DNA of 64,000 nt. It comes from Candidatus Saccharimonadota bacterium. GTDB lineage: Bacteria > Patescibacteriota > Saccharimonadia > Saccharimonadales > Saccharimonadaceae. Position numbers and translations under genes: made by a program. The stretch spans positions 2,050 to 66,049 of the forward strand of contig JAFONX010000011.1 of NCBI GenBank assembly GCA_017418275.1, written 5' to 3'. Positions 1 through 64,000 of the stretch are shown piece by piece. Positions within the stretch are counted from its first letter, which is position 1. Each line of letters starts with the position of its first letter. The notes under the pieces were generated by a model. That model ran no database searches. It saw only the letters and a program-made list of their open reading frames with translations, and had not been told where the DNA came from.

Positions 1-25
1 TTAAAATGCCTTATACTATATTCCT

Positions 26-499
26 ATGGATATTTATTTAGACAAAGTTACCACCGACAAGAAAGACGCCCTTTACCGCCTGCTTCAGTACTCCCTTTTT
101 GAAGAAAGTGCCACCGACGGCAACGAGATGACCGACGACGCCGTCTTTGAATACAAATGGTTTGACCGTTACTTCACCGAGCCAGATCGCCTCGCCTTCT
201 TTATCCGCGAGCAAAACAGCAACAAGCTCCTCGGCTTTGCCATGATCAACACCTATACCGAACATTTCACCGAAGGCCACAGTGTCGCCGAGTTTATGGT
301 CTTACCAAAATACCGCAAGCAACACATCGGCCAAAAAGCCGCACATCTCTGCTTCGATCTCTTCTCTGGCAACTGGGAGGCCTCGCCAAGTCACGGCAGT
401 CTCGCCGCCAAAGTTTTCTGGGAGAAAGCCATTAAAAGCTACACGAACCGTCCGGCCGAGTTCGAAAACGGCATTTTCTACTTCACAAAGGCCGCTTAA
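26..499 (+). CDS. GNAT-like N-acetyltransferase family protein (157 aa)
   Basis: Full ORF with an ATG start. The segment VAEFMVLPKYRKQHIGQKAA resembles the acetyl-CoA-binding beta4-alpha3 motif of GNAT enzymes, and the size is typical. A TATACT -10-like hexamer lies just upstream. Confidence 0.5.
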   Translation: MDIYLDKVTTDKKDALYRLLQYSLFEESATDGNEMTDDAVFEYKWFDRYFTEPDRLAFFIREQNSNKLLGFAMINTYTEHFTEGHSVAEFMVLPKYRKQHIGQKAAHLCFDLFSGNWEASPSHGSLAAKVFWEKAIKSYTNRPAEFENGIFYFTKAA

Positions 500-582
500 A
501 TCCCAAACTCCCCACAGTCTGGGGAGTTTTTAATCCCCTTCTAGCCCGCACGCTTGGTTTATGCTACAATATACACATCCCT

Positions 583-658
583 AGGGGTGTAGCTCAGTTG
601 GTAGAGCACTGGTCTCCAAAACCAGGTGTCGCGAGTTCGAGTCTTGCCGCCCCTGCCA
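583..658 (+). tRNA. trnW: tRNA-Trp (anticodon CCA), CCA end encoded
   Basis: The sequence aggggtgtagctcagttggtagagcactggtctCCAaaaccaggtgtcgcgagttcgagtcttgccgcccctgcca folds as a cloverleaf. The acceptor stem aggggtg/cgcccct forms 7 bp, the anticodon stem is ctggt/accag, and the loop ctCCAaa carries the anticodon. GTTCGAGTC is the T-loop and the 3' CCA is present. Confidence 0.92.
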
Positions 659-668
659 AATTATTCCG

Positions 669-689
669 ATACCCGCGAGGGTATTTTTT
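669..689 (+). terminator. Rho-independent terminator after tRNA-Trp
   Basis: Hairpin ataccc-gcga-gggtat followed by a T6 run. Confidence 0.7.
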
Positions 690-704
690 ATCGCTATCCC
701 GCTA

Positions 705-733
705 TTGACTTTTCTCTTAGAATTTGATATAAT
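705..733 (+). promoter_or_regulatory. Sigma70-type promoter for the 846-1901 gene
   Basis: TTGACT (705-710), a 17-nt spacer and TATAAT (728-733). This leaves a ~105-nt leader containing the hairpins ctgcgc/gcgcag and actcgct-cgtg-agcgagt. Confidence 0.55.
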
Positions 734-845
734 AAACAAATCTTCTGCGCAGTCGTTTACTTCTAAACGTCAGACCAAGCGCAGTTAGAAATCCGGCACT
801 CGCTCGTGAGCGAGTAGCACATTACCAAAGAGAGGAGGTCCATAT

Positions 846-1901
846 ATGGAAAATATGGACTACACAGCAGCAAACATTCAGACATTGGTCGGAGAACTTA
901 CGAAACTCTTCGGCAAATACCCAATGGGCGTCACAAGCGCCTACATCGCCTTGAGTGAACGCCTGAACGACGTTGTCCGTCACCTCGACGGAGATCTCAG
1001 TGTAGGAATCGTACGCAAAACTGTCGATCTTCGCGAGATGATCGGTAGAAAATACGATGGTTCAAACGGCGATTATAGACAGCGCTTGGAGCGCCTCCGC
1101 CTCAATACAAAGTCGGGCTACTTCAAGCAGAGAGGTATCGTAGCTTGTAAGCTTCTTGGCGAAATCAAGCCCGAGCCCCTCAGAAACGCGAACGATATGA
1201 GCCGCGATGTATTGGGCTGGATTATTACCAGTTTGACCGAAGCACGTCCTCAGTTTAGCCTCGGAGTAGGCAACAAGGAAGAGCGCAAGAAATACAGCGC
1301 TGAGCTCAAAGAGGCTTACGCCCTTCAGTTGGCACTCGACGGGATACCAAAAGAGGAGGACGAATGCAAGTTCTTGCTTCTTCAGGAGCTTACAGTCCTC
1401 AGATTGATCGACTGTGTGTCCCCCGTTTGCCTCCTGGGCTATTGGCAGGCTTTGCATCCTAAGAATCCTACGGCCGTTGCAATCCATGCGACCGCAGAAG
1501 AGGTGCTTATCAGTCTGCCCTGCCAGGAAATGAGCGAGACCGAATATATCGAAAATGGCCTGCTCATGCTTGCAGCCCTCGCAGAAACTGTGAAGGCCGC
1601 CTGTGTCGACTGGGAAACTCGCGTGCTTTGCCAGCAGAGCACCGACTATATCCTCAAAGCCCTCGACAGAGCAAAAAAAGCAATGACAATCTGCGCGGCG
1701 CTTGCTGAAAGCCAGAACATCGACTCGAGACAATGGCAGAACCGTTGCAGAGCAATCATGGAACAGACACAGGAGCATCTGGAGGCGGCAATGCAGGCTG
1801 ATATATGCAAGCACTTTGAACTTAGTGCTTGCGCATTGAGCGCATACGCCGAGAACTTCGACGAAACCGATACACCCTGTCTGGCACTTATTCGCTGCTA
1901 A
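846..1901 (+). CDS. Hypothetical soluble, predicted helical, Cys-rich protein (351 aa); no family recognised
   Basis: Long ORF with a strong SD (agaggagg, 7 nt before the ATG), its own promoter and a downstream terminator. No TM segment or known motif was seen. Confidence 0.6.
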   Translation: MENMDYTAANIQTLVGELTKLFGKYPMGVTSAYIALSERLNDVVRHLDGDLSVGIVRKTVDLREMIGRKYDGSNGDYRQRLERLRLNTKSGYFKQRGIVACKLLGEIKPEPLRNANDMSRDVLGWIITSLTEARPQFSLGVGNKEERKKYSAELKEAYALQLALDGIPKEEDECKFLLLQELTVLRLIDCVSPVCLLGYWQALHPKNPTAVAIHATAEEVLISLPCQEMSETEYIENGLLMLAALAETVKAACVDWETRVLCQQSTDYILKALDRAKKAMTICAALAESQNIDSRQWQNRCRAIMEQTQEHLEAAMQADICKHFELSACALSAYAENFDETDTPCLALIRC

Positions 1902-1912
1902 TCCTTTATCCA

Positions 1913-1943
1913 CCCTCGGTTCCTCACGGAATCGGGGGTTTTT
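1913..1943 (+). terminator. Rho-independent terminator
   Basis: Hairpin ccctcggttcc-tcac-ggaatcggggg (11 bp including G-U pairs) followed by ttttt. Confidence 0.75.
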
Positions 1944-1975
1944 CTTGCTTTCTAAAAAACGCTATAATACTAGTT

Positions 1976-3292
1976 ATGTCGAGTTTTCCTAGCCTATATC
2001 TCAAGGAGCTCATGAGTAAGCTCAGCGACAACGGTCTCACCGAAGGTCAAGAAGCCGCCCTCGAGGCGATGCTTATGGGCGAAAACGTCTTCCTGACAGG
2101 CGATGCAGGCACGGGGAAATCTTACGTCCTCAGCGAATTCTTGCGCAAGATGCACCGCAAGAAACATATTATCGCCTGCGCGCCGACCGGTATCGCTGCC
2201 CTGCGCCTACATAACGGCAGTACCATCCATCGCGCCTTTCGCGTTCCTTTTTTGCAAGCTTACGACTATCGCAAACATAACCACCCAACCGAGGAAATCC
2301 TGAACGCCGACGTGATTATTATTGACGAAATTTCTATGTGTCGCGTGGACCTCTTTGACTACATCGCCGAAATTATTTTTGAAGCCGAAGAAATCACTCA
2401 GAAGAAGAAACAAATGATTGTCGTGGGCGATTTTTATCAGCTACCGCCAGTGCTACGTCGCGAAGAAAAAGAGGTCTTGAGTTATAACTATCCAAATATA
2501 CAAGCCGGCTTCTGTTTTACGGGTAAAAACTGGCGTCGCTTTCATTTCAAACCTTTCGTTCTGACCGAGATTATTCGCCAAGAAGAAGATAGCTACGTTG
2601 AGATGCTGAATCGTGCCCGCCACGGCGACCGTAGTTGTTTACCATACTTCAACGATCAGGTCGTAGACGAGATTGACGAAAACGCCATCTGTCTCGTGCC
2701 GACCAATGCCAAGGCTAGTGCGATTAATAGTGCCAAGCTCAATAGTCTCATAGGTGTGCCAAAAATCTTTCACGCCAAAACTAAGGGCACAATCAATGCC
2801 GGCGATAAAGCCGCCGACGAAGCCCTAATTTTAAAGCCGGGCGCCCGTGTAATTGCCCTCTGCAATAGCACCGACTACAAAAACGGCCAAATTGGCACCG
2901 TCAAAGAGCTCGACGAAGACGCCGTACGCGTAGTCTGGGACAACGGCAAGCGTTCCACGGTCGAAAGCTACGACTGGAATATTATGCGCCCAGAGTGGGA
3001 CGGCGATGTTATCAAACATGAAATTGTAGGCACTTTTAGTCAAATCCCGCTCCGTCTTGCCTATGCCATCACAATTCACAAAAGTCAGGGGCAAACTTAC
3101 GCTCGCACCTGTGTCGATCCTGCTTGTTTCGACATTGGTCAGCTTTATGTGGCATTGTCGCGTTGCGAAAGCATTGAGGGGCTAAGCCTAATGCGCAAAG
3201 CTTATCCAAGTGCATTAAAAAGCTCACCAGAGGTGTTAAGCTTTTATTCTGAACTCACGGGTGAAAGTTACTACACAGAAATTGAATACTAA
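1976..3292 (+). CDS. PIF1/RecD-like SF1B DNA helicase (438 aa)
   Basis: Walker A is GDAGTGKSY, Walker B is VIIIDEISM, motif III is VVGDFYQLPPV and the C-terminal motif is AITIHKSQGQTY. I place the start at ATG 1976 (MSSFPS) because the longer ORF from 1829 runs through the upstream terminator. TATAAT at 1963-1968 lies 7 nt before the ATG, which suggests a leaderless transcript. Confidence 0.8.
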   Translation: MSSFPSLYLKELMSKLSDNGLTEGQEAALEAMLMGENVFLTGDAGTGKSYVLSEFLRKMHRKKHIIACAPTGIAALRLHNGSTIHRAFRVPFLQAYDYRKHNHPTEEILNADVIIIDEISMCRVDLFDYIAEIIFEAEEITQKKKQMIVVGDFYQLPPVLRREEKEVLSYNYPNIQAGFCFTGKNWRRFHFKPFVLTEIIRQEEDSYVEMLNRARHGDRSCLPYFNDQVVDEIDENAICLVPTNAKASAINSAKLNSLIGVPKIFHAKTKGTINAGDKAADEALILKPGARVIALCNSTDYKNGQIGTVKELDEDAVRVVWDNGKRSTVESYDWNIMRPEWDGDVIKHEIVGTFSQIPLRLAYAITIHKSQGQTYARTCVDPACFDIGQLYVALSRCESIEGLSLMRKAYPSALKSSPEVLSFYSELTGESYYTEIEY

Positions 3293-3311
3293 AGAACTTC
3301 CTGATAGCATC

Positions 3312-3340
3312 TTGACAATTGTCGCAAAATGATGTATTAT
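3312..3340 (+). promoter_or_regulatory. Sigma70-type promoter driving the 3346-3634 untranslated RNA/leader
   Basis: TTGACA (3312-3317), a 17-nt spacer and TATTAT (3335-3340). Confidence 0.55.
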
Positions 3341-3345
3341 AGCTC

Positions 3346-3634
3346 TAGTCGTTACGGGACCTTGGGAAATAATCGCGTTTCGGATTGCGCGACCCGAGGT
3401 ACGGTCTGTAACGAGGAAGCCAAGTAATTGGACGTAAGGCCGTGACCCAGACGCCTGGTCCGCGTCGGGATTATGAGAATCTCCTTACTGCAATTATTGC
3501 GCCTTATAGGTGCGGATATAATTAATAACTTTGTTTGTACACTCAGACATGCGAATTATCCGTACCACACGAAGGTACACACCTGCGTCCACGATTACAC
3601 CACCCCTGACATTTTGGCCAGGGGTCTTTTATTT
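3346..3634 (+). ncRNA. Candidate structured RNA of about 290 nt, class unknown: either a stand-alone sRNA or an attenuator leader of the downstream ABC exporter operon
   Basis: The region has a promoter upstream. A long nested helix lies at its 5' end: cgttac..gtaacg encloses cttggg..cccgag, which encloses tcgcg..cgcga, spanning about 3349-3411. It ends in a G+C hairpin (cccctg at 3603-3608 pairing with cagggg at 3619-3624) followed by tcttttatttg. No convincing protein-coding signal is present. Confidence 0.4.
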
Positions 3635-3709
3635 GTCTGGTTTTCTTGCTCCTACCACCGTTTTATTGCTATACTATTCTTTTAAGACAAAGGCAAAAAT
3701 CTCAAATAT

Positions 3710-5473
3710 ATGTTCAGATTATTTAAGTATCTCAAAGTAAAAGACTGGATTTTTATGGGTCTGGTTTTTGCTTGCATTTTTGGTCAGGTTTGGTTAGAAC
3801 TCAAAATGCCAGATTATATGGCAAAAATCACAACCCTCGTACAATCTCAAGATAGCAGCATGGAAGAAATATGGCACAATGGTCTACTCATGTGCCTCTG
3901 CGCGATCGGCAGTTTAATCTCGGCGATTGCAGTTTGTTTTTTAATATCTACAATTGCAGCTGATTATTCCAAAAATACCCGCAAAAAATTGTTTGACAAG
4001 GTCGAGGAGCTTGATTATCACCAGGCAAAAGAATTCTCGACTAGTAGCCTAATTACTCGCACTACGAACGACATTACACAAACGCAGATGGTACTCGCGA
4101 TGGGCATGCAGATGATTATTCGCGCGCCAATGACTGTGATTGTAGCGATTTCAAAAATTATGCATAAGAACTGGCAATGGAGCTCTACAACCGCGATTGG
4201 CGTCGTGATACTCCTCGCCACAATTGTTTCGCTCATGGCGATTGTTTTGCCGAAGTTTAAAAAGTTACAAAAACTCACCGACAAGCTCAATGGCGTGACG
4301 CGCGAAAATGTTACTGGCATTCGCGTCGTGCATGCTTTTAATGCCGAAAAATACCAAGAAAACAAGTTTGATAGCGCAAACACCGAGCTTTCCAACACAC
4401 ACCTCTTCACCCAGCGTACAATGGCTATTTTGGCACCAATGATGTATTTAGTCATGGAAGGTGTCTCGTTGGCGATTTATTATATCGGCGCAGTTCTAAT
4501 TAATGATGCCGGCGGCGCCCCAGAGAGAATTGCACTCTTCGGCGATATGATTACCTTCTCGAGCTACGCGATGCAGATTATTATTTCATTCTTGGTGCTT
4601 GCGGGTATTTTCATAATTGTGCCCCGCGCCCAGGTCTCCGCAAAGCGTATTAACGAGGTGCTTAAAACTAAACCTACCATTAAGAATGGCTCCATCAAGG
4701 GCGACGACCTTTCCGAGAAAGGCACCGTTGAGTTTAAAAACGTCAGCTTCAAATACCCTGGAGCGCAAGACTACATGCTCAAGGATATTTCCTTCAAAGC
4801 AAACAAGGGCGACACGGTGGCAATTATCGGCTCAACCGGCTCTGGCAAATCTACGCTCGTAAACCTAATCCCGCGTTTGTATGATTCGAGCGAAGGCGTA
4901 ATTTACGTCGATGGCATAGACGTAAAAGATTACAAACAATCTTCTTTGCGCAACAAAATTGGCTATGTACCACAAAAAGCCATCATGTTTGACGGTACGG
5001 TTTTAGCCAACGTAGCTTACGGCGATAACGGACAAGGCAAAGTCGACGAGGACTATCTCAAGAAGGCACTTGAGATCGCTCAAGCAAAAGATTTCGTCGA
5101 AAAAATGCCAAAAGGCTATAAATCTCACGTCGCTCAAGGCGGTACAAATATTTCTGGCGGTCAAAAACAACGTCTCGCCATCGCTCGTGCAATTGCTAGA
5201 AAACCAGAGATTTTCATCTTTGACGACTCCTTCTCCGCCTTAGATTTCAAGACAGACGCCAAGCTTCGCAAGGCTCTCAAAGAAAACGTCAAACAAGCGA
5301 CCAGTATCATTGTGGCACAACGCATCGGTACAATCATGCACGCCGACCAGATTATCGTATTAGATGACGGCGAATGCGTCGGCAAAGGCACACATCAGGA
5401 ATTATTAAAGAATTGCGAGGTCTACAAACAGATCGCACTTTCGCAGCTTACAAAGGAGGAACTCAATGTTTAA
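3710..5473 (+). CDS. ABC exporter half-transporter (TMD-NBD) carrying the degenerate ATPase-site residues (TM287/BmrC/LmrC-like)
   Basis: An N-terminal six-helix hydrophobic domain is followed by Walker A GSTGSGKST and signature ISGGQKQR. Walker B reads IFIFDDS, so Asp replaces the catalytic Glu. The switch region reads VAQRIGT, so Gln replaces His. Confidence 0.85.
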   Translation: MFRLFKYLKVKDWIFMGLVFACIFGQVWLELKMPDYMAKITTLVQSQDSSMEEIWHNGLLMCLCAIGSLISAIAVCFLISTIAADYSKNTRKKLFDKVEELDYHQAKEFSTSSLITRTTNDITQTQMVLAMGMQMIIRAPMTVIVAISKIMHKNWQWSSTTAIGVVILLATIVSLMAIVLPKFKKLQKLTDKLNGVTRENVTGIRVVHAFNAEKYQENKFDSANTELSNTHLFTQRTMAILAPMMYLVMEGVSLAIYYIGAVLINDAGGAPERIALFGDMITFSSYAMQIIISFLVLAGIFIIVPRAQVSAKRINEVLKTKPTIKNGSIKGDDLSEKGTVEFKNVSFKYPGAQDYMLKDISFKANKGDTVAIIGSTGSGKSTLVNLIPRLYDSSEGVIYVDGIDVKDYKQSSLRNKIGYVPQKAIMFDGTVLANVAYGDNGQGKVDEDYLKKALEIAQAKDFVEKMPKGYKSHVAQGGTNISGGQKQRLAIARAIARKPEIFIFDDSFSALDFKTDAKLRKALKENVKQATSIIVAQRIGTIMHADQIIVLDDGECVGKGTHQELLKNCEVYKQIALSQLTKEELNV

Positions 5474-7268
5474 CGGAGGACCAGGCGGCAGACGTAGTGG
5501 CGGCGCACCACAAAAAAGCAAAAATTTCGGCGCCGCAATGAAGCGACTTTTCTCGGAGCTCCACGGCTTCATAATCCCAATTATTGTCGCTTGTCTGTTT
5601 GCGACCGGCGGCTCGATTTTGATGATTATCGCGCCACACATTGTGTCGGATTTAACAGACGAAATCGCTAAGGCCTTACCAGGCTTGCCAGTAGACTTCG
5701 GATTGGTTAGTAAGTTTACACTCATTCTTGTTGTAATGTATATCACGGGTGCACTTTTGCAACTCTTTGAATCTTTACTGATGGCTTGGGCTTCAACGCG
5801 TTTTGGTCAAGATTTACGCGGGCGTATTTCGAAGAAGATTAACCGTCTACCGCTAAGTTATTTTGATAAAAACCAGACCGGTGATATTTTGTCTCGCGTC
5901 ACAAATGACGTTGATTTAGTTTCACAAAGCCTGAATCAGTCACTATCGACCCTAATTTCCGAGGCTGCCCTGCTATTAGGCTCGGCAGTCATGATGATTA
6001 TCACAGATTTCCAGATGGCCGCCGTAGCAATTGGCGCAAGCGTGATTGGTTTTATATTTATTGGAATTATCCTCTCGACTTCGCAAAAGTATTTCACAAT
6101 GCGTCAGGAAGAGCTCGGTAAACTAAATTCGCATATTGAACAGATTTACTCGGGTTTGCTAGTTGTAAAAACCTACAACGGCAAAAACGATTCGGACAAG
6201 AAATTCGATAAATACAACGAAAGCGTCCGTGTCGCTAATCAAAAGAGTCAATTCCTGTCTGGCCTCATGCCGCCAGTCATGCAGTTTATTGGCAATTTTG
6301 GCTATGTAGCGGTTTGTATTTCTGGCGCATTACTTGTAAAGAATGGTGCGATTACTTTCGGTACAATTGTTGCCTTTATCACTTACGTGCGCCTATTTAC
6401 TTCTCCGCTATCGCGCATCGCGCAATCGGCAAGTAGTTTACAATCTGCCGCCGCCGCAAGCGAACGTGTCTTTGAATTTATTGACGAAGATGAGCTCGTT
6501 TCCGAAGCACAGTTGTTTGAAAAGGTTCACAAAGATAGCATCAAAGGCGATATTGAATTTTCGCACGTTTGGTTCTCTTACGAGAAAGACAAGCCAACCA
6601 TTAAGAATTTCAATACCAAGGCAAAGGCTGGCCAGAAGATTGCAATTGTAGGTCCGACTGGTGCTGGTAAGACAACCCTCGTAAACTTACTCATGAAATT
6701 CTATGACATCGATAGCGGAGACATCGTAATCGATGGACATTCTACGGGCGAAATGAAGCGTAGCGATCTGCATTCGCTCTTTACAATGGTTTTACAAGAT
6801 ACTTGGATGTTTGAAGGCACCCTGCGTGAAAACATCGTCTATAACCGCAAGAATATCAGCGACAAGAAGATTATGGAAATCTGTGACAAGATTGGTCTCT
6901 CGCATTTCGTAAAGACTTTACCAGACGGACTTGATACACAAATCGGCGAAAACGAATCAATCTCAGCCGGACAAAAGCAGCTTATCACGATTGCACGCGG
7001 TATGGTCGAAGACGCGCCGCTCCTAATCCTCGACGAAGCAACCAGTAACGTCGATACTCGCACCGAAGAATTAGTCCAGGCAGCAATGGATAAGCTCATG
7101 GAAGGTCGTACAAGCTTTATTATTGCTCATCGCTTGTCTACAATTCGTAATGCTGATAAGATTCTTGTTTTGAAGGATGGCGACATAATCGAATCTGGCA
7201 CACACAACGAACTAATGAAGAAAAATGGCTTTTACGCCGAGTTATATAATTCACAGTTTGCGCTTTGA
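5466..7268 (+). CDS. ABC exporter half-transporter with canonical catalytic residues but a degenerate signature (TM288/BmrD/LmrD-like)
   Basis: SD aaggagga precedes the ATG, and the gene overlaps the upstream gene by 8 nt. Walker A is GPTGAGKTT, Walker B is LLILDEATS and the switch region is IIAHRLST. The signature is ISAGQKQ rather than LSGGQ. Confidence 0.85.
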   Translation: MFNGGPGGRRSGGAPQKSKNFGAAMKRLFSELHGFIIPIIVACLFATGGSILMIIAPHIVSDLTDEIAKALPGLPVDFGLVSKFTLILVVMYITGALLQLFESLLMAWASTRFGQDLRGRISKKINRLPLSYFDKNQTGDILSRVTNDVDLVSQSLNQSLSTLISEAALLLGSAVMMIITDFQMAAVAIGASVIGFIFIGIILSTSQKYFTMRQEELGKLNSHIEQIYSGLLVVKTYNGKNDSDKKFDKYNESVRVANQKSQFLSGLMPPVMQFIGNFGYVAVCISGALLVKNGAITFGTIVAFITYVRLFTSPLSRIAQSASSLQSAAAASERVFEFIDEDELVSEAQLFEKVHKDSIKGDIEFSHVWFSYEKDKPTIKNFNTKAKAGQKIAIVGPTGAGKTTLVNLLMKFYDIDSGDIVIDGHSTGEMKRSDLHSLFTMVLQDTWMFEGTLRENIVYNRKNISDKKIMEICDKIGLSHFVKTLPDGLDTQIGENESISAGQKQLITIARGMVEDAPLLILDEATSNVDTRTEELVQAAMDKLMEGRTSFIIAHRLSTIRNADKILVLKDGDIIESGTHNELMKKNGFYAELYNSQFAL

Positions 7269-7326
7269 GGCCTATATCACGAAAAATTCTGGACACAAAA
7301 CGGTCCAGAATTTTTGTATATAGGCC
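7269..7326. terminator. Long bidirectional hairpin between convergent genes
   Basis: ggcctatatcacgaaaaattctggac pairs with gtccagaatttttgtatataggcc to give a ~24-bp near-perfect stem. It starts immediately after the ABC exporter stop codon. Confidence 0.7.
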
Positions 7327-7377
7327 CAAAAGGCGCAAACCAAAATTATACAGCTCAGCCTCAATCTAAAACACAAG

Positions 7378-7953
7378 TTAGATGCTTAGATGTACCGTGA
7401 TGCCAGGTTTGCAGTCCGCTTTGCTATCCAAGACGTAAGTTTTCTCGTCACCAAACTCAATTCGCTCATCAACCCATTCGCCGTCTTCTTTGACTTTAAT
7501 ACTAGGCTTGCCATTAATTACGATAAGCTGCAAATTTGCCTCTTCAAGCGATTCCGTACGCACAATATCCGCTTCGCCCGCATTAAACATATCTCCGTCT
7601 TTTACGCCAAAATAACGGTAGTCCGGTTCATGGCTCTCTTCCGTACAGCCATAGGAAATACGAAGCATTCTATCACTGCCAATCAAGGACGGATCATAGC
7701 GCCTAAACAGTACTATACAGGCGATTATCATAAGAATCAGCACAACAGCCACAGAGGCGAGATGATACCAACGCAAGACAAACTCTTCTTTCGCGGTTGG
7801 CGCCGCCTTCTCTGTGAGTTTTTTCTCACGCACGGCTTTACGAGCGACTTTTTCGGCCGCAACATCATCAATTTTGATTGGTTCGTTATGTTTTTCGGAC
7901 TTGATTTTAACTTTAGTCTTCTTCACAGTAGATTTTTCGGTTTTTTCTGACAT
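7378..7953 (-). CDS. Hypothetical single-pass membrane protein with a Lys-rich N-terminal tail (191 aa)
   Basis: SD aaaggaga is present. The N-terminus is KKTKVKIKSEK-rich and one TM segment is visible (LASVAVVLILMIIACIVLF). The antisense ORF 7390-7950 is Arg/Phe-rich junk. Confidence 0.6.
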   Translation of the reverse strand: MSEKTEKSTVKKTKVKIKSEKHNEPIKIDDVAAEKVARKAVREKKLTEKAAPTAKEEFVLRWYHLASVAVVLILMIIACIVLFRRYDPSLIGSDRMLRISYGCTEESHEPDYRYFGVKDGDMFNAGEADIVRTESLEEANLQLIVINGKPSIKVKEDGEWVDERIEFGDEKTYVLDSKADCKPGITVHLSI

Positions 7954-8053
7954 TATTCTCCTTTATATTTATTCTACATCGTGAAAACTTTTTTGCGAAC
8001 TTTTGCCTATGCGCTTGTGCTTTAAAGATTATAAGTGCTATACTAAATTGTAG

Positions 8054-9274
8054 ATGAAAATATTAATGCTCGGATGGGAACTCCCCCCGAATAACAGCGG
8101 CGGACTTGGAGTAGCATGTCAGCACTTGTCCGAAGCGCTCGCTAAGCAGGGCGTTGATATTGATTTTGTGGTCCCTTACGAAGCCGAGCATCATCTTAAT
8201 AACGTGCGAGTTTTATCTGCGCTACACATTGATCCACTTTATCGTTTTGGCGGTAGCGCCTATGACAACAAGCGCATCGAAGAAAAGCGTTTTGCAACCA
8301 ACAACGGCAAAAAGCTCATGTCCATCCGTGACGTTCAGCGAGATTATTGTAAATTCGTCGAGCGCTATTTAATGGAGTTTAAGCCGGATCTCGTCCACGC
8401 GCACGATTGGCTTACTTATGAAGCTGGTATTCTAGCCAAGAAAAACTTTGGCATCCCACTCGTCGCGCACGTTCATGCCACAGAGTTTGATCGCGGTGGT
8501 GCCAAAGGAGGCAATCCACTCATTCACGAAATTGAGTACCAAGGTTTGGTTTGGGCTGATAAAATCATCGCCGTTAGCGAAGCTACCAAGCAGATTATTA
8601 TCGACCGTTATAAGATTCCAGCCGATAAAATTGATGTTGCATACAACGGCTTTGAAGCCCCACAAGATAACTATACCTTTGACAGATCAGATTACTCTTA
8701 TCTCATCAGCATGAAGAATAAAGGCTATACCATTGTTTCGACCGTTGGGCGTTTTACACTTCAGAAAGGTCTCTTCCATCTAATGCATGCCGCAGCCCGC
8801 GCAATCAAAATTCACCCAAAGATGCTATTCCTCTTTGCGGGTGACGGTGAGCAAAAGGAAGATCTCATGCGTTTATCTGCCGATCTCGGAATTTCAAGAA
8901 ACGTTATCTTTACTGGCTTCGTACGCGGCAAACAGCTCCGCGACGTGTACAGTATTTCTGATATTTTTGTTATGAGCTCCGTATCCGAACCGTTTGGCTT
9001 AACCGCCCTAGAAGCCGCCCATCATGGCAACGCACTCGTGATTACCAAACAATCCGGTGTAGGCGAAGTCCTCAATTCTATTGTGCGTTATGATTTTTGG
9101 GATGAAGATAAGCTAGCAGGTGCATTGGTAAATATTGCCGAAAGCCCTGCTCTTGTCACAACTCTGCGCGATGGCATTAAGCGTGAATACGGACGCATCT
9201 CTTGGGACGATGTTGCGGAAAAGTGCGTCCAAGTGTATGATGAAGTTAACAAACATAAAAGAAATAGGTTTTAA
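8054..9274 (+). CDS. Glycogen-synthase-like glycosyltransferase (GT4/GT5 fold, 406 aa)
   Basis: The N-terminus MKILMLGWELPPNNSGGLGVA matches the KxGGL-type motif of glycogen/starch synthases. The C-terminal EPFGLTALEA is a typical GT-B E-x7-E region. The gene sits next to a GH57 gene. Confidence 0.7.
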   Translation: MKILMLGWELPPNNSGGLGVACQHLSEALAKQGVDIDFVVPYEAEHHLNNVRVLSALHIDPLYRFGGSAYDNKRIEEKRFATNNGKKLMSIRDVQRDYCKFVERYLMEFKPDLVHAHDWLTYEAGILAKKNFGIPLVAHVHATEFDRGGAKGGNPLIHEIEYQGLVWADKIIAVSEATKQIIIDRYKIPADKIDVAYNGFEAPQDNYTFDRSDYSYLISMKNKGYTIVSTVGRFTLQKGLFHLMHAAARAIKIHPKMLFLFAGDGEQKEDLMRLSADLGISRNVIFTGFVRGKQLRDVYSISDIFVMSSVSEPFGLTALEAAHHGNALVITKQSGVGEVLNSIVRYDFWDEDKLAGALVNIAESPALVTTLRDGIKREYGRISWDDVAEKCVQVYDEVNKHKRNRF

Positions 9275-9289
9275 GAGGTAATACTGGGA

Positions 9290-10534
9290 ATGCGTTCCAT
9301 TGTCTTATATTTGCATATGCACCAGCCGTATCGGCTAAAACATTACAGTATTTTTTCCGTAAGCCACGATCACGATTACTGGACAGACAAAGATTGGTAC
9401 GCCGGTACCAATAATGAGCGTATTTTTAATAAGGTAGCCGAAAAGTCCTACCGCCCGATGCTCGCCATTCTCGAGAAATGCTTAAACAATTATCCTGGCT
9501 TTAAGGTTTCCCTATCTATTACAGGTACTTTTATTGAGCAAGCCCAAGAATGGGCACCAGACCTCATTGAAACCCTACAACGTATTTGTAAGACTGGTCG
9601 TGTCGAGATTGTCGCCGAGACCTATTATCATTCACTAGCCTTCTTCTTCGACCGTCAAGAGTTTGAAGCTCAGGTAGTTCAGCATCAGAAGATTATCAAG
9701 GAGCTTTTCGATGTTGAAACGCAAGTTTTCCGCAATACCGAGCTTTCTTATAACGACGATTTAGCAAAATGGGCAGACGGTTTTGGTATGAAGGGTATCC
9801 TTGCCGAAGGTTGGGACAAAGTCCTCGAGTGGCGCAGTCCAAATTTCGTCTATAGTCCAGCTAGTTGTAAGAACACCAAGCTGCTCATGAAGAACTATCG
9901 TCTTTCCGACGATATTGCCTTCCGCTTCTCCGATAAGCATTGGAAAGAATGGCCGCTTACCGTCGAGAAATATATCAGTTGGCTCGAAAAAGCCACACTG
10001 CGTGGTCCGCTCGTTAATCTCTTTATGGATTTTGAAACCTTTGGTGAAAATATTTGGGAAGATACTGGTATCTTTAAGTTCTTCGAGCATTTAGTCTACA
10101 GTTGGCTTCAAGACCAGGAAAACAATTTCCTAACTGTCAGCGAAGCATGTGATAGCGCGGTACCAAAAGCCGAAATTTCTATGCCGTGGACAGTGACTTG
10201 GGCTGATACCGAGCGTGACCTATCCGCTTGGCTCGGCAACTCTATGCAGCACGAAGCTCTGCAAGCCGTTTACGAGCTAAAAGGCGACGTGCTCGAAGCT
10301 AATGACAAAGATTTACTCGAAGATTGGCGTAGACTCCAGACGAGCGACCATCCGTACTATATGTGCACAAAATATTTCAACGATGGTGACGTGCATGCTT
10401 ACTTCTCGCCTTATGATTCGCCGTACGACGCTTTCCTGTATTACATGAACGCCTTACGCGATATGCGTGAACGTATTGACAAGATAACCGAGAAGAACAA
10501 AAAGCTCAGCGCTAATAAAACTAAGGAAGATTAA
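9290..10534 (+). CDS. Glycoside hydrolase family 57 protein (alpha-glucan-active, 414 aa)
   Basis: The N-terminus LYLHMHQPYR is the hallmark HQP region of GH57. Size and alpha-glucan gene context fit. Confidence 0.7.
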   Translation: MRSIVLYLHMHQPYRLKHYSIFSVSHDHDYWTDKDWYAGTNNERIFNKVAEKSYRPMLAILEKCLNNYPGFKVSLSITGTFIEQAQEWAPDLIETLQRICKTGRVEIVAETYYHSLAFFFDRQEFEAQVVQHQKIIKELFDVETQVFRNTELSYNDDLAKWADGFGMKGILAEGWDKVLEWRSPNFVYSPASCKNTKLLMKNYRLSDDIAFRFSDKHWKEWPLTVEKYISWLEKATLRGPLVNLFMDFETFGENIWEDTGIFKFFEHLVYSWLQDQENNFLTVSEACDSAVPKAEISMPWTVTWADTERDLSAWLGNSMQHEALQAVYELKGDVLEANDKDLLEDWRRLQTSDHPYYMCTKYFNDGDVHAYFSPYDSPYDAFLYYMNALRDMRERIDKITEKNKKLSANKTKED

Positions 10535-10543
10535 AGAAAATGC

Positions 10544-10572
10544 ACCGCAAAAACAACGCGGTGTTATTTCTT
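10544..10572 (+). terminator. Rho-independent terminator after the GH57 gene
   Basis: caccgc-aaaaacaa-gcggtg followed by ttatttctt. Confidence 0.65.
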
Positions 10573-10576
10573 ATGC

Positions 10577-10605
10577 TTGCAAAAGTTTGCCCTCTAGCGT
10601 ATGAT
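10577..10605 (+). promoter_or_regulatory. Sigma70-type promoter of the candidate sRNA
   Basis: TTGCAA (10577-10582), a 17-nt spacer and TATGAT (10600-10605). Confidence 0.5.
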
Positions 10606-10611
10606 GTGGGA

Positions 10612-10731
10612 ATGACACGCACTAGGGCGTGTTTGGACATTTCGTAGCTATTCGCCAACCCAAGAAAGGCAAAATTATGTCCAAACCCTAGAATAGCTAC
10701 ACCTTGGCCTCAGCAATAGCTGGGGCCTTTT
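10612..10731 (+). ncRNA. Candidate ~120-nt sRNA with interleaved (pseudoknot-order) perfect 10-nt complementarities
   Basis: The RNA has its own promoter and a terminator (ggcctcagc-aata-gctggggcc plus tttt, 10706-10731). A 5' hairpin is acacgc-actagg-gcgtgt. gtttggacat (10631-10640) is the exact reverse complement of atgtccaaac (10677-10686). gtagctattc (10644-10653) is the exact reverse complement of gaatagctac (10691-10700). No ORF longer than 11 codons is present, and the RNA is convergent with the 3' end of the pta-like gene. Confidence 0.45.
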
Positions 10732-10793
10732 ACTTGCTTGTGATAATTGGAGCCCACCAAAGAGAGATTCCTAGCAATCCGAAGATATCGAGC

Positions 10794-11552
10794 TTAGATC
10801 AAGCGAGCCAAACAGCGCGCAGTTAAAACAACATCTTCCGCCGTAGAACCGCGCGATAAATCTGAAACAGGTTTCGTGAAACCTAGCAAAATCGGGCCCG
10901 CTACCTTAGCACCGGCAAATTGCTCAAAAGACTTATATAAGATGTTTCCAGCATTAATATCTGGAACAATCAGGACGTTTGCCTTGCCGGCTACTTCAGA
11001 TTCCGGCGCCTTTTTAGCTCCAATGCGCGGATTAACCGCAGCATCAAGTTGCATTTCGCCATCGATCTTAATCTCAGGATGAAGCTCGCGCGTTTTTGCA
11101 ATCGCTTCATTCATCAAAGTCATCGTTTCATCTTTCCCGCCCGAGCCAAAAGTCGAAAAACTTAGCATCGCTAAACGCGGCTCATCATCGAGTAGCTTCG
11201 TAGCAGCTTCATATACAAGCTCGATAATCCGACACATTTGCTCAAGATTAGGATGCTTACAGGTTGCGCCATCCGAAAGGATTATCTTGCGACCGTCTGG
11301 AAATTCCGCATAAAACAGGCTTGTAAATAGTTTCACTTCTGGCTTTATAAGCCCAAGCTTATCCCGTGCAGTCAGAATCACGTCGCGCGAAGAGTAGTCT
11401 ATTCCCGCCACAATACCATCCACCGCGCCGTCAGCCAATTGCGTAAAAGCTTTGTCAAGAGATTGTACCTCGAGAACCGGCTCAATATCCGTCAACTCAG
11501 TTGCGGCTTGTTTGATATATTCATTATCTTCAGGGAATAAGATTCGCTTCAT
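10794..11552 (-). CDS. pta: Short phosphate acetyl/butyryl-transferase family protein (PTA_PTB, 252 aa)
   Basis: The C-terminal GFTKPVSDLSRGSTAEDVV matches the conserved Pta/Ptb DLSRG region, and IVPDINAGNILYK is also typical. The protein is shorter than a canonical Pta. Confidence 0.65.
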   Translation of the reverse strand: MKRILFPEDNEYIKQAATELTDIEPVLEVQSLDKAFTQLADGAVDGIVAGIDYSSRDVILTARDKLGLIKPEVKLFTSLFYAEFPDGRKIILSDGATCKHPNLEQMCRIIELVYEAATKLLDDEPRLAMLSFSTFGSGGKDETMTLMNEAIAKTRELHPEIKIDGEMQLDAAVNPRIGAKKAPESEVAGKANVLIVPDINAGNILYKSFEQFAGAKVAGPILLGFTKPVSDLSRGSTAEDVVLTARCLARLI

Positions 11553-11556
11553 ACCT

Positions 11557-12150
11557 CTATTTTAACATGTCAAGCCAAGCAATTAACTCCTCACTCCCGA
11601 GACGCGCCGCGTTTTCTTGCTCCATTTCCGCAATTTTTCGACTAAGCTTAGCAGCTTCGTCCGTCAAAGTCGCTTCAATCTCTTGATAATCTTTTGCCGA
11701 GCAGTATATTTCGCATTCTTTTAACTTAAGTAGCGCTCCATTTAGTTTCGCTAATTCCGGCTCAGTTTCAAGACCTTCAACAGCCTGCGGCTCCTTAACA
11801 CTCGCCTTGAGCTGAAGCAACAAGGCATTAAGCGACATAAGTTCCCTTGTTTTCGGACTATCTAGCGCCGCACGATAGTCCTCTAATTTTATCTTTTCGT
11901 CGTCCCGAAGATAAGGATAAATGTTCATCAGCGCCGCATCATAATCCACAAGAGCCGCACCATAGCGCTCTGTTTCACCCATGCGAATACTAGCCGAAAG
12001 TTTTACAACCGCTTCTTCAAGTTCACTAGCGTAGGCTTGGCGTTTTTCAGAAACATAGCTTCTCTTAGCATAGAGTAACAACGCCGTCTCGCTTGCTAAA
12101 GCTAGAATAACTAACAGAATACAGCCCAAGACAATCAATCGTTTTTTCAT
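11557..12150 (-). CDS. Hypothetical membrane-anchored or secreted coiled-coil protein (197 aa)
   Basis: N-terminal signal/anchor MKKRLIVLGCILLVILALA. The start overlaps the upstream gene stop in ATGA (12147-12150). Confidence 0.55.
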   Translation of the reverse strand: MKKRLIVLGCILLVILALASETALLLYAKRSYVSEKRQAYASELEEAVVKLSASIRMGETERYGAALVDYDAALMNIYPYLRDDEKIKLEDYRAALDSPKTRELMSLNALLLQLKASVKEPQAVEGLETEPELAKLNGALLKLKECEIYCSAKDYQEIEATLTDEAAKLSRKIAEMEQENAARLGSEELIAWLDMLK

Positions 12151-13928
12151 AACAATCCAGCTCCTTGTAAAGTAACATTAATTAAGTTCGCATATACCCT
12201 TCGACCTTCAAAATTCAAATGAATATGGTCATCATAAAGTAGCTCCGGATGCGAAACTGCAATTGACCACCAGTCTGCATAATATACTCCATCATGACTA
12301 TCCGCAAAGCTTTTAATTGCAGCGTTTTGCGTTTCGCGTGGTTGCTCCTCGCTAGCGTAGCCGGTTACAAATACTACAACCGAACCACGCGCACTATCCA
12401 CAACCTCCTGCATAATAGCATCCGTGAAAGTGCGTTCATTAGTCGCCAAGCTTACCACAACCACGGGTGGCACCGAGCCACTCGCCGCCGCCGAATCCAA
12501 AATTACATGCGCTTTTTCGATACCGCGCGACTCCATGGCATCTACATATACGCCAGGGATCGCCGCCTCAAGATCCGCTTTAGCGCCCAAGGTCACAGAG
12601 TCACCAATCACGAGCACCGAAGCGCTATTTATGTCCATACTTGGCGAAGCTGGCATGGGCGGGATCCAAGCGGTCGCAGCTTCTTTTTCGTCTGTTTCGG
12701 CTTGCACAGCGCGTTCATGCACGTTTTCAATTAACTCGCCCAAATCTAATGTTTGAACATAACTAATTTTTTGCGCCCCATGTTCGGTCTCCATCGCTTC
12801 GAGCTGGGTGGTAATATTCGACCTTGCCGGAATTGAACACAGAGAAAAAATCGCAAAGCCGGTCGGGAGCGCCAAACATATCAAACTATGACGCAGTTGT
12901 AGGCGCAGAATCCTCGTCGCTATAGTCGTCAGAATCAGGCTCAAAACCACACAGAGCACTACGTTGGTCGTCGCATTAATCTGAAAGATGCGCGGCAAAA
13001 GAATATATAGAGGCCAATGAAATAGATAAACACCAAAGGAATACTTACCTAAGTATTCTAATGGACGCAGTAGACGTGGCAAACTCGTACGTCTCCGTTG
13101 CAGGCGCAAAATCGCCGCCACAATAATAACGCCTAGTAAAGCCGCCAGTTGCAAAGAGCCCGCGAAAGCTTGCGAGAAATCGATCTTAATCGCTAATATT
13201 AGAAATGTTATCACCGCGGCAACCAGCACTGGTATAGCAGGCCAGCGACGGCGGCGACTCGGGTAAGGACGAAGAAGGCGCCAAGCCGCCAAAGCAACCC
13301 CACCATAAAACGCGAAAGCTTGTGTATCAGGCGCAAAATACGCTCGGTTTATTTCATCAAAGATAACCGCATAGGCATACATCAAAGCCGCCGAAATCAG
13401 CGAGATGCAGACCGAGAGCAAAAGCATGTGCTTGAGGACTTTTTTAAAACTCCGGGCTTTCAGTATAGCAAGGTTTAAAACAATCGGCAGACTCAGACAC
13501 AGTTGAAACTCAAGCGCCAAAAACCAACAATGCTCAAACAGGTTCGGCATAGTCAAATCTTCATAACTACCACCCTGCGCTATCTCCTGGATATTTGTAG
13601 AGAACAACAAGGCGAACAAAGCGTCCAAATGTAACCCTTCTAGCACGCCGTGCGGGCTAAAGAAGGCTAAGCAAAGCGTAAAAACGACACAAACAAATAG
13701 CGCCGGCCACAGGCGCATCAGGCGACGAAGGACAAATTTACCACCCCGAACGGCTTTTGTCTTTTTGTAGGTATTGAGTAATCCGGTTCCTAGCAGATAA
13801 CCCGAAATCGCCAAGAAGATTTCGACCGCCAAAAAACCGCCCGGCAAAACGCCACGAAAAAAGTGATATATCGCAATCAAAGCGATCGCAAAGAGGCGTA
13901 GAGTATCAAGCCCAACTACCCAACTCAT
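12147..13928 (-). CDS. OatA-like acyltransferase-3 membrane domain fused to an SGNH/GDSL-type hydrolase domain (593 aa)
   Basis: The N-terminal ~370 aa are polytopic with the acyltransferase_3 start (LDTLRLFAIALIAIYHF). The C-terminal soluble domain carries VLVIGDSVTLG, a GDS(L) block. TATAAT (13935-13940) lies 6 nt before the ATG. Confidence 0.75.
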   Translation of the reverse strand: MSWVVGLDTLRLFAIALIAIYHFFRGVLPGGFLAVEIFLAISGYLLGTGLLNTYKKTKAVRGGKFVLRRLMRLWPALFVCVVFTLCLAFFSPHGVLEGLHLDALFALLFSTNIQEIAQGGSYEDLTMPNLFEHCWFLALEFQLCLSLPIVLNLAILKARSFKKVLKHMLLLSVCISLISAALMYAYAVIFDEINRAYFAPDTQAFAFYGGVALAAWRLLRPYPSRRRRWPAIPVLVAAVITFLILAIKIDFSQAFAGSLQLAALLGVIIVAAILRLQRRRTSLPRLLRPLEYLGKYSFGVYLFHWPLYILLPRIFQINATTNVVLCVVLSLILTTIATRILRLQLRHSLICLALPTGFAIFSLCSIPARSNITTQLEAMETEHGAQKISYVQTLDLGELIENVHERAVQAETDEKEAATAWIPPMPASPSMDINSASVLVIGDSVTLGAKADLEAAIPGVYVDAMESRGIEKAHVILDSAAASGSVPPVVVVSLATNERTFTDAIMQEVVDSARGSVVVFVTGYASEEQPRETQNAAIKSFADSHDGVYYADWWSIAVSHPELLYDDHIHLNFEGRRVYANLINVTLQGAGLL

Positions 13929-13941
13929 ACCTTAATTATAA

Positions 13942-15297
13942 CTAATAAGGGAGAAGTGACTGATACCAATCTTGTAAATCCTGCAAAAGTGCCAAATTCT
14001 CGCCCTTTGCGGCTAGCTCCTGAATAGCCTTAATATACGCGTCTTTACGTGAATTAATACGACCGAGACGATACTTCTCCCATTTCTGATGCTCAGACTC
14101 CGTTAAGACATCTTCGAAGTTACGTGCCTTATAATGAAGCAACAAGTCCGGCAAGCGCTCATCGTCAAACTCTGGATCAAAGTGCGTCAAATCTGCCCGG
14201 CTCGCGCGACGCACTGCTAGACAAGTGCGACGATCTTTATTATCCAAGAAGCCATCATAGAGAGCCGATTCGCTATCTATCGCCGGCGGAAATTCCGGCT
14301 TTTCTTCGTTCTCTGTGCGCATACGTTCGATAAAATCCGGATGCGCGAGGAGGCTCGCCTTATTCTTTTCAATTGTAGCTTGGTCGAGCTTGATCTTCTG
14401 CCAACCATCAGCCTGCGTTAGAACACCAAGTGGAGCTACACATGGACAATGATTATATTTCAATTCTTTTACAATTGGATAGTAACTCTTGCGGTCTTTT
14501 TCAGCTAAGAGTTCGTCGAGATTGTAGCGTAAATCAAAAACTAGTACGCCAGAATTTTTGCTGGGCGCGATTGGATAAGCTACCGTCGTTTTGCCATATT
14601 CGCCAGAATAACGACCGCTCGTATAGACAAAGGCTTGCGGGCGCTCCAAGTTTACAAGTTTCATGACGGCTTTTTTGTCGCGCATCTCAAAGAGATATTT
14701 GTATAGTTGTGGCTGTTTATCCCGGACCAGGCGTGTAACACCAATTAAAGCGTTTACGTCAGATAAGGCATCATGCGCTGCTTCATGTTCGATGCCGTTC
14801 AGTTTTGTCATAAGCTCAAGACGGTTCGTCGCCTTACCCTCCTCGGTGACTGGCCAATTAATATTCTCTGGACGGAGTGCACGCGTCATACGCACAACAT
14901 CAAGTAAGTCCCAACGGCTACGCCCGTCGCGCCACTCGAATTCGTACGGGTCATAAAAATTGCGCCAAAAAGTGGCGCGCATAAATTCATCGTCAAAGCG
15001 AACCGAATTGTAACCGGTTGCAATTGTACCCTCTGTAAAAATCTCATCTGTAACATATTTACAAAACTCCGCCTCAGTCAGGCCATCCATTTGAGTCGAA
15101 AGTGGCGTGATTTTTGTTACCATAATGGCGTACGGACTAGGCAAAGTATCATTACAGAGCTTTACAAGGATATTGACTGGTTCGCCAATTGGATTAAGGT
15201 CCATATCGGTACGCTGACCGGCAAACTGCATAATGCGATCTTCGCGCGGATTTAAACCGGAGGTTTCTAGGTCATAAAAGAAAAAGCTCTGTTCCAT
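13942..15297 (-). CDS. sbcB: Exodeoxyribonuclease I
   Basis: The N-terminal DEDDh Exo I block is FFFYDLETSGLNPREDRIMQFAG, with HDALSDV as ExoIII motif. Length (451 aa) and the SH3-like and C-terminal regions fit. Confidence 0.8.
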   Translation of the reverse strand: MEQSFFFYDLETSGLNPREDRIMQFAGQRTDMDLNPIGEPVNILVKLCNDTLPSPYAIMVTKITPLSTQMDGLTEAEFCKYVTDEIFTEGTIATGYNSVRFDDEFMRATFWRNFYDPYEFEWRDGRSRWDLLDVVRMTRALRPENINWPVTEEGKATNRLELMTKLNGIEHEAAHDALSDVNALIGVTRLVRDKQPQLYKYLFEMRDKKAVMKLVNLERPQAFVYTSGRYSGEYGKTTVAYPIAPSKNSGVLVFDLRYNLDELLAEKDRKSYYPIVKELKYNHCPCVAPLGVLTQADGWQKIKLDQATIEKNKASLLAHPDFIERMRTENEEKPEFPPAIDSESALYDGFLDNKDRRTCLAVRRASRADLTHFDPEFDDERLPDLLLHYKARNFEDVLTESEHQKWEKYRLGRINSRKDAYIKAIQELAAKGENLALLQDLQDWYQSLLPY

Positions 15298-15315
15298 ACA
15301 GATATAATAGCACAG

Positions 15316-15340
15316 GAAAAAGCCCGGCTAACGCCGGGCT
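15316..15340 (-). terminator. Rho-independent terminator of the 15368-16120 gene
   Basis: On the minus strand: agcccggc-gtta-gccgggct followed by ttttt. Confidence 0.8.
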
Positions 15341-15367
15341 GCTTGAGCTTACAATAAATATATTTTC

Positions 15368-16120
15368 TCACTTTTCGTAGGCCACTTCTTCCACAAAGAA
15401 GGATAAGAAGCGGTCGACAAACGATACCTTCTTTTCCTCACTTGGCTGGCGATAGCGCGCAAGCACGAAGGCTCTGACATGATCAAGTCTGACTTTTTCC
15501 GAGACATTCATGTCGCGCACTTTCGCACGTACGGCACGGCGCTGCTCCTTATTGAGCGAACGGCACAGCCTTTTGAGTTTAAAGGCACAAATCCACTCGT
15601 GTATCCCCCAGGCCTCGTAGACATGGAGCTTAGCCTTTGCCTCCTTTGTCGTTTTCGACAGAAGAACTCTTGCAGCAATGCACTGCGTGAGCCTTATAAT
15701 CTGCGTCATGATCGACATAGTCAGCAACACTCCTATTTCCGTCAGGATCGCATACAGTTTCTCCGACATATTTGCATTCCAGAGAAGCTGAATAATCCCT
15801 GCGCCGTGATACTGATATACGAGACCCGCCATGACAACCGCATAGACTACAGACAAACACCAGTCGAAGCTAGTGCTCGGCAGAATGATCGCCAGACCAC
15901 TCTCGCCTCTCGGCGGTGCGCCACACGTTCTGCGCGGATCAGCCACCTTTCTGGCCTTGTTGCCCGCCGAATTATAGCGAGTAACGCGGCTGTTGATAGG
16001 ATTAATTCTCACGATCATCCAAGAAAAGATGATCACGACCACGAAGATCGCTATCGCGAGGACAATAAAGTCCCCGTCAATAGTAGGCGTAAAAGTATGT
16101 GTTCTTATATTATTTGTCAT
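15368..16120 (-). CDS. Hypothetical multi-pass membrane protein (250 aa)
   Basis: Start chosen at ATG 16120 (MTNNIRT), 8 nt after SD gaggggga. Several hydrophobic helices are present. The antisense 225-aa ORF is Arg-rich with no signals. Confidence 0.55.
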   Translation of the reverse strand: MTNNIRTHTFTPTIDGDFIVLAIAIFVVVIIFSWMIVRINPINSRVTRYNSAGNKARKVADPRRTCGAPPRGESGLAIILPSTSFDWCLSVVYAVVMAGLVYQYHGAGIIQLLWNANMSEKLYAILTEIGVLLTMSIMTQIIRLTQCIAARVLLSKTTKEAKAKLHVYEAWGIHEWICAFKLKRLCRSLNKEQRRAVRAKVRDMNVSEKVRLDHVRAFVLARYRQPSEEKKVSFVDRFLSFFVEEVAYEK

Positions 16121-16255
16121 TGTATAATTCCCCCTCAATTCTTAAAGTCCAATTAATCCGCGTAAGCTCAAGCAGATTACATCTTTGCAATTATACCACA
16201 AAGCAACAAAAAAGTCAATACGCTTATGTATTGACTTCCTGTTTTTCAAGCTGTT

Positions 16256-17005
16256 TTATTCGCCGCTTGTAACTTCTGCTTCAGAGTCGTCAGTTGAGGT
16301 AGTTGTACCAGAGTTACCGCCGTAATATAGTTCCATGTATAGATTAATATATTCGTCGGAATATTCTGGCTCTTCCTTGAGCGGAATAAGCATTACGACA
16401 AACTTAAGTGGGCTATTGGCTGGAATAACACCGTTATCTGTTTCGCCGTAAGCGAGAACGGATGGAATTGTAATCTCGCGAACGCCACCGATGCGCATAC
16501 CAGAGATACCTTCGAGCCAGCCCTGAATCATTGAAGTACTGCCCGTAAGTGGGAATTTAAGCGCACTTGGACTAGATGTATTATTTAGAGATGAATCAAA
16601 GATTGTACCATCCGACAACCATCCAATATAGTAGGCGGAGTAGTCGACGTTTTCTGTGCCGTCTTCAATCTTGTCGCCGTCACCTTTTTTGAGATCTTCA
16701 GTCTTTAGTTCGGTAACATCTGCAGCATTAAAGGCTTTGACGCGACTCTTATATTCGACGAATGTGTCAAAATACTTTTCGGATAGTTCGCCGGCAATTT
16801 TGTCCACCTCAGCCTGGTGCTCTGCCGCGAGCTCATTAAGGCGCTGTTGCTTTTCTTCCGAGACGGCACTTTGAGCATCTTTGTTGTCCTGACCAATCAC
16901 GATGCCAGCATAAATCGCAAAAGTCGAAGCAAGCAAAAGAATCGCCACAATTACAAAGAAGATGCGCATGCGCGGGCTAGTTGTTCTATCTTCGTTCTTT
17001 ATCAT
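16256..17005 (-). CDS. Membrane-anchored FKBP-type peptidyl-prolyl cis-trans isomerase
   Basis: SD ggaggt and an N-terminal TM (IFFVIVAILLLASTFAIYAGIVI). The C-terminal FKBP core is GWLEGISGMRIGGVREITIPSVLAYGE...PLKFVVMLIPL. Confidence 0.8.
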   Translation of the reverse strand: MIKNEDRTTSPRMRIFFVIVAILLLASTFAIYAGIVIGQDNKDAQSAVSEEKQQRLNELAAEHQAEVDKIAGELSEKYFDTFVEYKSRVKAFNAADVTELKTEDLKKGDGDKIEDGTENVDYSAYYIGWLSDGTIFDSSLNNTSSPSALKFPLTGSTSMIQGWLEGISGMRIGGVREITIPSVLAYGETDNGVIPANSPLKFVVMLIPLKEEPEYSDEYINLYMELYYGGNSGTTTSTDDSEAEVTSGE

Positions 17006-17033
17006 GTTTTACCTCCGTTTTCCTGCCCACCAG

Positions 17034-19466
17034 CTAAAATTTAACACTCTCTAATTTCTTCATTATATCCTGAATTGCCTGTTTTGTCAGAGTCTTATTG
17101 AAATCTGCGAACTCGAAACGGAAACTGACATTCTTCGTCTGCTGACCTTCGGCTTGGAAGATAGAGACTGGGCGGATCTTATAAATATAACCACTCCGAT
17201 CAAAGACCTCGCGCAGCGCCTTTTCAATGTCGCCATAAGCCTGGTTCTCAGGAACCGTTAGGGTGAGATCGCGCTCGACCGACTGGAACTGACTAAAGCG
17301 GACAAGCTTAGCATCTTTCGTACCGGCAAGCTCGAGTAGTTTATCGGTATCTAATTCGAAGCCGGCTGTGCCCTGCGGGAGCTTAAACTCGCGCAGAACC
17401 TTAAGTTTGAGTTCGCCAATATAGCCAAGTAAAACATCGTCAGAATAGATTGCGGCGGAACGCTTTGGCTCGTAGTAGGCATTACTCTTGTCTTTTTCTG
17501 CGACAAATTCGCGAAGCTCAAAATCAATCGCAAGATAATCTAGCAGAGCTTCAAGATAATGTTTGGCAAAGTAATAGTTACTATCCGTCGCATCGTTCAC
17601 AAACAAGCTAGCGAACTGATGGCGACCATTCGGTACGTTCTGCGCATCGACACCGTCGCTACGGCGGTAAATCTGGTTCATTTCGAACATCACGAAGTGC
17701 TTAAAACCGCCGCGAAGATTGCCATAAGCGCGGCTCACGAGCGAAGGCAAAATATTCTGGCGAATATACTGCAAATCTGGCGAGATTGAATTTGTAATGC
17801 GGTAGGAGTTCTTTGCATCCTGACCACACTTCTCGAGCAAATCACCATGAATAAATGAATAGGTCAAAGCCTCGTTGGCGCCGCGTGCACTCATAAAGTT
17901 ACGCAGGCGTGTCTTAAGCGCATAGCGTGGGCTCGGATCAGCCGTAGCATGCAGAGGCAAAACTGGCGCAATATTATCAAAACCGTTCAGGCGACCAATT
18001 TCCTCGTAAATATCCTCTGGAATATGGATATCTGTGCGCCAGTAAGGCACTTTACAACTGAGCTTGTCACCAGAAAGCTTAGTTTCGAAATTAACATTTT
18101 CGAGGGTTTTTGCCGCTTCCTTGCCGCTGAAGTTTGTGCCGAGGAGATTATTCATCTTTTCGACCGAAATCTCGACTTCGATCGCTTTTGGCGCGTCTTT
18201 TTGGCTATCAAAGAGAGCGATCGGCTTGAGAGCTGGTGCATGTTTAGCAAATTCGAGCGCAACTGGCAAGGTTTGACCAGACGGCTGCCCTTTCGTAAAG
18301 CGCGTAATTGCCTCAGAGAAAATACCGTGCGTCATTTGCGTCTTGCGGAGGTTATAAAGGCTAAAGGTGGCAGATTCAAGAATGACACGCTTGGTGTTTT
18401 CGTCAATCTTAGTATTGTCGCCACCCATCGCACCAGCAAGCGCCACAGGCACGTTATTGCTCGTAATAAGTATATCGCTTTCGGTGAGCTCAACTTCCTT
18501 TTCGTCGAGAAGAGTAAGTCTTTCGCCAGCCTTAGCGGCACGGACAATAATCTTTGGATTCTTAGTCTTGCCGATTGTAAGGAATTTGTCGTAATCAAAG
18601 GCATGCAGTGGTTGACCACTCAAAAGCATGAGATAGTTCGTCAAATCGACGATTGGATCCACTGGACGCATACCAGATTTGCAAAGATAAGTACGCTCGA
18701 GCGTGAGATATTTCTCACTATATTCGCCGTGTGGCGTTAAAACAACGGCCGTGTAGCGCGGGCAAAGATTTTCGTCGGCGATTTCGATATCCAGCGCGAT
18801 GTCTTCCTGCTCGAAATCTGCTTTAGTCTTGAGCAACCATTCTGGCGTCTTAAACTCTTTACCAAGAATACCAGCCACCTCGCGTGCAAAACCAATTACG
18901 CCAAAGGTATCTGGGCGATGCGTGAGAGATTTGTTCTCGATATCGAGAACAATATCGTTGAGCTCGTAGATTTCTGCGAGCGTCATGCCAGGCTTAGCGA
19001 CCGCTGGATCGAGTTCGGCGATACCAAGATGATCGCCGCCAAAATCTAGCTCGTCTGCACCAGCAAGCATGCCATAAGAATCGTATTTCTTGAGCATTTT
19101 GCGCATACCGATTACGAAAGGCTGATCTTCGTGGACACTCGCCGGTACAACCGCGCCTGGCGCAATCCAAGCCGCCATCATACCAGCATGAACGTTTGGC
19201 GCACCACACATGACCTGAATGAGACCTTTTTCGTCGCGCGGGATGCCGTCCATTTTGCCGCCATCGTCGATATAGCAGAGTGAAAGATGCGTATCTGGGA
19301 TTTTTTCGGCACTTTCGACGCGAACGGCAAAAATATTGTCGTACTTATGAGCTTCATCAATAACATCTTCGACCTCAACCAAGCGAGAACCAATCAGACG
19401 AACAAGCTCATCGTCGGAGACGTCAATGTCGACGTATTTTTTGAGCCAATTGAGTGAAATTAACAT
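17034..19466 (-). CDS. pheT: Phenylalanine--tRNA ligase beta subunit
   Basis: 810 aa starting MLISLNWLKKYVDI, the typical PheT N-terminus. B3/4, B5 and FDX-ACB-like regions are present. The start overlaps the pheS stop by 7 nt. Confidence 0.93.
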   Translation of the reverse strand: MLISLNWLKKYVDIDVSDDELVRLIGSRLVEVEDVIDEAHKYDNIFAVRVESAEKIPDTHLSLCYIDDGGKMDGIPRDEKGLIQVMCGAPNVHAGMMAAWIAPGAVVPASVHEDQPFVIGMRKMLKKYDSYGMLAGADELDFGGDHLGIAELDPAVAKPGMTLAEIYELNDIVLDIENKSLTHRPDTFGVIGFAREVAGILGKEFKTPEWLLKTKADFEQEDIALDIEIADENLCPRYTAVVLTPHGEYSEKYLTLERTYLCKSGMRPVDPIVDLTNYLMLLSGQPLHAFDYDKFLTIGKTKNPKIIVRAAKAGERLTLLDEKEVELTESDILITSNNVPVALAGAMGGDNTKIDENTKRVILESATFSLYNLRKTQMTHGIFSEAITRFTKGQPSGQTLPVALEFAKHAPALKPIALFDSQKDAPKAIEVEISVEKMNNLLGTNFSGKEAAKTLENVNFETKLSGDKLSCKVPYWRTDIHIPEDIYEEIGRLNGFDNIAPVLPLHATADPSPRYALKTRLRNFMSARGANEALTYSFIHGDLLEKCGQDAKNSYRITNSISPDLQYIRQNILPSLVSRAYGNLRGGFKHFVMFEMNQIYRRSDGVDAQNVPNGRHQFASLFVNDATDSNYYFAKHYLEALLDYLAIDFELREFVAEKDKSNAYYEPKRSAAIYSDDVLLGYIGELKLKVLREFKLPQGTAGFELDTDKLLELAGTKDAKLVRFSQFQSVERDLTLTVPENQAYGDIEKALREVFDRSGYIYKIRPVSIFQAEGQQTKNVSFRFEFADFNKTLTKQAIQDIMKKLESVKF

Positions 19467-20449
19467 GCAAACTCCTTCAAGAAATCAAGTTTTGCGGATT
19501 CGAAATAGCGCACATCCGAGAGCTTGCGCTTGAGCATAACAAGGCGATCAATGCCTCCACCCCAAGCAAAGCCATGATATTCTTCCGGGTCAATGCCGGC
19601 TTCCTTGAGAACGTTCGGATGAATCATGCCACAACCAAGCATTTCGAGAAATTCACCCTTCTTGCCAGCAAGCGCCTCTGGCTTTTCGATCATAAATTCA
19701 AGTGATGGCTCAGTAAATGGAAAGAAGCCAGGCTGCGTGCGGATATTCAGCTTCTGACCGTAATACTTCTCAAAGAATTCACGTAAGATACCGAGCATGT
19801 TGCCAAGCGTACAAGTTTTTGAAACATAAACACCCTCACACTGATAGAAAGTATGTTCGTGTGTGGCGTCGAGATCCTCGTTGCGATAGACGCGACCAGG
19901 GACCGCCACCGCAATCGCCTCACCCTCAGCAAGCTTGTGTTTGTAAGCCTTGAGAATGCGGTTCTGCATGGTACTGGTGTGAGCTGGCGGAATGTAGCCC
20001 TCTTCGGTGCGAAAAGTATCAAAATTATCGCGGGCCGGATGTGCCTTGGCGAAGTTAAGACTATCAAACATATGGTATTCGTCGTCGAGCTGTTGTGACT
20101 CAACTACATCAAAACCCATCGACTGATAAATCGCCATGACGCGATCGAGTTCGGTCATGAGTGGATGCTGGCTACCCTCGTCGGCTGTCAAAAACTTTGG
20201 CAATTCGCCATTAATAGCGCAAGGAGCGGTAATGTCGAGTGGTTTCACGTCCTGCTCGAGCGCAGCTTCCTCGGCGGCGGCAATTTCCGCCATTATTTTT
20301 TGCTTCTTTTCGTTTAGCTTGCGACCAAAATCACCGCGCTCCTCAGCAGGAAGATCCTTCATTTTGGAGTATTCCTGATTGAGTGCCTTGAGAGCGGCTT
20401 TTAGCTCGGCGATTTGATCGCTAGTTTTCTTCTCCACAACACTTGGCAT
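19460..20449 (-). CDS. pheS: Phenylalanine--tRNA ligase alpha subunit
   Basis: Class II aaRS motifs are HPLMTE, PGRVYRNEDLDATHEHTFYQCEG and GFAWGGGIDRLVML. Located upstream of pheT. Confidence 0.93.
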   Translation of the reverse strand: MPSVVEKKTSDQIAELKAALKALNQEYSKMKDLPAEERGDFGRKLNEKKQKIMAEIAAAEEAALEQDVKPLDITAPCAINGELPKFLTADEGSQHPLMTELDRVMAIYQSMGFDVVESQQLDDEYHMFDSLNFAKAHPARDNFDTFRTEEGYIPPAHTSTMQNRILKAYKHKLAEGEAIAVAVPGRVYRNEDLDATHEHTFYQCEGVYVSKTCTLGNMLGILREFFEKYYGQKLNIRTQPGFFPFTEPSLEFMIEKPEALAGKKGEFLEMLGCGMIHPNVLKEAGIDPEEYHGFAWGGGIDRLVMLKRKLSDVRYFESAKLDFLKEFAC

Positions 20450-20500
20450 AATACCTTAAATTTTACTACTTATAGAGAGAAAACTCAACTTACGATAAGC

Positions 20501-20728
20501 CTATTTGAGTACAAAAATCACGATCAGCGACAAAGCCGCCAAGATAATTAGCGTGCCCCAGAACCAAGTGCTAGCGCTAGATTTATGTGTACCATCCACA
20601 AAAGAGGAATCTTCGACCAAATCGAGGTCTTCACCCAGGGAATTCTCGTCAGCCCGACGGCGAAGATCAGCGGTAATCTTATTCTGCAAGTCGCTACGTT
20701 CTTCGTCTTTTTCTACTAAAATCCCCAC
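20501..20728 (-). CDS. Small hypothetical membrane protein (75 aa, GTG start)
   Basis: SD aaggagga lies 6 nt before the GTG. A C-terminal TM is present (TWFWGTLIILAALSLIVIFVL). Confidence 0.5.
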   Translation of the reverse strand: MGILVEKDEERSDLQNKITADLRRRADENSLGEDLDLVEDSSFVDGTHKSSASTWFWGTLIILAALSLIVIFVLK

Positions 20729-20819
20729 TTTTTTCCTCCTTTTTTCTAATCTGTTTACACTATTGTAACAAATTTGTGATATATTGAGGCTATACAGATA
20801 TATTTAAGAGGAGGTTTAG

Positions 20820-22295
20820 ATGGCAAAATCCAAAGCCAAGAATGCTAAGCACAAAAACAAAGGTGCAAGGCTCAATACTGTCGAAGCTGAAAAAGCCAAG
20901 ATTGCCAAAAAGGGTGAGGAATTAATCGATGACGACGAAGAACTCGAAGAGGTTGTCGATGACGATGAAGTAATCGAGGACGAAGACGACGAAGTCGAAG
21001 AAGATGTCGACGAAGACGAAGATTCTGAAGACGAGGATGAGGACGAAGACGAGTCCGAGGACGAGGATGACGACGATGAGTCTGATGAAGACGACGATGA
21101 TGAGGACGATGAGTCTGACGATGAGGATGACGATGAAGACGAATCCGAAGACGATGAAGACGAAGATTCCGAAGAAGATGACGAGGAAGACGACGAGTCG
21201 GAAGACGACGATGACGAAGAAGACGACGAGTCGGAAGACGACGATGACGAAGACGATGATGATGACGATGATGAGTCTGACGAGGACGATTACGAGGATG
21301 ATGATTCCGAAGAAGACGACGAGGAAGAAGAGGACGACGACGACAAAGTAGTCGTTACTAAGATATCCGCTAAGAAGACTTCTAAGAAGGCTCCTAAAAC
21401 TACTGATAAGAAGACCGCTAAAGTTGCCACTAAGAAAGCAATCACATCCGAAAAAGCTCCAAGCAAACTCAAGGTTTTCTTTGCACGTAAGGGCGACACA
21501 AACGAGAATATTCTTACTATCTTCCGCGACACTAAGATTATTGGCGCAATTATCGGCGAGATTATCGGTGTGGCAATTATCACTATGATTGCCTTAACGC
21601 TCGGTCTATTCAACCCGCTATACATGATTTTGGCCTACGTCGGTATCACTGCAGCTATCGTAAAGCTCTCCGGCGCACATCTTAACCCGATTGTTACTGC
21701 TGGCATGATGGCAAGCCGCCGTGTTTCCGCTATCCGTGGTGTAATTTACATCATTTCCCAGATTCTCGGTGCTTGGGTCGGTTTCCTAATCATCAATTCA
21801 CTGCACAAAGCTGGTATCGCTTCTGGCAACATCGAAGAAGCAACTTCCACTTTGCCAACACTCGCTCAAGCCGACGAGCTTTCCGGTGCAACCGAAGGCT
21901 ATAGCCTACTTGGTGCAATTCGCGTAGTCGAGTTTATTGGCGCGGTCATTATCGCCTTCTTCTTCGCACGTGCACAGCGTGTCAAGAAGGATACCGCCGC
22001 ATTCTCTATCACAGTCGCGGCCGGCGTATTTATCGCAATGATTATAGCAGTAGTTGTAAACAGCAACTTCTTCATGATTCAGAACAATACCTTTGTTTTG
22101 AACCCAGCCGTTGGTATGTTCTACGGCATCTTCCCGTCCAGCGCTGATGGTTTCGATTCTCTCATGAGCACACTGATGCCAATGCTTGTTACCTATGTAA
22201 TTCTTCCAGTAATCGGCGGCGTTCTAGGCTTCTATCTTTCTGACTTTGCAACAATTCTCGAAGGCAAAGACCTCAAAGATAACATCGAAGAATAA
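20820..22295 (+). CDS. MIP/aquaporin-family channel with a ~215-aa N-terminal extension of basic, poly-acidic and basic segments
   Basis: SD aagaggagg. The C-terminal ~270 aa has six hydrophobic helices and the two MIP half-motifs SGAHLNPIVTAG (NPI variant) and VLNPAVGMF (NPA). Residues 33-175 are almost entirely Asp/Glu. Confidence 0.8.
   Translation: MAKSKAKNAKHKNKGARLNTVEAEKAKIAKKGEELIDDDEELEEVVDDDEVIEDEDDEVEEDVDEDEDSEDEDEDEDESEDEDDDDESDEDDDDEDDESDDEDDDEDESEDDEDEDSEEDDEEDDESEDDDDEEDDESEDDDDEDDDDDDDESDEDDYEDDDSEEDDEEEEDDDDKVVVTKISAKKTSKKAPKTTDKKTAKVATKKAITSEKAPSKLKVFFARKGDTNENILTIFRDTKIIGAIIGEIIGVAIITMIALTLGLFNPLYMILAYVGITAAIVKLSGAHLNPIVTAGMMASRRVSAIRGVIYIISQILGAWVGFLIINSLHKAGIASGNIEEATSTLPTLAQADELSGATEGYSLLGAIRVVEFIGAVIIAFFFARAQRVKKDTAAFSITVAAGVFIAMIIAVVVNSNFFMIQNNTFVLNPAVGMFYGIFPSSADGFDSLMSTLMPMLVTYVILPVIGGVLGFYLSDFATILEGKDLKDNIEE
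20916..21344 (+). repeat. Coding low-complexity (GAN)n tract encoding poly-Asp/Glu, including a 2 x 33-nt perfect tandem repeat at 21189-21254
   Basis: The tract is a purine-rich gac/gaa/gat/gag run. The unit gacgacgagtcggaagacgacgatgacgaagaa is repeated head-to-tail with a single difference at the last base. Confidence 0.9.
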
Positions 22296-22301
22296 AACTT
22301 C

Positions 22302-22325
22302 AAGCACAAAAACTCCCCGTATTGG
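22302..22325 (+). terminator. Rho-independent terminator of the aquaporin gene
   Basis: actcccc-gtatt-ggggagt followed by tttttt. Confidence 0.85.
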
Positions 22326-22334
22326 GGAGTTTTT

Positions 22335-22367
22335 TGAAGGCAAGAAAAATCCCCCGCTCGGGAAAAC
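22335..22367 (-). terminator. Rho-independent terminator of the 22405-22800 gene
   Basis: On the minus strand: ccctcgctcgg-ttttc-ccgagcggggg followed by attttt. Confidence 0.75.
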
Positions 22368-22404
22368 CGAGCGAGGGACATAAGGAGGTGTTTATCCGAT
22401 GAAC

Positions 22405-22800
22405 TCAATTTTTTGTGTCGCCAAAGTAGCTAAGCATCGTCATAAGACGCTCACCGAGGGCCTGAGCCCCTTTAACTGTGCCATCTTCTTCTTTAACGAC
22501 GCGTGCTATAAGACCCGCCAGGGACGGTATCTGCTTAAAGCTGAAGCTAGCGTCGTCTTCACGAATAGCCAGCATCGTCTTGAATATCTGATTAAAATCA
22601 TAATCGTAGTCCTTCTTATACATGGGATCTGAGTTGAAGTCACCATGCACATCCCTATCATAGGGAACGAAGAATACTGTGGCACCGCTCTCGACATCTC
22701 CGATAGCGGAAACTCTGACCTGGGTGTATTTGTAATCATCAAACTTTACACCCACGATTTTCGGTTCACTGTTCAGATAGACTTTTAACACTAAGCCCAT
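22405..22800 (-). CDS. Hypothetical protein (131 aa), no family recognised
   Basis: The ORF is bracketed by its own TATAAT promoter region and terminator. GGAG abuts the ATG, so the true start could be the in-frame GTG three codons downstream. Confidence 0.5.
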   Translation of the reverse strand: MGLVLKVYLNSEPKIVGVKFDDYKYTQVRVSAIGDVESGATVFFVPYDRDVHGDFNSDPMYKKDYDYDFNQIFKTMLAIREDDASFSFKQIPSLAGLIARVVKEEDGTVKGAQALGERLMTMLSYFGDTKN

Positions 22801-22890
22801 CTCCTTTCAATAATAAAAATACACACTCCATTCCGTCTGGTCCGAGGAGCGACATTTTTATTATATCATTTTTTTATTATTTTACAAGAC

Positions 22891-22916
22891 AAAAAACCGC
22901 CCCTTATCAGAGCGGC
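22891..22916 (-). terminator. Rho-independent terminator after tsf
   Basis: On the minus strand: ccgctc-tgataag-gggcgg followed by tttttt. Confidence 0.7.
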
Positions 22917-22938
22917 TTTTGTTTTCAAGTTTTTTTAA

Positions 22939-23577
22939 TTACTCAGTAACACCGAGCTCAATACGTTTGAACTGCTTGACGTTGATGTTTTCGCCAAACT
23001 TTGCGATGTTTTCCTTAATGAATTCAGCAACAGTCTTCTTGTCATCGAAGATGTATGGCTGATTCATCAAGACAGCTTCTGCGAAGTGCTTTGAAACCTT
23101 CTTAGCAAGAATATCAGCCTTCTTATCTGCTGGCTCTTTACCAGTGAGGCTAGCTTCAGCTTCTTTGATAGCTTCAGCGCGCTTCTCTTCTGGAATCTGA
23201 TCTTCGGTAACATATAGTGGGTTCATTGAAGCGACCTGCATAGCAAGCTTGTGAGCCATATCTCTGAAATCGTCGGTATTAGCAACGAAAGAAGTCTCAC
23301 AGTTTACTTCGATGATAGCGCCGAGGCGACCATCGTGAATATAAGCATCGACGACACCTTCGCGAGTTTCGCGATCACCGCGCTTTTCAGCCTTGGTAAG
23401 GCCCTTCTTACGCATAGCGGCGAGGGCCTTATCGAAATCACCCTTAGCCTCGACGAGAGCCTTCTTTGCATCAGTCAAACCAACGCCAGAAAGTTCTTTG
23501 AGCTTCTTGATAAGTTCGATGCTGATAGCCTTTGCTTCGCCAGCTACCTCTTTTGTAGTTTTTTCCTTTTTTGCCAT
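22939..23577 (-). CDS. tsf: Elongation factor Ts (short form, 212 aa)
   Basis: The N-terminal UBA-like LIKKLKELSGVGLTDAKKALVEAKGDFDKALAAMRKKG is characteristic of EF-Ts. SD aaggagga. Located downstream of rpsB. Confidence 0.92.
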   Translation of the reverse strand: MAKKEKTTKEVAGEAKAISIELIKKLKELSGVGLTDAKKALVEAKGDFDKALAAMRKKGLTKAEKRGDRETREGVVDAYIHDGRLGAIIEVNCETSFVANTDDFRDMAHKLAMQVASMNPLYVTEDQIPEEKRAEAIKEAEASLTGKEPADKKADILAKKVSKHFAEAVLMNQPYIFDDKKTVAEFIKENIAKFGENINVKQFKRIELGVTE

Positions 23578-23612
23578 TTCTCCTCCTTAGGAAGTTTTAA
23601 TTTTTAGCAAGA

Positions 23613-24314
23613 TTAGTTCTTGGCGATTTTTGCTTTGCCGTCTTTGATAGCGGCAACAAAGTAATCCAAAATAGTCTGAACAGCCTTGATAGCGTCGTCG
23701 TTGGCTGGAATTGGATATTCGACAACCGTTGGATCGACGTTAGTATCAGCAATAGCAAATACTGGGATACCGAGAGTCTTAGCCTCTTTGATAGCGTTCT
23801 TATCCTGAACCATGTCAGTGACAATAACAGCAACTGGCTGCTTGTTCATGCTCTTGATACCACCGTAGCGTTCGTTGAGCATGTCGATTTCTTCCTGGAA
23901 GCGCTGGACTTCAAGCTTATTGTAGCGTTTTTCGAGCTCGCCAGTAGCCATGCGCTTTTCGAGGCTCTTGAGCTTCTGAATCTGCTTGTTAACAGTATCG
24001 ACGTTAGTTAGCATGCCGCCAACCCAACGAACCGTAACATATGGCATATCGACAGACTCGGCAGAAGTCTTGACGAGATCCTTGAGCTGCTTCTTTGTAC
24101 CGACGAAAAGAATCTTTTCGCCCTTAGCAGCGAGCTTGGTAAGCTCTGGAAGAGCGTTGTCGAGTGCTTCGACAGTCTTTTCAAGGTTGATAATATGAGC
24201 GCCATTGCGCTTGCTGTGGATGTATGGAGCCATCTTTGGGTGCCAGCGGCTGGTCTTGTGACCAAAATGCGCACCAGCAGCAAGAAGCTCCTTAATGTCT
24301 ACTTTGACAGGCAT
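23613..24314 (-). CDS. rpsB: 30S ribosomal protein S2
   Basis: LLAAGAHFGHKTSRWHPKM and FVGTKKQ are conserved S2 blocks. Classical rpsB-tsf gene order. Confidence 0.95.
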   Translation of the reverse strand: MPVKVDIKELLAAGAHFGHKTSRWHPKMAPYIHSKRNGAHIINLEKTVEALDNALPELTKLAAKGEKILFVGTKKQLKDLVKTSAESVDMPYVTVRWVGGMLTNVDTVNKQIQKLKSLEKRMATGELEKRYNKLEVQRFQEEIDMLNERYGGIKSMNKQPVAVIVTDMVQDKNAIKEAKTLGIPVFAIADTNVDPTVVEYPIPANDDAIKAVQTILDYFVAAIKDGKAKIAKN

Positions 24315-24410
24315 TAGTACCTTCTCCTTTGCTTAGGGGATATTCGCAAAATAATCCTAAGCTGTTTCGTTAAATATTATTACTCTATAATTATAACATA
24401 ATCCCCTAGA

Positions 24411-24433
24411 AAAGAAAACACCGTTTTACGGTG
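24411..24433 (-). terminator. Rho-independent terminator after htrA
   Basis: caccg-taaaa-cggtg on the minus strand followed by ttttctttt. Confidence 0.65.
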
Positions 24434-24453
24434 CTTTCTCTGTTTTCTAAGAC

Positions 24454-25779
24454 TTATTCCTTATAGGCCGCGAGCGTGAGATTTGTCGTGTAGGTTTCAT
24501 TACCACGCATATATTCAATCTCGATTGTATCACCAACTTTATATTCGCTCACGAGACTACTCAGCGAGCCGGCAGAACCAATCTGTACGCCGTTAATCTT
24601 TGTAATAATATCGCCATCTTTGAGGCCGGCTTTAGCGGCTGGACCGCCCGATGCAATCGCGCTGCTACGACTATTCTCGCCCGCTGTTAGATAGGCACCG
24701 TATTTAACCGGTAGGTTGTAGGCCTTGGCGATTTCTGGCGTAACGGCAGTATAAACGACACCGATATAGGCGCGCTCCGCACGACCGTTCTCGATGATAC
24801 CATTAAGCATGCCCTTGGTGGCAGAGATTGGGATCGAGAAGCCGAGACCATTATAGTCCGTTGAAGTGGCAGTATTAATACCAATCACCTCACCAGCTGC
24901 ATTTACGAGCGGGCCACCGGAGTTACCTGGATTAATCGCGGCATCCGTCTGAATCAAGTCTGACAAGTTCTCGCCATTTGTACCGTCTGAATCGTAAGCC
25001 GTCAAGGAACGACCAATACCGCTTACAATACCCTGCGCAACCGTGTTTTGATACATGCCAAGTGCATTACCAATCGTAAGAACTGGCTGACCAACCGCAA
25101 TTGTCTTAGAATCGCCGAGTGTTACGGTCGGAAGATCTGAGACGCCATTAATCTTAAGATAAGCTACGTCATTGAGCGGATCGAGACCAACGATGTCTAC
25201 GTCTTCGTAGGTGTCGCCGCTCTCCATAATAATCGTGATAGAGTCAGCGCCTTCGGCTACGTGTTTGTTTGTAATGACGTAACCGTCCGAAGTCACAATC
25301 ATGCCCGTACCAGCAGCCTGCTCGGATTCTTGATAATAGCGACTGTAGTAGTTATTCGCGCGTGTTTCGGTCACAATCGAGACAACAGCCGGTGTAACCT
25401 TGCTCACAATGCTTGCAATGGAAGTTTCTTCAAATTCGACCGAGTTACCATTATAATAACCGTCTACCGCCGTAGCTGCGCTGGTCTTAGTCGAATTATC
25501 CTTCGCAAGCGCCCAGACTGCAATCCCTATTCCGCCAAAGGCGACCAAGAGCGAAATGACCGCAATGACAATCGCCGCCGCGTTAGCGCCGCTCGATTGT
25601 TTTGCCGGTGCGTTCGTCTGAGTATTTGCACGATAGTTCTTCCAATCGTACGGATCTTTAGTAGGCAACTGTTGCGGTGCTTGATTTTCTGTTTTTGGCT
25701 CTTGCAGTGGCGGTGTAACTGGTTTTTCCGGGGCCGCAGGGGTCGTTGTTTGGTTTATAGGAGTATTCCCACTCTCCAT
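24454..25779 (-). CDS. htrA: HtrA/DegP-family S1C serine protease with one PDZ domain and an N-terminal membrane anchor
   Basis: The catalytic blocks are TNKHV (His), DVAYLK (Asp) and GNSGGPLV (Ser). A C-terminal PDZ is visible (GLKDGDIITKINGVQI). A TM segment (AAIVIAVISLLVAFGGIGIAVWAL) follows a Pro/Thr-rich N-terminus. Confidence 0.88.
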   Translation of the reverse strand: MESGNTPINQTTTPAAPEKPVTPPLQEPKTENQAPQQLPTKDPYDWKNYRANTQTNAPAKQSSGANAAAIVIAVISLLVAFGGIGIAVWALAKDNSTKTSAATAVDGYYNGNSVEFEETSIASIVSKVTPAVVSIVTETRANNYYSRYYQESEQAAGTGMIVTSDGYVITNKHVAEGADSITIIMESGDTYEDVDIVGLDPLNDVAYLKINGVSDLPTVTLGDSKTIAVGQPVLTIGNALGMYQNTVAQGIVSGIGRSLTAYDSDGTNGENLSDLIQTDAAINPGNSGGPLVNAAGEVIGINTATSTDYNGLGFSIPISATKGMLNGIIENGRAERAYIGVVYTAVTPEIAKAYNLPVKYGAYLTAGENSRSSAIASGGPAAKAGLKDGDIITKINGVQIGSAGSLSSLVSEYKVGDTIEIEYMRGNETYTTNLTLAAYKE

Positions 25780-25804
25780 TAATTCTCCTTTCTTTTAAAA
25801 CAAA

Positions 25805-26596
25805 TTAAACGTCAAAGTTGGCCTTCGAAAACAAGAATATCATCACAAGGATAAGCGAAACTGAAAATATGACCGGAAGTACAATGGCGTCGGCACGAAT
25901 TTTGCCGTCATGTTTTAGAGCAGACAGATAGCCCTTAGAGGCAAACAAGAAAATCAGGATGGCTGCGATTGGCAACTGCGGAATCGCGACCGAGGTGCCA
26001 AACATATTGATTCGGTATACGATTGACCAGTGGTAAAATATCCAGCTCATCTCGGTGAGGAGCATGCCGGAAATAAAGGTAGTAAGTGTAAAATCACGGT
26101 CATCTCCCTGCATTAGCACGTGGCGGCTCGAACCATAGCCAATCACGAAGCTTGCGATGCCGCAGAAAACCGGATTAAACTGAGCAAGCCCAACCGCTAC
26201 AACAAAGCTACCAAAGAAAATCGCGCAAGCCGCCTGGATACAGGTAAAGAGCGCTGAAGTTTGAGGCTTAATCACAACTAACCAAAGCGCATATATTGCA
26301 GTCAAAATATAATGCCAGGCATTAATAGTGTCCGTGCCGGCCAAATACACCATAAATACTAGGCTCGTACCAACAATAAAGTCCACTAGGTTTGCCTTAA
26401 TGTTGACCCACCAATAGCGAGGGCGTACCGCAATGACGCGCCACTTCGAGAGAATAACGAGCAATACCCCAAAAATCCAGTTGCCCGAGATCAAGGTAAG
26501 CGCGGTAGAAGCTAGCGCAAGTGCAATATTCAAAGAAACATGCGCGAAAGAACTGAGAGCATTACGCCCCTTGCGGAGCATTACATAATCCGTCAT
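25805..26596 (-). CDS. Hypothetical polytopic membrane protein (263 aa)
   Basis: Seven to eight hydrophobic helices; no recognised motif. Confidence 0.55.
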   Translation of the reverse strand: MTDYVMLRKGRNALSSFAHVSLNIALALASTALTLISGNWIFGVLLVILSKWRVIAVRPRYWWVNIKANLVDFIVGTSLVFMVYLAGTDTINAWHYILTAIYALWLVVIKPQTSALFTCIQAACAIFFGSFVVAVGLAQFNPVFCGIASFVIGYGSSRHVLMQGDDRDFTLTTFISGMLLTEMSWIFYHWSIVYRINMFGTSVAIPQLPIAAILIFLFASKGYLSALKHDGKIRADAIVLPVIFSVSLILVMIFLFSKANFDV

Positions 26597-26655
26597 AACT
26601 TATTTAATTCTAGCACAGGGAGTAGTTTTTCGCCACTTATGCTAAAATAGAGAGT

Positions 26656-27354
26656 ATGAATTTGGAAGGCAAAAAGCTGAGTTTTTCACAAAAATACCCA
26701 GCGCTTAAAGATATTTTAAGTTTCCTAAGCTTTGTAGCGGCGGTGGTATTTGGTACTTTTATTTTGAACACTTTCGTATTTCGTAGCTACAATGTCGTAG
26801 GTGGTAGCATGGAGAATACTCTGCATTCTGGCGAGCGCGTAATCGTCAATCGCCTTGCGGTCTCTTATGAACATTTTCTTGGCAAAGAATATGTTCCAGA
26901 ACGCGGGCAAATTATCATATTCGCAAACGGCGGCAACGGCGAACTCAAGAGTTGCGAGGCGCAGACTGGTATCGCTGATCAATACATTGTAAAGCGCACA
27001 ATCGCTTTTCCTGGCGAACGTGTCACGGTCAAAGACGGAGTTTTAACAGTTTACAACGAACAACACCCTGAGGGTTTCAATCCAGACAATGACACACGCA
27101 TTTCTGACACCGACGGCCCAAAAGCCTATACTTCTGGCGACGTGGATATTATCGTACCAGAGGGCGAAATCTTCGTGAGCGGCGATAATCGCGAAGGTAA
27201 TAATTCCTTCGATTCACGTAGTGGTCTCGGCACAGTTCCGTATTGTCGCATCGTCGGCCCAGCTAAGTTGCGCATTTGGCCACTAGAAAAATTTAGGACA
27301 TCTAATATAAAATCCGCCAGCTGGACTGGCGGTTTTTTAAGCTTCAGTATCTAG
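26656..27354 (+). CDS. lepB: Signal peptidase I
   Basis: The S26 boxes are GGSMENTL (catalytic Ser), RGQIIIF, VKRTIAFPGE (catalytic Lys) and SGDNREGNNSFDSR. TGcTAAAAT lies 7 nt before the ATG. Confidence 0.88.
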   Translation: MNLEGKKLSFSQKYPALKDILSFLSFVAAVVFGTFILNTFVFRSYNVVGGSMENTLHSGERVIVNRLAVSYEHFLGKEYVPERGQIIIFANGGNGELKSCEAQTGIADQYIVKRTIAFPGERVTVKDGVLTVYNEQHPEGFNPDNDTRISDTDGPKAYTSGDVDIIVPEGEIFVSGDNREGNNSFDSRSGLGTVPYCRIVGPAKLRIWPLEKFRTSNIKSASWTGGFLSFSI

Positions 27355-28434
27355 CGATGGGCGGTCAAGTTGCTTGATTTCGATATTCTCTTTATCACTG
27401 GCGGTGATTTTTATTACGTCTTTATCGACTAGATTTAAGGATTTGTATGCTGCATTGTAATGATTCACAGTCGTACCGAGCGCATTCCCTAGTTTCTTCA
27501 TATAGCCGTCAAAAGCCGTAATATGCGAACCAAGCTTTGCGACGCGCGCCTGGATTTCTTGCGCATCCTTTTCGATTTGTAGACTGCGAAGCCCTTGCAA
27601 GATAGTCTGCAGATAAGCCATAAAACTTGTTGGACTTGTAATAATAACCTTTTTATCACGGAAGGCATATTCGATTAGGTCACGCTCGCTACCAGTCGTA
27701 CCAACCTTGGCAATTAATAGGTCGTAATATAACGCCTCTGACGGGATAAACATAAAAGCAAAATCCATGGTTTTCTCGCTCGGACGGATATATTTCGAGG
27801 TTTCATCAATACGACCTTTAAGATCGTCGCGCACCTTCTTGGCATATATTTCGCGCGTTGCCTTATCTTTGGCGGCCACCATGCGGTTGTAATTCTCAAG
27901 CGAAAACTTCGAGTCGACCGGAAGGATTTTTCCCTTATCCAGAAATACTGCCGCATCAACAATCTCGCCATCTTTAAACTTGTATTGTAAAGCGTAAGAA
28001 CCCGGCGGCAAAACATTACCTAAAACCGAGTCGAGGTAATACTCACCAAAGACACCGCGCTGTTTCGGATTTTGCAAAACTGCCTGAAGGGTTTTTAGTT
28101 CATCTGCAACCGACACGACATGCTTGTTAGTTTCCGTAATCGCCGCAATGCGCTCGGAAATGTCCGCCACAACTTTGTTAGACTCACGCAATTGTTTGCT
28201 AGACTCGGACAATTGTTGCGTGATTGACTCTTGCACTCTGGCATTATTGTTGTCTATTTTGCGATCGAGCGCTTGATTCATTTGCTCGATTTTGCTTTGC
28301 GTACGGTAATTATCGTCGTCGATTTTACGATTTAAATCCTTGCTGAGTTGTGAAAATTGTTTCGAGAAATAAAACATCATTACAACTAATACAACTATCA
28401 CGACAGCAATTACAATGATTGTCGAAATATCCAT
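27337..28434 (-). CDS. rmuC: DNA recombination protein RmuC
   Basis: An N-terminal TM and coiled coil are followed by a C-terminal RmuC nuclease-like region (MFIPSEALYYDL...). The start is set at ATG 28434 (MDISTII) because the longer ORF start at 28458 abuts the upstream terminator hairpin. TATAAT (28441-28446) lies 6 nt before ATG 28434. Confidence 0.8.
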   Translation of the reverse strand: MDISTIIVIAVVIVVLVVMMFYFSKQFSQLSKDLNRKIDDDNYRTQSKIEQMNQALDRKIDNNNARVQESITQQLSESSKQLRESNKVVADISERIAAITETNKHVVSVADELKTLQAVLQNPKQRGVFGEYYLDSVLGNVLPPGSYALQYKFKDGEIVDAAVFLDKGKILPVDSKFSLENYNRMVAAKDKATREIYAKKVRDDLKGRIDETSKYIRPSEKTMDFAFMFIPSEALYYDLLIAKVGTTGSERDLIEYAFRDKKVIITSPTSFMAYLQTILQGLRSLQIEKDAQEIQARVAKLGSHITAFDGYMKKLGNALGTTVNHYNAAYKSLNLVDKDVIKITASDKENIEIKQLDRPSLDTEA

Positions 28435-28459
28435 AAGCACATTATATACCAAAAGCATG

Positions 28460-28485
28460 AAAAAGCCGCCCTCAATGAGGGCGGC
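28460..28485 (-). terminator. Rho-independent terminator of the 28505-29200 gene
   Basis: gccgccctc-att-gagggcggc on the minus strand followed by ttttt. Confidence 0.85.
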
Positions 28486-28504
28486 AGGGTTATTTGCGTT
28501 ACGA

Positions 28505-29200
28505 TTACCCGCGACCGATTGAATCGCGCATCGTCGGCAACCTTAGCTCGTAAATTGGTTTTTCTGTCACGAGGATGCGTTCGATGTGCGCCCCTCTTAA
28601 TTTCTCTAAGAGAGTCCATTCCGCATCCACTATGCTTACTCTTGTCGGCTTTTGAGGACAGTCTGCGTCCGTGCATGCAATACGGCCATCCGTGATGATC
28701 CTGAGTTTTCCGGACGAATAAATCTCGAATCCCCCCATTCGTAGCACCCGCGAGTCAGCCGAAGGACGTTTGCTTCTAATCTGATACTCGCTCGGATTTC
28801 TCCTTATCACCTTGTTAAGGTGATGTTCCTTTTTCCAGGCTATAAACTCTTCCGAGTGGAAAAAGGCCCTTCGGTGTCCGTTTCTGTTATAAACAAGGTA
28901 CAGAACACCGTCGAGAGATCCCTGGTTTCTAAAAACTCGGCTCTCATTAATAAGCCTGCGGCTATTCTCTTTTTCAAGATACAGCCTTGCTATACCGTCC
29001 AAGCCCAGTTCGAATAAAACGGTATCTCCGCCGTTTTTTTGCGGACGAAAAGATGTCGCCGTTAGTGTGTTCTGACGCAGAACGACAAACCACTTGTCGA
29101 GCCATTTCACGTCAGTGCCACTCACGTCTAGCTTCTCTTTGCTTCCGCGAACGAAACCATCCTTAAAACAACCTCTCTCGATTGTTATTGCAGCGATCAT
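28505..29200 (-). CDS. Hypothetical Arg-rich soluble protein (232 aa), no family recognised
   Basis: ATG 29200 lies 8 nt after SD gggaaggggg. The ORF-track start at 29224 is a TTG with no SD. The gene has its own consensus promoter and terminator. Confidence 0.55.
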   Translation of the reverse strand: MIAAITIERGCFKDGFVRGSKEKLDVSGTDVKWLDKWFVVLRQNTLTATSFRPQKNGGDTVLFELGLDGIARLYLEKENSRRLINESRVFRNQGSLDGVLYLVYNRNGHRRAFFHSEEFIAWKKEHHLNKVIRRNPSEYQIRSKRPSADSRVLRMGGFEIYSSGKLRIITDGRIACTDADCPQKPTRVSIVDAEWTLLEKLRGAHIERILVTEKPIYELRLPTMRDSIGRG

Positions 29201-29260
29201 TTGGATCGCCCCCTTCCCTTTCAAGTAACTCGGCTTTTAGAGATTAAAACCGGTATGGTT

Positions 29261-29290
29261 ATTATACTACATTTTGCCATTTTTGTCAAT
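29261..29290 (-). promoter_or_regulatory. Consensus sigma70 promoter of the 28505-29200 gene
   Basis: On the minus strand: TTGACA (29285-29290), a 17-nt spacer and TATAAT (29261-29266). Confidence 0.6.
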
Positions 29291-29345
29291 CGTGGTCCTT
29301 AATTTACGACCTTTACAACCTAAAAACGTTTCTGTTTTTCTATCA

Positions 29346-29377
29346 AAAATCGGCCTGGGCGAAACCAAGCCGATTTT
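29346..29377 (-). terminator. Strong rho-independent terminator of the surface-protein gene
   Basis: atcggcttgg-tttcg-cccaggccgat on the minus strand, flanked by A and T runs. Confidence 0.85.
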
Positions 29378-29405
29378 CTTTATAAGGCGCTTTATGGTTG
29401 TTTAA

Positions 29406-32400
29406 CTAGTATGCGACACAACGGACAGCAAAGCCACGCGTTTCTTCGTACCAGTTATCTGGGCTCATACCACCGCTACTGACACCCATCATATATGCCC
29501 CACCGTTGTACATGGCAGTAGTCGACCAATAATCGCCTTCATCACCACGAATCCAGGTCCCCGAGTTGACAATATATCCAGACAGGACGATATTATTCGG
29601 GAAGGAGCGCCAATGTTTCGCGTCATCAAACGATTGATAGCTGGTGCTACTGCCGTTACTCATTAGTCGAGTAAGATAATAGAAGCCTCCACTCGTGTTG
29701 CCACCCTTTTCGTTAGTCTTATTGCCACCGTATGGCAGATGCCAGCCCGCAGGGCAAATGTCACCCGTTACAACTTCCGCCTCGTTAATGGAGAATGTAC
29801 CTCTACCCGCAGTAGCAGAGTACCAGTTGTAGTAGTTACCATAAGCCTTGATCTTAAAGTCGAAATACTTTTCGCGTCTTACATTAGTAAAGTCTAGGCT
29901 AAACACTGGTGAAACATCGACAGCTGTAGTATTAGTAGTATTGAGCATCGATTGGTTGACGCAATTCGGGTCATAATTGTCGCCGCACCAATCACTGAGC
30001 GACGAAGCCGTCAGCTTATTAGACGTGATTTGTTCCACATAATTATTAGTGAGCGGGAGCGCTGGATTATTCGTGTTCTGCGATGACAATTCTGCACTAT
30101 CATCCAACCTTAGGTTTTCCGTCATCCAACAGTTGCCGTCGACGAGCCTTGCCACGGTATAGACGTTGCCATCCCTACTATCCGTAAGTGCCGTAACGGT
30201 ATTTTTGCCAACACTGAGGGTATTTGTGGAAATATCGTAAGTAGTGGCCGTAAGGTCAGAACAACCTTGCCAGTTTTGAAGGGTTACCGGCTCTCCGCTA
30301 GAGGTAGTCTCCGCTGGTGCCCAGACCGCATAGAGCTTTAGATCATTCGTAGTGCTTGGGTTAACTGCAATAGTCTGGTTTGGACCATAAATGACTGGGT
30401 TATTCGAATCATCGTTATCAGTCAGATGATCCCAAGCATTCTGATCTGCGCTCCAACCCACAAAACCATAACCTTGTTTCGAGAAGTTAGGGGCGATAAG
30501 ATCGACTTCCTTGTTGCTAGATCCAGTATCAGCAGTATGTTGCTCTACGGCATTCATGTCAGTGCCAGCGTCTGCACCATTACCGTCATAAACGACATAG
30601 AATACATCATCAAATCCTTCTTCCCACTGTGCATAGAGTGTGAAGGTTTTGCCATTTTCGGTTGCAGTATACTCTTCTTCGTCCGCATAGCTAGTGCCAC
30701 TGCCATCTCTTTCTGTATTCCAATTACTAAATCTATATCCAGCTTTAGCGAACAGATTAGTACTCAGAGACATAGCAGTGTTTAAGGCTAAACCTTGGCT
30801 TATCATGCTACCAATTTCGCCGCCATTAGCATCGAAGTTAATAGTGGTCTGCTGGGCAGCAACACAACGCACCGAATAACCGCCGGACTTAAACGCCGTA
30901 TTGCTTACACTACTGGAACCCGCATCAAAGTACATGATATTAGCGTAATTATCCAATGATCCATAGCTAGTCTGAGCAATTTTTGCAGTAGACGTCCAAT
31001 AGCCACCACTATAACCACGACCACTTACCCCCGTACTGTACCAGTTACCAGCGTAAATGAAGTTATTTGGGAAAGTACGCCATCTATTGGAGGCTTCTAG
31101 GGTATTTTGCCAGCTACCCGTACCGCCCATAGTAACATCCAGATGGGGGAAGGAGCCGTTATTACCCGCCTGAACACCCATTGGCAAGGTCCAGCCAGAA
31201 GGACAGATATCGCCAGCTGCCGCTTCTACGCCTCGTGAACCAGTACCGAACAAGCCGTTACCGGTTGTGGCAGAATACCAGTTATAGTAGTTACCGTAAG
31301 CGACTAAGCCTGTATTAAAGCTGCCGTTGTCGTAACTATGCGCAGCATTAGTAAAGTCATAGCTAAAGGTTGGCGATGCGATGCCGTCATCTATATTGGA
31401 AGTATTAATCACAGACTGGTTGGTACATTCCTCATCGACATTAGTACACCAAGAATTCGACGACACGGAAAGTCTATTAGATAAGGTTTGCCCTGCATAG
31501 TCGTTCTTGAGCGGCAACGAAGGATTATGAGTATTAGTGATAGAAAATTCCGACGCAATCGCCTCGTTAGCCGTAGAGTTATCCAATCTTAGGTTTTCCG
31601 TCATCCAACAGTTGCCATCGGAGAGTCTTGCTACGGTATAAATATTGCCGTCTCTACCGTCCGTAAGTGCCGTAATGGTGTTTTTGCCGATTTTGAGAGC
31701 ATTCGTATCGCTATCGTAAGTAGTAGGCGTAAGAGCCGAACAGCCTTGCCACTCCTGGAGGGTTACATAGTTACCGCTCGCAGTAGTTTCTGCCGGTGCC
31801 CAAACCGCATAGAGGATTAGCCTTGCGGACGCGCTTGGATTAACAGCAATGGTTTGGTTAGGACCGTAAATAACAGAATCATTCGATTCATCGTCATCCG
31901 TTAACTTATCCCAAGCATCCTTATCTTCGCTCCAGCCCACAAAACCATGACCTTGCTTCGTAAAGTTAGGCGCCAAGAGGTCAACTTGTTTACTTTCAGA
32001 TTCTAGGTCAGTAGTAAATTGCTCCACGTTATTCATGTCAGAACCGGAGTCCGCCCCGTTGCCCTTATAGGAAATTGTAAAGGCTTCTTCCCATATAGCA
32101 TAAAGCGTGAGGGTTTGACTTGGACTAAGAGTTAGTTTTGTTGCAATATCTTTTTCTGTTCTGTACGTAGGCTTTGTGGCGTCCTTATCTTCGCTCCAAC
32201 CAAGGAAGTGATAGTAATCTTCCGAGCCAGGCAAGCTATACTTTCCGCCTTGAACCATGTTGCCAATTAAGTTGACCGGATCGCCATTAGTATCATAGCC
32301 GGTTAGTATCGCATAGTAACCATAGCCCGAATGACAACCTCTTGAGCCGTTATTTGGTCCGGTCGTATACGCCATAGTTACCGTATCACCATCAACATAG

Positions 32401-33632
32401 GTCTTTGCGTCTTTATAAGGACCAAAGACATATTTACCGTTCGTGTTATCAAAAGCACGAATTGCACTGTCGAGGTTGCCCGTTGCAGTATAGTCTGGAT
32501 GATTACCAGCCCAGAAAGTGAAGTAGTCATTTTCATCATCTGGACAACCATCACTTTCGGTATATGTGACATTAACTTGAACTTTGTCAGCACCAGGGAA
32601 ATCATAGACAAAGGTTTCACTTGAATCGACCGGATACATACGATTCGGATACGAAGGATCTATAAAGACGCCATTCTCATTCATATTTGGCGTAAACGAG
32701 TACTTGTTAGTATATGGCGTGACAGCTCCCGTGTCATACCTTACCACATTGCTCGTCCGGGTCTCGTCATTATTGAAATACAAGCCATTACCATCAAAGG
32801 TCACAATGGCTAGGTCTGTCCGGTTTGCCGTAGCTTTATATTTTATATCACTACTTTGATAGGTTCCGGCTTGAACACCTGGAACTATATAAAAGCCGTA
32901 GTAGAAAGTCACAGTGTCGTTTGCTTCCGTAGCTTCATAATCCTTGTCCGTAATGACGGTTGGCTTACTCGCATTGGCGGATAGCCCAGTAAAGACTTCG
33001 CTATCTTTACTCTCTGGTTCTGTCAAGCTCAAACCATAGGTATTACCTGCCAAAGCAAGCAACTCGTCTTCGTCCGGAGCGACCATTGGGATAATGTTGG
33101 CGCTATTCGCAGTAGACACCAAGTCTGTACTGGTCGCATAAGCGGTAAGAGTATAACCAGCCTCTGTAGCCTCCTCTACAGTTACTTCTACTGGTAACAC
33201 AGCAAAAACCGGCTCGTCGTCGATTTCTATGGTGAAGTCTGTATCTGATACGCTCAAGGCAAGGCCACCTTCGCCTTCTTCTTCACCACTGTTCCCAGTA
33301 TTCTGCATAAATGCAGTAGAAGAACTGATCGTGATTACTACAGCGATTGCCGCAAGACCTGCAAAAACCTGCTTTTTGTTTTTTAACACAGTTTTAAGCC
33401 GCTCTACTAGGTGCACTAGTCTAGTAGTTTTACCGGCTTTTTTGTGTTTTTTATATGTGTAGTTCGCCAATACTAAACTTAGTATGACTAAAAATAGTAC
33501 CGCACCCAGCATAATGGCGGCTTCGGGTGCCCCAATCCCATGCGTAAATAGCCCAGTATTAACTGAGCCTCCGCTAGGATCTACTGGAGCGGGATTACCA
33601 TGCTCAATAATATTGAGCGTAATCTTGCTCAT
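29406..33632 (-). CDS. Large cell-surface protein (1408 aa) with an N-terminal double-TM anchor, Listeria-Bacteroides-type repeats and two Fibrobacter-succinogenes-major-paralogous-type (FISUMP) domains
   Basis: SD aaaggagaaagg. Listeria-Bacteroides repeat signatures include TINFDANGG...AGYRFSNWNT...TLYAQWE and YKGNGAD...GHGFVGWSED...LYAVWA. FISUMP signatures occur twice: DGRDGNIYTVARLSDGNCWMTENLR, YGNYYNWYSAT, GDICPSGWTLP, GGYWTST and YSVRCV. Confidence 0.8.
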   Translation of the reverse strand: MSKITLNIIEHGNPAPVDPSGGSVNTGLFTHGIGAPEAAIMLGAVLFLVILSLVLANYTYKKHKKAGKTTRLVHLVERLKTVLKNKKQVFAGLAAIAVVITISSSTAFMQNTGNSGEEEGEGGLALSVSDTDFTIEIDDEPVFAVLPVEVTVEEATEAGYTLTAYATSTDLVSTANSANIIPMVAPDEDELLALAGNTYGLSLTEPESKDSEVFTGLSANASKPTVITDKDYEATEANDTVTFYYGFYIVPGVQAGTYQSSDIKYKATANRTDLAIVTFDGNGLYFNNDETRTSNVVRYDTGAVTPYTNKYSFTPNMNENGVFIDPSYPNRMYPVDSSETFVYDFPGADKVQVNVTYTESDGCPDDENDYFTFWAGNHPDYTATGNLDSAIRAFDNTNGKYVFGPYKDAKTYVDGDTVTMAYTTGPNNGSRGCHSGYGYYAILTGYDTNGDPVNLIGNMVQGGKYSLPGSEDYYHFLGWSEDKDATKPTYRTEKDIATKLTLSPSQTLTLYAIWEEAFTISYKGNGADSGSDMNNVEQFTTDLESESKQVDLLAPNFTKQGHGFVGWSEDKDAWDKLTDDDESNDSVIYGPNQTIAVNPSASARLILYAVWAPAETTASGNYVTLQEWQGCSALTPTTYDSDTNALKIGKNTITALTDGRDGNIYTVARLSDGNCWMTENLRLDNSTANEAIASEFSITNTHNPSLPLKNDYAGQTLSNRLSVSSNSWCTNVDEECTNQSVINTSNIDDGIASPTFSYDFTNAAHSYDNGSFNTGLVAYGNYYNWYSATTGNGLFGTGSRGVEAAAGDICPSGWTLPMGVQAGNNGSFPHLDVTMGGTGSWQNTLEASNRWRTFPNNFIYAGNWYSTGVSGRGYSGGYWTSTAKIAQTSYGSLDNYANIMYFDAGSSSVSNTAFKSGGYSVRCVAAQQTTINFDANGGEIGSMISQGLALNTAMSLSTNLFAKAGYRFSNWNTERDGSGTSYADEEEYTATENGKTFTLYAQWEEGFDDVFYVVYDGNGADAGTDMNAVEQHTADTGSSNKEVDLIAPNFSKQGYGFVGWSADQNAWDHLTDNDDSNNPVIYGPNQTIAVNPSTTNDLKLYAVWAPAETTSSGEPVTLQNWQGCSDLTATTYDISTNTLSVGKNTVTALTDSRDGNVYTVARLVDGNCWMTENLRLDDSAELSSQNTNNPALPLTNNYVEQITSNKLTASSLSDWCGDNYDPNCVNQSMLNTTNTTAVDVSPVFSLDFTNVRREKYFDFKIKAYGNYYNWYSATAGRGTFSINEAEVVTGDICPAGWHLPYGGNKTNEKGGNTSGGFYYLTRLMSNGSSTSYQSFDDAKHWRSFPNNIVLSGYIVNSGTWIRGDEGDYWSTTAMYNGGAYMMGVSSGGMSPDNWYEETRGFAVRCVAY
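29409..30605 (-). repeat. Internal duplication copy 2 (aa 1010-1408) of the surface protein
   Basis: Evidence as for copy 1. The two copies are separated by one 82-aa canonical Listeria-Bacteroides repeat (aa 928-1009). Confidence 0.85.
30852..32084 (-). repeat. Internal duplication copy 1 (aa 517-927) of the surface protein
   Basis: Copy 1 aligns by eye with aa 1010-1408 along its whole length. Nucleotide-level identity blocks are visible, for example ttaggttttccgtcatccaacagttgcc at about 31585 and about 30109. Confidence 0.85.
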
Positions 33633-33729
33633 TTACCTTTCTCCTTTTTGGGTTTTTGTTTTTGTTTTGATGCTCTCTTGGTTTTTAGCATAACATACTA
33701 GACAAAAGTCAATAAAGTTAAGCTTACAT

Positions 33730-33753
33730 AAAAAAACCGCCCTTTCGAGCGGT
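33730..33753 (-). terminator. Rho-independent terminator after dnaK
   Basis: accgctc-gaaa-gggcggt on the minus strand followed by ttttttt. Confidence 0.8.
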
Positions 33754-33770
33754 ATTTTATGGTTTAATTA

Positions 33771-35672
33771 TTATTCGACCACTTCGCCTTCGACAGCGCC
33801 ATCGTCTTTGTTATCGTCGGCGTTGACGTGATGTGTGTTGGTTTCACTACCGTTTGCATCGCTACCGGCTTGCTGATACATCTTTGCGCCGATTGGCATA
33901 ATCTTGTCGCTGAGCTCTTTTGCGGCAGCTTCGAGTTTGTCTTTGTCGTCGCCAGCTTCTTCGAGCGCCTTCTTGGCTTCTTTGACAGCTTCCTCGATAG
34001 TCTTCTTATCATCATCGGAGATTTTGTCTTTGTATTCAGTAGGCATTTTTTCAGCGGCATAGATTTGGTTTTCGAGCTGATTCTTAGCCTCGACCGCTTC
34101 CTTACGTTTCTTGTCATCTGCAGCATGCTCTTCTGCTTCACGCTGAGCCTTTTCAATATCCGCCTTGCTCATGTTGCCAGAGTTCTGAATTGTAATGCTC
34201 TGCTCTTTACCAGTACCTTTATCCTTAGCAGTAACATTCAAGATACCGTTAGCGTCGAGACTAAAGGTGACTTCAATCTGCGGAATACCGCGTGGAGCTG
34301 GAGCAATACCATCAAGAATGAAGCGGCCAAGCGATTTATTATCCTTTGCAAATTCGCGTTCGCCCTGAAGGACATGGATTTCTACCTGGTTCTGATTATC
34401 GCTTGCAGTCGAGAATGTTTCGGACTTGCTGGTCGGAATTGTCGTATTACGATCAATCAATGGAGTGCGGACACCACCCATCGTTTCGATGCCGAGAGTA
34501 AGTGGGGTTACATCGAGAAGGAGAACATCCTTAACGTCACCAGCAAGAACACCACCCTGAATTGCGGCGCCAACAGCCACAACCTCGTCCGGGTTAACGC
34601 CTTGCATTGGATCTTTACCAAAGAGCTTCTTGGCACGTTCAACGACGGCTGGCATACGGGTCATACCGCCAACCATGACTACTTCGCTAATGTCTTTCGA
34701 TTCAAGCTTAGCATCGTCGAGAGCCTTCTTGACTGGACCATCGAGACGGTCGAGCAGTTCAGCAACGAGCTCTTCGAGCTTGGCACGCGTCAAAGTAAGT
34801 TCAAGGTGCTTAGGACCATCGGCGTCGGCTGTAATATATGGCAAGTTAATTTCGGTTTCGTTGGCGGAAGAAAGTTCCTTCTTCGCCTTTTCAGCCTCAT
34901 CCTTAATGCGCTGCATGGCGGTTGGATCTTTACGAAGATCGATGCCATTTTCCTTTTCGAAGTTAGAAAGAATGTAGTCGACAATCTTGTTATCGAAATC
35001 TTCGCCACCGAGATGAGTATCACCGTTGGTTGATTTTACTTCAAAGACACCGTCGCCAATCTCGAGGACGGAAACATCGAAAGTACCGCCACCAAGGTCG
35101 AAGACCACAATCTTTTGGTCGTCTTTCTTGTCTAAACCATAAGCCAAAGCAGCGGCAGTTGGCTCATTAATAATACGGCGTACTTCAAGACCAGCAATTT
35201 TACCAGCATCCTTTGTGGCCAGACGCTGAGAATCATCAAAGTAGGCCGGAACAGTAATAATAGCCTCAGTAACTGGCTCGCCAAGATAAGCTTCGGCATC
35301 AGCTTTGATCTTGCTAAGAATCATCGCAGAGACTTCTTCTGGCGTCTGAGCTTTGTTGGCGAGTTCGACCGCTACGCCATTACCCTTTTCGACAATCTTA
35401 AATGGTACAACTTCTTTGTCGCGCTGAACCTCTTTGTCATTATATTTACGGCCAATGAGACGCTTAATGCCATAGATAGTGTTTTCTGGGTTTGTCACGC
35501 GCTGACGCTGAGCAACCTTACCAACGAGGCGGTCGCCTTTCTTCGTAACAGCTACAACAGAAGGAGTCGTACGATCACCTTCACTGTTTGTAATAACTTC
35601 TGGCTTTCCAGCGACCATGTAGGCGAACGCAGAGTTCGTTGTACCAAGGTCAATACCAATAATTTTACCCAT
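33771..35672 (-). CDS. dnaK: Molecular chaperone DnaK (Hsp70)
   Basis: [24 protein letters not shown] and VGGMTRMP are the Hsp70 signatures. 633 aa. SD aaaggaga. Confidence 0.97.
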
Positions 35673-35702
35673 TAGTTTTCTCCTTTGAAATCTTGCTTAT
35701 GT

Positions 35703-35729
35703 TTAGCACTCAATCATGACGAGTGCTAA
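35703..35729. promoter_or_regulatory. CIRCE operator (HrcA binding site), perfect consensus
   Basis: TTAGCACTC-aatcatgac-GAGTGCTAA, matching the TTAGCACTC-N9-GAGTGCTAA consensus. It lies in the dnaK 5' leader. Confidence 0.9.
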
Positions 35730-35740
35730 AATCTATAGTC

Positions 35741-35769
35741 ATTATATCGCCTTAGCACTCAGACGTCAA
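35741..35769 (-). promoter_or_regulatory. dnaK sigma70-type promoter
   Basis: On the minus strand: TTGACG (35764-35769), a 17-nt spacer and TATAAT (35741-35746). Confidence 0.7.
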
Positions 35770-35778
35770 TAGTGCTAA
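35752..35778. promoter_or_regulatory. Second CIRCE operator (one mismatch), overlapping the dnaK promoter
   Basis: TTAGCACTC-agacgtcaa-TAGTGCTAA. The minus-strand -35 TTGACG lies inside its spacer. Confidence 0.8.
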
Positions 35779-35814
35779 TTTAGTTTTTTCGCTTTTATTT
35801 TTCGTCTCAGACAA

Positions 35815-35837
35815 CAAGAAAGAGCCCGAGGGGGCTC
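35815..35837 (-). terminator. Terminator after the Mur ligase gene
   Basis: gagccc-cctc-gggctc on the minus strand followed by tttctt. Confidence 0.6.
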
Positions 35838-35846
35838 GATTGTTGC

Positions 35847-37118
35847 TTATTTAGCTTTCTTAAGAATTTCTTTCTTTTGGTTCATCCAAAGTTTTGATTG
35901 ACGCACAAGTTTTTCGCTATCCGCTTTATTTTTAAGCATACATTTTAGCGCTTCCTCTGCATAAACACCATTTTGGCTACCTTTGTAAAGAATTACAGCA
36001 AATCTACTGGCATGCTCTTCAATATACTCACCCGCGAGCTTTGGATTTAAGAAACTAACCACCTTACAACCCGCCTTTTTGGCGGCCGGAGCGAGATATT
36101 TCTTAGCTTCTTCGCCAATCGTTACCACCAAATTGAGTTTTTTAGCATCGCAAAATTCACCTAGCTTCTTGTGTTCTTCCTCTGAGGTCTCACCAAGCTC
36201 ATTCATACTACCCAACACAGCAATGCGTTCTAGCGCGTCAACATCGTATAGTGTTTCAAGAGCCGCTTCAGCCGCTGCCGGTGAAGAGTTGTAAGTGTCG
36301 TCGATTAAGATTGTGTCGTTTTTGCCCTCAAGAACTCGCATACGCCCCGGCACAGGATTAATCTGTGCAAAAGCTTTAACGATCTGGGCTTCCGTCGCAC
36401 CATACTTTGTCAAAACCGCCGCGGCAGCTATCATGGATTTTAATTGTTGTTCACTAGAGACCTGCGTACTTACTTCAAGCGAACCGAGCTCGCGGGATTT
36501 AAAACAGCCAGAAAAGCCTTTGAGTGGCTCTTTTCCAAGAATCCGAAAACTATAATCCACTTTCGGATTCAAACCATAGGTGAAAAAGCTATCCTGAATG
36601 CACGTTGCAGGGCTGTCATCCATATTAATCAAGACCTTCTCAGAATAATCCGTTACATCAAGTTCTTCGTTCGCGACCGCATCGAGATCCTTAAAGTTCT
36701 CCATATGCTCAGGAGTAATCGCTGTTACAACTGCAAGGTCTGGGCTTAAATAAGTGCCAAAATGTGCAATTTCGCCAGGATGATCCGTACCTAATTCCTG
36801 TACAATAAAGTCCGGTTCTTTATCTTCTTTAATTACGGCTTTCATTTCCTTAAAAACTCTAAGCCAAGCCTTAATCGAATGCACGCCATCTTCCGGATAA
36901 TCAACGCCAAGGAGCGCCAAAGGAACAGACATGTCAGAATTATAATTCCCCTCCGCCATACGAACCTTATAACCGGCCGAGCGAAGCGCAGAGGCGATTG
37001 TATGTTTTGTGACAGTTTTTCCGACCGAACCGGCCACAACAATTAGCTTTGGGTGGTGATGCTTGAAATATTTTTTTGCGTATTTTTCCAAACGCGAGCG
37101 AACGATAGACTTAAGCAT
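35847..37118 (-). CDS. murF: Mur ligase family protein, most like UDP-MurNAc-pentapeptide synthetase MurF
   Basis: P-loop VAGSVGKTVTKHT, a central domain with QELGTDHPGEI, and a C-terminal domain with IDDTYNSSP and LGSMNELG. TGaTAAAAT lies 6 nt before the ATG. Confidence 0.7.
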   Translation of the reverse strand: MLKSIVRSRLEKYAKKYFKHHHPKLIVVAGSVGKTVTKHTIASALRSAGYKVRMAEGNYNSDMSVPLALLGVDYPEDGVHSIKAWLRVFKEMKAVIKEDKEPDFIVQELGTDHPGEIAHFGTYLSPDLAVVTAITPEHMENFKDLDAVANEELDVTDYSEKVLINMDDSPATCIQDSFFTYGLNPKVDYSFRILGKEPLKGFSGCFKSRELGSLEVSTQVSSEQQLKSMIAAAAVLTKYGATEAQIVKAFAQINPVPGRMRVLEGKNDTILIDDTYNSSPAAAEAALETLYDVDALERIAVLGSMNELGETSEEEHKKLGEFCDAKKLNLVVTIGEEAKKYLAPAAKKAGCKVVSFLNPKLAGEYIEEHASRFAVILYKGSQNGVYAEEALKCMLKNKADSEKLVRQSKLWMNQKKEILKKAK

Positions 37119-37162
37119 AATTTTATTTTATCAAAAATAGGCGAGTTTTCCCGTCCCGCCTA

Positions 37163-37756
37163 CTATTTTTCAATCAGATAACGACTCACTCCCTTGCGCG
37201 ACATCAGCCATCCGCCAATTATCGAGCCAACTGTTGCCGAAATCAAATCATACATCGTATCGTCGAGCCCCTGCGAGATAAGTTGCTGCATACTAAGACC
37301 GAGAAGTTTATCCATCGCAAATTCAAAGAATTCCCAAGTAGTAGCAATCGCCATCGAGAAAAACATAATAAAAGCTCCTCTAAACAAGCGCGGACTACGT
37401 TGTACGTCAAAGTATTCCACCGCGTAATGACCGACCAGAGCCGTCGCTACACCAGACAGACAATGCACAATCTTGTCGTAATATGGCACATATTTATAAA
37501 GGTCGAGACAGATACCAAGACAGTGTGCAATCGCAATAAATATGTAGTATAACATTTCGATACGAAATGGAATCTTGATTTTAAACCCTAATTCCAAGAC
37601 GTCTGGCACAAATGGCAACAAAAAAGCAGCAACACAGGCCCCGATTTTGGAATAGCTTGGGTCAAAAATACAGCGTATCAATACGAAGCCGGCAAAGCCC
37701 CAGAGCAGAGCTCGTACGATTCGTAATACTACATCGAGCTTTTTTCGAGTTTTCAT
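37163..37756 (-). CDS. Hypothetical polytopic membrane protein (198 aa; possibly YjdF/DUF2238-like)
   Basis: The start is placed at ATG 37756 (MKTRKKL), preceded by gaggataat and directly after the upstream stop. The longer ORF would overlap the upstream gene by 68 nt. WEFFEF and HCLSG motifs sit within hydrophobic helices. Confidence 0.5.
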   Translation of the reverse strand: MKTRKKLDVVLRIVRALLWGFAGFVLIRCIFDPSYSKIGACVAAFLLPFVPDVLELGFKIKIPFRIEMLYYIFIAIAHCLGICLDLYKYVPYYDKIVHCLSGVATALVGHYAVEYFDVQRSPRLFRGAFIMFFSMAIATTWEFFEFAMDKLLGLSMQQLISQGLDDTMYDLISATVGSIIGGWLMSRKGVSRYLIEK

Positions 37757-37757
37757 A

Positions 37758-38345
37758 TTATCCTCTATATTCAATAATAGCAAGGCCAGAGGCAAGACGG
37801 AGCTGGAAAATTGGATTATTTTCAAGAAATTCGTTTACCGCTTTAGCACTACCCGGTAAGGCAGAATTGCGATAATCATGAACAATAATCTTACCCCCCT
37901 GACTAAGCTTCGGCGCAACAAGAATCAGACTCGTCTTAATAGATTCGTAATAATCCCCATCAAGCAAGGCAAAAGAGATTTGTTTTGGCAAGTCATCATT
38001 CGCATCGAGCTCATTGAACCAAGCTTTCATGATTACCGGTTCAGGAAGGTTCAGCTTTTTAAACTTACTTGCAACTAGCTCAGCGCTCGCCTTTAGCTCA
38101 CCGGGACGAAAGGCCCAACCGTCGCCAGATTTATCCGCGGCGGTTTTCTCTGGTAGTCCCTCAAAAGAATCATATAGCCAAAGCCATTTTTCCGGCCAGC
38201 TTTTCATTACCTCAGCCATTTTGACCGAAGTGTCACCCATATAGCAGCCAAACTCTACAACATCGCCAGAAACAGACTCGGTTTGCACTAAGTTTTCCAG
38301 AATCACATTTAGCTCGCGCTCGGTGATTTGTAAATCTTTAGTCAT
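37758..38345 (-). CDS. TylF/MycF-like class I SAM-dependent methyltransferase (195 aa)
   Basis: GDVVEFGCYMGDTS is the SAM-binding glycine-rich loop. LWLYDSFEGLPE and ALLDGDYYES are typical of the macrocin-O-methyltransferase family. Confidence 0.6.
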   Translation of the reverse strand: MTKDLQITERELNVILENLVQTESVSGDVVEFGCYMGDTSVKMAEVMKSWPEKWLWLYDSFEGLPEKTAADKSGDGWAFRPGELKASAELVASKFKKLNLPEPVIMKAWFNELDANDDLPKQISFALLDGDYYESIKTSLILVAPKLSQGGKIIVHDYRNSALPGSAKAVNEFLENNPIFQLRLASGLAIIEYRG

Positions 38346-38922
38346 TCAAGAATTCAATCTCGTCTAAGAGTTTAGCGAACTTGTCATGAAGCTCGGATAC
38401 GGTGCCGGAATTGTCTAGATAATAATCCGCAATAGCGATTGGTCCACCTTTTTCGAGGTTTTCAATCTCAGTTTTATCGCGCATAGCAGATTCTTCTGGG
38501 GTAAGTGGGCGAACTGGGCGCTCGGCAAGACGTTTGCGGCGCATGGCTTTTGGCATCACGACCGCCACGACCGTCATCTCAGTAGGGAATTCTTTACGCA
38601 GGATATTATACTCAGTCCAGCTGTAGAGACCATCGAGCACAATGCGCTTCTGGCCAGCCTCGATTAGTTTCTTCGTTTCTTCAAGTACGCGATTAACGAC
38701 AAAGTCTTTACCTTCCTCGGCACGGAGTTTTTCGCGGATTGTACGCTCATTTTCCGGATTGATTTCAAGGCCAGCTTCTTTTACGGCTTTTAGGACGACA
38801 CCGCCAAAATAGACTTTTGGCACACTGCGTTTGGTTAGATATTCAATTAGTGTCGATTTGCCGCTGCCACACATACCAACGATTGCCAAGATTTTCACAT
38901 CGCTATTGTTTGAGTTCGACAT
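38338..38922 (-). CDS. P-loop nucleotide kinase-like protein (dephospho-CoA-kinase/UPF0200-like, 194 aa)
   Basis: Walker A IVGMCGSGKST lies at the N-terminus and a Walker B-like RIVLDGL follows. The size and layout fit small NMP-kinase-fold proteins. SD aggaga. Confidence 0.55.
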   Translation of the reverse strand: MSNSNNSDVKILAIVGMCGSGKSTLIEYLTKRSVPKVYFGGVVLKAVKEAGLEINPENERTIREKLRAEEGKDFVVNRVLEETKKLIEAGQKRIVLDGLYSWTEYNILRKEFPTEMTVVAVVMPKAMRRKRLAERPVRPLTPEESAMRDKTEIENLEKGGPIAIADYYLDNSGTVSELHDKFAKLLDEIEFLND

Positions 38923-39119
38923 TTTTCTCCTGTCCAGATTCCGCTGACTTTAACTCGCTTTTGTCAGCTCAATAGTACTATTTTGACATATTTTAAACTG
39001 TTTTCGGCATCCAGTCAATCAAAGCTAGAGCTTATGCTTGTAGTTTAAGATAAAGTCATTTACACTATTTTTAGTTTGCCGGATTTAAAAAGCTCTTTTA
39101 TCATTTGGAGGTGAGAACT

Positions 39120-39449
39120 ATGAAAATAGAGCCGCTTGATATTACCGTTCGCTTTAATTTTCTTGGTGACGCTTCGCCCGGCGCTTTTCATTACGCCAGC
39201 AAAGTGCTCTCCGAAGAACATAAAATTTCTGTTAAGACTTGGGAAAGATATAATTATATGAACATGCACGTCATCCAAGCTAACGCCACTATTTTATATC
39301 GACGTAATTCAATCATGCAACGCGTTTATTACAAGAGCTTTTTCTTCAAGATAAGACGTAAGTACCGCGAGGATTCTTATTTTAAAAGAAGGTACTATCT
39401 TGATGTAGTAGTCTATCAAGACGGCACGGTCGTCTTAGAAAACTTCTGA
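39120..39449 (+). CDS. Hypothetical small basic protein (109 aa)
   Basis: ATG 39120 lies 5 nt after SD ggaggtga, and a strong terminator follows. Confidence 0.5.
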   Translation: MKIEPLDITVRFNFLGDASPGAFHYASKVLSEEHKISVKTWERYNYMNMHVIQANATILYRRNSIMQRVYYKSFFFKIRRKYREDSYFKRRYYLDVVVYQDGTVVLENF

Positions 39450-39453
39450 GTCT

Positions 39454-39482
39454 AAAGGCCCCGCATTTTTGCGGGGCTTTTT
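39454..39482. terminator. Rho-independent terminator between convergent genes
   Basis: gccccgc-attttt-gcggggc followed by ttttt. Confidence 0.85.
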
Positions 39483-39489
39483 CATTGGT

Positions 39490-40767
39490 CTATATTACCG
39501 CTAAAATACGTTCCCAGAGCTCATCGACAAAGGCTTTATTGATATTGCCCACCACAGAAATCCCCGAAATACCAGACTCAAAGAAGCTGCGAGCGAGCGC
39601 CACAATCGTGCGCTTATCAATCGAGTCAATCATCTCCGGCATCCGCTCGATCGGAAAAACTTTATCCATGATGACATAATCTCTCAAGTAATGATTCGCG
39701 ATTTGGTCAGCCGTCTGTGCTAGCATTTGAATACGACCGAGGGCATATTGTTTGGCCTGAGTTATTTCTTCCGGAGCAATGTCACCATTAATAACCTTGG
39801 AAAGCTCAATCGCAATCAGATCAAATAATTCCTCAACATTCTCGGAATTCACCTCGCCATCAAAATCCCAGTTACTTGCTAGACTATCGCTATTCGTATT
39901 TGACCCCATTCCATACACAATGCCGCGATGACGTGCCGTACCAAAAATCTTGCTACTCATCGTGCCATTCAAGATATGATTCAGCGCGCCCATTGATTCT
40001 TGTTCATTCGGACAAAGCGCGCGGTTGAGCATAAAGCTAAAGCCAAAGCTCAGATTGCTGGCATCTTTGCGGCGAATCAATACCGGATTCGCTTGATGAT
40101 AATCCGTTTTTGGAAAATCCAAGCGCTCGCCTTCTGGCAATTTCCATGCCTCAAGCATATTAATAATCTTCTCGCGCCGTTCACTCAGATCGCCACAGAT
40201 GATAAACTGTAGGTTTTTGGCTGTATGCGTGCGGTCGTGATGTTGTTGGACATCCGAGAGCTGAATATTGCGCAAGGTTTTAATGCGCTCAGCATAGGTT
40301 AAAACATTTTCACCCAATTCCTGTTGTAGTTTTGGCCAGATGAGTCGAGAATAATCATTCTGGTAGCCCGTGAGCTCCGAGCGAACATTACCCTTCTCGG
40401 CCGCCATTTCTTTTTCATTAAACTGCGGTGTCGTAATTGCAAGTTCCTGAAGAGCTAGAATACGCTCCCACTCAAAATCTGCGCACTCGGCTTCATAAGT
40501 AATAAAGTAATCTGAAGTCCAGGCATTATGATAGGCACCATTTTTCGTAAACTCTTGCTCGTAGGCCTGCTCATCTTCAAACTGCGAATTAGCCCCAAAA
40601 GCCATATGCTCCATCAAATGGGCAACTTCGTAAATATCATGGCTCGCCGTAAAGCGATTCCCGGCACGAAAAGTAAAGTGCGTATTAAGCACACTAGAAC
40701 CAGGGGCATCAATCAGAAGCCCGCGCGCACCAGATTTTAGTTTTACTTCTTCAATAATGTGTTTCAT
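39490..40767 (-). CDS. M16-family (pitrilysin/insulinase-like) zinc peptidase
   Basis: The inverted zinc motif HLMEHMAF (HxxEH) lies near the N-terminus. The 425-aa two-lobed size fits. Confidence 0.8.
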   Translation of the reverse strand: MKHIIEEVKLKSGARGLLIDAPGSSVLNTHFTFRAGNRFTASHDIYEVAHLMEHMAFGANSQFEDEQAYEQEFTKNGAYHNAWTSDYFITYEAECADFEWERILALQELAITTPQFNEKEMAAEKGNVRSELTGYQNDYSRLIWPKLQQELGENVLTYAERIKTLRNIQLSDVQQHHDRTHTAKNLQFIICGDLSERREKIINMLEAWKLPEGERLDFPKTDYHQANPVLIRRKDASNLSFGFSFMLNRALCPNEQESMGALNHILNGTMSSKIFGTARHRGIVYGMGSNTNSDSLASNWDFDGEVNSENVEELFDLIAIELSKVINGDIAPEEITQAKQYALGRIQMLAQTADQIANHYLRDYVIMDKVFPIERMPEMIDSIDKRTIVALARSFFESGISGISVVGNINKAFVDELWERILAVI

Positions 40768-40893
40768 TTACGGACAATTACTGTAATACAACTTTAAATA
40801 CCTATTATTTAATTTTAGAGACCAAGATAGCTTTTATCAAGAGAAACTAAGCCAGTTCTTTCTTTTTATGAGTCAAGATATAATAAAAGTAAT

Positions 40894-41622
40894 ATGATGA
40901 GCGAGGAAAAGATTCAAAGAGCCGACAAAAAGCCCTTTAGTATTATGGATTTACGCGCCGAATTACAAGCCCTTAGCGATATAAACTACCTAGAAACCAA
41001 CCAAAAAACCATTCCGACTAGTTGGCCGATGATTGGCGTGCGTATTCCAGATATCAAGAGGCTCGCCCAAAAGATTCCAAAAGATAGTCTTTTGGAATAC
41101 ATAGAGATTAAACCCGAAAGCCACGAAGAGATCTTGGCGCGCGGTTTTCTGATTGCTCATCTCCCCTACGAGCAGATGCTTGAGGTTTTCGACTCGCAAC
41201 TATCTCTATTTGACAACTGGTGCGCGGTCGATACTTTTTGTGCAGCATTGCGCAAATGCGTCAAGAATAACAGGGCGGACTTTCTTGAGCGTAAAGTTCA
41301 GCCACTTCTACAGTCCCCCAAAGAATTCGAAGTCCGTACGGGGGTAGTCTGTCTGCTGGATCTGTTTATCGATACAGAACACTTAGCAACGATTTTTAAA
41401 AATATCGAATCTTTGAAGAATCGCGAAGAATATTACGTCAAGATGGCAATCGCTTGGTTGTTGGCAGAATGCTATATTAAATTCCCAACCGAGACAGAGG
41501 TATTTATGCATAAAACAGAGCTAAATAACTGGACCTTCAATAAGGCAATTTCTAAAATTTGCGACTCATATCGCGTGAGCACAGAAAACAAAAACCGATT
41601 AAAGAAAATGAGACGAAAGTAA
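40894..41622 (+). CDS. DNA alkylation repair protein (AlkD/HEAT-like repeat family)
   Basis: About 240 aa, all-helical, with the typical start region (LRAELQALSD..., IGVRIPDIKRLAQKI) and a WCAVD block. Confidence 0.6.
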   Translation: MMSEEKIQRADKKPFSIMDLRAELQALSDINYLETNQKTIPTSWPMIGVRIPDIKRLAQKIPKDSLLEYIEIKPESHEEILARGFLIAHLPYEQMLEVFDSQLSLFDNWCAVDTFCAALRKCVKNNRADFLERKVQPLLQSPKEFEVRTGVVCLLDLFIDTEHLATIFKNIESLKNREEYYVKMAIAWLLAECYIKFPTETEVFMHKTELNNWTFNKAISKICDSYRVSTENKNRLKKMRRK

Positions 41623-41627
41623 ACAAC

Positions 41628-41656
41628 AAAAAAGACTCCTCTGCGGAGTCTTTTTT
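41628..41656. terminator. Bidirectional rho-independent terminator
   Basis: aaaaaa-gactcc-tctgc-ggagtc-tttttt. Confidence 0.85.
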
Positions 41657-41664
41657 ATGCCTAT

Positions 41665-44619
41665 TTAGCGGCGGCCGCTCTTTTTGTTCTGACGAGCTTT
41701 TTTCTTGTTCTTGCGAGCGGCGTTACGTGCGGCATTGCGGTTAGTATTAGTACCAACCGGTCGCTTTGAGCCGTCCGCTCCAGAGACATGATGGACATTT
41801 TCGTTTGAACTAATGCCATGTTCGTCTTTGCTGAACTCATTGTCCATATTCTTGACGCCGGCAGAAATTTCGTTAACACCTTTTTCAGTCGCGCTTTCGG
41901 CCATCTTAGTAAGCTCGGTGTCGTACTTGTCATCAGACACTTCAGCAACTTCCTGACGGCGGAGGCTAAGGATGATATGCATTACTTCCTCACGCAAAGC
42001 ACGCTGAAGACCATCAAAGAGCTTCTGCGACTCTGAGCGGTATTCGACGAGTGGATCACGCTGACCGACCGAGCGCCAGTGAATACCTTCGCGGAGATGT
42101 TGCATACTTTCAAGATGCTGCATCCAGAGCGTATCGAGCACCTGGAGATAAACTTCGCGCTCAATCTTGCGCATCGTATCTTCGCCGAATTCAAGCTCCT
42201 TATCGTGGTACATTTCTTCGACGGCGATGGTCGCGAGATGAATACGATCTTTTTCCTTGCGCATACGACCAATTGTATCAATTAAGTCTTCGTCGAGGTC
42301 AAAGACGCGCTTGAAGTTCTCGTTGAAGTTCTTATTAATACGGGAATTAAACTGGCAAAGTTCGGCAATTTCTTCCTTGTAGAGGCGGCCAATTTCTGGG
42401 CGGATATTATCACCTTCAAGAATGCGGCGACGCATTGTGTAAACCACTTTGCGGTGGCGAGAAATCACGTTATCGTACTGAACGACGTTCTTGCGAGAAT
42501 CAAAGTTAAAGCCTTCGATACGCTTCTGAGCCTGCTCGAGCGTCTTACTGACGGTTTTGTTACGAATTGGCATATCATCATCAATGCCAAGGCGCTGCAT
42601 AATCATACCAATGCGATCACCTTGGAAGATGCGCATAAGATCATCCTCGCAAGATACGAAGAACTGCGTAACACCAGGATCGCCCTGACGACCACCACGA
42701 CCACGGAGCTGGTTATCAACACGGCGGGAATCATGGCGAGCGGTGCCGATGACGACGAGACCGCCAAGTTCCTTAACACCCTTGCCGAGCTTAATATCCG
42801 TACCACGACCAGCCATGTTGGTTGCCAAGGTAACAGCACCCTTTTCGCCGGCTTTCTCAATAATCGCAGCCTCACGCTCGTTATTCTTAGCGTTCAAGAT
42901 TTCGAACGGAATACCTTCGTTCGCGAGGTAAGCCGCAATGCGCTCGTTGTGTTCGATAGAATCAGAACCAACAAGTACTGGTTGACCTTTCTTGTGGTAT
43001 TTCTTAACAGCGTCAGAGATAGCCTTAAGCTTAGCGGCACTCGTACGATAGATCAAATCATCCTTATCGACACGGATAATTGGCTTGTTCGGTGGGATCT
43101 GAACCACATCAAGGCCATAAATCTGTTGGAATTCTTCTGCTTCGGTAAAGGCCGTACCGGTCATACCGGAAAGCTTTCGATAGAGACGGAAGAAGTTCTG
43201 GAAGGAAATCGTCGCAAGCGTCATGGATTCCTGGCGAACTTGGACAGCTTCTTTAGCCTCGATAGCCTGATGGAGACCTTCATTGTAACGGCGACCATGC
43301 ATGAGACGACCGGTGTTTTCGTCAACAATCACTACTTCGCCGCTATTCGTAACGACATAATCTTTATCGCGTTTGAAGAGTGTTTCAGCACGAAGAGCTT
43401 GTTCAAGATGATAGACAATGCGCGTATTAGCGGTCGAATAAAGTGTGTCGACGCCGAGGATTTTCTGGACTTTTTCGACGCCCTCGTCAGTCAAAGCGAC
43501 CGTACGGCGTTTTTCATCGATAATATAATCTTCATCCGAGAGCTGAGCGCAAACCTTTGCAAACTGGTAATAGCTGGCCGGGTTGTCTGCAGCTGGCGCG
43601 GAAATAATGAGAGGCGTACGAGCTTCATCAATCAAGATTGAGTCGACCTCATCCACGATGGCGAAGTTCAGTTCGCGCTGACGAAGATATTGAGCGTCCT
43701 TGACCATGTTGTCGCGGAGATAGTCGAAGCCGAACTCGTTATTTGTACCATAAGTCACATCACAGAGATAGGCTTCCTTGCGCGTACAAGGCTTGAGGTG
43801 CTTCATGCGTGGGTCAGTATGTTCCTCGTTAATATATTCAGGATCATACATGAAGCTTGCTTCGTTAATGATACAACCTGTAGAAAGACCGAGGAAGTGA
43901 TAGAGCTCACCATTCCAGCCGGCGTCACGCTGAGCAAGATAATCGTTGACTGTAACAACATGTACGCCACGACCAGTCAAGGCATTAAGATACGCCGGGG
44001 CGACCGCCACGAGAGTTTTACCTTCACCTGTCTTCATTTCAGCAACGTTGCCTTCATGAAGCGCAATGCCACCAATGAGCTGAACGTCGAATGGACGCAT
44101 CTTTAAGACGCGCTCACTAGCTTCGCGGACAACCGCAAAAGCATCCTCGAGTACAGCGTCCAGAGCCTTCGCATCATAATTACGTTCGTTCTTATCTGCA
44201 GTACTCTTGGCTTTTTTAGTCTTGCGAGCTTTGGTTTTTTCTTCGCCTTTTTTCTCTTCTTTGACTTTTTCGAGCGCAACCTTAGCCTGCTCTTCTTTAA
44301 GGAGCTTCTTGATACGTTTCTGAAGAACGGCGGTTTGCTTCTGGAGCTCTTCGTCGCTCATCTTGGAATACTTATCTGCTAGTTTATTGATATTGATGAC
44401 GCGCTTGCCCATACGGCGCAGAATCTTCTTCTGTGCGTCACCAAAAACGTGTTGCAAAAAGATAGTAAGACCGCTCTTGTCTGCAAGCTTATCTGTTGGC
44501 TTCTTTTCTTTGTGAGCCTTCGTGCTTTTTTGGACTTTAGTGTTGCTGGTTTTGGTTTTTTCAGACTTTTTTGTCGATTTTTCTGCCACCCCGTGCTTCT
44601 CTGACCTCTTCTCTTTCAT
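41665..44619 (-). CDS. secA: Preprotein translocase ATPase SecA (984 aa) with Lys-rich N-terminal extension, internal Lys-rich insert and basic C-terminal tail
   Basis: MKTGEGKTLVA is Walker A, VDEVDSILIDEARTPLIIS is the DEAD-like box and TNMAGRGTDIKLG is present. TGcTATACT lies 6 nt before the ATG. Confidence 0.95.
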   Translation of the reverse strand: MKEKRSEKHGVAEKSTKKSEKTKTSNTKVQKSTKAHKEKKPTDKLADKSGLTIFLQHVFGDAQKKILRRMGKRVININKLADKYSKMSDEELQKQTAVLQKRIKKLLKEEQAKVALEKVKEEKKGEEKTKARKTKKAKSTADKNERNYDAKALDAVLEDAFAVVREASERVLKMRPFDVQLIGGIALHEGNVAEMKTGEGKTLVAVAPAYLNALTGRGVHVVTVNDYLAQRDAGWNGELYHFLGLSTGCIINEASFMYDPEYINEEHTDPRMKHLKPCTRKEAYLCDVTYGTNNEFGFDYLRDNMVKDAQYLRQRELNFAIVDEVDSILIDEARTPLIISAPAADNPASYYQFAKVCAQLSDEDYIIDEKRRTVALTDEGVEKVQKILGVDTLYSTANTRIVYHLEQALRAETLFKRDKDYVVTNSGEVVIVDENTGRLMHGRRYNEGLHQAIEAKEAVQVRQESMTLATISFQNFFRLYRKLSGMTGTAFTEAEEFQQIYGLDVVQIPPNKPIIRVDKDDLIYRTSAAKLKAISDAVKKYHKKGQPVLVGSDSIEHNERIAAYLANEGIPFEILNAKNNEREAAIIEKAGEKGAVTLATNMAGRGTDIKLGKGVKELGGLVVIGTARHDSRRVDNQLRGRGGRQGDPGVTQFFVSCEDDLMRIFQGDRIGMIMQRLGIDDDMPIRNKTVSKTLEQAQKRIEGFNFDSRKNVVQYDNVISRHRKVVYTMRRRILEGDNIRPEIGRLYKEEIAELCQFNSRINKNFNENFKRVFDLDEDLIDTIGRMRKEKDRIHLATIAVEEMYHDKELEFGEDTMRKIEREVYLQVLDTLWMQHLESMQHLREGIHWRSVGQRDPLVEYRSESQKLFDGLQRALREEVMHIILSLRRQEVAEVSDDKYDTELTKMAESATEKGVNEISAGVKNMDNEFSKDEHGISSNENVHHVSGADGSKRPVGTNTNRNAARNAARKNKKKARQNKKSGRR

Positions 44620-44637
44620 TGTTCTAGTATAGCACGC

Positions 44638-44994
44638 TTATTTCTTGCGGAAACGAGCGAAGATTCCTTTCTCATTACGATTGCTAACTTCTGTCTTGAA
44701 GCGGCGAATCTGGCCATCAAGCTTAGCTTCGAGTAAATCTACACCGGCAAAAACATTTGATGCTTCGTCCTTCGCAGCAATAACCTTGCCACCAGGAATA
44801 TCTAGAGATGCGGAGATCTCGTATTTATTGCCATGTTCGCGGTTAACTTCGGTGACAACGATTTTTGCGACAATATCCTTGCGGTTGTCGCGTGGGATAT
44901 GCTTATCGAGCTTACCGATGCGCTTTTCGACATATTTAACGAGAGCAGGCTCGACTTTGTAATTAGAGCCACTTACCTCAATATTTTCAATCAT
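44638..44994 (-). CDS. hpf: Ribosome hibernation promoting factor / RaiA family (short form)
   Basis: 118 aa. The segments VSGSNYKVEPALVKYVEKRIGKLDK...ASNVFAGVDLLEAKLDGQIRR show the typical S30AE/HPF beta-alpha-beta-beta-beta-alpha layout. Confidence 0.8.
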   Translation of the reverse strand: MIENIEVSGSNYKVEPALVKYVEKRIGKLDKHIPRDNRKDIVAKIVVTEVNREHGNKYEISASLDIPGGKVIAAKDEASNVFAGVDLLEAKLDGQIRRFKTEVSNRNEKGIFARFRKK

Positions 44995-46302
44995 TTAGAG
45001 TTTCTCCTTTCCATCTAAATATTTACGAAGCACGGTTGGAATAGTGACCGTATAATCCTCGTTCTGATAATTCTCGATGACTGCAACCATTGCACGACCT
45101 AGAGCGAATGCGGTGGCATCGTTCGTATGAACGAGCTCAACCTCGCCTTCTGCGCGGCGTACACGAGTGCCTAGGCGGCGTGATTGGTAATCAGTCATGT
45201 AATCAGCAGTATGAGTTTCGCGGTACTTGTCCTGACCTGGCATCCAGACTTCGATGTCGATACCACGCGCGTCAGGCTTACCGATGTCGTAAGTGCACTT
45301 ACGGATCACGCGATATGGAAGCTCGAGTTGTTCGACCAACCAGCGCTGAATCGCAACAAAGAATTCGTGCTCACTGCGGCTAGTCTCTTTGGTCGTGAAG
45401 CTTTCCATTTCGAGTTTATCGAACTGATGCATACGAATAATGCCTTCCATGTCCTTGCCATAAGTACCGGCCTCTTCGCGGAAGCTTGTAGCGTAGCCAA
45501 GATAGCGGATTGGAAGCTCTTTCTCTTCAAAGATTTCACCCTGGTGCATTGAACCAAGAACATGCTCGGCGCTACCCTGAAGCCAGAGTTCCTGACCTTC
45601 GATCTTGTAGCGGTCTTCGCGCGGCTCAAGGCGATCCATCGCGTCGTACATCTCTGTGCGAAGCATGAGTGGTGGCAAGACTAGAGTGAATGGCTTAGTC
45701 GAAACGTCTTTGAGCTTATTCTTCTTTATAATTTCCTTAATGACGTTTTCGTCCGTTAAGCTATTCATGACAAAGTTCACAATCGCCATCTGCAGTTTGA
45801 CCATGTCGCCCTTGATGTAAGCAAAGCGAGAACCAGTCACCTTGGCGGCGCGTTCCTTGTCTAGCCAACCACGCTCCTGCGCGAGTTCGTAATGCGTGCG
45901 AGGAGTAAAATCGAATTTGGTAGGCTCACCGCAAACTTCGGCTACTTCGTTTTCGTCTTCGGAAAGCCCCACTGGAACATCATCTTCAGGAATGTTTGGA
46001 ACAGTTTTAAGCTTCGAGATAAAGCTAGCTTCAACTTCAGTCAACTTTGGTTCGATTTCGGCGAGTTGCTTCTTGAGCTTCTTGCCCTGCTCAATTAGAG
46101 CAGCATCGGGCTTACCGTTTTTCATCTTTGCAGAGATTTCGTTGCGATCATGACGCAACTTGTCTGCCTCCATTGCGAGTTTCTTGCGCTCGTCATCAAG
46201 CTTTAAAATCTCGCCGAGGTCGATTTCGTCGCCGTAACCCTTATTACGGATCGCATCCTCCACCTTGTTCTGATTTGCCCGGATATAATTGATATCTAGC
46301 AT
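44995..46302 (-). CDS. serS: Serine--tRNA ligase
   Basis: MLDINYIRAN followed by an N-terminal coiled-coil arm. The class II motifs are FREEAG, RMHQFDKLEM and TNDATAFALGRAMVAVIENYQ. Confidence 0.93.
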   Translation of the reverse strand: MLDINYIRANQNKVEDAIRNKGYGDEIDLGEILKLDDERKKLAMEADKLRHDRNEISAKMKNGKPDAALIEQGKKLKKQLAEIEPKLTEVEASFISKLKTVPNIPEDDVPVGLSEDENEVAEVCGEPTKFDFTPRTHYELAQERGWLDKERAAKVTGSRFAYIKGDMVKLQMAIVNFVMNSLTDENVIKEIIKKNKLKDVSTKPFTLVLPPLMLRTEMYDAMDRLEPREDRYKIEGQELWLQGSAEHVLGSMHQGEIFEEKELPIRYLGYATSFREEAGTYGKDMEGIIRMHQFDKLEMESFTTKETSRSEHEFFVAIQRWLVEQLELPYRVIRKCTYDIGKPDARGIDIEVWMPGQDKYRETHTADYMTDYQSRRLGTRVRRAEGEVELVHTNDATAFALGRAMVAVIENYQNEDYTVTIPTVLRKYLDGKEKL

Positions 46303-46421
46303 AATACTTTTATTTTAGCATGTTTTATCTGTTATAGACACATATGCCAAGGTTTTTGGCGCCTTTTTTGTTATAATATGCTTATGGTAACAGCTAGGAC
46401 TGTTTCGAATAATTTGTAATT

Positions 46422-46772
46422 ATGGACAAAAAACTCAAAAATTACATCAAGGAAGCCGAAGAGCTGGCTAAAAAACCTACGAAGGAAAAGCGCGAGTATC
46501 ATTTCATGATGCTTGAGACTTTTAAACACGAAAGGCTCATTCATTTACTTGTGACGCTGTTCTTCGCGACCTTTTTGATTCTATTCTTTTTCGCTTTTCT
46601 TTATTTTGCGATTTTTACAAGTGATGCCGAGCTATTAAGCTATTGTCTCGGGACTGTCACCCTCGCCCTCACGGTTACCGAGGTATTATATGCGCGCCAT
46701 TATTATTTGCTCGAAAACGGTTGCCAAAAACTGGAAGATATCTCTAAAAAGTTTTACAACATCAAAGATTAG
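46422..46772 (+). CDS. Hypothetical two-TM membrane protein (116 aa)
   Basis: Two clear hydrophobic helices; no motif recognised. Confidence 0.5.
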   Translation: MDKKLKNYIKEAEELAKKPTKEKREYHFMMLETFKHERLIHLLVTLFFATFLILFFFAFLYFAIFTSDAELLSYCLGTVTLALTVTEVLYARHYYLLENGCQKLEDISKKFYNIKD

Positions 46773-46832
46773 CGAATCTCTCTCCTTAGGACTTTACTCT
46801 GGGGGTGAAATCTGTTATAATGGGTCGTAATT

Positions 46833-47162
46833 ATGAAAGAAGCAATCCAACCAAAAGACTATCGTTTTGTGGTCTTTGCCGATGAACAGGCAAAGTTTTC
46901 TTTCCTAACGCGCTCGACCGCTAAGTCGGAAGAGACCATTAAGTGGACGGATGGCAAGGAATATCCGCTCGTAAAGATTCAGATTTCGAGCGCATCTCAC
47001 CCATTCTTCACTGGTGAGGAAAAGATCATCGATACCGAAGGTCGCGTCGACCGCTTCAAGGCTCGCGCAAAGAAAGCTGCAGCTCTCCGCAACACCCTCG
47101 GCAACAAGGTCACCAAAGCGAAGAAAGAAGCCGAAAAGAAGGCCGCAAAAGCCGAGAAATAG
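46833..47162 (+). CDS. rpmE2: 50S ribosomal protein L31 type B (no zinc ribbon) with a Lys-rich C-terminal extension
   Basis: [23 protein letters not shown] is the L31 signature. The CxxC pair is absent, which defines type B. Confidence 0.88.
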
Positions 47163-47176
47163 GCAATTTAACAAAG

Positions 47177-47199
47177 ACTCCCACATCTGGGAGTTTTTT
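47177..47199 (+). terminator. Rho-independent terminator after rpmE2
   Basis: actccca-catc-tgggagt followed by ttttt. Confidence 0.85.
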
Positions 47200-47298
47200 G
47201 CGTGCTTCATTCTATTGACATACTTATTAATTAATTGTATTATATTAGAATGCGCCTGCCGAAAGGCGTAAATCTGTTTTTTAAGGAGAGATATCCTT

Positions 47299-47895
47299 AT
47301 GATGAACCTTTCAGTTTTTGAGTTTGCAGGAAAAATAATTACCGCAGTGCAGCAGAAGGCCAAAGACATCGGTATCACTCAGGGTGCCGTATCGGTCTGC
47401 TTCTCACCCTGCTCTGGTAAAGCCGCAGACTGGCTTGGCACAGATGCCGACATCTCGATTACAAAGCCCGTCACAGGCACCAGTACAATCTATCGCGAAA
47501 ATGGGATTGAGTTCGGTGATTGCTTTGGTATTGTTGCCGAGAAAATCGCAGCCGCCAAAAAGGTCCTGATGATTGCGACGAACGACCATTTCCAGCCGCG
47601 AGATCGTACAGAACTCGTGTCTGGCTCACTGCCCGAAGTCTGCGTTGGTGACGGCAGAGTTGCCTGGAAGGGATGCGTTGCATACCCGATCGGTTATCAT
47701 GTAGGCTACCCCTGCGAGAATTCCGGAGCCGACGCAATGACGATTTTCGTCTCCGTTAGCGGAGGCAAAGAGGAGGATGACGAGAAGGCCGCTTGGGCCG
47801 CACTGCCCGTAATTCGCGAGATTATCAACGACAATCACGCAAACGGCTGGATACTCGCTCGTATTCTCTGGGAAGTTCACGAACCGACTAAATAA
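47299..47895 (+). CDS. Hypothetical soluble protein (198 aa), no family recognised
   Basis: SD aaggagag. The gene has its own promoter (TTGACA, 17 nt, TATTAT), a short hairpin plus U-run in the leader, and a strong terminator downstream. Confidence 0.55.
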   Translation: MMNLSVFEFAGKIITAVQQKAKDIGITQGAVSVCFSPCSGKAADWLGTDADISITKPVTGTSTIYRENGIEFGDCFGIVAEKIAAAKKVLMIATNDHFQPRDRTELVSGSLPEVCVGDGRVAWKGCVAYPIGYHVGYPCENSGADAMTIFVSVSGGKEEDDEKAAWAALPVIREIINDNHANGWILARILWEVHEPTK

Positions 47896-47919
47896 TTTAG
47901 ATTTCGGCAAACTAACACT

Positions 47920-47953
47920 CCCTCGACCGCAAGGTCGGGGGCTTTTCTTTTTT
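47920..47953 (+). terminator. Rho-independent terminator
   Basis: ccctcgacc-gcaa-ggtcggggg followed by cttttctttttt. Confidence 0.85.
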
Positions 47954-47968
47954 GATATAATATTTCTA

Positions 47969-48634
47969 ATGAAACTATTGCTTCATACTTGTTGTGCGCC
48001 CTGTAGTGTTTATTGCATTAAAACTTTACGCGCCGAAAAGATAGAGCCGACTCTGTACTGGTACAATCCTAATATTCATCCTTATACAGAATACAAGGCA
48101 AGGCGAAACTGTTTGGTCGAATATGCAAAGACTAAAAAAGTTGAGCTGATTCTTGAGGATGCCTATGGCCTAGATGAGTTTTGCAAGAATGTCGCAGATA
48201 AGATTACAACGCGCTGTCGAGACTACTGCTACCCGAAGCGTCTGAGGCAGGTTTTTCAGTACGCCAAAGAGCATGGTTTCGATACAGTTTCGACAACTTT
48301 GCTTTATAGTATCTACCAACAACACGATTACATCGCAGAGTTAATGGACAAGTTGGCCGAGGAGTTTGGCGTGGCGTTTTTATACCGAGATTTTCGCGAA
48401 GGTTGGCAAGAAGGTCAAGACGAAGCACGGGCTGCCGGATTATATATGCAGAAGTATTGTGGCTGCGTTTTCTCCGAAGAAGAATCGATGATTGGGCGCG
48501 AGATTGGACGCAAGATGCTTGCCAAGGGCGTTTCGCCAACCAATGCAAACGTACGCAGTATTATTGAAGCCGAAAAAATTGATGGCTTAGTCGTGCCGGG
48601 TGCACTCAAAAAGAGCCTCTCGCGGGAGGCTTAG
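47969..48634 (+). CDS. queH: Epoxyqueuosine reductase QueH (DUF208)
   Basis: MKLLLHTCCAPCS...WYNPNIHPYTEY...YCGCVFSE are the characteristic Cys clusters of QueH. TGaTATAAT lies 7 nt before the ATG. Confidence 0.85.
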   Translation: MKLLLHTCCAPCSVYCIKTLRAEKIEPTLYWYNPNIHPYTEYKARRNCLVEYAKTKKVELILEDAYGLDEFCKNVADKITTRCRDYCYPKRLRQVFQYAKEHGFDTVSTTLLYSIYQQHDYIAELMDKLAEEFGVAFLYRDFREGWQEGQDEARAAGLYMQKYCGCVFSEEESMIGREIGRKMLAKGVSPTNANVRSIIEAEKIDGLVVPGALKKSLSREA

Positions 48635-49587
48635 CGCTTTTTGTATTTCTTCACAAGTTTCTCAATTTTGTTCTGATAATACAAGCCACAAACTAGACGG
48701 AAGGCTCCCCAGCCCATCAATAAAACAGACGCCAAGATTATTGGAAGGTAGAAACCGCCTTTCATGAACGAGAAGATCAAAGCCGCAGCCCCAAACGCAA
48801 TAAGAATAGCGCCACCACCGGCGGTATTATTGGCTTGTCGCTCAGCTTCTTCAAGTTCCGCCCAGATATCAAAGCCGAGACGATTCGGTTTTGGTTGAAC
48901 TTCGTAGGATTCTTTAGTGTCATATTCCTCGAAAAAGAGGACCATATCGCGGCTATCGTAGTATTTTTTCACAAAGCGCGCTTTCGAAGACTGTCCTTTC
49001 GTAATGCGCTCATAGGCTTTTTGGATTTTTTCGAATTTTATCGCATCACCACCACGATCTGGGTGGTTTTCTTTGACTTTATCGCGATAGGCTTTCTTGA
49101 TTTCGTCCTGAGAAGCGTCGGTTTTGATGCCAAGAAGGTCATAATCACTATTTTTAGAACCACCTAGTACCGCAAGACCTATGCCAATTTCGTACCTCGT
49201 ACCATTTTTGCCATTTTGTACACTCCAAAAACCTTCCCTGTCGCCAAGCGCACTAGCGCGATATCCTTTACTGCGAAGAAGCTTATGGGCATAGTTTACG
49301 GCGTATTTACGATTTACAAAGCGACGGGTTTCGACTATCTTCTCGTCTTTGGCTATTTTAAGATCGTAGCGTACGTCGGCGTCTGCTTGGAGTTCTATGC
49401 GAATATTAAAATCTCGGCCATCTTTCAGAAGCATCCTAAAACAATCCGGCGCATAGCTACCAAAGTCGGCGATTTTGACATTCGCCGCATCAATACAATC
49501 ATTTAAATAGCCTAAAGCGTCGCCATAAGACGAAAAACCCGTCGCGGCTTCAAGACCTTTTGTAGCAAATGTGACTAAATATTTCAT
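48631..49587 (-). CDS. J-domain protein with an unknown N-terminal domain and C-terminal membrane anchor (318 aa)
   Basis: The J domain is DYDLLGIKTDASQDEIKKAYRDKVKENHPDRGGD (HPD motif). Two C-terminal TM helices are present. Confidence 0.7.
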   Translation of the reverse strand: MKYLVTFATKGLEAATGFSSYGDALGYLNDCIDAANVKIADFGSYAPDCFRMLLKDGRDFNIRIELQADADVRYDLKIAKDEKIVETRRFVNRKYAVNYAHKLLRSKGYRASALGDREGFWSVQNGKNGTRYEIGIGLAVLGGSKNSDYDLLGIKTDASQDEIKKAYRDKVKENHPDRGGDAIKFEKIQKAYERITKGQSSKARFVKKYYDSRDMVLFFEEYDTKESYEVQPKPNRLGFDIWAELEEAERQANNTAGGGAILIAFGAAALIFSFMKGGFYLPIILASVLLMGWGAFRLVCGLYYQNKIEKLVKKYKKR

Positions 49588-49726
49588 CTTTTCCTGGCGC
49601 CAAAAAATTGCAGTAGTTTGTTAGTATTATACAATAATCAGTCAGTTTGTCAATCTATATTGAATATTTTGCACTCGAAAAAAGAGACCGAATTGATTTT
49701 TGTTGCATATTATTCTAAACTGTAAA

Positions 49727-49743
49727 TTGAAAATCATTTTCAA
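49727..49743. promoter_or_regulatory. Fur-family (Zur-type) operator palindrome upstream of zur-znuACB
   Basis: TTGAAAAT-c-ATTTTCAA is a perfect 8+8 inverted repeat ending 6 nt before the zur ATG. Confidence 0.65.
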
Positions 49744-49749
49744 ATTCAA

Positions 49750-50139
49750 ATGTCCAACGAGAAATACAATACCAAACCCCGTCAGAAAGTCTTAGCCGCA
49801 ATCAAGAAGCAGGTGAAAGATTTTACTGCGAAAAGCATTTATGAAGATTTGAATGAGGAGATTGGCCTTACGACCATCTACCGTTTTATCGAATCACTTG
49901 AAGCAGAGGGCATTATTCTGAAAGTTTCCCAAGAGGACAACACGGCGAGATATCAATACATCACGCCTTGCGAGGACACAGACCACTTTTATCTTAAATG
50001 TAAAAAGTGTGGCAAGCTAGAACATGTTGACTGCGAGAAGATGCATGGCTTAGCCGAACACATCGCCAACGAGCATCATTTTAGTCTTACGCAAACACAT
50101 ATTATTATTAACGGCCAATGCGAAAAGTGCGCGGGTTAG
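49750..50139 (+). CDS. zur: Fur-family metalloregulator, probably Zur
   Basis: A winged-helix N-terminus is followed by HFYLKCKKCGK...NGQCEKCA (two CxxC pairs). It is the first gene of a zinc-type ABC uptake operon. Confidence 0.75.
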   Translation: MSNEKYNTKPRQKVLAAIKKQVKDFTAKSIYEDLNEEIGLTTIYRFIESLEAEGIILKVSQEDNTARYQYITPCEDTDHFYLKCKKCGKLEHVDCEKMHGLAEHIANEHHFSLTQTHIIINGQCEKCAG

Positions 50140-50142
50140 CAG

Positions 50143-51078
50143 ATGAAAAGAAATATTAAATTATTAGTCATACTGGCATTAATTCTGCTTGCAGGCTTCG
50201 GGATTATTGTAGGAATTAGCAATTCGCAAAAACAGAGCGAAAAACCCACAATCGTTACAACGAATTTTCCGGCTTACGATTTTACACGCGCCATTGCGGG
50301 CGATAAGGTTGAAATCAAAATGCTTCTAAAGCCTGGCACCGAGATGCACGATTACGAACCGAGCCCTAGCGATATTATTGATATTCAAAAAAGCAAACTC
50401 TTCGTCTATAACGGTGGCGAATCCGACGAATGGGTAGAGGAAATCTTAGAAAGCCTCGAACCTAATAAGACTCTCAAAATGACAGACGCCGTCGAACTTG
50501 TCGAAGAAGAAGTCGTTGAAGGCATGGAGACTCAAACGGACGAGGAACCAGAGTTTGACGAGCATGTTTGGACTAGTCCAAAAAATGCCAAAAAAATCGT
50601 CAATCATATCAAAGATGCATTGGTTGAAATTTTTCCAGAAGACAGAGCGAGTTTCGAGCAAAATGCAGCAGATTACACCGTCAAGCTCGATGAGCTAGAT
50701 AATAAATTTCAGAGAATCGTAGACAATGGCAAGCGCAAAACAATTGTTTTCGGAGACCGCTTCCCGCTTCGTTATTTCGCTGACGAATACGGTCTAGACT
50801 ATTACGCTGCCTTCCCTGGTTGTTCTGAGCAAAACGAGGCTAGCAGCGCCACGGTCGCCTTTCTGGTAGACAAAGTTAAGTCCGAAGAAATACCAGTTGT
50901 TTTTAAAATCGAAATGAGTAGTAGCAAACTCGCGCAGACTATTGCAAATGAAGCTGGCGCTAAGGTCCTCACCTTTCATTCCGCGCACAATATTTCCGTT
51001 GACGACTTCAATGCAGGCGCGACTTATGTAGATATTATGGAACAAAATCTCACAGTATTAGAGGAGGCGTTACAATAA
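50143..51078 (+). CDS. znuA: Metal (Zn/Mn) ABC transporter substrate-binding protein, cluster A-I (ZnuA/TroA-like)
   Basis: N-terminal anchor, HDYEPSPSD and DEHVWTSP metal-ligand blocks, and an acidic loop (ETQTDEEPEFDEH). Confidence 0.8.
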   Translation: MKRNIKLLVILALILLAGFGIIVGISNSQKQSEKPTIVTTNFPAYDFTRAIAGDKVEIKMLLKPGTEMHDYEPSPSDIIDIQKSKLFVYNGGESDEWVEEILESLEPNKTLKMTDAVELVEEEVVEGMETQTDEEPEFDEHVWTSPKNAKKIVNHIKDALVEIFPEDRASFEQNAADYTVKLDELDNKFQRIVDNGKRKTIVFGDRFPLRYFADEYGLDYYAAFPGCSEQNEASSATVAFLVDKVKSEEIPVVFKIEMSSSKLAQTIANEAGAKVLTFHSAHNISVDDFNAGATYVDIMEQNLTVLEEALQ

Positions 51079-51749
51079 TGAGCCTTATATCAGTATCAAA
51101 AGTTAAAATTGGTTACAATAATATTCCAGTTGTAGATAAGCTTAGTTTTGATATTAATGAAAAAGATTTCATTTGTATTGTAGGCCCAAATGGTAGTGGT
51201 AAAACTACTCTAATCCGCGGCATTCTTGGGCTAATTCCAGTCATGTCCGGCAAGATTACTTTTAGTCTAAACGAAAATCAAATTGGTTACATGCCACAAG
51301 AAACTACGGTAGACGCAAATTTTCCTGCCTCAGTGTTCGAAATTGTTCTATCTGGCTCACTCAACAAACCCGGGATTTTCTATAACACAGAAACCAAAAA
51401 CCGCGCCTCAGAAACCCTCAAGATGCTTGGCATCAGTAAGCTAGAAAAACAGAGCTTCTCGGAGCTTTCAGGTGGGCAAAGACAGAAGGTTTTACTCGCT
51501 CGCGCCTTAATGGCGACGGATAAACTATTATTTTTAGATGAACCGTCCAACAATTTAGACCAGAAATCTAAAGAAAGTTTGTATGAATTAGTACAAAAAT
51601 TGAATGCCGAGCACGGCATTACAATTGTAATGGTGACGCACGATTTGGATCACGGAAATTTGATCGGTAACAAGATTCTTTCCCTTGCGCCGAAGGATTA
51701 CTTCTTCGGTACAACTGAAGAATACGTTAGAAAGGTACATCATGAATAG
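51078..51749 (+). CDS. znuC: Metal ABC transporter ATP-binding protein
   Basis: GPNGSGKTT, LSGGQRQKVLLARAL and LLFLDEP. The start overlaps the znuA stop. Confidence 0.85.
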   Translation: MSLISVSKVKIGYNNIPVVDKLSFDINEKDFICIVGPNGSGKTTLIRGILGLIPVMSGKITFSLNENQIGYMPQETTVDANFPASVFEIVLSGSLNKPGIFYNTETKNRASETLKMLGISKLEKQSFSELSGGQRQKVLLARALMATDKLLFLDEPSNNLDQKSKESLYELVQKLNAEHGITIVMVTHDLDHGNLIGNKILSLAPKDYFFGTTEEYVRKVHHE

Positions 51750-52554
51750 TTTACTCGAGATGTTTTCGTTTGGTTTTATGATGCGTGCCTTAATTGTAGG
51801 TAGCCTAATATCCCTCTCGGCCGCCTTAGTCGGCACGCCGCTTGTTCTCAAAAAGAATTCCATGCTCGGAGATGGCTTATCCCACGTGGCTTTCGGTGCC
51901 TTTGCGCTAGCCTCCGTACTCGGCTTTGCGCCACTTTGGGTCGCAATTCCGATTGTAATCATAGCTTCATTCTTCGTATTGAGAATAAACGAGAATTCAA
52001 AGATTCATGGCGATTCAGCCGTCGCTTTAATGTCGGCAAGCGCGCTTGCAATCGGCACTTTTATCGCGTCGCTTGCAGGAACGAATACAGATATTAACAG
52101 TTATCTTTTTGGTAGCATTCTATCTGTAAGTGAGACGGAGGTTTTCTTGGCGCTTGGATTATTTATGACCGTTATTATAATTTATGTTTTGTTTCACAAT
52201 AAGATTTTTGCCCTGACTTTCGATGAAAAGTTCGCGCGCGCGATTGGCATTAATACGAAGCTTTACAATGCAATCTTTGCGATTCTTTGTTCAGTTTTGA
52301 TCGTGCTTGGCATGCGTTTAATGGGCGCGCTCCTGATTTCTAGCCTCATTATCTTCCCGACCCTTTCTGCACAAACAATTTTCAAGAACTTCAAGCTTGT
52401 TACGATTGTAGGGGCAATTTTAGCGGTCGTAAACTTTGTGCTAGGACTCATAATATCTTACCTCTGCGAAACTCCGACAGGCGCAACGGTTGTAATTGTG
52501 AACTTATTTACGCTTGTAGTTTTAAAGATTTTAAACCGACTTATTAAAAAATGA
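51742..52554 (+). CDS. znuB: Metal ABC transporter permease
   Basis: Start at ATG 51742 (MNSLLEMFSF), overlapping the znuC stop region. The product is polytopic and ABC-3 family-like. The longer ORF from 51685 lies inside znuC. Confidence 0.8.
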   Translation: MNSLLEMFSFGFMMRALIVGSLISLSAALVGTPLVLKKNSMLGDGLSHVAFGAFALASVLGFAPLWVAIPIVIIASFFVLRINENSKIHGDSAVALMSASALAIGTFIASLAGTNTDINSYLFGSILSVSETEVFLALGLFMTVIIIYVLFHNKIFALTFDEKFARAIGINTKLYNAIFAILCSVLIVLGMRLMGALLISSLIIFPTLSAQTIFKNFKLVTIVGAILAVVNFVLGLIISYLCETPTGATVVIVNLFTLVVLKILNRLIKK

Positions 52555-52576
52555 AAAAGCGCCCACTTGGGGCGCT
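52554..52576. terminator. Terminator hairpin between convergent znuB and the lysozyme-like gene
   Basis: aaaaa-agcgccc-acttg-gggcgct. The T-run is better on the minus strand. Confidence 0.7.
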
Positions 52577-52594
52577 TGGAGAAATTGAATGAGA

Positions 52595-53440
52595 TTAGCC
52601 GGCGAAGTACTCGTACCACTTGCGCGCATACTCGCGGCGTGAATCCGTAGCCTGGTACAACTCGCCACAATACGGTGAGTAGTATTCGACCGGGCTCCAC
52701 CCGTCGACTGCTCTCTCGTAATGCACGAGGAATATTTCAGCGGCCAGTTCCGGACTATCTGCTGTTCGAAGCTCAGACATCCAGGTAGGATCCTCTTCGT
52801 CCATAGTGTAATCCAATAGGATATCCATGTACGTCTCAAAATCCTCCTTGCTGTCGAAGGCGCTCTCGCCAAAGCCCCAATACTCGGGAGCAGCATACTT
52901 GCCAACTCCAGCAGCATCAAAGGCGGCGAACATTTCGTCGCGCTGCGGATAATCCATTAGCTGGAATAGGCCAAATCCTCCGCCCTCAACGCCGCGCGAA
53001 GGTTCAAGACCACTCTCGGCTTCGGCATTACCGATAATGCCGGCGATCTGCGCGGTAGTATAACCTTTCGCGCTAAAGTACGCGTAGATTTTTTCCGCTA
53101 CGAGCTCATCCGTGAGCTCAAAGGGCTCTTCGGTAACCTCCTCGACGATTGCTTCGGTATGATCCGGATCGGAATCGGTTGCTTCGGCGGTCGTCTCGAC
53201 GGATTCCGCAGTCAAAACAGTTTCCTTCGGGGCAGACTCTTTGCCGAGGGCAACAGTTTCCACCTCCCTAGCTCGCATAGCCTCGCTCGGATGCTCGACT
53301 ACATATACGTAAGGCGACGCCTCGTCGCTAGTATCCGGAAGATCAGATACATGCTCCTTTTCGCCATAGGCATTCAGGGCAAAGCCCTGTACCAATATTG
53401 CTAGAGTTGCGCCTGCTAGTACGACTATTGGTTTCCTCAT
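52595..53440 (-). CDS. Secreted protein with a phage-tail-lysozyme-like (Phage_lysozyme2-type) domain
   Basis: Signal peptide MRKPIVVLAGATLAILVQGFALNAYG. The core IAGIIGNAEAESGLEPS...GGGFGLFQL resembles the GNxxxESGxxP...GxGxxQW blocks of that family. Consensus promoter (TTGACA, 17 nt, TATAAT) and SD aaggagag. Confidence 0.5.
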   Translation of the reverse strand: MRKPIVVLAGATLAILVQGFALNAYGEKEHVSDLPDTSDEASPYVYVVEHPSEAMRAREVETVALGKESAPKETVLTAESVETTAEATDSDPDHTEAIVEEVTEEPFELTDELVAEKIYAYFSAKGYTTAQIAGIIGNAEAESGLEPSRGVEGGGFGLFQLMDYPQRDEMFAAFDAAGVGKYAAPEYWGFGESAFDSKEDFETYMDILLDYTMDEEDPTWMSELRTADSPELAAEIFLVHYERAVDGWSPVEYYSPYCGELYQATDSRREYARKWYEYFAG

Positions 53441-53562
53441 TTTTTAATCTCTCCTTAAAGAACTATAATTTCGCGTTATGCACGCGATCAGCATTATTTA
53501 TTATAGCACAAATAAGCATAACTGTCAATACTCGCGCTGTAGTTATCAGGAATTACGGCAAG

Positions 53563-53593
53563 AAAAAGCCCCCACGCGCAATGCGAGGGGGGC
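53563..53593 (-). terminator. Rho-independent terminator of the 53618-53992 gene
   Basis: gcccccc...gggggc hairpin on the minus strand followed by ttttt. Confidence 0.75.
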
Positions 53594-53617
53594 ACAAGAG
53601 TACGGCGAATGACTGTA

Positions 53618-53992
53618 TTAATGGACGGATCGCTCCAGTGTCACACAATTACAACACTGATTGCAAGTGAAGCGATCGATGCAGTTCTCACACGAACTAT
53701 CCGCGCGAGCCTTTTTTCCCAGCAGACAATCGCACACATCCTCCACTAAAACTCTTTGTTCTTTACGGGAAAGGCTCTCACCGTTCTTATTACAGTAACC
53801 AGTGGTCGAAATTCTCGCAATGAGCTCTATCACCCATGATACAAGGGCGCTTTTTTCAGAGTCTGTCATAGGTGCGTCTGACGGAAGCTTACCATTTTCG
53901 GTCGTATTGCTCAGCATTACCCTTGCTACGGGACCGTTGGCTGCGAAGCAAACCTCCCTGCTCCCAACTTTTGTTCGTATTTCCTTTATCAA
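53618..53992 (-). CDS. Hypothetical Cys-rich protein (124 aa, TTG start)
   Basis: SD aaggaggt lies 7 nt before the TTG. The C-terminal cluster is CDCLLGKK...CENCIDRFTCNQCCNC. Confidence 0.5.
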   Translation of the reverse strand: MIKEIRTKVGSREVCFAANGPVARVMLSNTTENGKLPSDAPMTDSEKSALVSWVIELIARISTTGYCNKNGESLSRKEQRVLVEDVCDCLLGKKARADSSCENCIDRFTCNQCCNCVTLERSVH

Positions 53993-54209
53993 TTACAAGA
54001 CCTCCTTAAGATTTCTCTCGCGCATGTGTCTAAAAGTGGTCAACTGCACATACCCGAATGTCAATGCTATGCTTACGAAAAGCACTGGCATTCGAGTATG
54101 TAAATCGTACTCATTTTTTGAAGGAACTGTTCATTTTTTAAAAACGAATATATTATGTATATCATATTTATTATGTCAAGTCAATAGTTTTTTATGGTAA
54201 AATGTAATT

Positions 54210-54593
54210 ATGAAAATCGTTGAGAAAAAGTGCCCAAACTGCGGCGCTAGTCTAGACTTCAAGGTTGGCGAGCGCGACATAGTCTGTAGCCATTGTCGTC
54301 GCAAATTTGCCGTCAAATACGACGGCGTGGACTTTGCGAAATTGAGCGCGGACGAAGTAAATTCGTTAAAAGACGTCAATATCGACCTCAAGCCGTTTCG
54401 TAATTTCTTTATCACGGCCGCAATTATCTTCGTTATTGTTTCAGCCCTTTCTATAACTCTTTTTGTCGGAATATTCGTGTTTATCGCTTCTAAAGTTAAG
54501 TCAGCCGCGGATGAGCAATTCCAACAGACCGTTCAGGACAATCAGGAGTGGATCGACCAACAATCCAAATACAGAACGCTCAATAACTTCTAA
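54210..54593 (+). CDS. Zinc-ribbon membrane protein, hypothetical (127 aa)
   Basis: N-terminal CPNCG...CSHCRR zinc ribbon and a central TM (ITAAIIFVIVSALSITLFVGIFVFI). TGgTAAAAT lies 6 nt before the ATG. Confidence 0.55.
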   Translation: MKIVEKKCPNCGASLDFKVGERDIVCSHCRRKFAVKYDGVDFAKLSADEVNSLKDVNIDLKPFRNFFITAAIIFVIVSALSITLFVGIFVFIASKVKSAADEQFQQTVQDNQEWIDQQSKYRTLNNF

Positions 54594-54619
54594 TTGTTTA
54601 TCTTATAAAAGGAGTAAAA

Positions 54620-54877
54620 ATGGAACAAAAAATTTGTCAAAGTTGTGCAATGCCGCTAACTTCAGAAGATATGTACTCTACTGAAAAAGATGGCAGTATT
54701 AATAAAGATTATTGTAAGTGGTGCTATGCCGATGGCGAGTTTATCGATAAATGCTCGATGGAAGAATACATCGAGAAGTGCGCCCAATTCGGCGAGCAAG
54801 CCGGAATGACCAACGAGCAGATGAAGGAATACTGCACGAAAGTTTTCCCGACACTGAAGCGTTGGAAGCAGAGCTAG
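54620..54877 (+). CDS. Putative zinc-ribbon domain protein (Zn_ribbon_2-like, 85 aa)
   Basis: ICQSCAMPL...DYCKWCY is the typical arrangement. SD aaaggag. Confidence 0.6.
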   Translation: MEQKICQSCAMPLTSEDMYSTEKDGSINKDYCKWCYADGEFIDKCSMEEYIEKCAQFGEQAGMTNEQMKEYCTKVFPTLKRWKQS

Positions 54878-54923
54878 AACTAACTCCATCGACAAAGAAA
54901 GTATTCGCTCTTAATATTGTTCC

Positions 54924-55607
54924 ATGAAACTCTTGCAGCTATTTGACGGAAAAGTTTCGCTCGCGATTTCGACGATTGCCGATGGAAATATGCGCTCATT
55001 CGGCGAGGCGGAGTTTGACGAGGTTTTACAGAACCAGAGAAAGCTTTGCGCGGAGCTTGGCGCCGATGCGCGGAATACGGCGCGCGTACTGACGACCTAT
55101 GACGGGCGCGCGAGTTTTTGCGAGTATTACGAGATTGACTCGAAATCGATTACCAAACATCAAATTACGAAGCCAGAAAGCGAGTTGGTTTTGGCGGATG
55201 GACTCGTCACGAAGAGCGCCGATTTCGCCCTGCTCTTGCCTCTCGCCGATTGTCTGGGTGTGATTATATACGACGAGACACAAGGCATTTTGGGCTTGCT
55301 ACATTCTGGACGTCAAAACCTCGAAGAAGATGGAGCGTTTAAGTTTATAGAGTTTTTGCAAAAGAATTATAACTGTCAGCCTGAGAAGCTCAAGATATAC
55401 TTCACGCCACATGCGCTGAATTATGAGATTTATGCCCTAGATCATGCAAAGCTCGCTGAAGCCGCCGAAACGCAGCTCACGCGCGCAGGAGTAAAAGCAG
55501 ATAATATCGAGCACTCTGACATTGATACCGTTACAAATCCAGACTTTCCTTCAAATTCCGCCGGAGATAAGACTAACAGATTCGCCGTGGCAGTAAAGTT
55601 ATGTTAA
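54924..55607 (+). CDS. pgeF: YfiH/PgeF-family (DUF152, Cu-oxidase_4) protein
   Basis: LPLADCLGVIIYD and GLLHSGRQN correspond to the conserved Cys and His blocks. 227 aa. Confidence 0.65.
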   Translation: MKLLQLFDGKVSLAISTIADGNMRSFGEAEFDEVLQNQRKLCAELGADARNTARVLTTYDGRASFCEYYEIDSKSITKHQITKPESELVLADGLVTKSADFALLLPLADCLGVIIYDETQGILGLLHSGRQNLEEDGAFKFIEFLQKNYNCQPEKLKIYFTPHALNYEIYALDHAKLAEAAETQLTRAGVKADNIEHSDIDTVTNPDFPSNSAGDKTNRFAVAVKLC

Positions 55608-55684
55608 ATGTTTATCTGGATGTTGATGGCGTTCTACGCGGGTGCGCGTCGTCTAAAGAAGATGCTAGAATTTCTCAAAGCTAG
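55601..55684 (+). pseudogene. Truncated remnant of a HAD-superfamily hydrolase (27 codons)
   Basis: The ORF MLNVYLDVDGVLRGCASSKEDARISQS* carries the HAD motif I (hhhDxDGVL) and then stops. It is squeezed between two convergent genes. Confidence 0.35.
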
Positions 55685-55686
55685 AA

Positions 55687-56325
55687 CTAACGAAGCTGTT
55701 CAAGCAGACTCTTAATACCTTCGGATTGAATATCCCAGTAAGCCTTCCAGTAATCCCCATCCGAGAGTTCGGAATCGTATTTCCACTCACCATCAATATT
55801 AATCTTCAGGACCGGCGCAAGGCAGAAGCCAGGCACGCGCACAGATGAGATTTTGTCGACTAGCTTAATGTCCTTTGGATCAGTCGAAACCATTGTATGT
55901 ATGACCTTAATTTCGTCGCCTTCGTGCCAAGCTAAACCAAAGCCCCAATTAAAGCGGCACGGAACTTCCCCGTTATATTTACTTGCAACTTCAGCAAAAG
56001 TCTCCGCGCCAAGATCATCAGTATATCGACCTTTACGAGCAATAACGAAGGCCTTGTTATGATTCTTAGGGTCATCTTCCTCAGATACGCCAAGCAGATC
56101 ACAGGTGTCGTCGCGAGCGAGAACAGGCAAAGCTTTATACTGTTTTGCGTAACCTAGCGCTTTCTCAGCTGCAATGTCTTCGGCAGTAAGTTGAGTTTCT
56201 TCCGGTTCTTCAAGATCAAGGTCTAAATCGGCAAAAGATAGACCTTCGCAACCTAGGCGTGCAAGAATTTTCTTGAAGCTTGCAATCTTCCCAGGATTAG
56301 TAGTAGCAAGCAGAATTTGTTTCAT
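55687..56325 (-). CDS. Ham1/RdgB-like non-canonical purine NTP pyrophosphatase family protein (212 aa)
   Basis: Start at ATG 56325 (MKQILLATTNPGKIASFKKIL, the family N-terminal signature), preceded by SD aagaggag. The 39-codon upstream extension of the ORF has no support. Confidence 0.55.
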   Translation of the reverse strand: MKQILLATTNPGKIASFKKILARLGCEGLSFADLDLDLEEPEETQLTAEDIAAEKALGYAKQYKALPVLARDDTCDLLGVSEEDDPKNHNKAFVIARKGRYTDDLGAETFAEVASKYNGEVPCRFNWGFGLAWHEGDEIKVIHTMVSTDPKDIKLVDKISSVRVPGFCLAPVLKINIDGEWKYDSELSDGDYWKAYWDIQSEGIKSLLEQLR

Positions 56326-56429
56326 TTTGAGCTCCTCTTTGAGGGTATTATAACAAGAATCTACTGTAAGTCTTAGACTCACGAATGCGCCAAAAAATAA
56401 TCTGGAGTTTTGGGTTAAAATAAAAGTAT

Positions 56430-56747
56430 ATGTCGACCACAAAACTCTTCCTCGAAACCGTTATTGCTAAGCTCGATAAACTCCCCCTTGAAATCACTTC
56501 CCGCCCGATGATGGGCGAATATCTACTCTATGCAGACGGCGTGCTATTCGGCGGACTATATGATAATCGTTTCCTAATCAAGAAGACTAGCATGAACCAA
56601 GCTTTCGATTTACCCGAGGCAATTCCCTATAGTAACACAAAGAAGACAATGTATCAGATTGAAGATTTGGATAATCCACGGCTCACAAAGATCATTAACG
56701 CAACAATAGGAGACCTAATAAGCTGTTCGAGAAGCTGCTCAACCTGA
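56430..56747 (+). CDS. TfoX N-terminal-domain-like protein (105 aa)
   Basis: TSRPMMGEYLLYADGVLFGGLYDNRFLIK resembles the TfoX_N core (MFGgyglY.dG..Fg...d..LylK). Confidence 0.45.
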   Translation: MSTTKLFLETVIAKLDKLPLEITSRPMMGEYLLYADGVLFGGLYDNRFLIKKTSMNQAFDLPEAIPYSNTKKTMYQIEDLDNPRLTKIINATIGDLISCSRSCST

Positions 56748-56873
56748 GCCATGAATTCCTTGGAGAGATGCTCGAGCAACAAGATAGAGAGATGCGTCTT
56801 GAGGTTTTTGAGATATGCAAAGGAATAACTTATTCCTACAATGTCATTGATATAATGGTAACTAAGGAATTAT

Positions 56874-57248
56874 ATGTATAATAACGCTCAAACTAACAGG
56901 ATTATAGAGCACATAAAGGCTGAGTATGGCGCCGAGCTAGAATTCTTATGGCCAGATCGTTATCCAGTTTGCGCTATTTTTCGTCATGGCGACAACCATA
57001 AATGGTTTACGTTAATTGGCGCAATTAAAAGTACGAGTCTAGGAATTGAGGAAGATAAAGAAATAGAAATCATCAACCTGAAGTTCGATAAAGGTCAAGC
57101 GTTGGATTTCGCCGAATCAAACGAACATATCTTCCCGGCTTATCATATGAATAAATACAACTGGATTACGATTATTCTAGACGATTCTTTAGAAGATAAT
57201 GCTATATTTGAACTCATAAAAAAGAGCTATTTATTGACGGCAAAATAG
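56874..57248 (+). CDS. MmcQ/YjbR-family DNA-binding protein
   Basis: 124 aa. LEFLWPDRYPVCAIFRH..NHKWFTLI...INLKFD...HMNKYNWITIILD is typical of the family. Confidence 0.65.
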   Translation: MYNNAQTNRIIEHIKAEYGAELEFLWPDRYPVCAIFRHGDNHKWFTLIGAIKSTSLGIEEDKEIEIINLKFDKGQALDFAESNEHIFPAYHMNKYNWITIILDDSLEDNAIFELIKKSYLLTAK

Positions 57249-57261
57249 ATTTAGGTCTAAC

Positions 57262-57378
57262 AGGGGTGACTCCACTTGTTTACAAGTGGATGATTTTTTA
57301 TGAAAAAAATGACAGTGGCTCACTGATTATTTACAATCGGTCGTTATAGAGGTGACACCGATTGTATGCAATCGATGA
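57262..57378 (+). repeat. Two copies of a ~32-nt motif (57262-57293 and 57348-57378) with a covarying hairpin, plus a third half-site (57332-57340)
   Basis: The two copies are aGGGGTGACtCCacTTGTttaCAAgtGGATGA and aGAGGTGACaCCgaTTGTatgCAAtcG-ATGA. The stem positions differ in a compensatory way (cacttg/caagtg versus cgattg/caatcg). Confidence 0.6.
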
Positions 57379-57421
57379 AATTACTGTGGATTTTTAACCA
57401 AAATGATCATAAGATCCGATC

Positions 57422-57619
57422 ATGAAATATACGACCACAACAGAAGAAACCGTCGCTAAAGACTTCGAAATCGAAGCCAATAGCGCTGATGAAGCCTATG
57501 AAACGGCAGAACAGAAACACAAGGATGGCGAGTTCGTCCTAGATCCTGGCGATTGCCAGTTCAAGCAGATAGCTATTACGGCACCGAGTAGTAGAACTGC
57601 AGAATGGCGAGAATTCTAG
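57422..57619 (+). CDS. DpnD/PcfM-like small acidic protein (65 aa)
   Basis: The pattern VAKDFEIEANSADEAYETAEQKHKDGEFVLDPGD..FKQIAI resembles small DpnD/PcfM-family proteins of plasmids and restriction cassettes. The start overlaps the stop of a 19-codon uORF (ATGA). Confidence 0.45.
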   Translation: MKYTTTTEETVAKDFEIEANSADEAYETAEQKHKDGEFVLDPGDCQFKQIAITAPSSRTAEWREF

Positions 57620-59757
57620 ATTTCTTGGATTCCGAGACTCTTTAGATACTCGTACGTTCCGTCGTAGAATTCAGGCAGACGTGTACTATCTTCCCAGAAA
57701 CCATTCGGAGATTTATCCTTATTCCCCTCAGGAACACAAATAATCATACCGGCACGAGCGCGCGTAAGTAGCACGCGATACGCATTCAGCATATACTTCT
57801 GTTTTTCGCGATTATTTTCAGTCCTTCCGAGTTGCTCAATCCATTTCGTATTACCATTAAAGGAGTAATAATGCCATCTTCCATTCTCGTATCGCATATC
57901 AGCGTCCCAGAGCAAGCAAGTGTAATCTAGCTCGAGCCCCTGCACTTGAATCTCTGTCGCTGCATCTTCAAGATAGTTCGACGAGCGCGTGTCGGTTTTA
58001 TCTTCCAAAAACCAATGAACAGCATTCTCGTCGCCAGAAGGAAGAATATGAATAGCCAAGGGCTTGAATCGCGCTGCTTCCTTAGTAACGAGCACGCCGG
58101 TTCGTTCAGTGCCTCTCGCTTTCTCATGTAGCCATTTTCGCGCCTTAGCCATATCACGAGTTAGCAGAATGGGATACTTATCTTTTATCTCGCTATACAG
58201 CTCCGAAGCGTTATCATCAAAAGCGAGCAAAGAGTGAACGAAGGCGGATACTTTTTCAGAACGATACGAGCGGAGTGAAACGCTCAGATGTAAATCATTC
58301 GAGTATGCCACATTCGGATTATCAGCCAAAAGCTCATTAACTTTGCCCTCGGCATATTCCGGTTCGGTTAGCTCTGGAGAGATATAAACATTCCAGTGAC
58401 GATACTTTTCATTAAGGGCTTTTATCCACTCAGAGATACCTGCTTCGCCAGTATTAATTTCTTGACCACCGCCAACTAGACAAACAATAACCGCCCAGTC
58501 CTTGCGTTGGTCAAGCGACCAAATCAAGAAAGCTGCTTCCGACATCGGAAAATTCGGAACTTTGAGCTTATTACCGTATGTTCCGCCGCGTTTTAAGTAA
58601 TTGGCGAGCCTTTCATGCGTCCACGAGCGCTGCGCCTCATCGAATATAGCGACATGTTCGACCTCACCAAAGCCAGATGCGCCCATTTCGACGGCCTTAT
58701 TTGGATCTATCTCCAGAACGCCGTTCTCGACTGGATTTTTAATTTTCGCGAGCATATTATCGCGATAGCGATGAATCATCTGAATAGATTTACGAACTTC
58801 GCGACGAGAATCAGTAAGCTTCTTCTGTCCGCCACGCGCCTTTGCTTTCCTGAAATTATCCTGCGCTAAAGCCTCATTTAAAACTGCCACAAGTGGCCCA
58901 TTTCCAGATAAATATACTGCTCCGTCATCTTTTGCCGGCTCGTTAGAACCATCGCGATACGTTTGTTTAATTGCTACATCTAGACCAACCAATGTTTTGC
59001 CGGCGCCAGGAACGCCCGTAACAAAACAAATGCTTTTCTTTCCATTCTTCTCGCTATCCCGAATGACATCTAAGATGTATCGAATCGTTCTATCTGTAGA
59101 AACATTATCCGCTTCATGGCGAGTAATATCTTCCACGGAGTGGTTTTCGTATAACGAGCGAGCAGCTTCAATAATCGTTGGGGTGGGAGCATATGGGCTA
59201 ATTGACCACCTCTCGTCAACCGGCATCTCGTCTGGATAAGCACACAATACATTTTCAATCACATTACTAAGCTCGTTACTGTTCGAAACGAGCGGATTGA
59301 TAACTCTGTCGTCATAAACGGACATTTGAACTTGCGTCGAATAATTTGCATAATTTGTCGCAACGAGAATAGGTGCAATGATTTTGTCTTCGCTAAATTT
59401 ATGGAAGTTTTTCAAATCTAGCGCATAGTCAAAGACTTGATCGATATCGGCCTCCAGAATATTGGCTTGGCCAACCTTAAACTCGATGCAGAAAATGATG
59501 CCGCGATAAAGCAAAACTACATCTACGCGCTTGCCCAAACGCGGGATATCGTATTCGAATATTATGCGCCCGCTTTTATCATTCAGCCTTGCCACAATAT
59601 TGCGCATGGCTAGTATTTCTTCCTTCCATGCGTCAACTTGCGTCGTCTGTACTTGCCCATTATAGTTTTCAACAAGAATTCCCATAATAGACTTTTCGTC
59701 ACTATCTAGGAAACCACATAAATCGTTTTCGTATAGGCAGCGAGGACTCTTATTCAT
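57616..59757 (-). CDS. DUF2075-type protein: N-terminal PD-(D/E)xK-like nuclease core plus Schlafen-group-III-like P-loop helicase (713 aa)
   Basis: RVDVVLLYRGIIFCIEFKVG gives the D...ExK core. Walker A is VTGVPGAGKTLVG, Walker B is VAIFDEAQRSW and the C-terminal motif is YRVLLTRARAGMIICV. The start overlaps the Nudix gene by 8 nt. Confidence 0.75.
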   Translation of the reverse strand: MNKSPRCLYENDLCGFLDSDEKSIMGILVENYNGQVQTTQVDAWKEEILAMRNIVARLNDKSGRIIFEYDIPRLGKRVDVVLLYRGIIFCIEFKVGQANILEADIDQVFDYALDLKNFHKFSEDKIIAPILVATNYANYSTQVQMSVYDDRVINPLVSNSNELSNVIENVLCAYPDEMPVDERWSISPYAPTPTIIEAARSLYENHSVEDITRHEADNVSTDRTIRYILDVIRDSEKNGKKSICFVTGVPGAGKTLVGLDVAIKQTYRDGSNEPAKDDGAVYLSGNGPLVAVLNEALAQDNFRKAKARGGQKKLTDSRREVRKSIQMIHRYRDNMLAKIKNPVENGVLEIDPNKAVEMGASGFGEVEHVAIFDEAQRSWTHERLANYLKRGGTYGNKLKVPNFPMSEAAFLIWSLDQRKDWAVIVCLVGGGQEINTGEAGISEWIKALNEKYRHWNVYISPELTEPEYAEGKVNELLADNPNVAYSNDLHLSVSLRSYRSEKVSAFVHSLLAFDDNASELYSEIKDKYPILLTRDMAKARKWLHEKARGTERTGVLVTKEAARFKPLAIHILPSGDENAVHWFLEDKTDTRSSNYLEDAATEIQVQGLELDYTCLLWDADMRYENGRWHYYSFNGNTKWIEQLGRTENNREKQKYMLNAYRVLLTRARAGMIICVPEGNKDKSPNGFWEDSTRLPEFYDGTYEYLKSLGIQEI

Positions 59758-60145
59758 TTTTAAGTCCCTTGATTACGACTTCGTCGGCAGGAAGCCAGTT
59801 AATAGAGTCGAGCTCATCGCGATGGAGCCACTTGGCCGCATCATGTTCCATAAGCGTTAAGGTGCCACTTTTCACCTTCGCCAGGAAGCAGTCCATGCTT
59901 AAATGAAAACTTGGGTAATCATACTCTACCGTACATAGTTTGTCGCCTACATTAATCTCCGTGTCGAGCTCTTCTTTTATCTCACGGTGTAGCGCCTCCT
60001 TCGGAGTCTCGCCTACTTCGATTTTCCCTCCAGGAAACTCCCAGTATCCTCTCCATTCGCCATAGCCTCTTTGGGTGGCAAAAAACTTATCGCCATTAGT
60101 AATGACAGCAGCTGCGACTCGGATTACTTTATTTGTAGAACTCAT
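59750..60145 (-). CDS. Nudix hydrolase, MutT/NudG-like (d)NTP pyrophosphohydrolase (131 aa)
   Basis: Nudix box GGKIEVGETPKEALHREIKEELD, with typical MutT length and layout. Confidence 0.85.
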   Translation of the reverse strand: MSSTNKVIRVAAAVITNGDKFFATQRGYGEWRGYWEFPGGKIEVGETPKEALHREIKEELDTEINVGDKLCTVEYDYPSFHLSMDCFLAKVKSGTLTLMEHDAAKWLHRDELDSINWLPADEVVIKGLKNE

Positions 60146-60448
60146 AATAATTCTTGATTAGATCTTATCATAAAACATACAAAAACCTTAGGATAACAGA
60201 GATAAGTACATGCTTATGCTTTCGATATTTGTGATAGTTGCTTTAATTGATGCATGAGTCTTTTTCAGGAATTCCAAAGTCACGAAAAGCTGCTCGGCCG
60301 AAGAAAACTTGAGGCTATGGATTTTTATATTTTAAATACCAAAAAGAACCTGAAATACGAAGAAATCATTTATATTAAACGCAATTTCGAAGAGTTTGAA
60401 CACTGGTATTATTCATCTTATCTACAAGATAAGTGTTACAATCGTAGC

Positions 60449-60763
60449 ATGGATGAAGTTAGTAAAGCCGTCGTGGATTTTACGCGCGAACGAGATTGGG
60501 ATCAGTTTCATTCGCCAGAAAACTTAGCGAAGTCTATTGCTATTGAGTCGGGCGAACTTCTTGAATGTTTCCAATGGAATTCTAACTTTGACAAAAAAGA
60601 AGTCTGCAAAGAACTAGCTGACATCGTAAACTATAGTATCCTTTTAGCAGACAAACTCGGCGTGAGACTTGAAGATATTGTGATGGAAAAGCTGGAAGAA
60701 AACCGCAAAAAATATCCGGTCGAAAAAGCCAAAGGTAAAAGTACGAAATACACAAAGCTATGA
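60449..60763 (+). CDS. MazG-like all-alpha nucleotide pyrophosphohydrolase (104 aa; ORF extends to 60254)
   Basis: VDFTRERDWDQFHSPENLAKSIAIESGELLECFQW....ELADIVNYSILLADKLGV matches the EExxE/D-type four-helix MazG/dCTPase-like core. ATG 60449 lies 6 nt after the extended -10 TGtTACAAT. The upstream 65 codons are AT-rich with no motif. Confidence 0.7.
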   Translation: MDEVSKAVVDFTRERDWDQFHSPENLAKSIAIESGELLECFQWNSNFDKKEVCKELADIVNYSILLADKLGVRLEDIVMEKLEENRKKYPVEKAKGKSTKYTKL

Positions 60764-62640
60764 TAGTTTACCAAGACACGAAGAAGCAATTCATTGATGA
60801 TGTAAATCTAAACCAAATCGTAAATAAAATATACGATGAGTATATTCCTCGCTTTGGGCACACTACAGAATCACAGCTTCGTGCTTGGCAACACTCGATG
60901 CAATATATGCGTGGCGTGCTAGACTCAAATGAAATCCCAGAAGACGCCGGCGTAGCAATCGAATATAACATTCAGCCAACATCTAAGCGCATTGATTTTC
61001 TTCTTTCTGGCAAAGATGAAAAGGGAAATTATACAGCAATAATCGTAGAGCTTAAGCAATGGGATAGTTGTGAAGCAGTGCTCGACGAAGATGGCGTAGT
61101 TGAAACTTACGTTGGCGGCGGAAATCGCAAAGTGGCGCATCCAAGCTATCAAGCGATGAGCTACAAGCATTTGATTCAAGATTATAATGAGGCCGCGCAA
61201 GAGGGTCCGATATATCTATTTCCATGCGCATTCTTACATAATTACCGCATTGAGCCAGAAGATCCGATCATAGATCCACAATATGACGACTATCTTGCCG
61301 AGGCACCAGTTTTCGGCGCTAATGATTTCGAGAAACTGCGCAATTTTATAAAGAATCATCTTTCAACTGGCGATAAGGGTGAAACGATATTCAAGATCGA
61401 GTATGGCCGAATTCGTCCATCAAAAATGCTGCAGGATTCTATTGTGCGTATGCTTCAAGGCAAGAAAGAATTCATACTTATCGACACACAGAAAATCGTC
61501 TACGAACGCGCAAAAAGAATCGCACGCAAATCCGAATTCGACAATAAAAAGCATGTACTAATCGTGAAAGGCGGTCCTGGCACTGGCAAAACAGTGCTTG
61601 CAATAAACTTACTCTCTGACTTCATTAACGAGAGTATGTCCGCATTCTATGTTACAAAGAATCAAGCGCCACGCGCAGTATTCAAGCAAAAACTCAAAGA
61701 TGGTGGCTTTAAGAAAATATTTATCGATACATTGTTTCAAAGCTCTGGTAGCTTTATTGATAATCCGACAAATAGTATCGATTGCCTGTTAGTCGATGAG
61801 TCGCATCGTTTGAATGAAAAATCCGGAATGTTCTCAAATAGAGGCGAAAACCAGACAAAAGAGATTATTAATGCGGCAAAATTCTCCGTTTTCTTCATCG
61901 ACGAGGCGCAACGGGTAACTCTCAAAGACAAAGGCACGATAGCGGATATCAAGAAGTTTGCCGAGGCGCAAAATGCCGAAATTGAAGAGATTGAACTCGA
62001 CAGCCAGTTCCGTTGCAATGGCTCTGATGGCTACCTTGCTTGGTTGGATAACCTGCTCGAGATTCGAGAGACTGCAAATGCCAACTCACTCGAGTATGAT
62101 TATGATTTTAGAGTATTCGACGACCCGAATGAATTATTTAACGCGATTGTAAAACGAAACAGTAACAACAAGGCACGTATGGTGGCCGGGTACTGTTGGG
62201 ATTGGAAAAAGAATAGCCAGAATGATCCGAGCTCTTATGATATTGTTATCCCAGAATTTGGGTTCGCAAAAAGCTGGAACCTGGGCAATACCTCAACATT
62301 TGCGATTGACCCCGAGTCGGTAGAGCAAATTGGCTGTATTCACACTACGCAAGGTTTGGAATTTGACTATGTCGGCGTAATCATTGGCGACGATATGCGC
62401 TTCGAGGACGGAAGAATTGTCACGGACGCCACCAAGCGCGCAAAGACCGACTCTTCGCTCAAGGGCCTAAAGAAGCTAATTGCCGAAGATCCAGACAAGG
62501 CAGAAAAAGTTGCCGATAAAATCATTAAGAATACGTACCGCACACTCATGACACGAGGAATGAAAGGTTGCTACGTCTATTGCACCGATACATCGCTTGC
62601 GGAATATTTAAAAGCGAGCCTCGCAAGGCTTAATAAATAA
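60760..62640 (+). CDS. DUF2075-type protein: N-terminal PD-(D/E)xK-like nuclease core plus Schlafen-group-III-like P-loop helicase (626 aa)
   Basis: RIDFLLSGKDEKGNYTAIIVELKQW gives the D...ExK core. Walker A is VKGGPGTGKTVLA, Walker B is LLVDESHR / VFFIDEAQRV and the C-terminal motif is YRTLMTRGMKGCYVYC. The start overlaps the MazG-like stop in ATGA. Confidence 0.8.
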   Translation: MIVYQDTKKQFIDDVNLNQIVNKIYDEYIPRFGHTTESQLRAWQHSMQYMRGVLDSNEIPEDAGVAIEYNIQPTSKRIDFLLSGKDEKGNYTAIIVELKQWDSCEAVLDEDGVVETYVGGGNRKVAHPSYQAMSYKHLIQDYNEAAQEGPIYLFPCAFLHNYRIEPEDPIIDPQYDDYLAEAPVFGANDFEKLRNFIKNHLSTGDKGETIFKIEYGRIRPSKMLQDSIVRMLQGKKEFILIDTQKIVYERAKRIARKSEFDNKKHVLIVKGGPGTGKTVLAINLLSDFINESMSAFYVTKNQAPRAVFKQKLKDGGFKKIFIDTLFQSSGSFIDNPTNSIDCLLVDESHRLNEKSGMFSNRGENQTKEIINAAKFSVFFIDEAQRVTLKDKGTIADIKKFAEAQNAEIEEIELDSQFRCNGSDGYLAWLDNLLEIRETANANSLEYDYDFRVFDDPNELFNAIVKRNSNNKARMVAGYCWDWKKNSQNDPSSYDIVIPEFGFAKSWNLGNTSTFAIDPESVEQIGCIHTTQGLEFDYVGVIIGDDMRFEDGRIVTDATKRAKTDSSLKGLKKLIAEDPDKAEKVADKIIKNTYRTLMTRGMKGCYVYCTDTSLAEYLKASLARLNK

Positions 62641-63001
62641 TTACTCCTTATCCCCTGCGAAGACCTTTTATGAAACTACTAGGTATGCACCCTTTTCAAA
62701 ATAATCAATTGCATGGTTGTGGACTGGCGTATCGACCACCCCGAATACACCGCTAAAATCAAGGTTATACCCAGGAAAGATTATCCGGCGCTAATGCCGT
62801 GCGAGTTCTGAGGTATACATATACGGGCAACGGGATTCGAACTTTTAAGATGATACAGCTTTATTGGAGCCGCAGAGACTTAAAACAATGACATTAGAGG
62901 AAATAAAAGCAATGCAATATTAATGGTATAGATTTCGCAACTTAGCGTTTAAAATTATCTAAAACATTTATTTTTAACGTAAAATTTGATATAATAGAAG
63001 C

Positions 63002-63898
63002 ATGATTAATCAAGTTACAAAAGATAGAATTAATAGCTTGTCCGAAGAATATCGCAAGCTAGTTATTCGGCATAAAGAAGCCATAAAGGAGTTCGCTATT
63101 TCCGAACTTCCAGAAATGGTTTACAATTCCAATGCTATTGAGAATTCTACTCTTACGCTTGAAGACACTGAGGATATCCTGATTCGCAACCAAATCCGTA
63201 CCGATCATGAGATTCGCGAGATTTATGAAGCAAAGAACCTCGCTAGTGCCATAGAATATCTGATGGATAACCCAGAAAAAGAGATTTCAGTAGAGTTAAT
63301 CTTGAAACTACATAAAACCCTACTTACAAATATCCGTGACGAGATCGCCGGTCGTTTCCGTTCCGGTAAAGAGTGGGTACGTGTCGGTACGCATATTGGC
63401 GCCAATCCAGAATTCGTAAACGGTTTTATGCATGATTTGGTTAGAGATTATAACTCCAGTAACGATGAATATTTCTTGAAAAAAATTGCATACTTCCACG
63501 CAGAATTCGAAAACATTCACCCATTCGGTGATGGTAATGGTCGCATTGGACGTTTGCTTACAAACGAGCAATTAGACATGCTCGGTTTGCCGCCAATTAT
63601 TATCCCGAATAAATCGAAATTCGATGAATACTACCCTGCTCTTGACGAATATACAAAAACCAATAAAGCAGATAAGCTAACTGAGCTATTTGCGAGCCTA
63701 TTAATTGAAGCGCTATATCGCCGTATTACTAAGCTTACAGCCAAGAAGATTATTCCAGTTGCCGACTGGGCCAAGAATAATGGCACAAATCTCCAATCTG
63801 CAACCAATAAGGCTATTCGCGGAACCATACCAGCATTTAGAGTTAGAGGGCATTGGATGATTGATGGAGAATACCGAGGACAAGTTGATGGTAACTAA
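63002..63898 (+). CDS. Class II Fic-domain protein (AMPylase family) with an N-terminal inhibitory helix motif
   Basis: The Fic motif HPFGDGNGRIGR (nt 63518-63553) matches HxFx(D/E)GNGRxxR. The alpha-inh motif SNAIEN (nt 63128-63145) matches (S/T)xxxE(G/N). TGaTATAAT lies 6 nt before the ATG. Confidence 0.85.
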   Translation: MINQVTKDRINSLSEEYRKLVIRHKEAIKEFAISELPEMVYNSNAIENSTLTLEDTEDILIRNQIRTDHEIREIYEAKNLASAIEYLMDNPEKEISVELILKLHKTLLTNIRDEIAGRFRSGKEWVRVGTHIGANPEFVNGFMHDLVRDYNSSNDEYFLKKIAYFHAEFENIHPFGDGNGRIGRLLTNEQLDMLGLPPIIIPNKSKFDEYYPALDEYTKTNKADKLTELFASLLIEALYRRITKLTAKKIIPVADWAKNNGTNLQSATNKAIRGTIPAFRVRGHWMIDGEYRGQVDGN

Positions 63899-64000
63899 GA
63901 AGACAAAACACAGTGAAATTATAATAGACTAAATAAAAAATAAGACTTCCGTTTCCGATGCGTTATATCAATTAAAAATACTACTATCTGATCTTGGTGA

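Follow-up and report, generated by a model that had tools for sequence, protein, structure and literature searches.

The window, a 64,000-nucleotide stretch of DNA from a member of the Saccharibacteria (TM7), carries two divergent two-gene modules, in each of which a small pyrophosphohydrolase gene is coupled to a gene for a large probable nuclease-helicase (Nudix with protein A, MazG-like with protein B; Table 1). The Nudix stop and the A start share 8 nt (ATGAATAA, minus strand, 59750-59757), and the MazG-like stop overlaps the B start in an ATGA at 60760-60763. An earlier note on this DNA had described the four open reading frames, both overlaps and a series of motif strings; all of these were confirmed, and Pfam searches assigned the four proteins and bore out the DpnD/PcfM-like and Fic neighbours.

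Table 1 Features of the cassette and its immediate surroundings
Feature	Position	Strand	Remarks
Accessory cassette (DpnD/PcfM, A, Nudix, MazG-like, B)	57387..62711	.	5.3 kb, Saccharibacteria (TM7)
DpnD/PcfM-like small gene, 65 aa	57422..57619	+	PF14207, E = 3.9e-8
Protein A, 713 aa, Nhi-like nuclease-helicase, PADLOC PDC-S41 type	57616..59757	-	PF09848, 8e-68
A N-terminal domain, about residues 1-180, probable PD-(D/E)XK nuclease	59218..59757	-	E68, D79, E92-x-K94, Q107
A SF1-type helicase/ATPase domain, residues 241-676	57730..59037	-	PF09848 over 241-676
Nudix hydrolase, 131 aa, MutT/NudG clade, PADLOC PDC-S07 type	59750..60145	-	PF00293, 1e-18; PF14815
Divergent intergenic/control region	60146..60448	.	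holds doubtful 65-codon 5' extension of MazG ORF (60254-60448)
MazG-like all-alpha NTP pyrophosphohydrolase, 104 aa, DCTPP1-like	60449..60763	+	PF12643, 9e-18
Protein B, 626 aa, second, distantly related Nhi-like-type nuclease-helicase	60760..62640	+	PF09848, 3e-101
B N-terminal domain, about residues 1-210, A N-domain fold	60760..61389	+	E68, D79, E97-x-K99, Q100
B helicase domain, residues 264-610	61549..62589	+	PF09848 over 264-610
Fic-domain gene	63002..63898	+	PF02661; adjoins shared cassette, outside it, context only

The DpnD/PcfM-like gene is convergent with A and overlaps its end by 4 nt. It is present in all TM7 copies of the cassette and belongs to it only in TM7; DpnD matches numbered only 5 in the first locus set, and none was found beside B-type loci among the listed neighbours. 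The Fic gene matches PADLOC PDC-S04 (8e-40) and SoFic (8e-32) and is absent next to the cassette in the related locus L014. At L010, L013, L163, L171, L176 and L182, MazG-B modules likewise have Fic genes nearby. An Rfam search of the divergent region gave no match, and a promoter scan gave matches at consensus level only. The earlier note had left the MazG-like start at 60449 or 60254. Because relatives outside TM7 start at the equivalent of 60449 and mostly measure 104-107 aa, and because one TM7 relative (L016) has a 20-nt deletion inside the extension, 60449 is most likely the true start.

In related TM7 genomes, the cassette is found at different chromosomal contexts, which supports its horizontally mobile nature and also its accessory character, the latter already proposed in the earlier note. 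Compared with L014-L018 from related Saccharibacteria, nucleotide identity is 86% across the cassette and the flanks are unrelated. Identity to the TM7 relatives is mosaic (93% for A, 78% for B), and A is pseudogenised in one related genome. The core genes are the flanking window genes (SecA, SerRS, ZnuA), and the cassette is not among them. Its surroundings had been called AT-rich, which is true only to a modest extent (GC 0.38-0.46 locally vs 0.40-0.51 across the window).

Protein A, judged by its sequence, is homologous over its full length to the verified Nhi-like protein of Bacillus cereus, to which it is collinear with 27% identity over residues 10-451 (E = 2e-34). Reciprocal tblastn matches on Bacillus plasmids span 89-94% of A, and the match to PADLOC PDC-S41 is full length (E = 1.8e-246). 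Protein B is 24% identical to the verified Nhi-like (E = 3e-7) and has only partial matches in PADLOC. Both proteins consist of an N-terminal E…D…ExK…Q domain, probably a PD-(D/E)XK nuclease, followed by a PF09848 (DUF2075/Schlafen-group-3) SF1B helicase, the layout first read from the sequence. The N-terminal residues listed in Table 1 are at least 95% conserved among 82 homologues of A and 84 of B. The A domain is predicted to have an alpha-beta-beta-beta-alpha-beta topology (pLDDT about 85), and its Foldseek matches are weak, with mainly PD-(D/E)XK nucleases at the top (Cdn1 0.026, AddAB, Hjc, BspD6I). Similarity to NERD is at E = 0.18, and no significant sequence or structure match confirming the nuclease fold was found. 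For the B model (pLDDT 77.5), the best Foldseek match is SLFN11 (7.5e-11), followed by RecD2, Dna2, Dda and Upf1.

The helicase motifs are invariant in both families: Walker A GVPGAGKT, Walker B FDEAQR and YRVLLTR in A (alignment A2), and Walker A GGPGTGKT, DESH and DEAQ motifs and YRTLMTR in B (alignment A1). Of the two invariant DE motifs in B, LLVDESHR (343-350) and FFIDEAQR (378-385), it is LLVDESHR that falls opposite FDEAQR of Nhi-like, and the earlier choice of FIDEAQR as Walker B was probably wrong. An S24 LexA-like autocleaving domain occurs within or beside some B-type proteins, and a DNA methyltransferase gene follows some B-type genes. A and B had been regarded as diverged paralogues. 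Profile comparison upholds their homology (hhalign E = 3.9e-5 over 168 columns of the N-domains, motifs in register, and E = 8.7e-10 for the helicase parts). Recent paralogy is rejected: BLASTP aligns them in patches only, with 24-29% identity at E of about 1e-5, so they are distant homologues.

The small partners are (d)NTP pyrophosphohydrolases of non-homologous folds, both catalytically intact by residue conservation and translationally coupled to the large gene. Across 58 relatives, the MazG-like metal ligands ExxE...ExxD show at least 95% conservation, and the Nudix box is kept in 28 neighbours of A-type genes. The best PDB match of the MazG-like protein is dCTP pyrophosphatase 1/RS21-C6 (E = 2.4e-18); that of the Nudix protein, which matches PADLOC PDC-S07 at 7e-49, is 3gwy, a 'putative CTP pyrophosphohydrolase' (2e-27), followed by MutT and NudG. 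Relatives with about 40% identity are the source of the presumed substrate preferences, and the Nudix enzyme could equally be an 8-oxo-dGTPase.

The pairing recurs well beyond TM7 and is strict in its specificity. MazG-like genes occur at 55/77 B-type loci vs 2/78 A-type loci, and A has one practically only where B is there too; Nudix genes occur at 24/78 A-type loci (31%) vs 3/77 B-type loci (cross-control p = 1e-5). Where both flanks are present, 46/59 B-type loci carry MazG-like on the strand of B (p = 3e-21 vs A loci; 22 immediately upstream, 12 immediately downstream and 12 spaced), and MazG-like is the sole conserved neighbour of B-type genes. Nudix is the top conserved neighbour of A-type genes; among 74 A-type loci, 14 have it immediately downstream and 8 further downstream. 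The paired genes run in the same direction, mostly overlapping or no more than 60 nt apart, and their order varies. B and MazG diverge in step (Mantel r = 0.66, p <= 5e-4), and A-Nudix co-divergence is weak (r = 0.13). The claim that two unrelated pyrophosphatase folds serve related nuclease-helicases, far beyond chance adjacency, is thus backed strongly by comparative genomics for MazG-B and moderately for Nudix-A, which are loosely coupled. About 22% of the B-type loci whose two flanks can be assessed have no partner, as do about 70% of A-type loci. Heterogeneous genes sometimes separate MazG from B, and a search for MazG-B or Nudix-A fusion proteins found none. A and B are adjacent at six loci beyond TM7 in differing arrangements (L038, L056, L061, L063, L126, L143), and all four genes occur together again in L056, L061 and L143. 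A plasmid of a haloarchaeon, one of Priestia and a Microcystis phage carry the MazG-B pair as well. The distribution is patchy: sequences from unrelated phyla, archaeal MAGs included, share 65-78% identity. The surroundings elsewhere include Gabija, recombinases, AbiEi-Fic, a prophage end, type I R-M, Mrr and RT.

These defence-gene neighbourhoods, together with the homology of A to the verified Nhi-like, support the defence role suggested earlier and point to a real accessory defence cassette with two-gene modules related to Nhi-like. The earlier note pointed to no named, validated system of this composition. The large-protein architecture is that of Nhi and Nhi-like, named and validated single-gene anti-phage systems; B and its MazG partner fit no PADLOC system, and A and Nudix are modelled there as separate single-gene candidates. 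The modules here are a new, two-gene form of the Nhi-like kind; the verified Nhi-like protects alone. It is quite probable that the cassette serves in defence and that its gene pairs are truly functional partners.

The explanation favoured overall, at somewhat better than even chances, is a mobile two-module defence cassette of Nhi-like nuclease-helicases with accessory pyrophosphatases acting on non-canonical dNTPs. Homology to Nhi and Nhi-like suggests that the large protein is both sensor and effector, loading on foreign DNA and unwinding and degrading it with ATP. The pyrophosphatase would hydrolyse non-canonical dNTPs, most likely 5-modified dCTP, because DCTPP1 is closest to the MazG-like protein, because CTP pyrophosphohydrolase, NudG and MutT are closest to Nudix, and because phages evade the B. 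cereus Nhi-like by losing their DNA methylase. This methylation dependence is known only for that protein, 27% identical to A, and the methyltransferase genes following some B-type genes would fit a methylation-blocked rather than a methylation-dependent enzyme, which counts against the proposal. Self-protection would be the likeliest single task, and is itself offered as a tentative, rather doubtful assignment: modified nucleotides freed from degraded modified phage DNA would be kept out of host DNA, where their re-incorporation would turn the nuclease-helicase against the host. A second possible task would be to starve phages that build DNA from modified dNTPs. Because Nhi-like works alone and many loci have no partner, the partner is presumably helpful but non-essential.

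It is unlikely that the pyrophosphatase itself is the effector, depleting the dCTP or dNTP pool once the nuclease-helicase senses phage DNA, in analogy to defensive dCTP deaminase and dGTPase. The literature discusses dNTP-depleting effectors, including rare MazG-like replacements, and lists MazG among predicted defence domains. The kinship to dCTP pyrophosphatase, the conserved catalytic residues and the operonically tight, co-divergent MazG-B pair agree with such a role. However, enzymes of 104 and 131 aa have no sensor or regulatory domain, and losing canonical dNTPs without regulation would poison the cell. Non-canonical substrates are the characteristic preference of DCTPP1-type and MutT/NudG-type enzymes, and the absence of such a partner, from the verified Nhi-like and from many loci, argues in the same direction.

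Independent defence or house-cleaning genes, merely packed beside DUF2075 genes in defence islands, are a quite improbable source of the pattern. The separate PADLOC candidates, the partial and weakly co-divergent A-Nudix association and the genes inserted between MazG and B would fit, but strict partner specificity, close same-strand placement, a sole conserved B neighbour across bacteria, archaea and a phage, and B-MazG co-divergence all speak for coupling. A regulatory role for the small enzyme, as an antitoxin-like hold or by removing a nucleotide-derived activating or inhibiting signal, is very unlikely. Translationally coupled pairs of flexible order resemble toxin-antitoxin and nuclease-NTPase pairs, S24 domains point to regulated activation, and modified nucleotides are documented defence triggers; yet the cassette has no signal-synthesising cyclase or nucleotidyltransferase, and strictly kept metal ligands argue for a real hydrolase rather than a purely structural inhibitor. 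A non-defence role, with DNA-repair or replication-restart helicase-nucleases and dNTP-pool sanitisers working for the host or for a mobile element, is highly improbable: genome maintenance is the classical field of MutT- and DCTPP1-type enzymes and of SF1B helicase-nucleases (Dna2, RecD2), but patchy spread, changing sites and a pseudogene among close relatives, carriage by plasmids, a prophage end and a phage, exclusion from the flanking core genes and homology to a verified defence protein all oppose it.

The cassette of this Saccharibacterium belongs to a hitherto undescribed pairing of nuclease-helicase and pyrophosphatase that recurs in bacteria, archaea and a phage.

The two large proteins of the cassette, the nuclease-helicase A and its distant relative B, belong to a kind already known and validated, and what is new is the conserved, partner-specific coupling of each to a pyrophosphatase; the cassette is not a categorically new system. 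The four ORFs described in the earlier note are all confirmed with exact coordinates (see the table), and the Nudix/A junction, an 8-nt overlap, reads ATGAATAA. Pfam assigns PF09848, the 'Schlafen group 3 DNA/RNA helicase domain' formerly called DUF2075, to residues 241-676 of A and 264-610 of B. It also identifies the small proteins as NUDIX and MazG-like (PF12643) and two neighbouring genes as Fic and DpnD/PcfM, which confirms the helicase, small-protein and neighbour calls made from sequence alone. The MazG-like ORF most probably starts at 60449; its relatives outside Saccharibacteria (TM7) are mostly 104-107 aa long, and the upstream extension carries a 20-nt deletion in one TM7 relative (L016). 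A regulatory RNA at 60254-60448 was considered and dropped because there is no Rfam match and the 96% identity of this stretch falls within the range inside gene A. A promoter and terminator scan gave nothing above shuffled expectation.

Coordinates and gene order in the window and in loci collected from other genomes and metagenomes (L-numbers); A-type and B-type loci contain a homologue of A or B
Locus	Feature	Position	Strand	Remarks
Window	Cassette	57387-62711		DpnD/PcfM, A, Nudix, MazG-like, B
Window	A	57616-59757	-	713 aa
Window	Nudix	59750-60145	-	131 aa; 3' end inside start of A
Window	MazG-like	60449-60763	+	104 aa from the most probable start
Window	B	60760-62640	+	626 aa; start shared with MazG-like stop, ATGA at 60760-60763
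Window	YjbR	56873-57235		flanks the cassette
Window	Ham1/ITPase-like	55687-56442	-	251 aa; partial domain (Pfam)
Window	'Phage tail lysozyme' (PF18013)	52595-53440	-	281 aa
L014 (TM7)	Related cassette	4625-9942
L016 (TM7)	Split A	4323-6494		ORFs of 458 aa and 208 aa
L020 (more distant TM7)	B-type	6001-7878		63% identity; no MazG
L020	YjbR	13046-13420		74% identical to YjbR of the window
L056 (Lachnospiraceae)	B, MazG, A, Nudix			co-directional; overlapping or 2-nt junctions
L061	Same four genes as L056	2872-4601 (methyltransferase/HNH region)		methyltransferase and HNH gene inserted
L143	A, Nudix-methyltransferase fusion, unannotated gene, B, MazG	2748-3731 (fusion)
L126	A, MazG, reverse transcriptase, B
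L063	B, A, Nudix-methyltransferase fusion	7179-8192 (fusion)
L038 (Methanobrevibacter MAG)	A and B	5001-9091		convergent
L186 (Priestia aryabhattai plasmid NZ_CP083270)	mutT, McrB-N-like (DUF3578), MazG-like pyrophosphohydrolase, B-type DUF2075	1460-5366		B-type 39% identical
L172	B-type with C-terminal S24 domain	5001-7391
L173	B-type with C-terminal S24 domain	1368-3833
L121	Standalone S24 peptidase	4563-4979		between MazG and B
L128	138-aa ORF	3665-4081		at the position of the L121 peptidase, closely similar
L010 (Firmicutes)	B-type region	5001-9514
L188 (Hymenobacter canadensis plasmid NZ_CP114769)	Tandem B-type paralogues	3001-6987		671 and 369 bits to B

A and B both carry a nuclease-like N-domain, with weak support for the nuclease fold, and the PF09848 helicase on one polypeptide. 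In the N-domains of both, conservation reaches at least 95% at E68, at D79, at the ExK motif and at the Q after it, and the topology predicted in both models, alpha-beta-beta-beta-alpha-beta, is that of the canonical PD-(D/E)XK core. The best Foldseek matches of the A model are mainly PD-(D/E)XK nucleases (Cdn1, the AddAB nuclease domain, Hjc and R.BspD6I), all weak (E >= 0.026); this search is only suggestive because the full-length AlphaFold model of A is poor outside the N-domain (overall pLDDT 53.8). Profiles of the N-domains (A3 and A4 alignments) had no match in the PDB, single-sequence PDB searches with A and B gave nothing useful, and Pfam at E <= 10 returned NERD alone on the N-domains (E = 0.18). 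The N-domains may have a PD-(D/E)XK fold, the direct proof being weak. The Walker A and Walker B motifs are invariant in the homologue alignments of A and of B. The B model (pLDDT 77.5) has SLFN11 as its top Foldseek match, followed by RecD2, Dna2, Dda and Upf1, indicating that B is an SF1B-type helicase. The helicase domains of A and B and of the eukaryotic Schlafen group III proteins (SLFN11 and relatives) belong to one Pfam family. However, the Schlafen N-domain is a Schlafen core/tRNA nuclease, whereas that of A and B is different and PD-(D/E)XK-like, and a Pfam search of A and B, in full length or with the N-domain alone, gives no match to the AlbA_2-type nuclease domain of the Schlafen core. 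A and B had been described as diverged paralogues. They are indeed homologous over both domains, as hhalign with profiles from about 80 homologues each aligns the N-domains (E = 3.9e-5 over 168 columns) and the helicase parts (E = 8.7e-10), but they are distant relatives rather than recent duplicates: BLASTP finds only patches (E ~1e-5), and the profile comparison is also distant.

Nhi (Bari et al. 2022) and Nhi-like (Millman et al. 2022) have the architecture of a nuclease plus DUF2075. The gene of the verified Nhi-like protein of Bacillus cereus FSL H8-0482 was cloned by itself in a 2.3-kb insert and works alone (Millman et al. 2022). Residues 10-451 of A are collinear over both domains with a 399-aa fragment from the supplement of the Millman preprint, which represents most of the verified protein (27% identity, E = 2e-34). 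Consistently, the plasmid matches of A in tblastn are the same Bacillus proteins, reciprocally, with 89-94% of A covered. B is more distant from the verified protein (E = 3e-7 over 326 residues). Like Nhi-like, A and B combine an N-terminal nuclease domain, putative in their case, and a PF09848 helicase in a single chain. However, whereas Nhi-like needs no second gene, each large gene of the cassette is translationally coupled to a pyrophosphatase gene, and two divergent family members stand head to head. No Nudix or MazG neighbour of Nhi-like is annotated on the B. cereus plasmids. Nhi of Staphylococcus epidermidis (SERP2475) has the layout of PD-(D/E)XK nuclease and DUF2075 SF1B helicase that A and B probably share, and has the structural neighbours Dda, Upf1 and Dna2 in common with B, but no pyrophosphatase partner has been reported for it, whereas the cassette genes have one each. 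The Nhi profile (PADLOC PDLC02372) is not matched in full length by A (E = 4.5e-4, residues 238-264 only, 27 residues) or by B (E = 7e-14, residues 252-421 only, 170 residues).

By contrast, A corresponds end to end to PADLOC PDC-S41 (PDLC05014; E = 1.8e-246, residues 6-713 against positions 3-653 of the 657-position profile), and the Nudix protein to PDC-S07 (PDLC04899; E = 7e-49, residues 6-130 against positions 5-130 of 135). B gives non-qualifying fragments against PDC-S41 (E = 1.6e-17); in PADLOC v2 the MazG-like protein has no match and B partial matches only, so neither is represented. PADLOC files PDC-S41 and PDC-S07 as unrelated single-gene candidates, but they frequently form one operon in the survey described below. 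The PDC entries are candidates that are not known to have been validated. A literature search returned no relevant paper on DUF2075 or Nhi with MazG or Nudix, nor on PDC-S41. The impression that no named system has this composition therefore stands for the pairing, but not for the large proteins, whose kind was already named and validated as Nhi and Nhi-like.

Both small proteins are predicted to be enzymes rather than degenerate adaptors because their catalytic residues are kept. The Nudix protein (PF00293, 67.6 bits against a cutoff of 21.1) contains the Nudix box GX5EX7REUXEEXGU with its catalytic Glu residues (GGKIEVGETPKEALHREIKEELD), and the RE..EE of the box is conserved in 28 Nudix relatives. 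Its best PDB relatives are a 'putative CTP pyrophosphohydrolase' (2e-27), then MutT proteins and NudG; no NCBIfam equivalog cutoff is reached, which leaves the exact enzyme undefined. The MazG-like protein (PF12643, 64.7 bits against a cutoff of 27) has the ExxE...ExxD metal-binding motif, with E33, E36, E55 and D58 at least 95% conserved in 58 relatives, and its best solved relative is dCTP pyrophosphatase 1/RS21-C6 (DCTPP1; E = 2.4e-18). DCTPP1 and NudG prefer 5-modified dCTP, and MutT prefers 8-oxo-dGTP; by analogy, the common theme would be removal of non-canonical dNTPs. The cassette enzymes share with these proteins the metal ligands and the predicted reaction, (d)NTP to (d)NMP plus PPi. 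However, DCTPP1 and MutT/NudG are stand-alone housekeeping genes, whereas the cassette enzymes are operonic, clade-specific partners of defence-type nuclease-helicases on a mobile cassette. Fusions of MazG to B or of Nudix to A are absent from 182 loci. A 489-aa protein (P0275) combines a MazG-like domain, 62% identical to that of the window, with an SNF2-related helicase domain, and no other helicase fusion occurs among the ten longer MazG relatives, from the top 150, that were scanned with Pfam.

The pairing was surveyed in 80 species-level A-type loci from a genome scan and 80 B-type loci from a metagenome scan, whose ORFs were searched with the proteins of the window. MazG-like is the only conserved neighbour of B-type genes (54 of 77 loci). 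In the 59 B-type loci that extend 450 nt or more to each side, it lies on the same strand immediately upstream in 22, immediately downstream in 12 and beyond inserted genes in another 12, and is absent from 13. No other conserved neighbour of A-type genes approaches Nudix in frequency: a window-like Nudix follows immediately downstream in 14 of the 74 loci having downstream sequence and further downstream on the same strand in 8 more. The order in the window, with Nudix upstream, occurs in TM7 only. Cross-controls separate the two pairs: Nudix is found in 24/78 A-type and 3/77 B-type loci (p = 1e-5), and MazG-like in 2/78 A-type and 55/77 B-type loci (p = 3e-21), both of the former also holding a B gene. 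Co-occurrence of Nudix with A and of MazG with B in DUF2075 loci is thus specific and above background. B and MazG-like co-diverge (Mantel r = 0.66, p <= 5e-4), and A and Nudix barely do so (r = 0.13, p = 0.047). In an annotated Halalkalicoccus record, only 5 nt separate a 'nucleotide pyrophosphohydrolase' gene from the DUF2075 gene downstream of it, and a MazG-like gene lies directly upstream of B-type in a Microcystis phage. That the partners are merely co-located is unlikely, since the cross-controls and the co-divergence of B with MazG-like support the view, already taken in the earlier note, that the adjacency is not due to chance.

About 4-5% of loci have A and B modules side by side, and at least seven arrangements are seen when that of the window is counted (see the table). 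Their adjacency exceeds coincidence, yet it is a minority pattern. In our view, the two modules are separable units with a tendency to travel together, not one obligate four-gene system. Beside some A-type genes, the Nudix forms one protein with a class-I, small-molecule-type SAM methyltransferase (Methyltransf_25/11, TehB-like; L063 and L143); in L061, this methyltransferase and the HNH protein are separate genes. The Priestia row (L186) has a restriction endonuclease gene as one neighbour and a type I R-M system as the other, and it brings both pyrophosphatase folds and a modified-cytosine reader together at one locus. Pfam identifies an S24 (LexA/UmuD-like) peptidase domain in the B-type proteins of L172 and L173, and the B-type ORFs of L176, L177, L179, L180 and L181 are extended at the C-terminus by a similar length; together with the standalone peptidase of L121, the S24 domains hint at RecA/ssDNA-triggered activation in those clades. 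In one Firmicutes clade (L010-L013), an N6_N4 DNA methyltransferase gene overlaps the B-type 3' end and is followed by a DndB-like gene, with MazG-like 327 nt upstream of B-type and AbiEi-Fic before it; one copy lies at a prophage end beside an endolysin gene. The tandem B-type pair of L188 has no MazG-like gene and adjoins a DNA methyltransferase and DUF4747.

Sequence comparison indicates that the cassette genes are a horizontally mobile accessory gene set. Identical or nearly identical database proteins carry the name Candidatus Saccharibacteria. The block is common to related TM7 contigs at 86% identity, but both flanks differ; in those contigs, one flank includes RloB/AAA_15 and HerA and the opposite flank VanZ, Der and Pth. 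Identity to L014 is mosaic (A 93%, MazG 92%, Nudix 87%, B 78%, DpnD 78%) and drops to 69% in the B stretch 62033-62332, so that either the two modules differ in history or B evolves faster, perhaps in a specificity region. In L016, gene A is apparently a pseudogene, being split, while Nudix, MazG and B are intact. Relatives of A at 65-78% identity occur in Firmicutes, Bacteroidota, Spirochaetes, Fibrobacter, Kiritimatiellia and a Methanobrevibacter MAG; those of B at 50-64% come from many metagenomes, from plasmids of Methanosphaera, Halalkalicoccus, Halomonas and Hymenobacter, and from Microcystis phage Mwe-JY31. The A-type gene of the Methanobrevibacter MAG (L038, 75% identity; binning taken as given) is accompanied by a B-type gene, archaeal plasmids NZ_CP118754 (Methanosphaera) and NC_014298 (Halalkalicoccus) carry B-type genes, and the phage (PP438423) has MazG followed by B. 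Such records are evidence of apparent inter-domain and viral spread. The cassette appears to have been acquired horizontally, its closest relatives outside TM7 being in gut and rumen Firmicutes.

Terminal repeats and att sites were sought at the cassette ends, but the repeats there are short and at chance level; a nearby tRNA was also sought, and the single one lies 57 kb away. A large defence island was considered for this window and rejected because the upstream genes are core genes (SecA, SerRS, QueH and ZnuA). About 1 kb outside the cassette, and not in the block shared by TM7, the Ham1/ITPase-like gene represents a third house-cleaning NTP-pyrophosphatase fold near Nudix and MazG. In L020, the solitary B-type gene lies about 5 kb from YjbR; in these genomes, the surroundings of YjbR may be a variable hotspot. 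The PF18013 protein, encoded among core genes of the window, has a hydrophobic N-terminus resembling a signal peptide by eye and may serve the episymbiont as a cell-wall hydrolase.

Phages that inactivate their own DNA methylase evade the verified Nhi-like. The same escape is known for Dazbog, there through the SPR cytosine methylase. This escape route suggests that the verified Nhi-like acts on phage DNA that is methylated. When a nuclease-helicase degrades modified DNA, modified nucleotides would be released, and if re-phosphorylated and incorporated, they would make the host chromosome a target; such marking would be averted by a pyrophosphatase dedicated to modified dCTP or to damaged dNTPs. 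It is possible, though on balance doubtful, that pairs of MazG-like or Nudix with Nhi-like proteins form an unrecognised two-component immunity class, in which the sanitising pyrophosphatase provides self-protection, like an R-M methyltransferase in reverse. Phage-type modified nucleotides (e.g. recycled 5-methyl- or 5-hydroxymethyl-dCTP) would be kept from the host chromosome, the modification-sensing nuclease-helicase would hit foreign DNA only, and the two folds would have been recruited independently for one and the same task by two family branches. Self-protection would explain why the partner is common but dispensable, why the family recruited two folds that are unrelated yet share one chemistry and why the small enzymes have no regulatory domains. 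However, modification dependence is carried over from a protein that shares 27% identity with A, and, unlike modification-dependent (type IV-like) restriction systems, A and B have no recognised modification-reader domain; Pfam finds none (SRA, PUA/EVE, McrB-N, DUF3427 etc.) in the four window proteins, and the McrB-N-like reader of the Priestia locus is the only one among the loci here. The N6/N4 DNA methyltransferase and DndB-like gene after some B-type genes would suggest instead a methylation-blocked enzyme in that clade.

Alternatively, the partner may be a second effector that acts by dNTP depletion. The nucleotide-pool defences dCTP deaminase, dGTPase and PUA-Calcineurin-CE-HAD act on dNTPs during infection, and rare MazG-like effectors are predicted in PUA-HAD systems. 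However, these defences have no sequence relationship to the cassette and are regulated effectors working without a nuclease-helicase, whereas the small enzymes of the cassette stand beside one and lack any regulatory domain. The partner may also serve in regulation or signal removal. The general interpretation of the earlier note is supported by the comparative data, but it was made without awareness of the Nhi and Nhi-like precedent.

The two-gene module is well defined and widespread and lends itself readily to testing. In a 2026 paper, MazG stands among the predicted defence domains, 'none ... experimentally validated', and the B-type/MazG-like pair, conserved, co-diverging and present in bacteria, archaea and a phage, is a concrete, easily cloned test case for MazG in defence. 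Because PDC-S41 and PDC-S07 often belong to one operon, the annotation of such loci should change. That two family branches use folds unrelated to each other but alike in chemistry argues that removal of particular (d)NTPs matters to the working or the safety of these enzymes. The helicase domain is common to human Schlafen restriction factors, and mechanistic insight may carry over. The host, an episymbiont with a reduced genome (Saccharibacteria), devotes 5.3 kb to the cassette.
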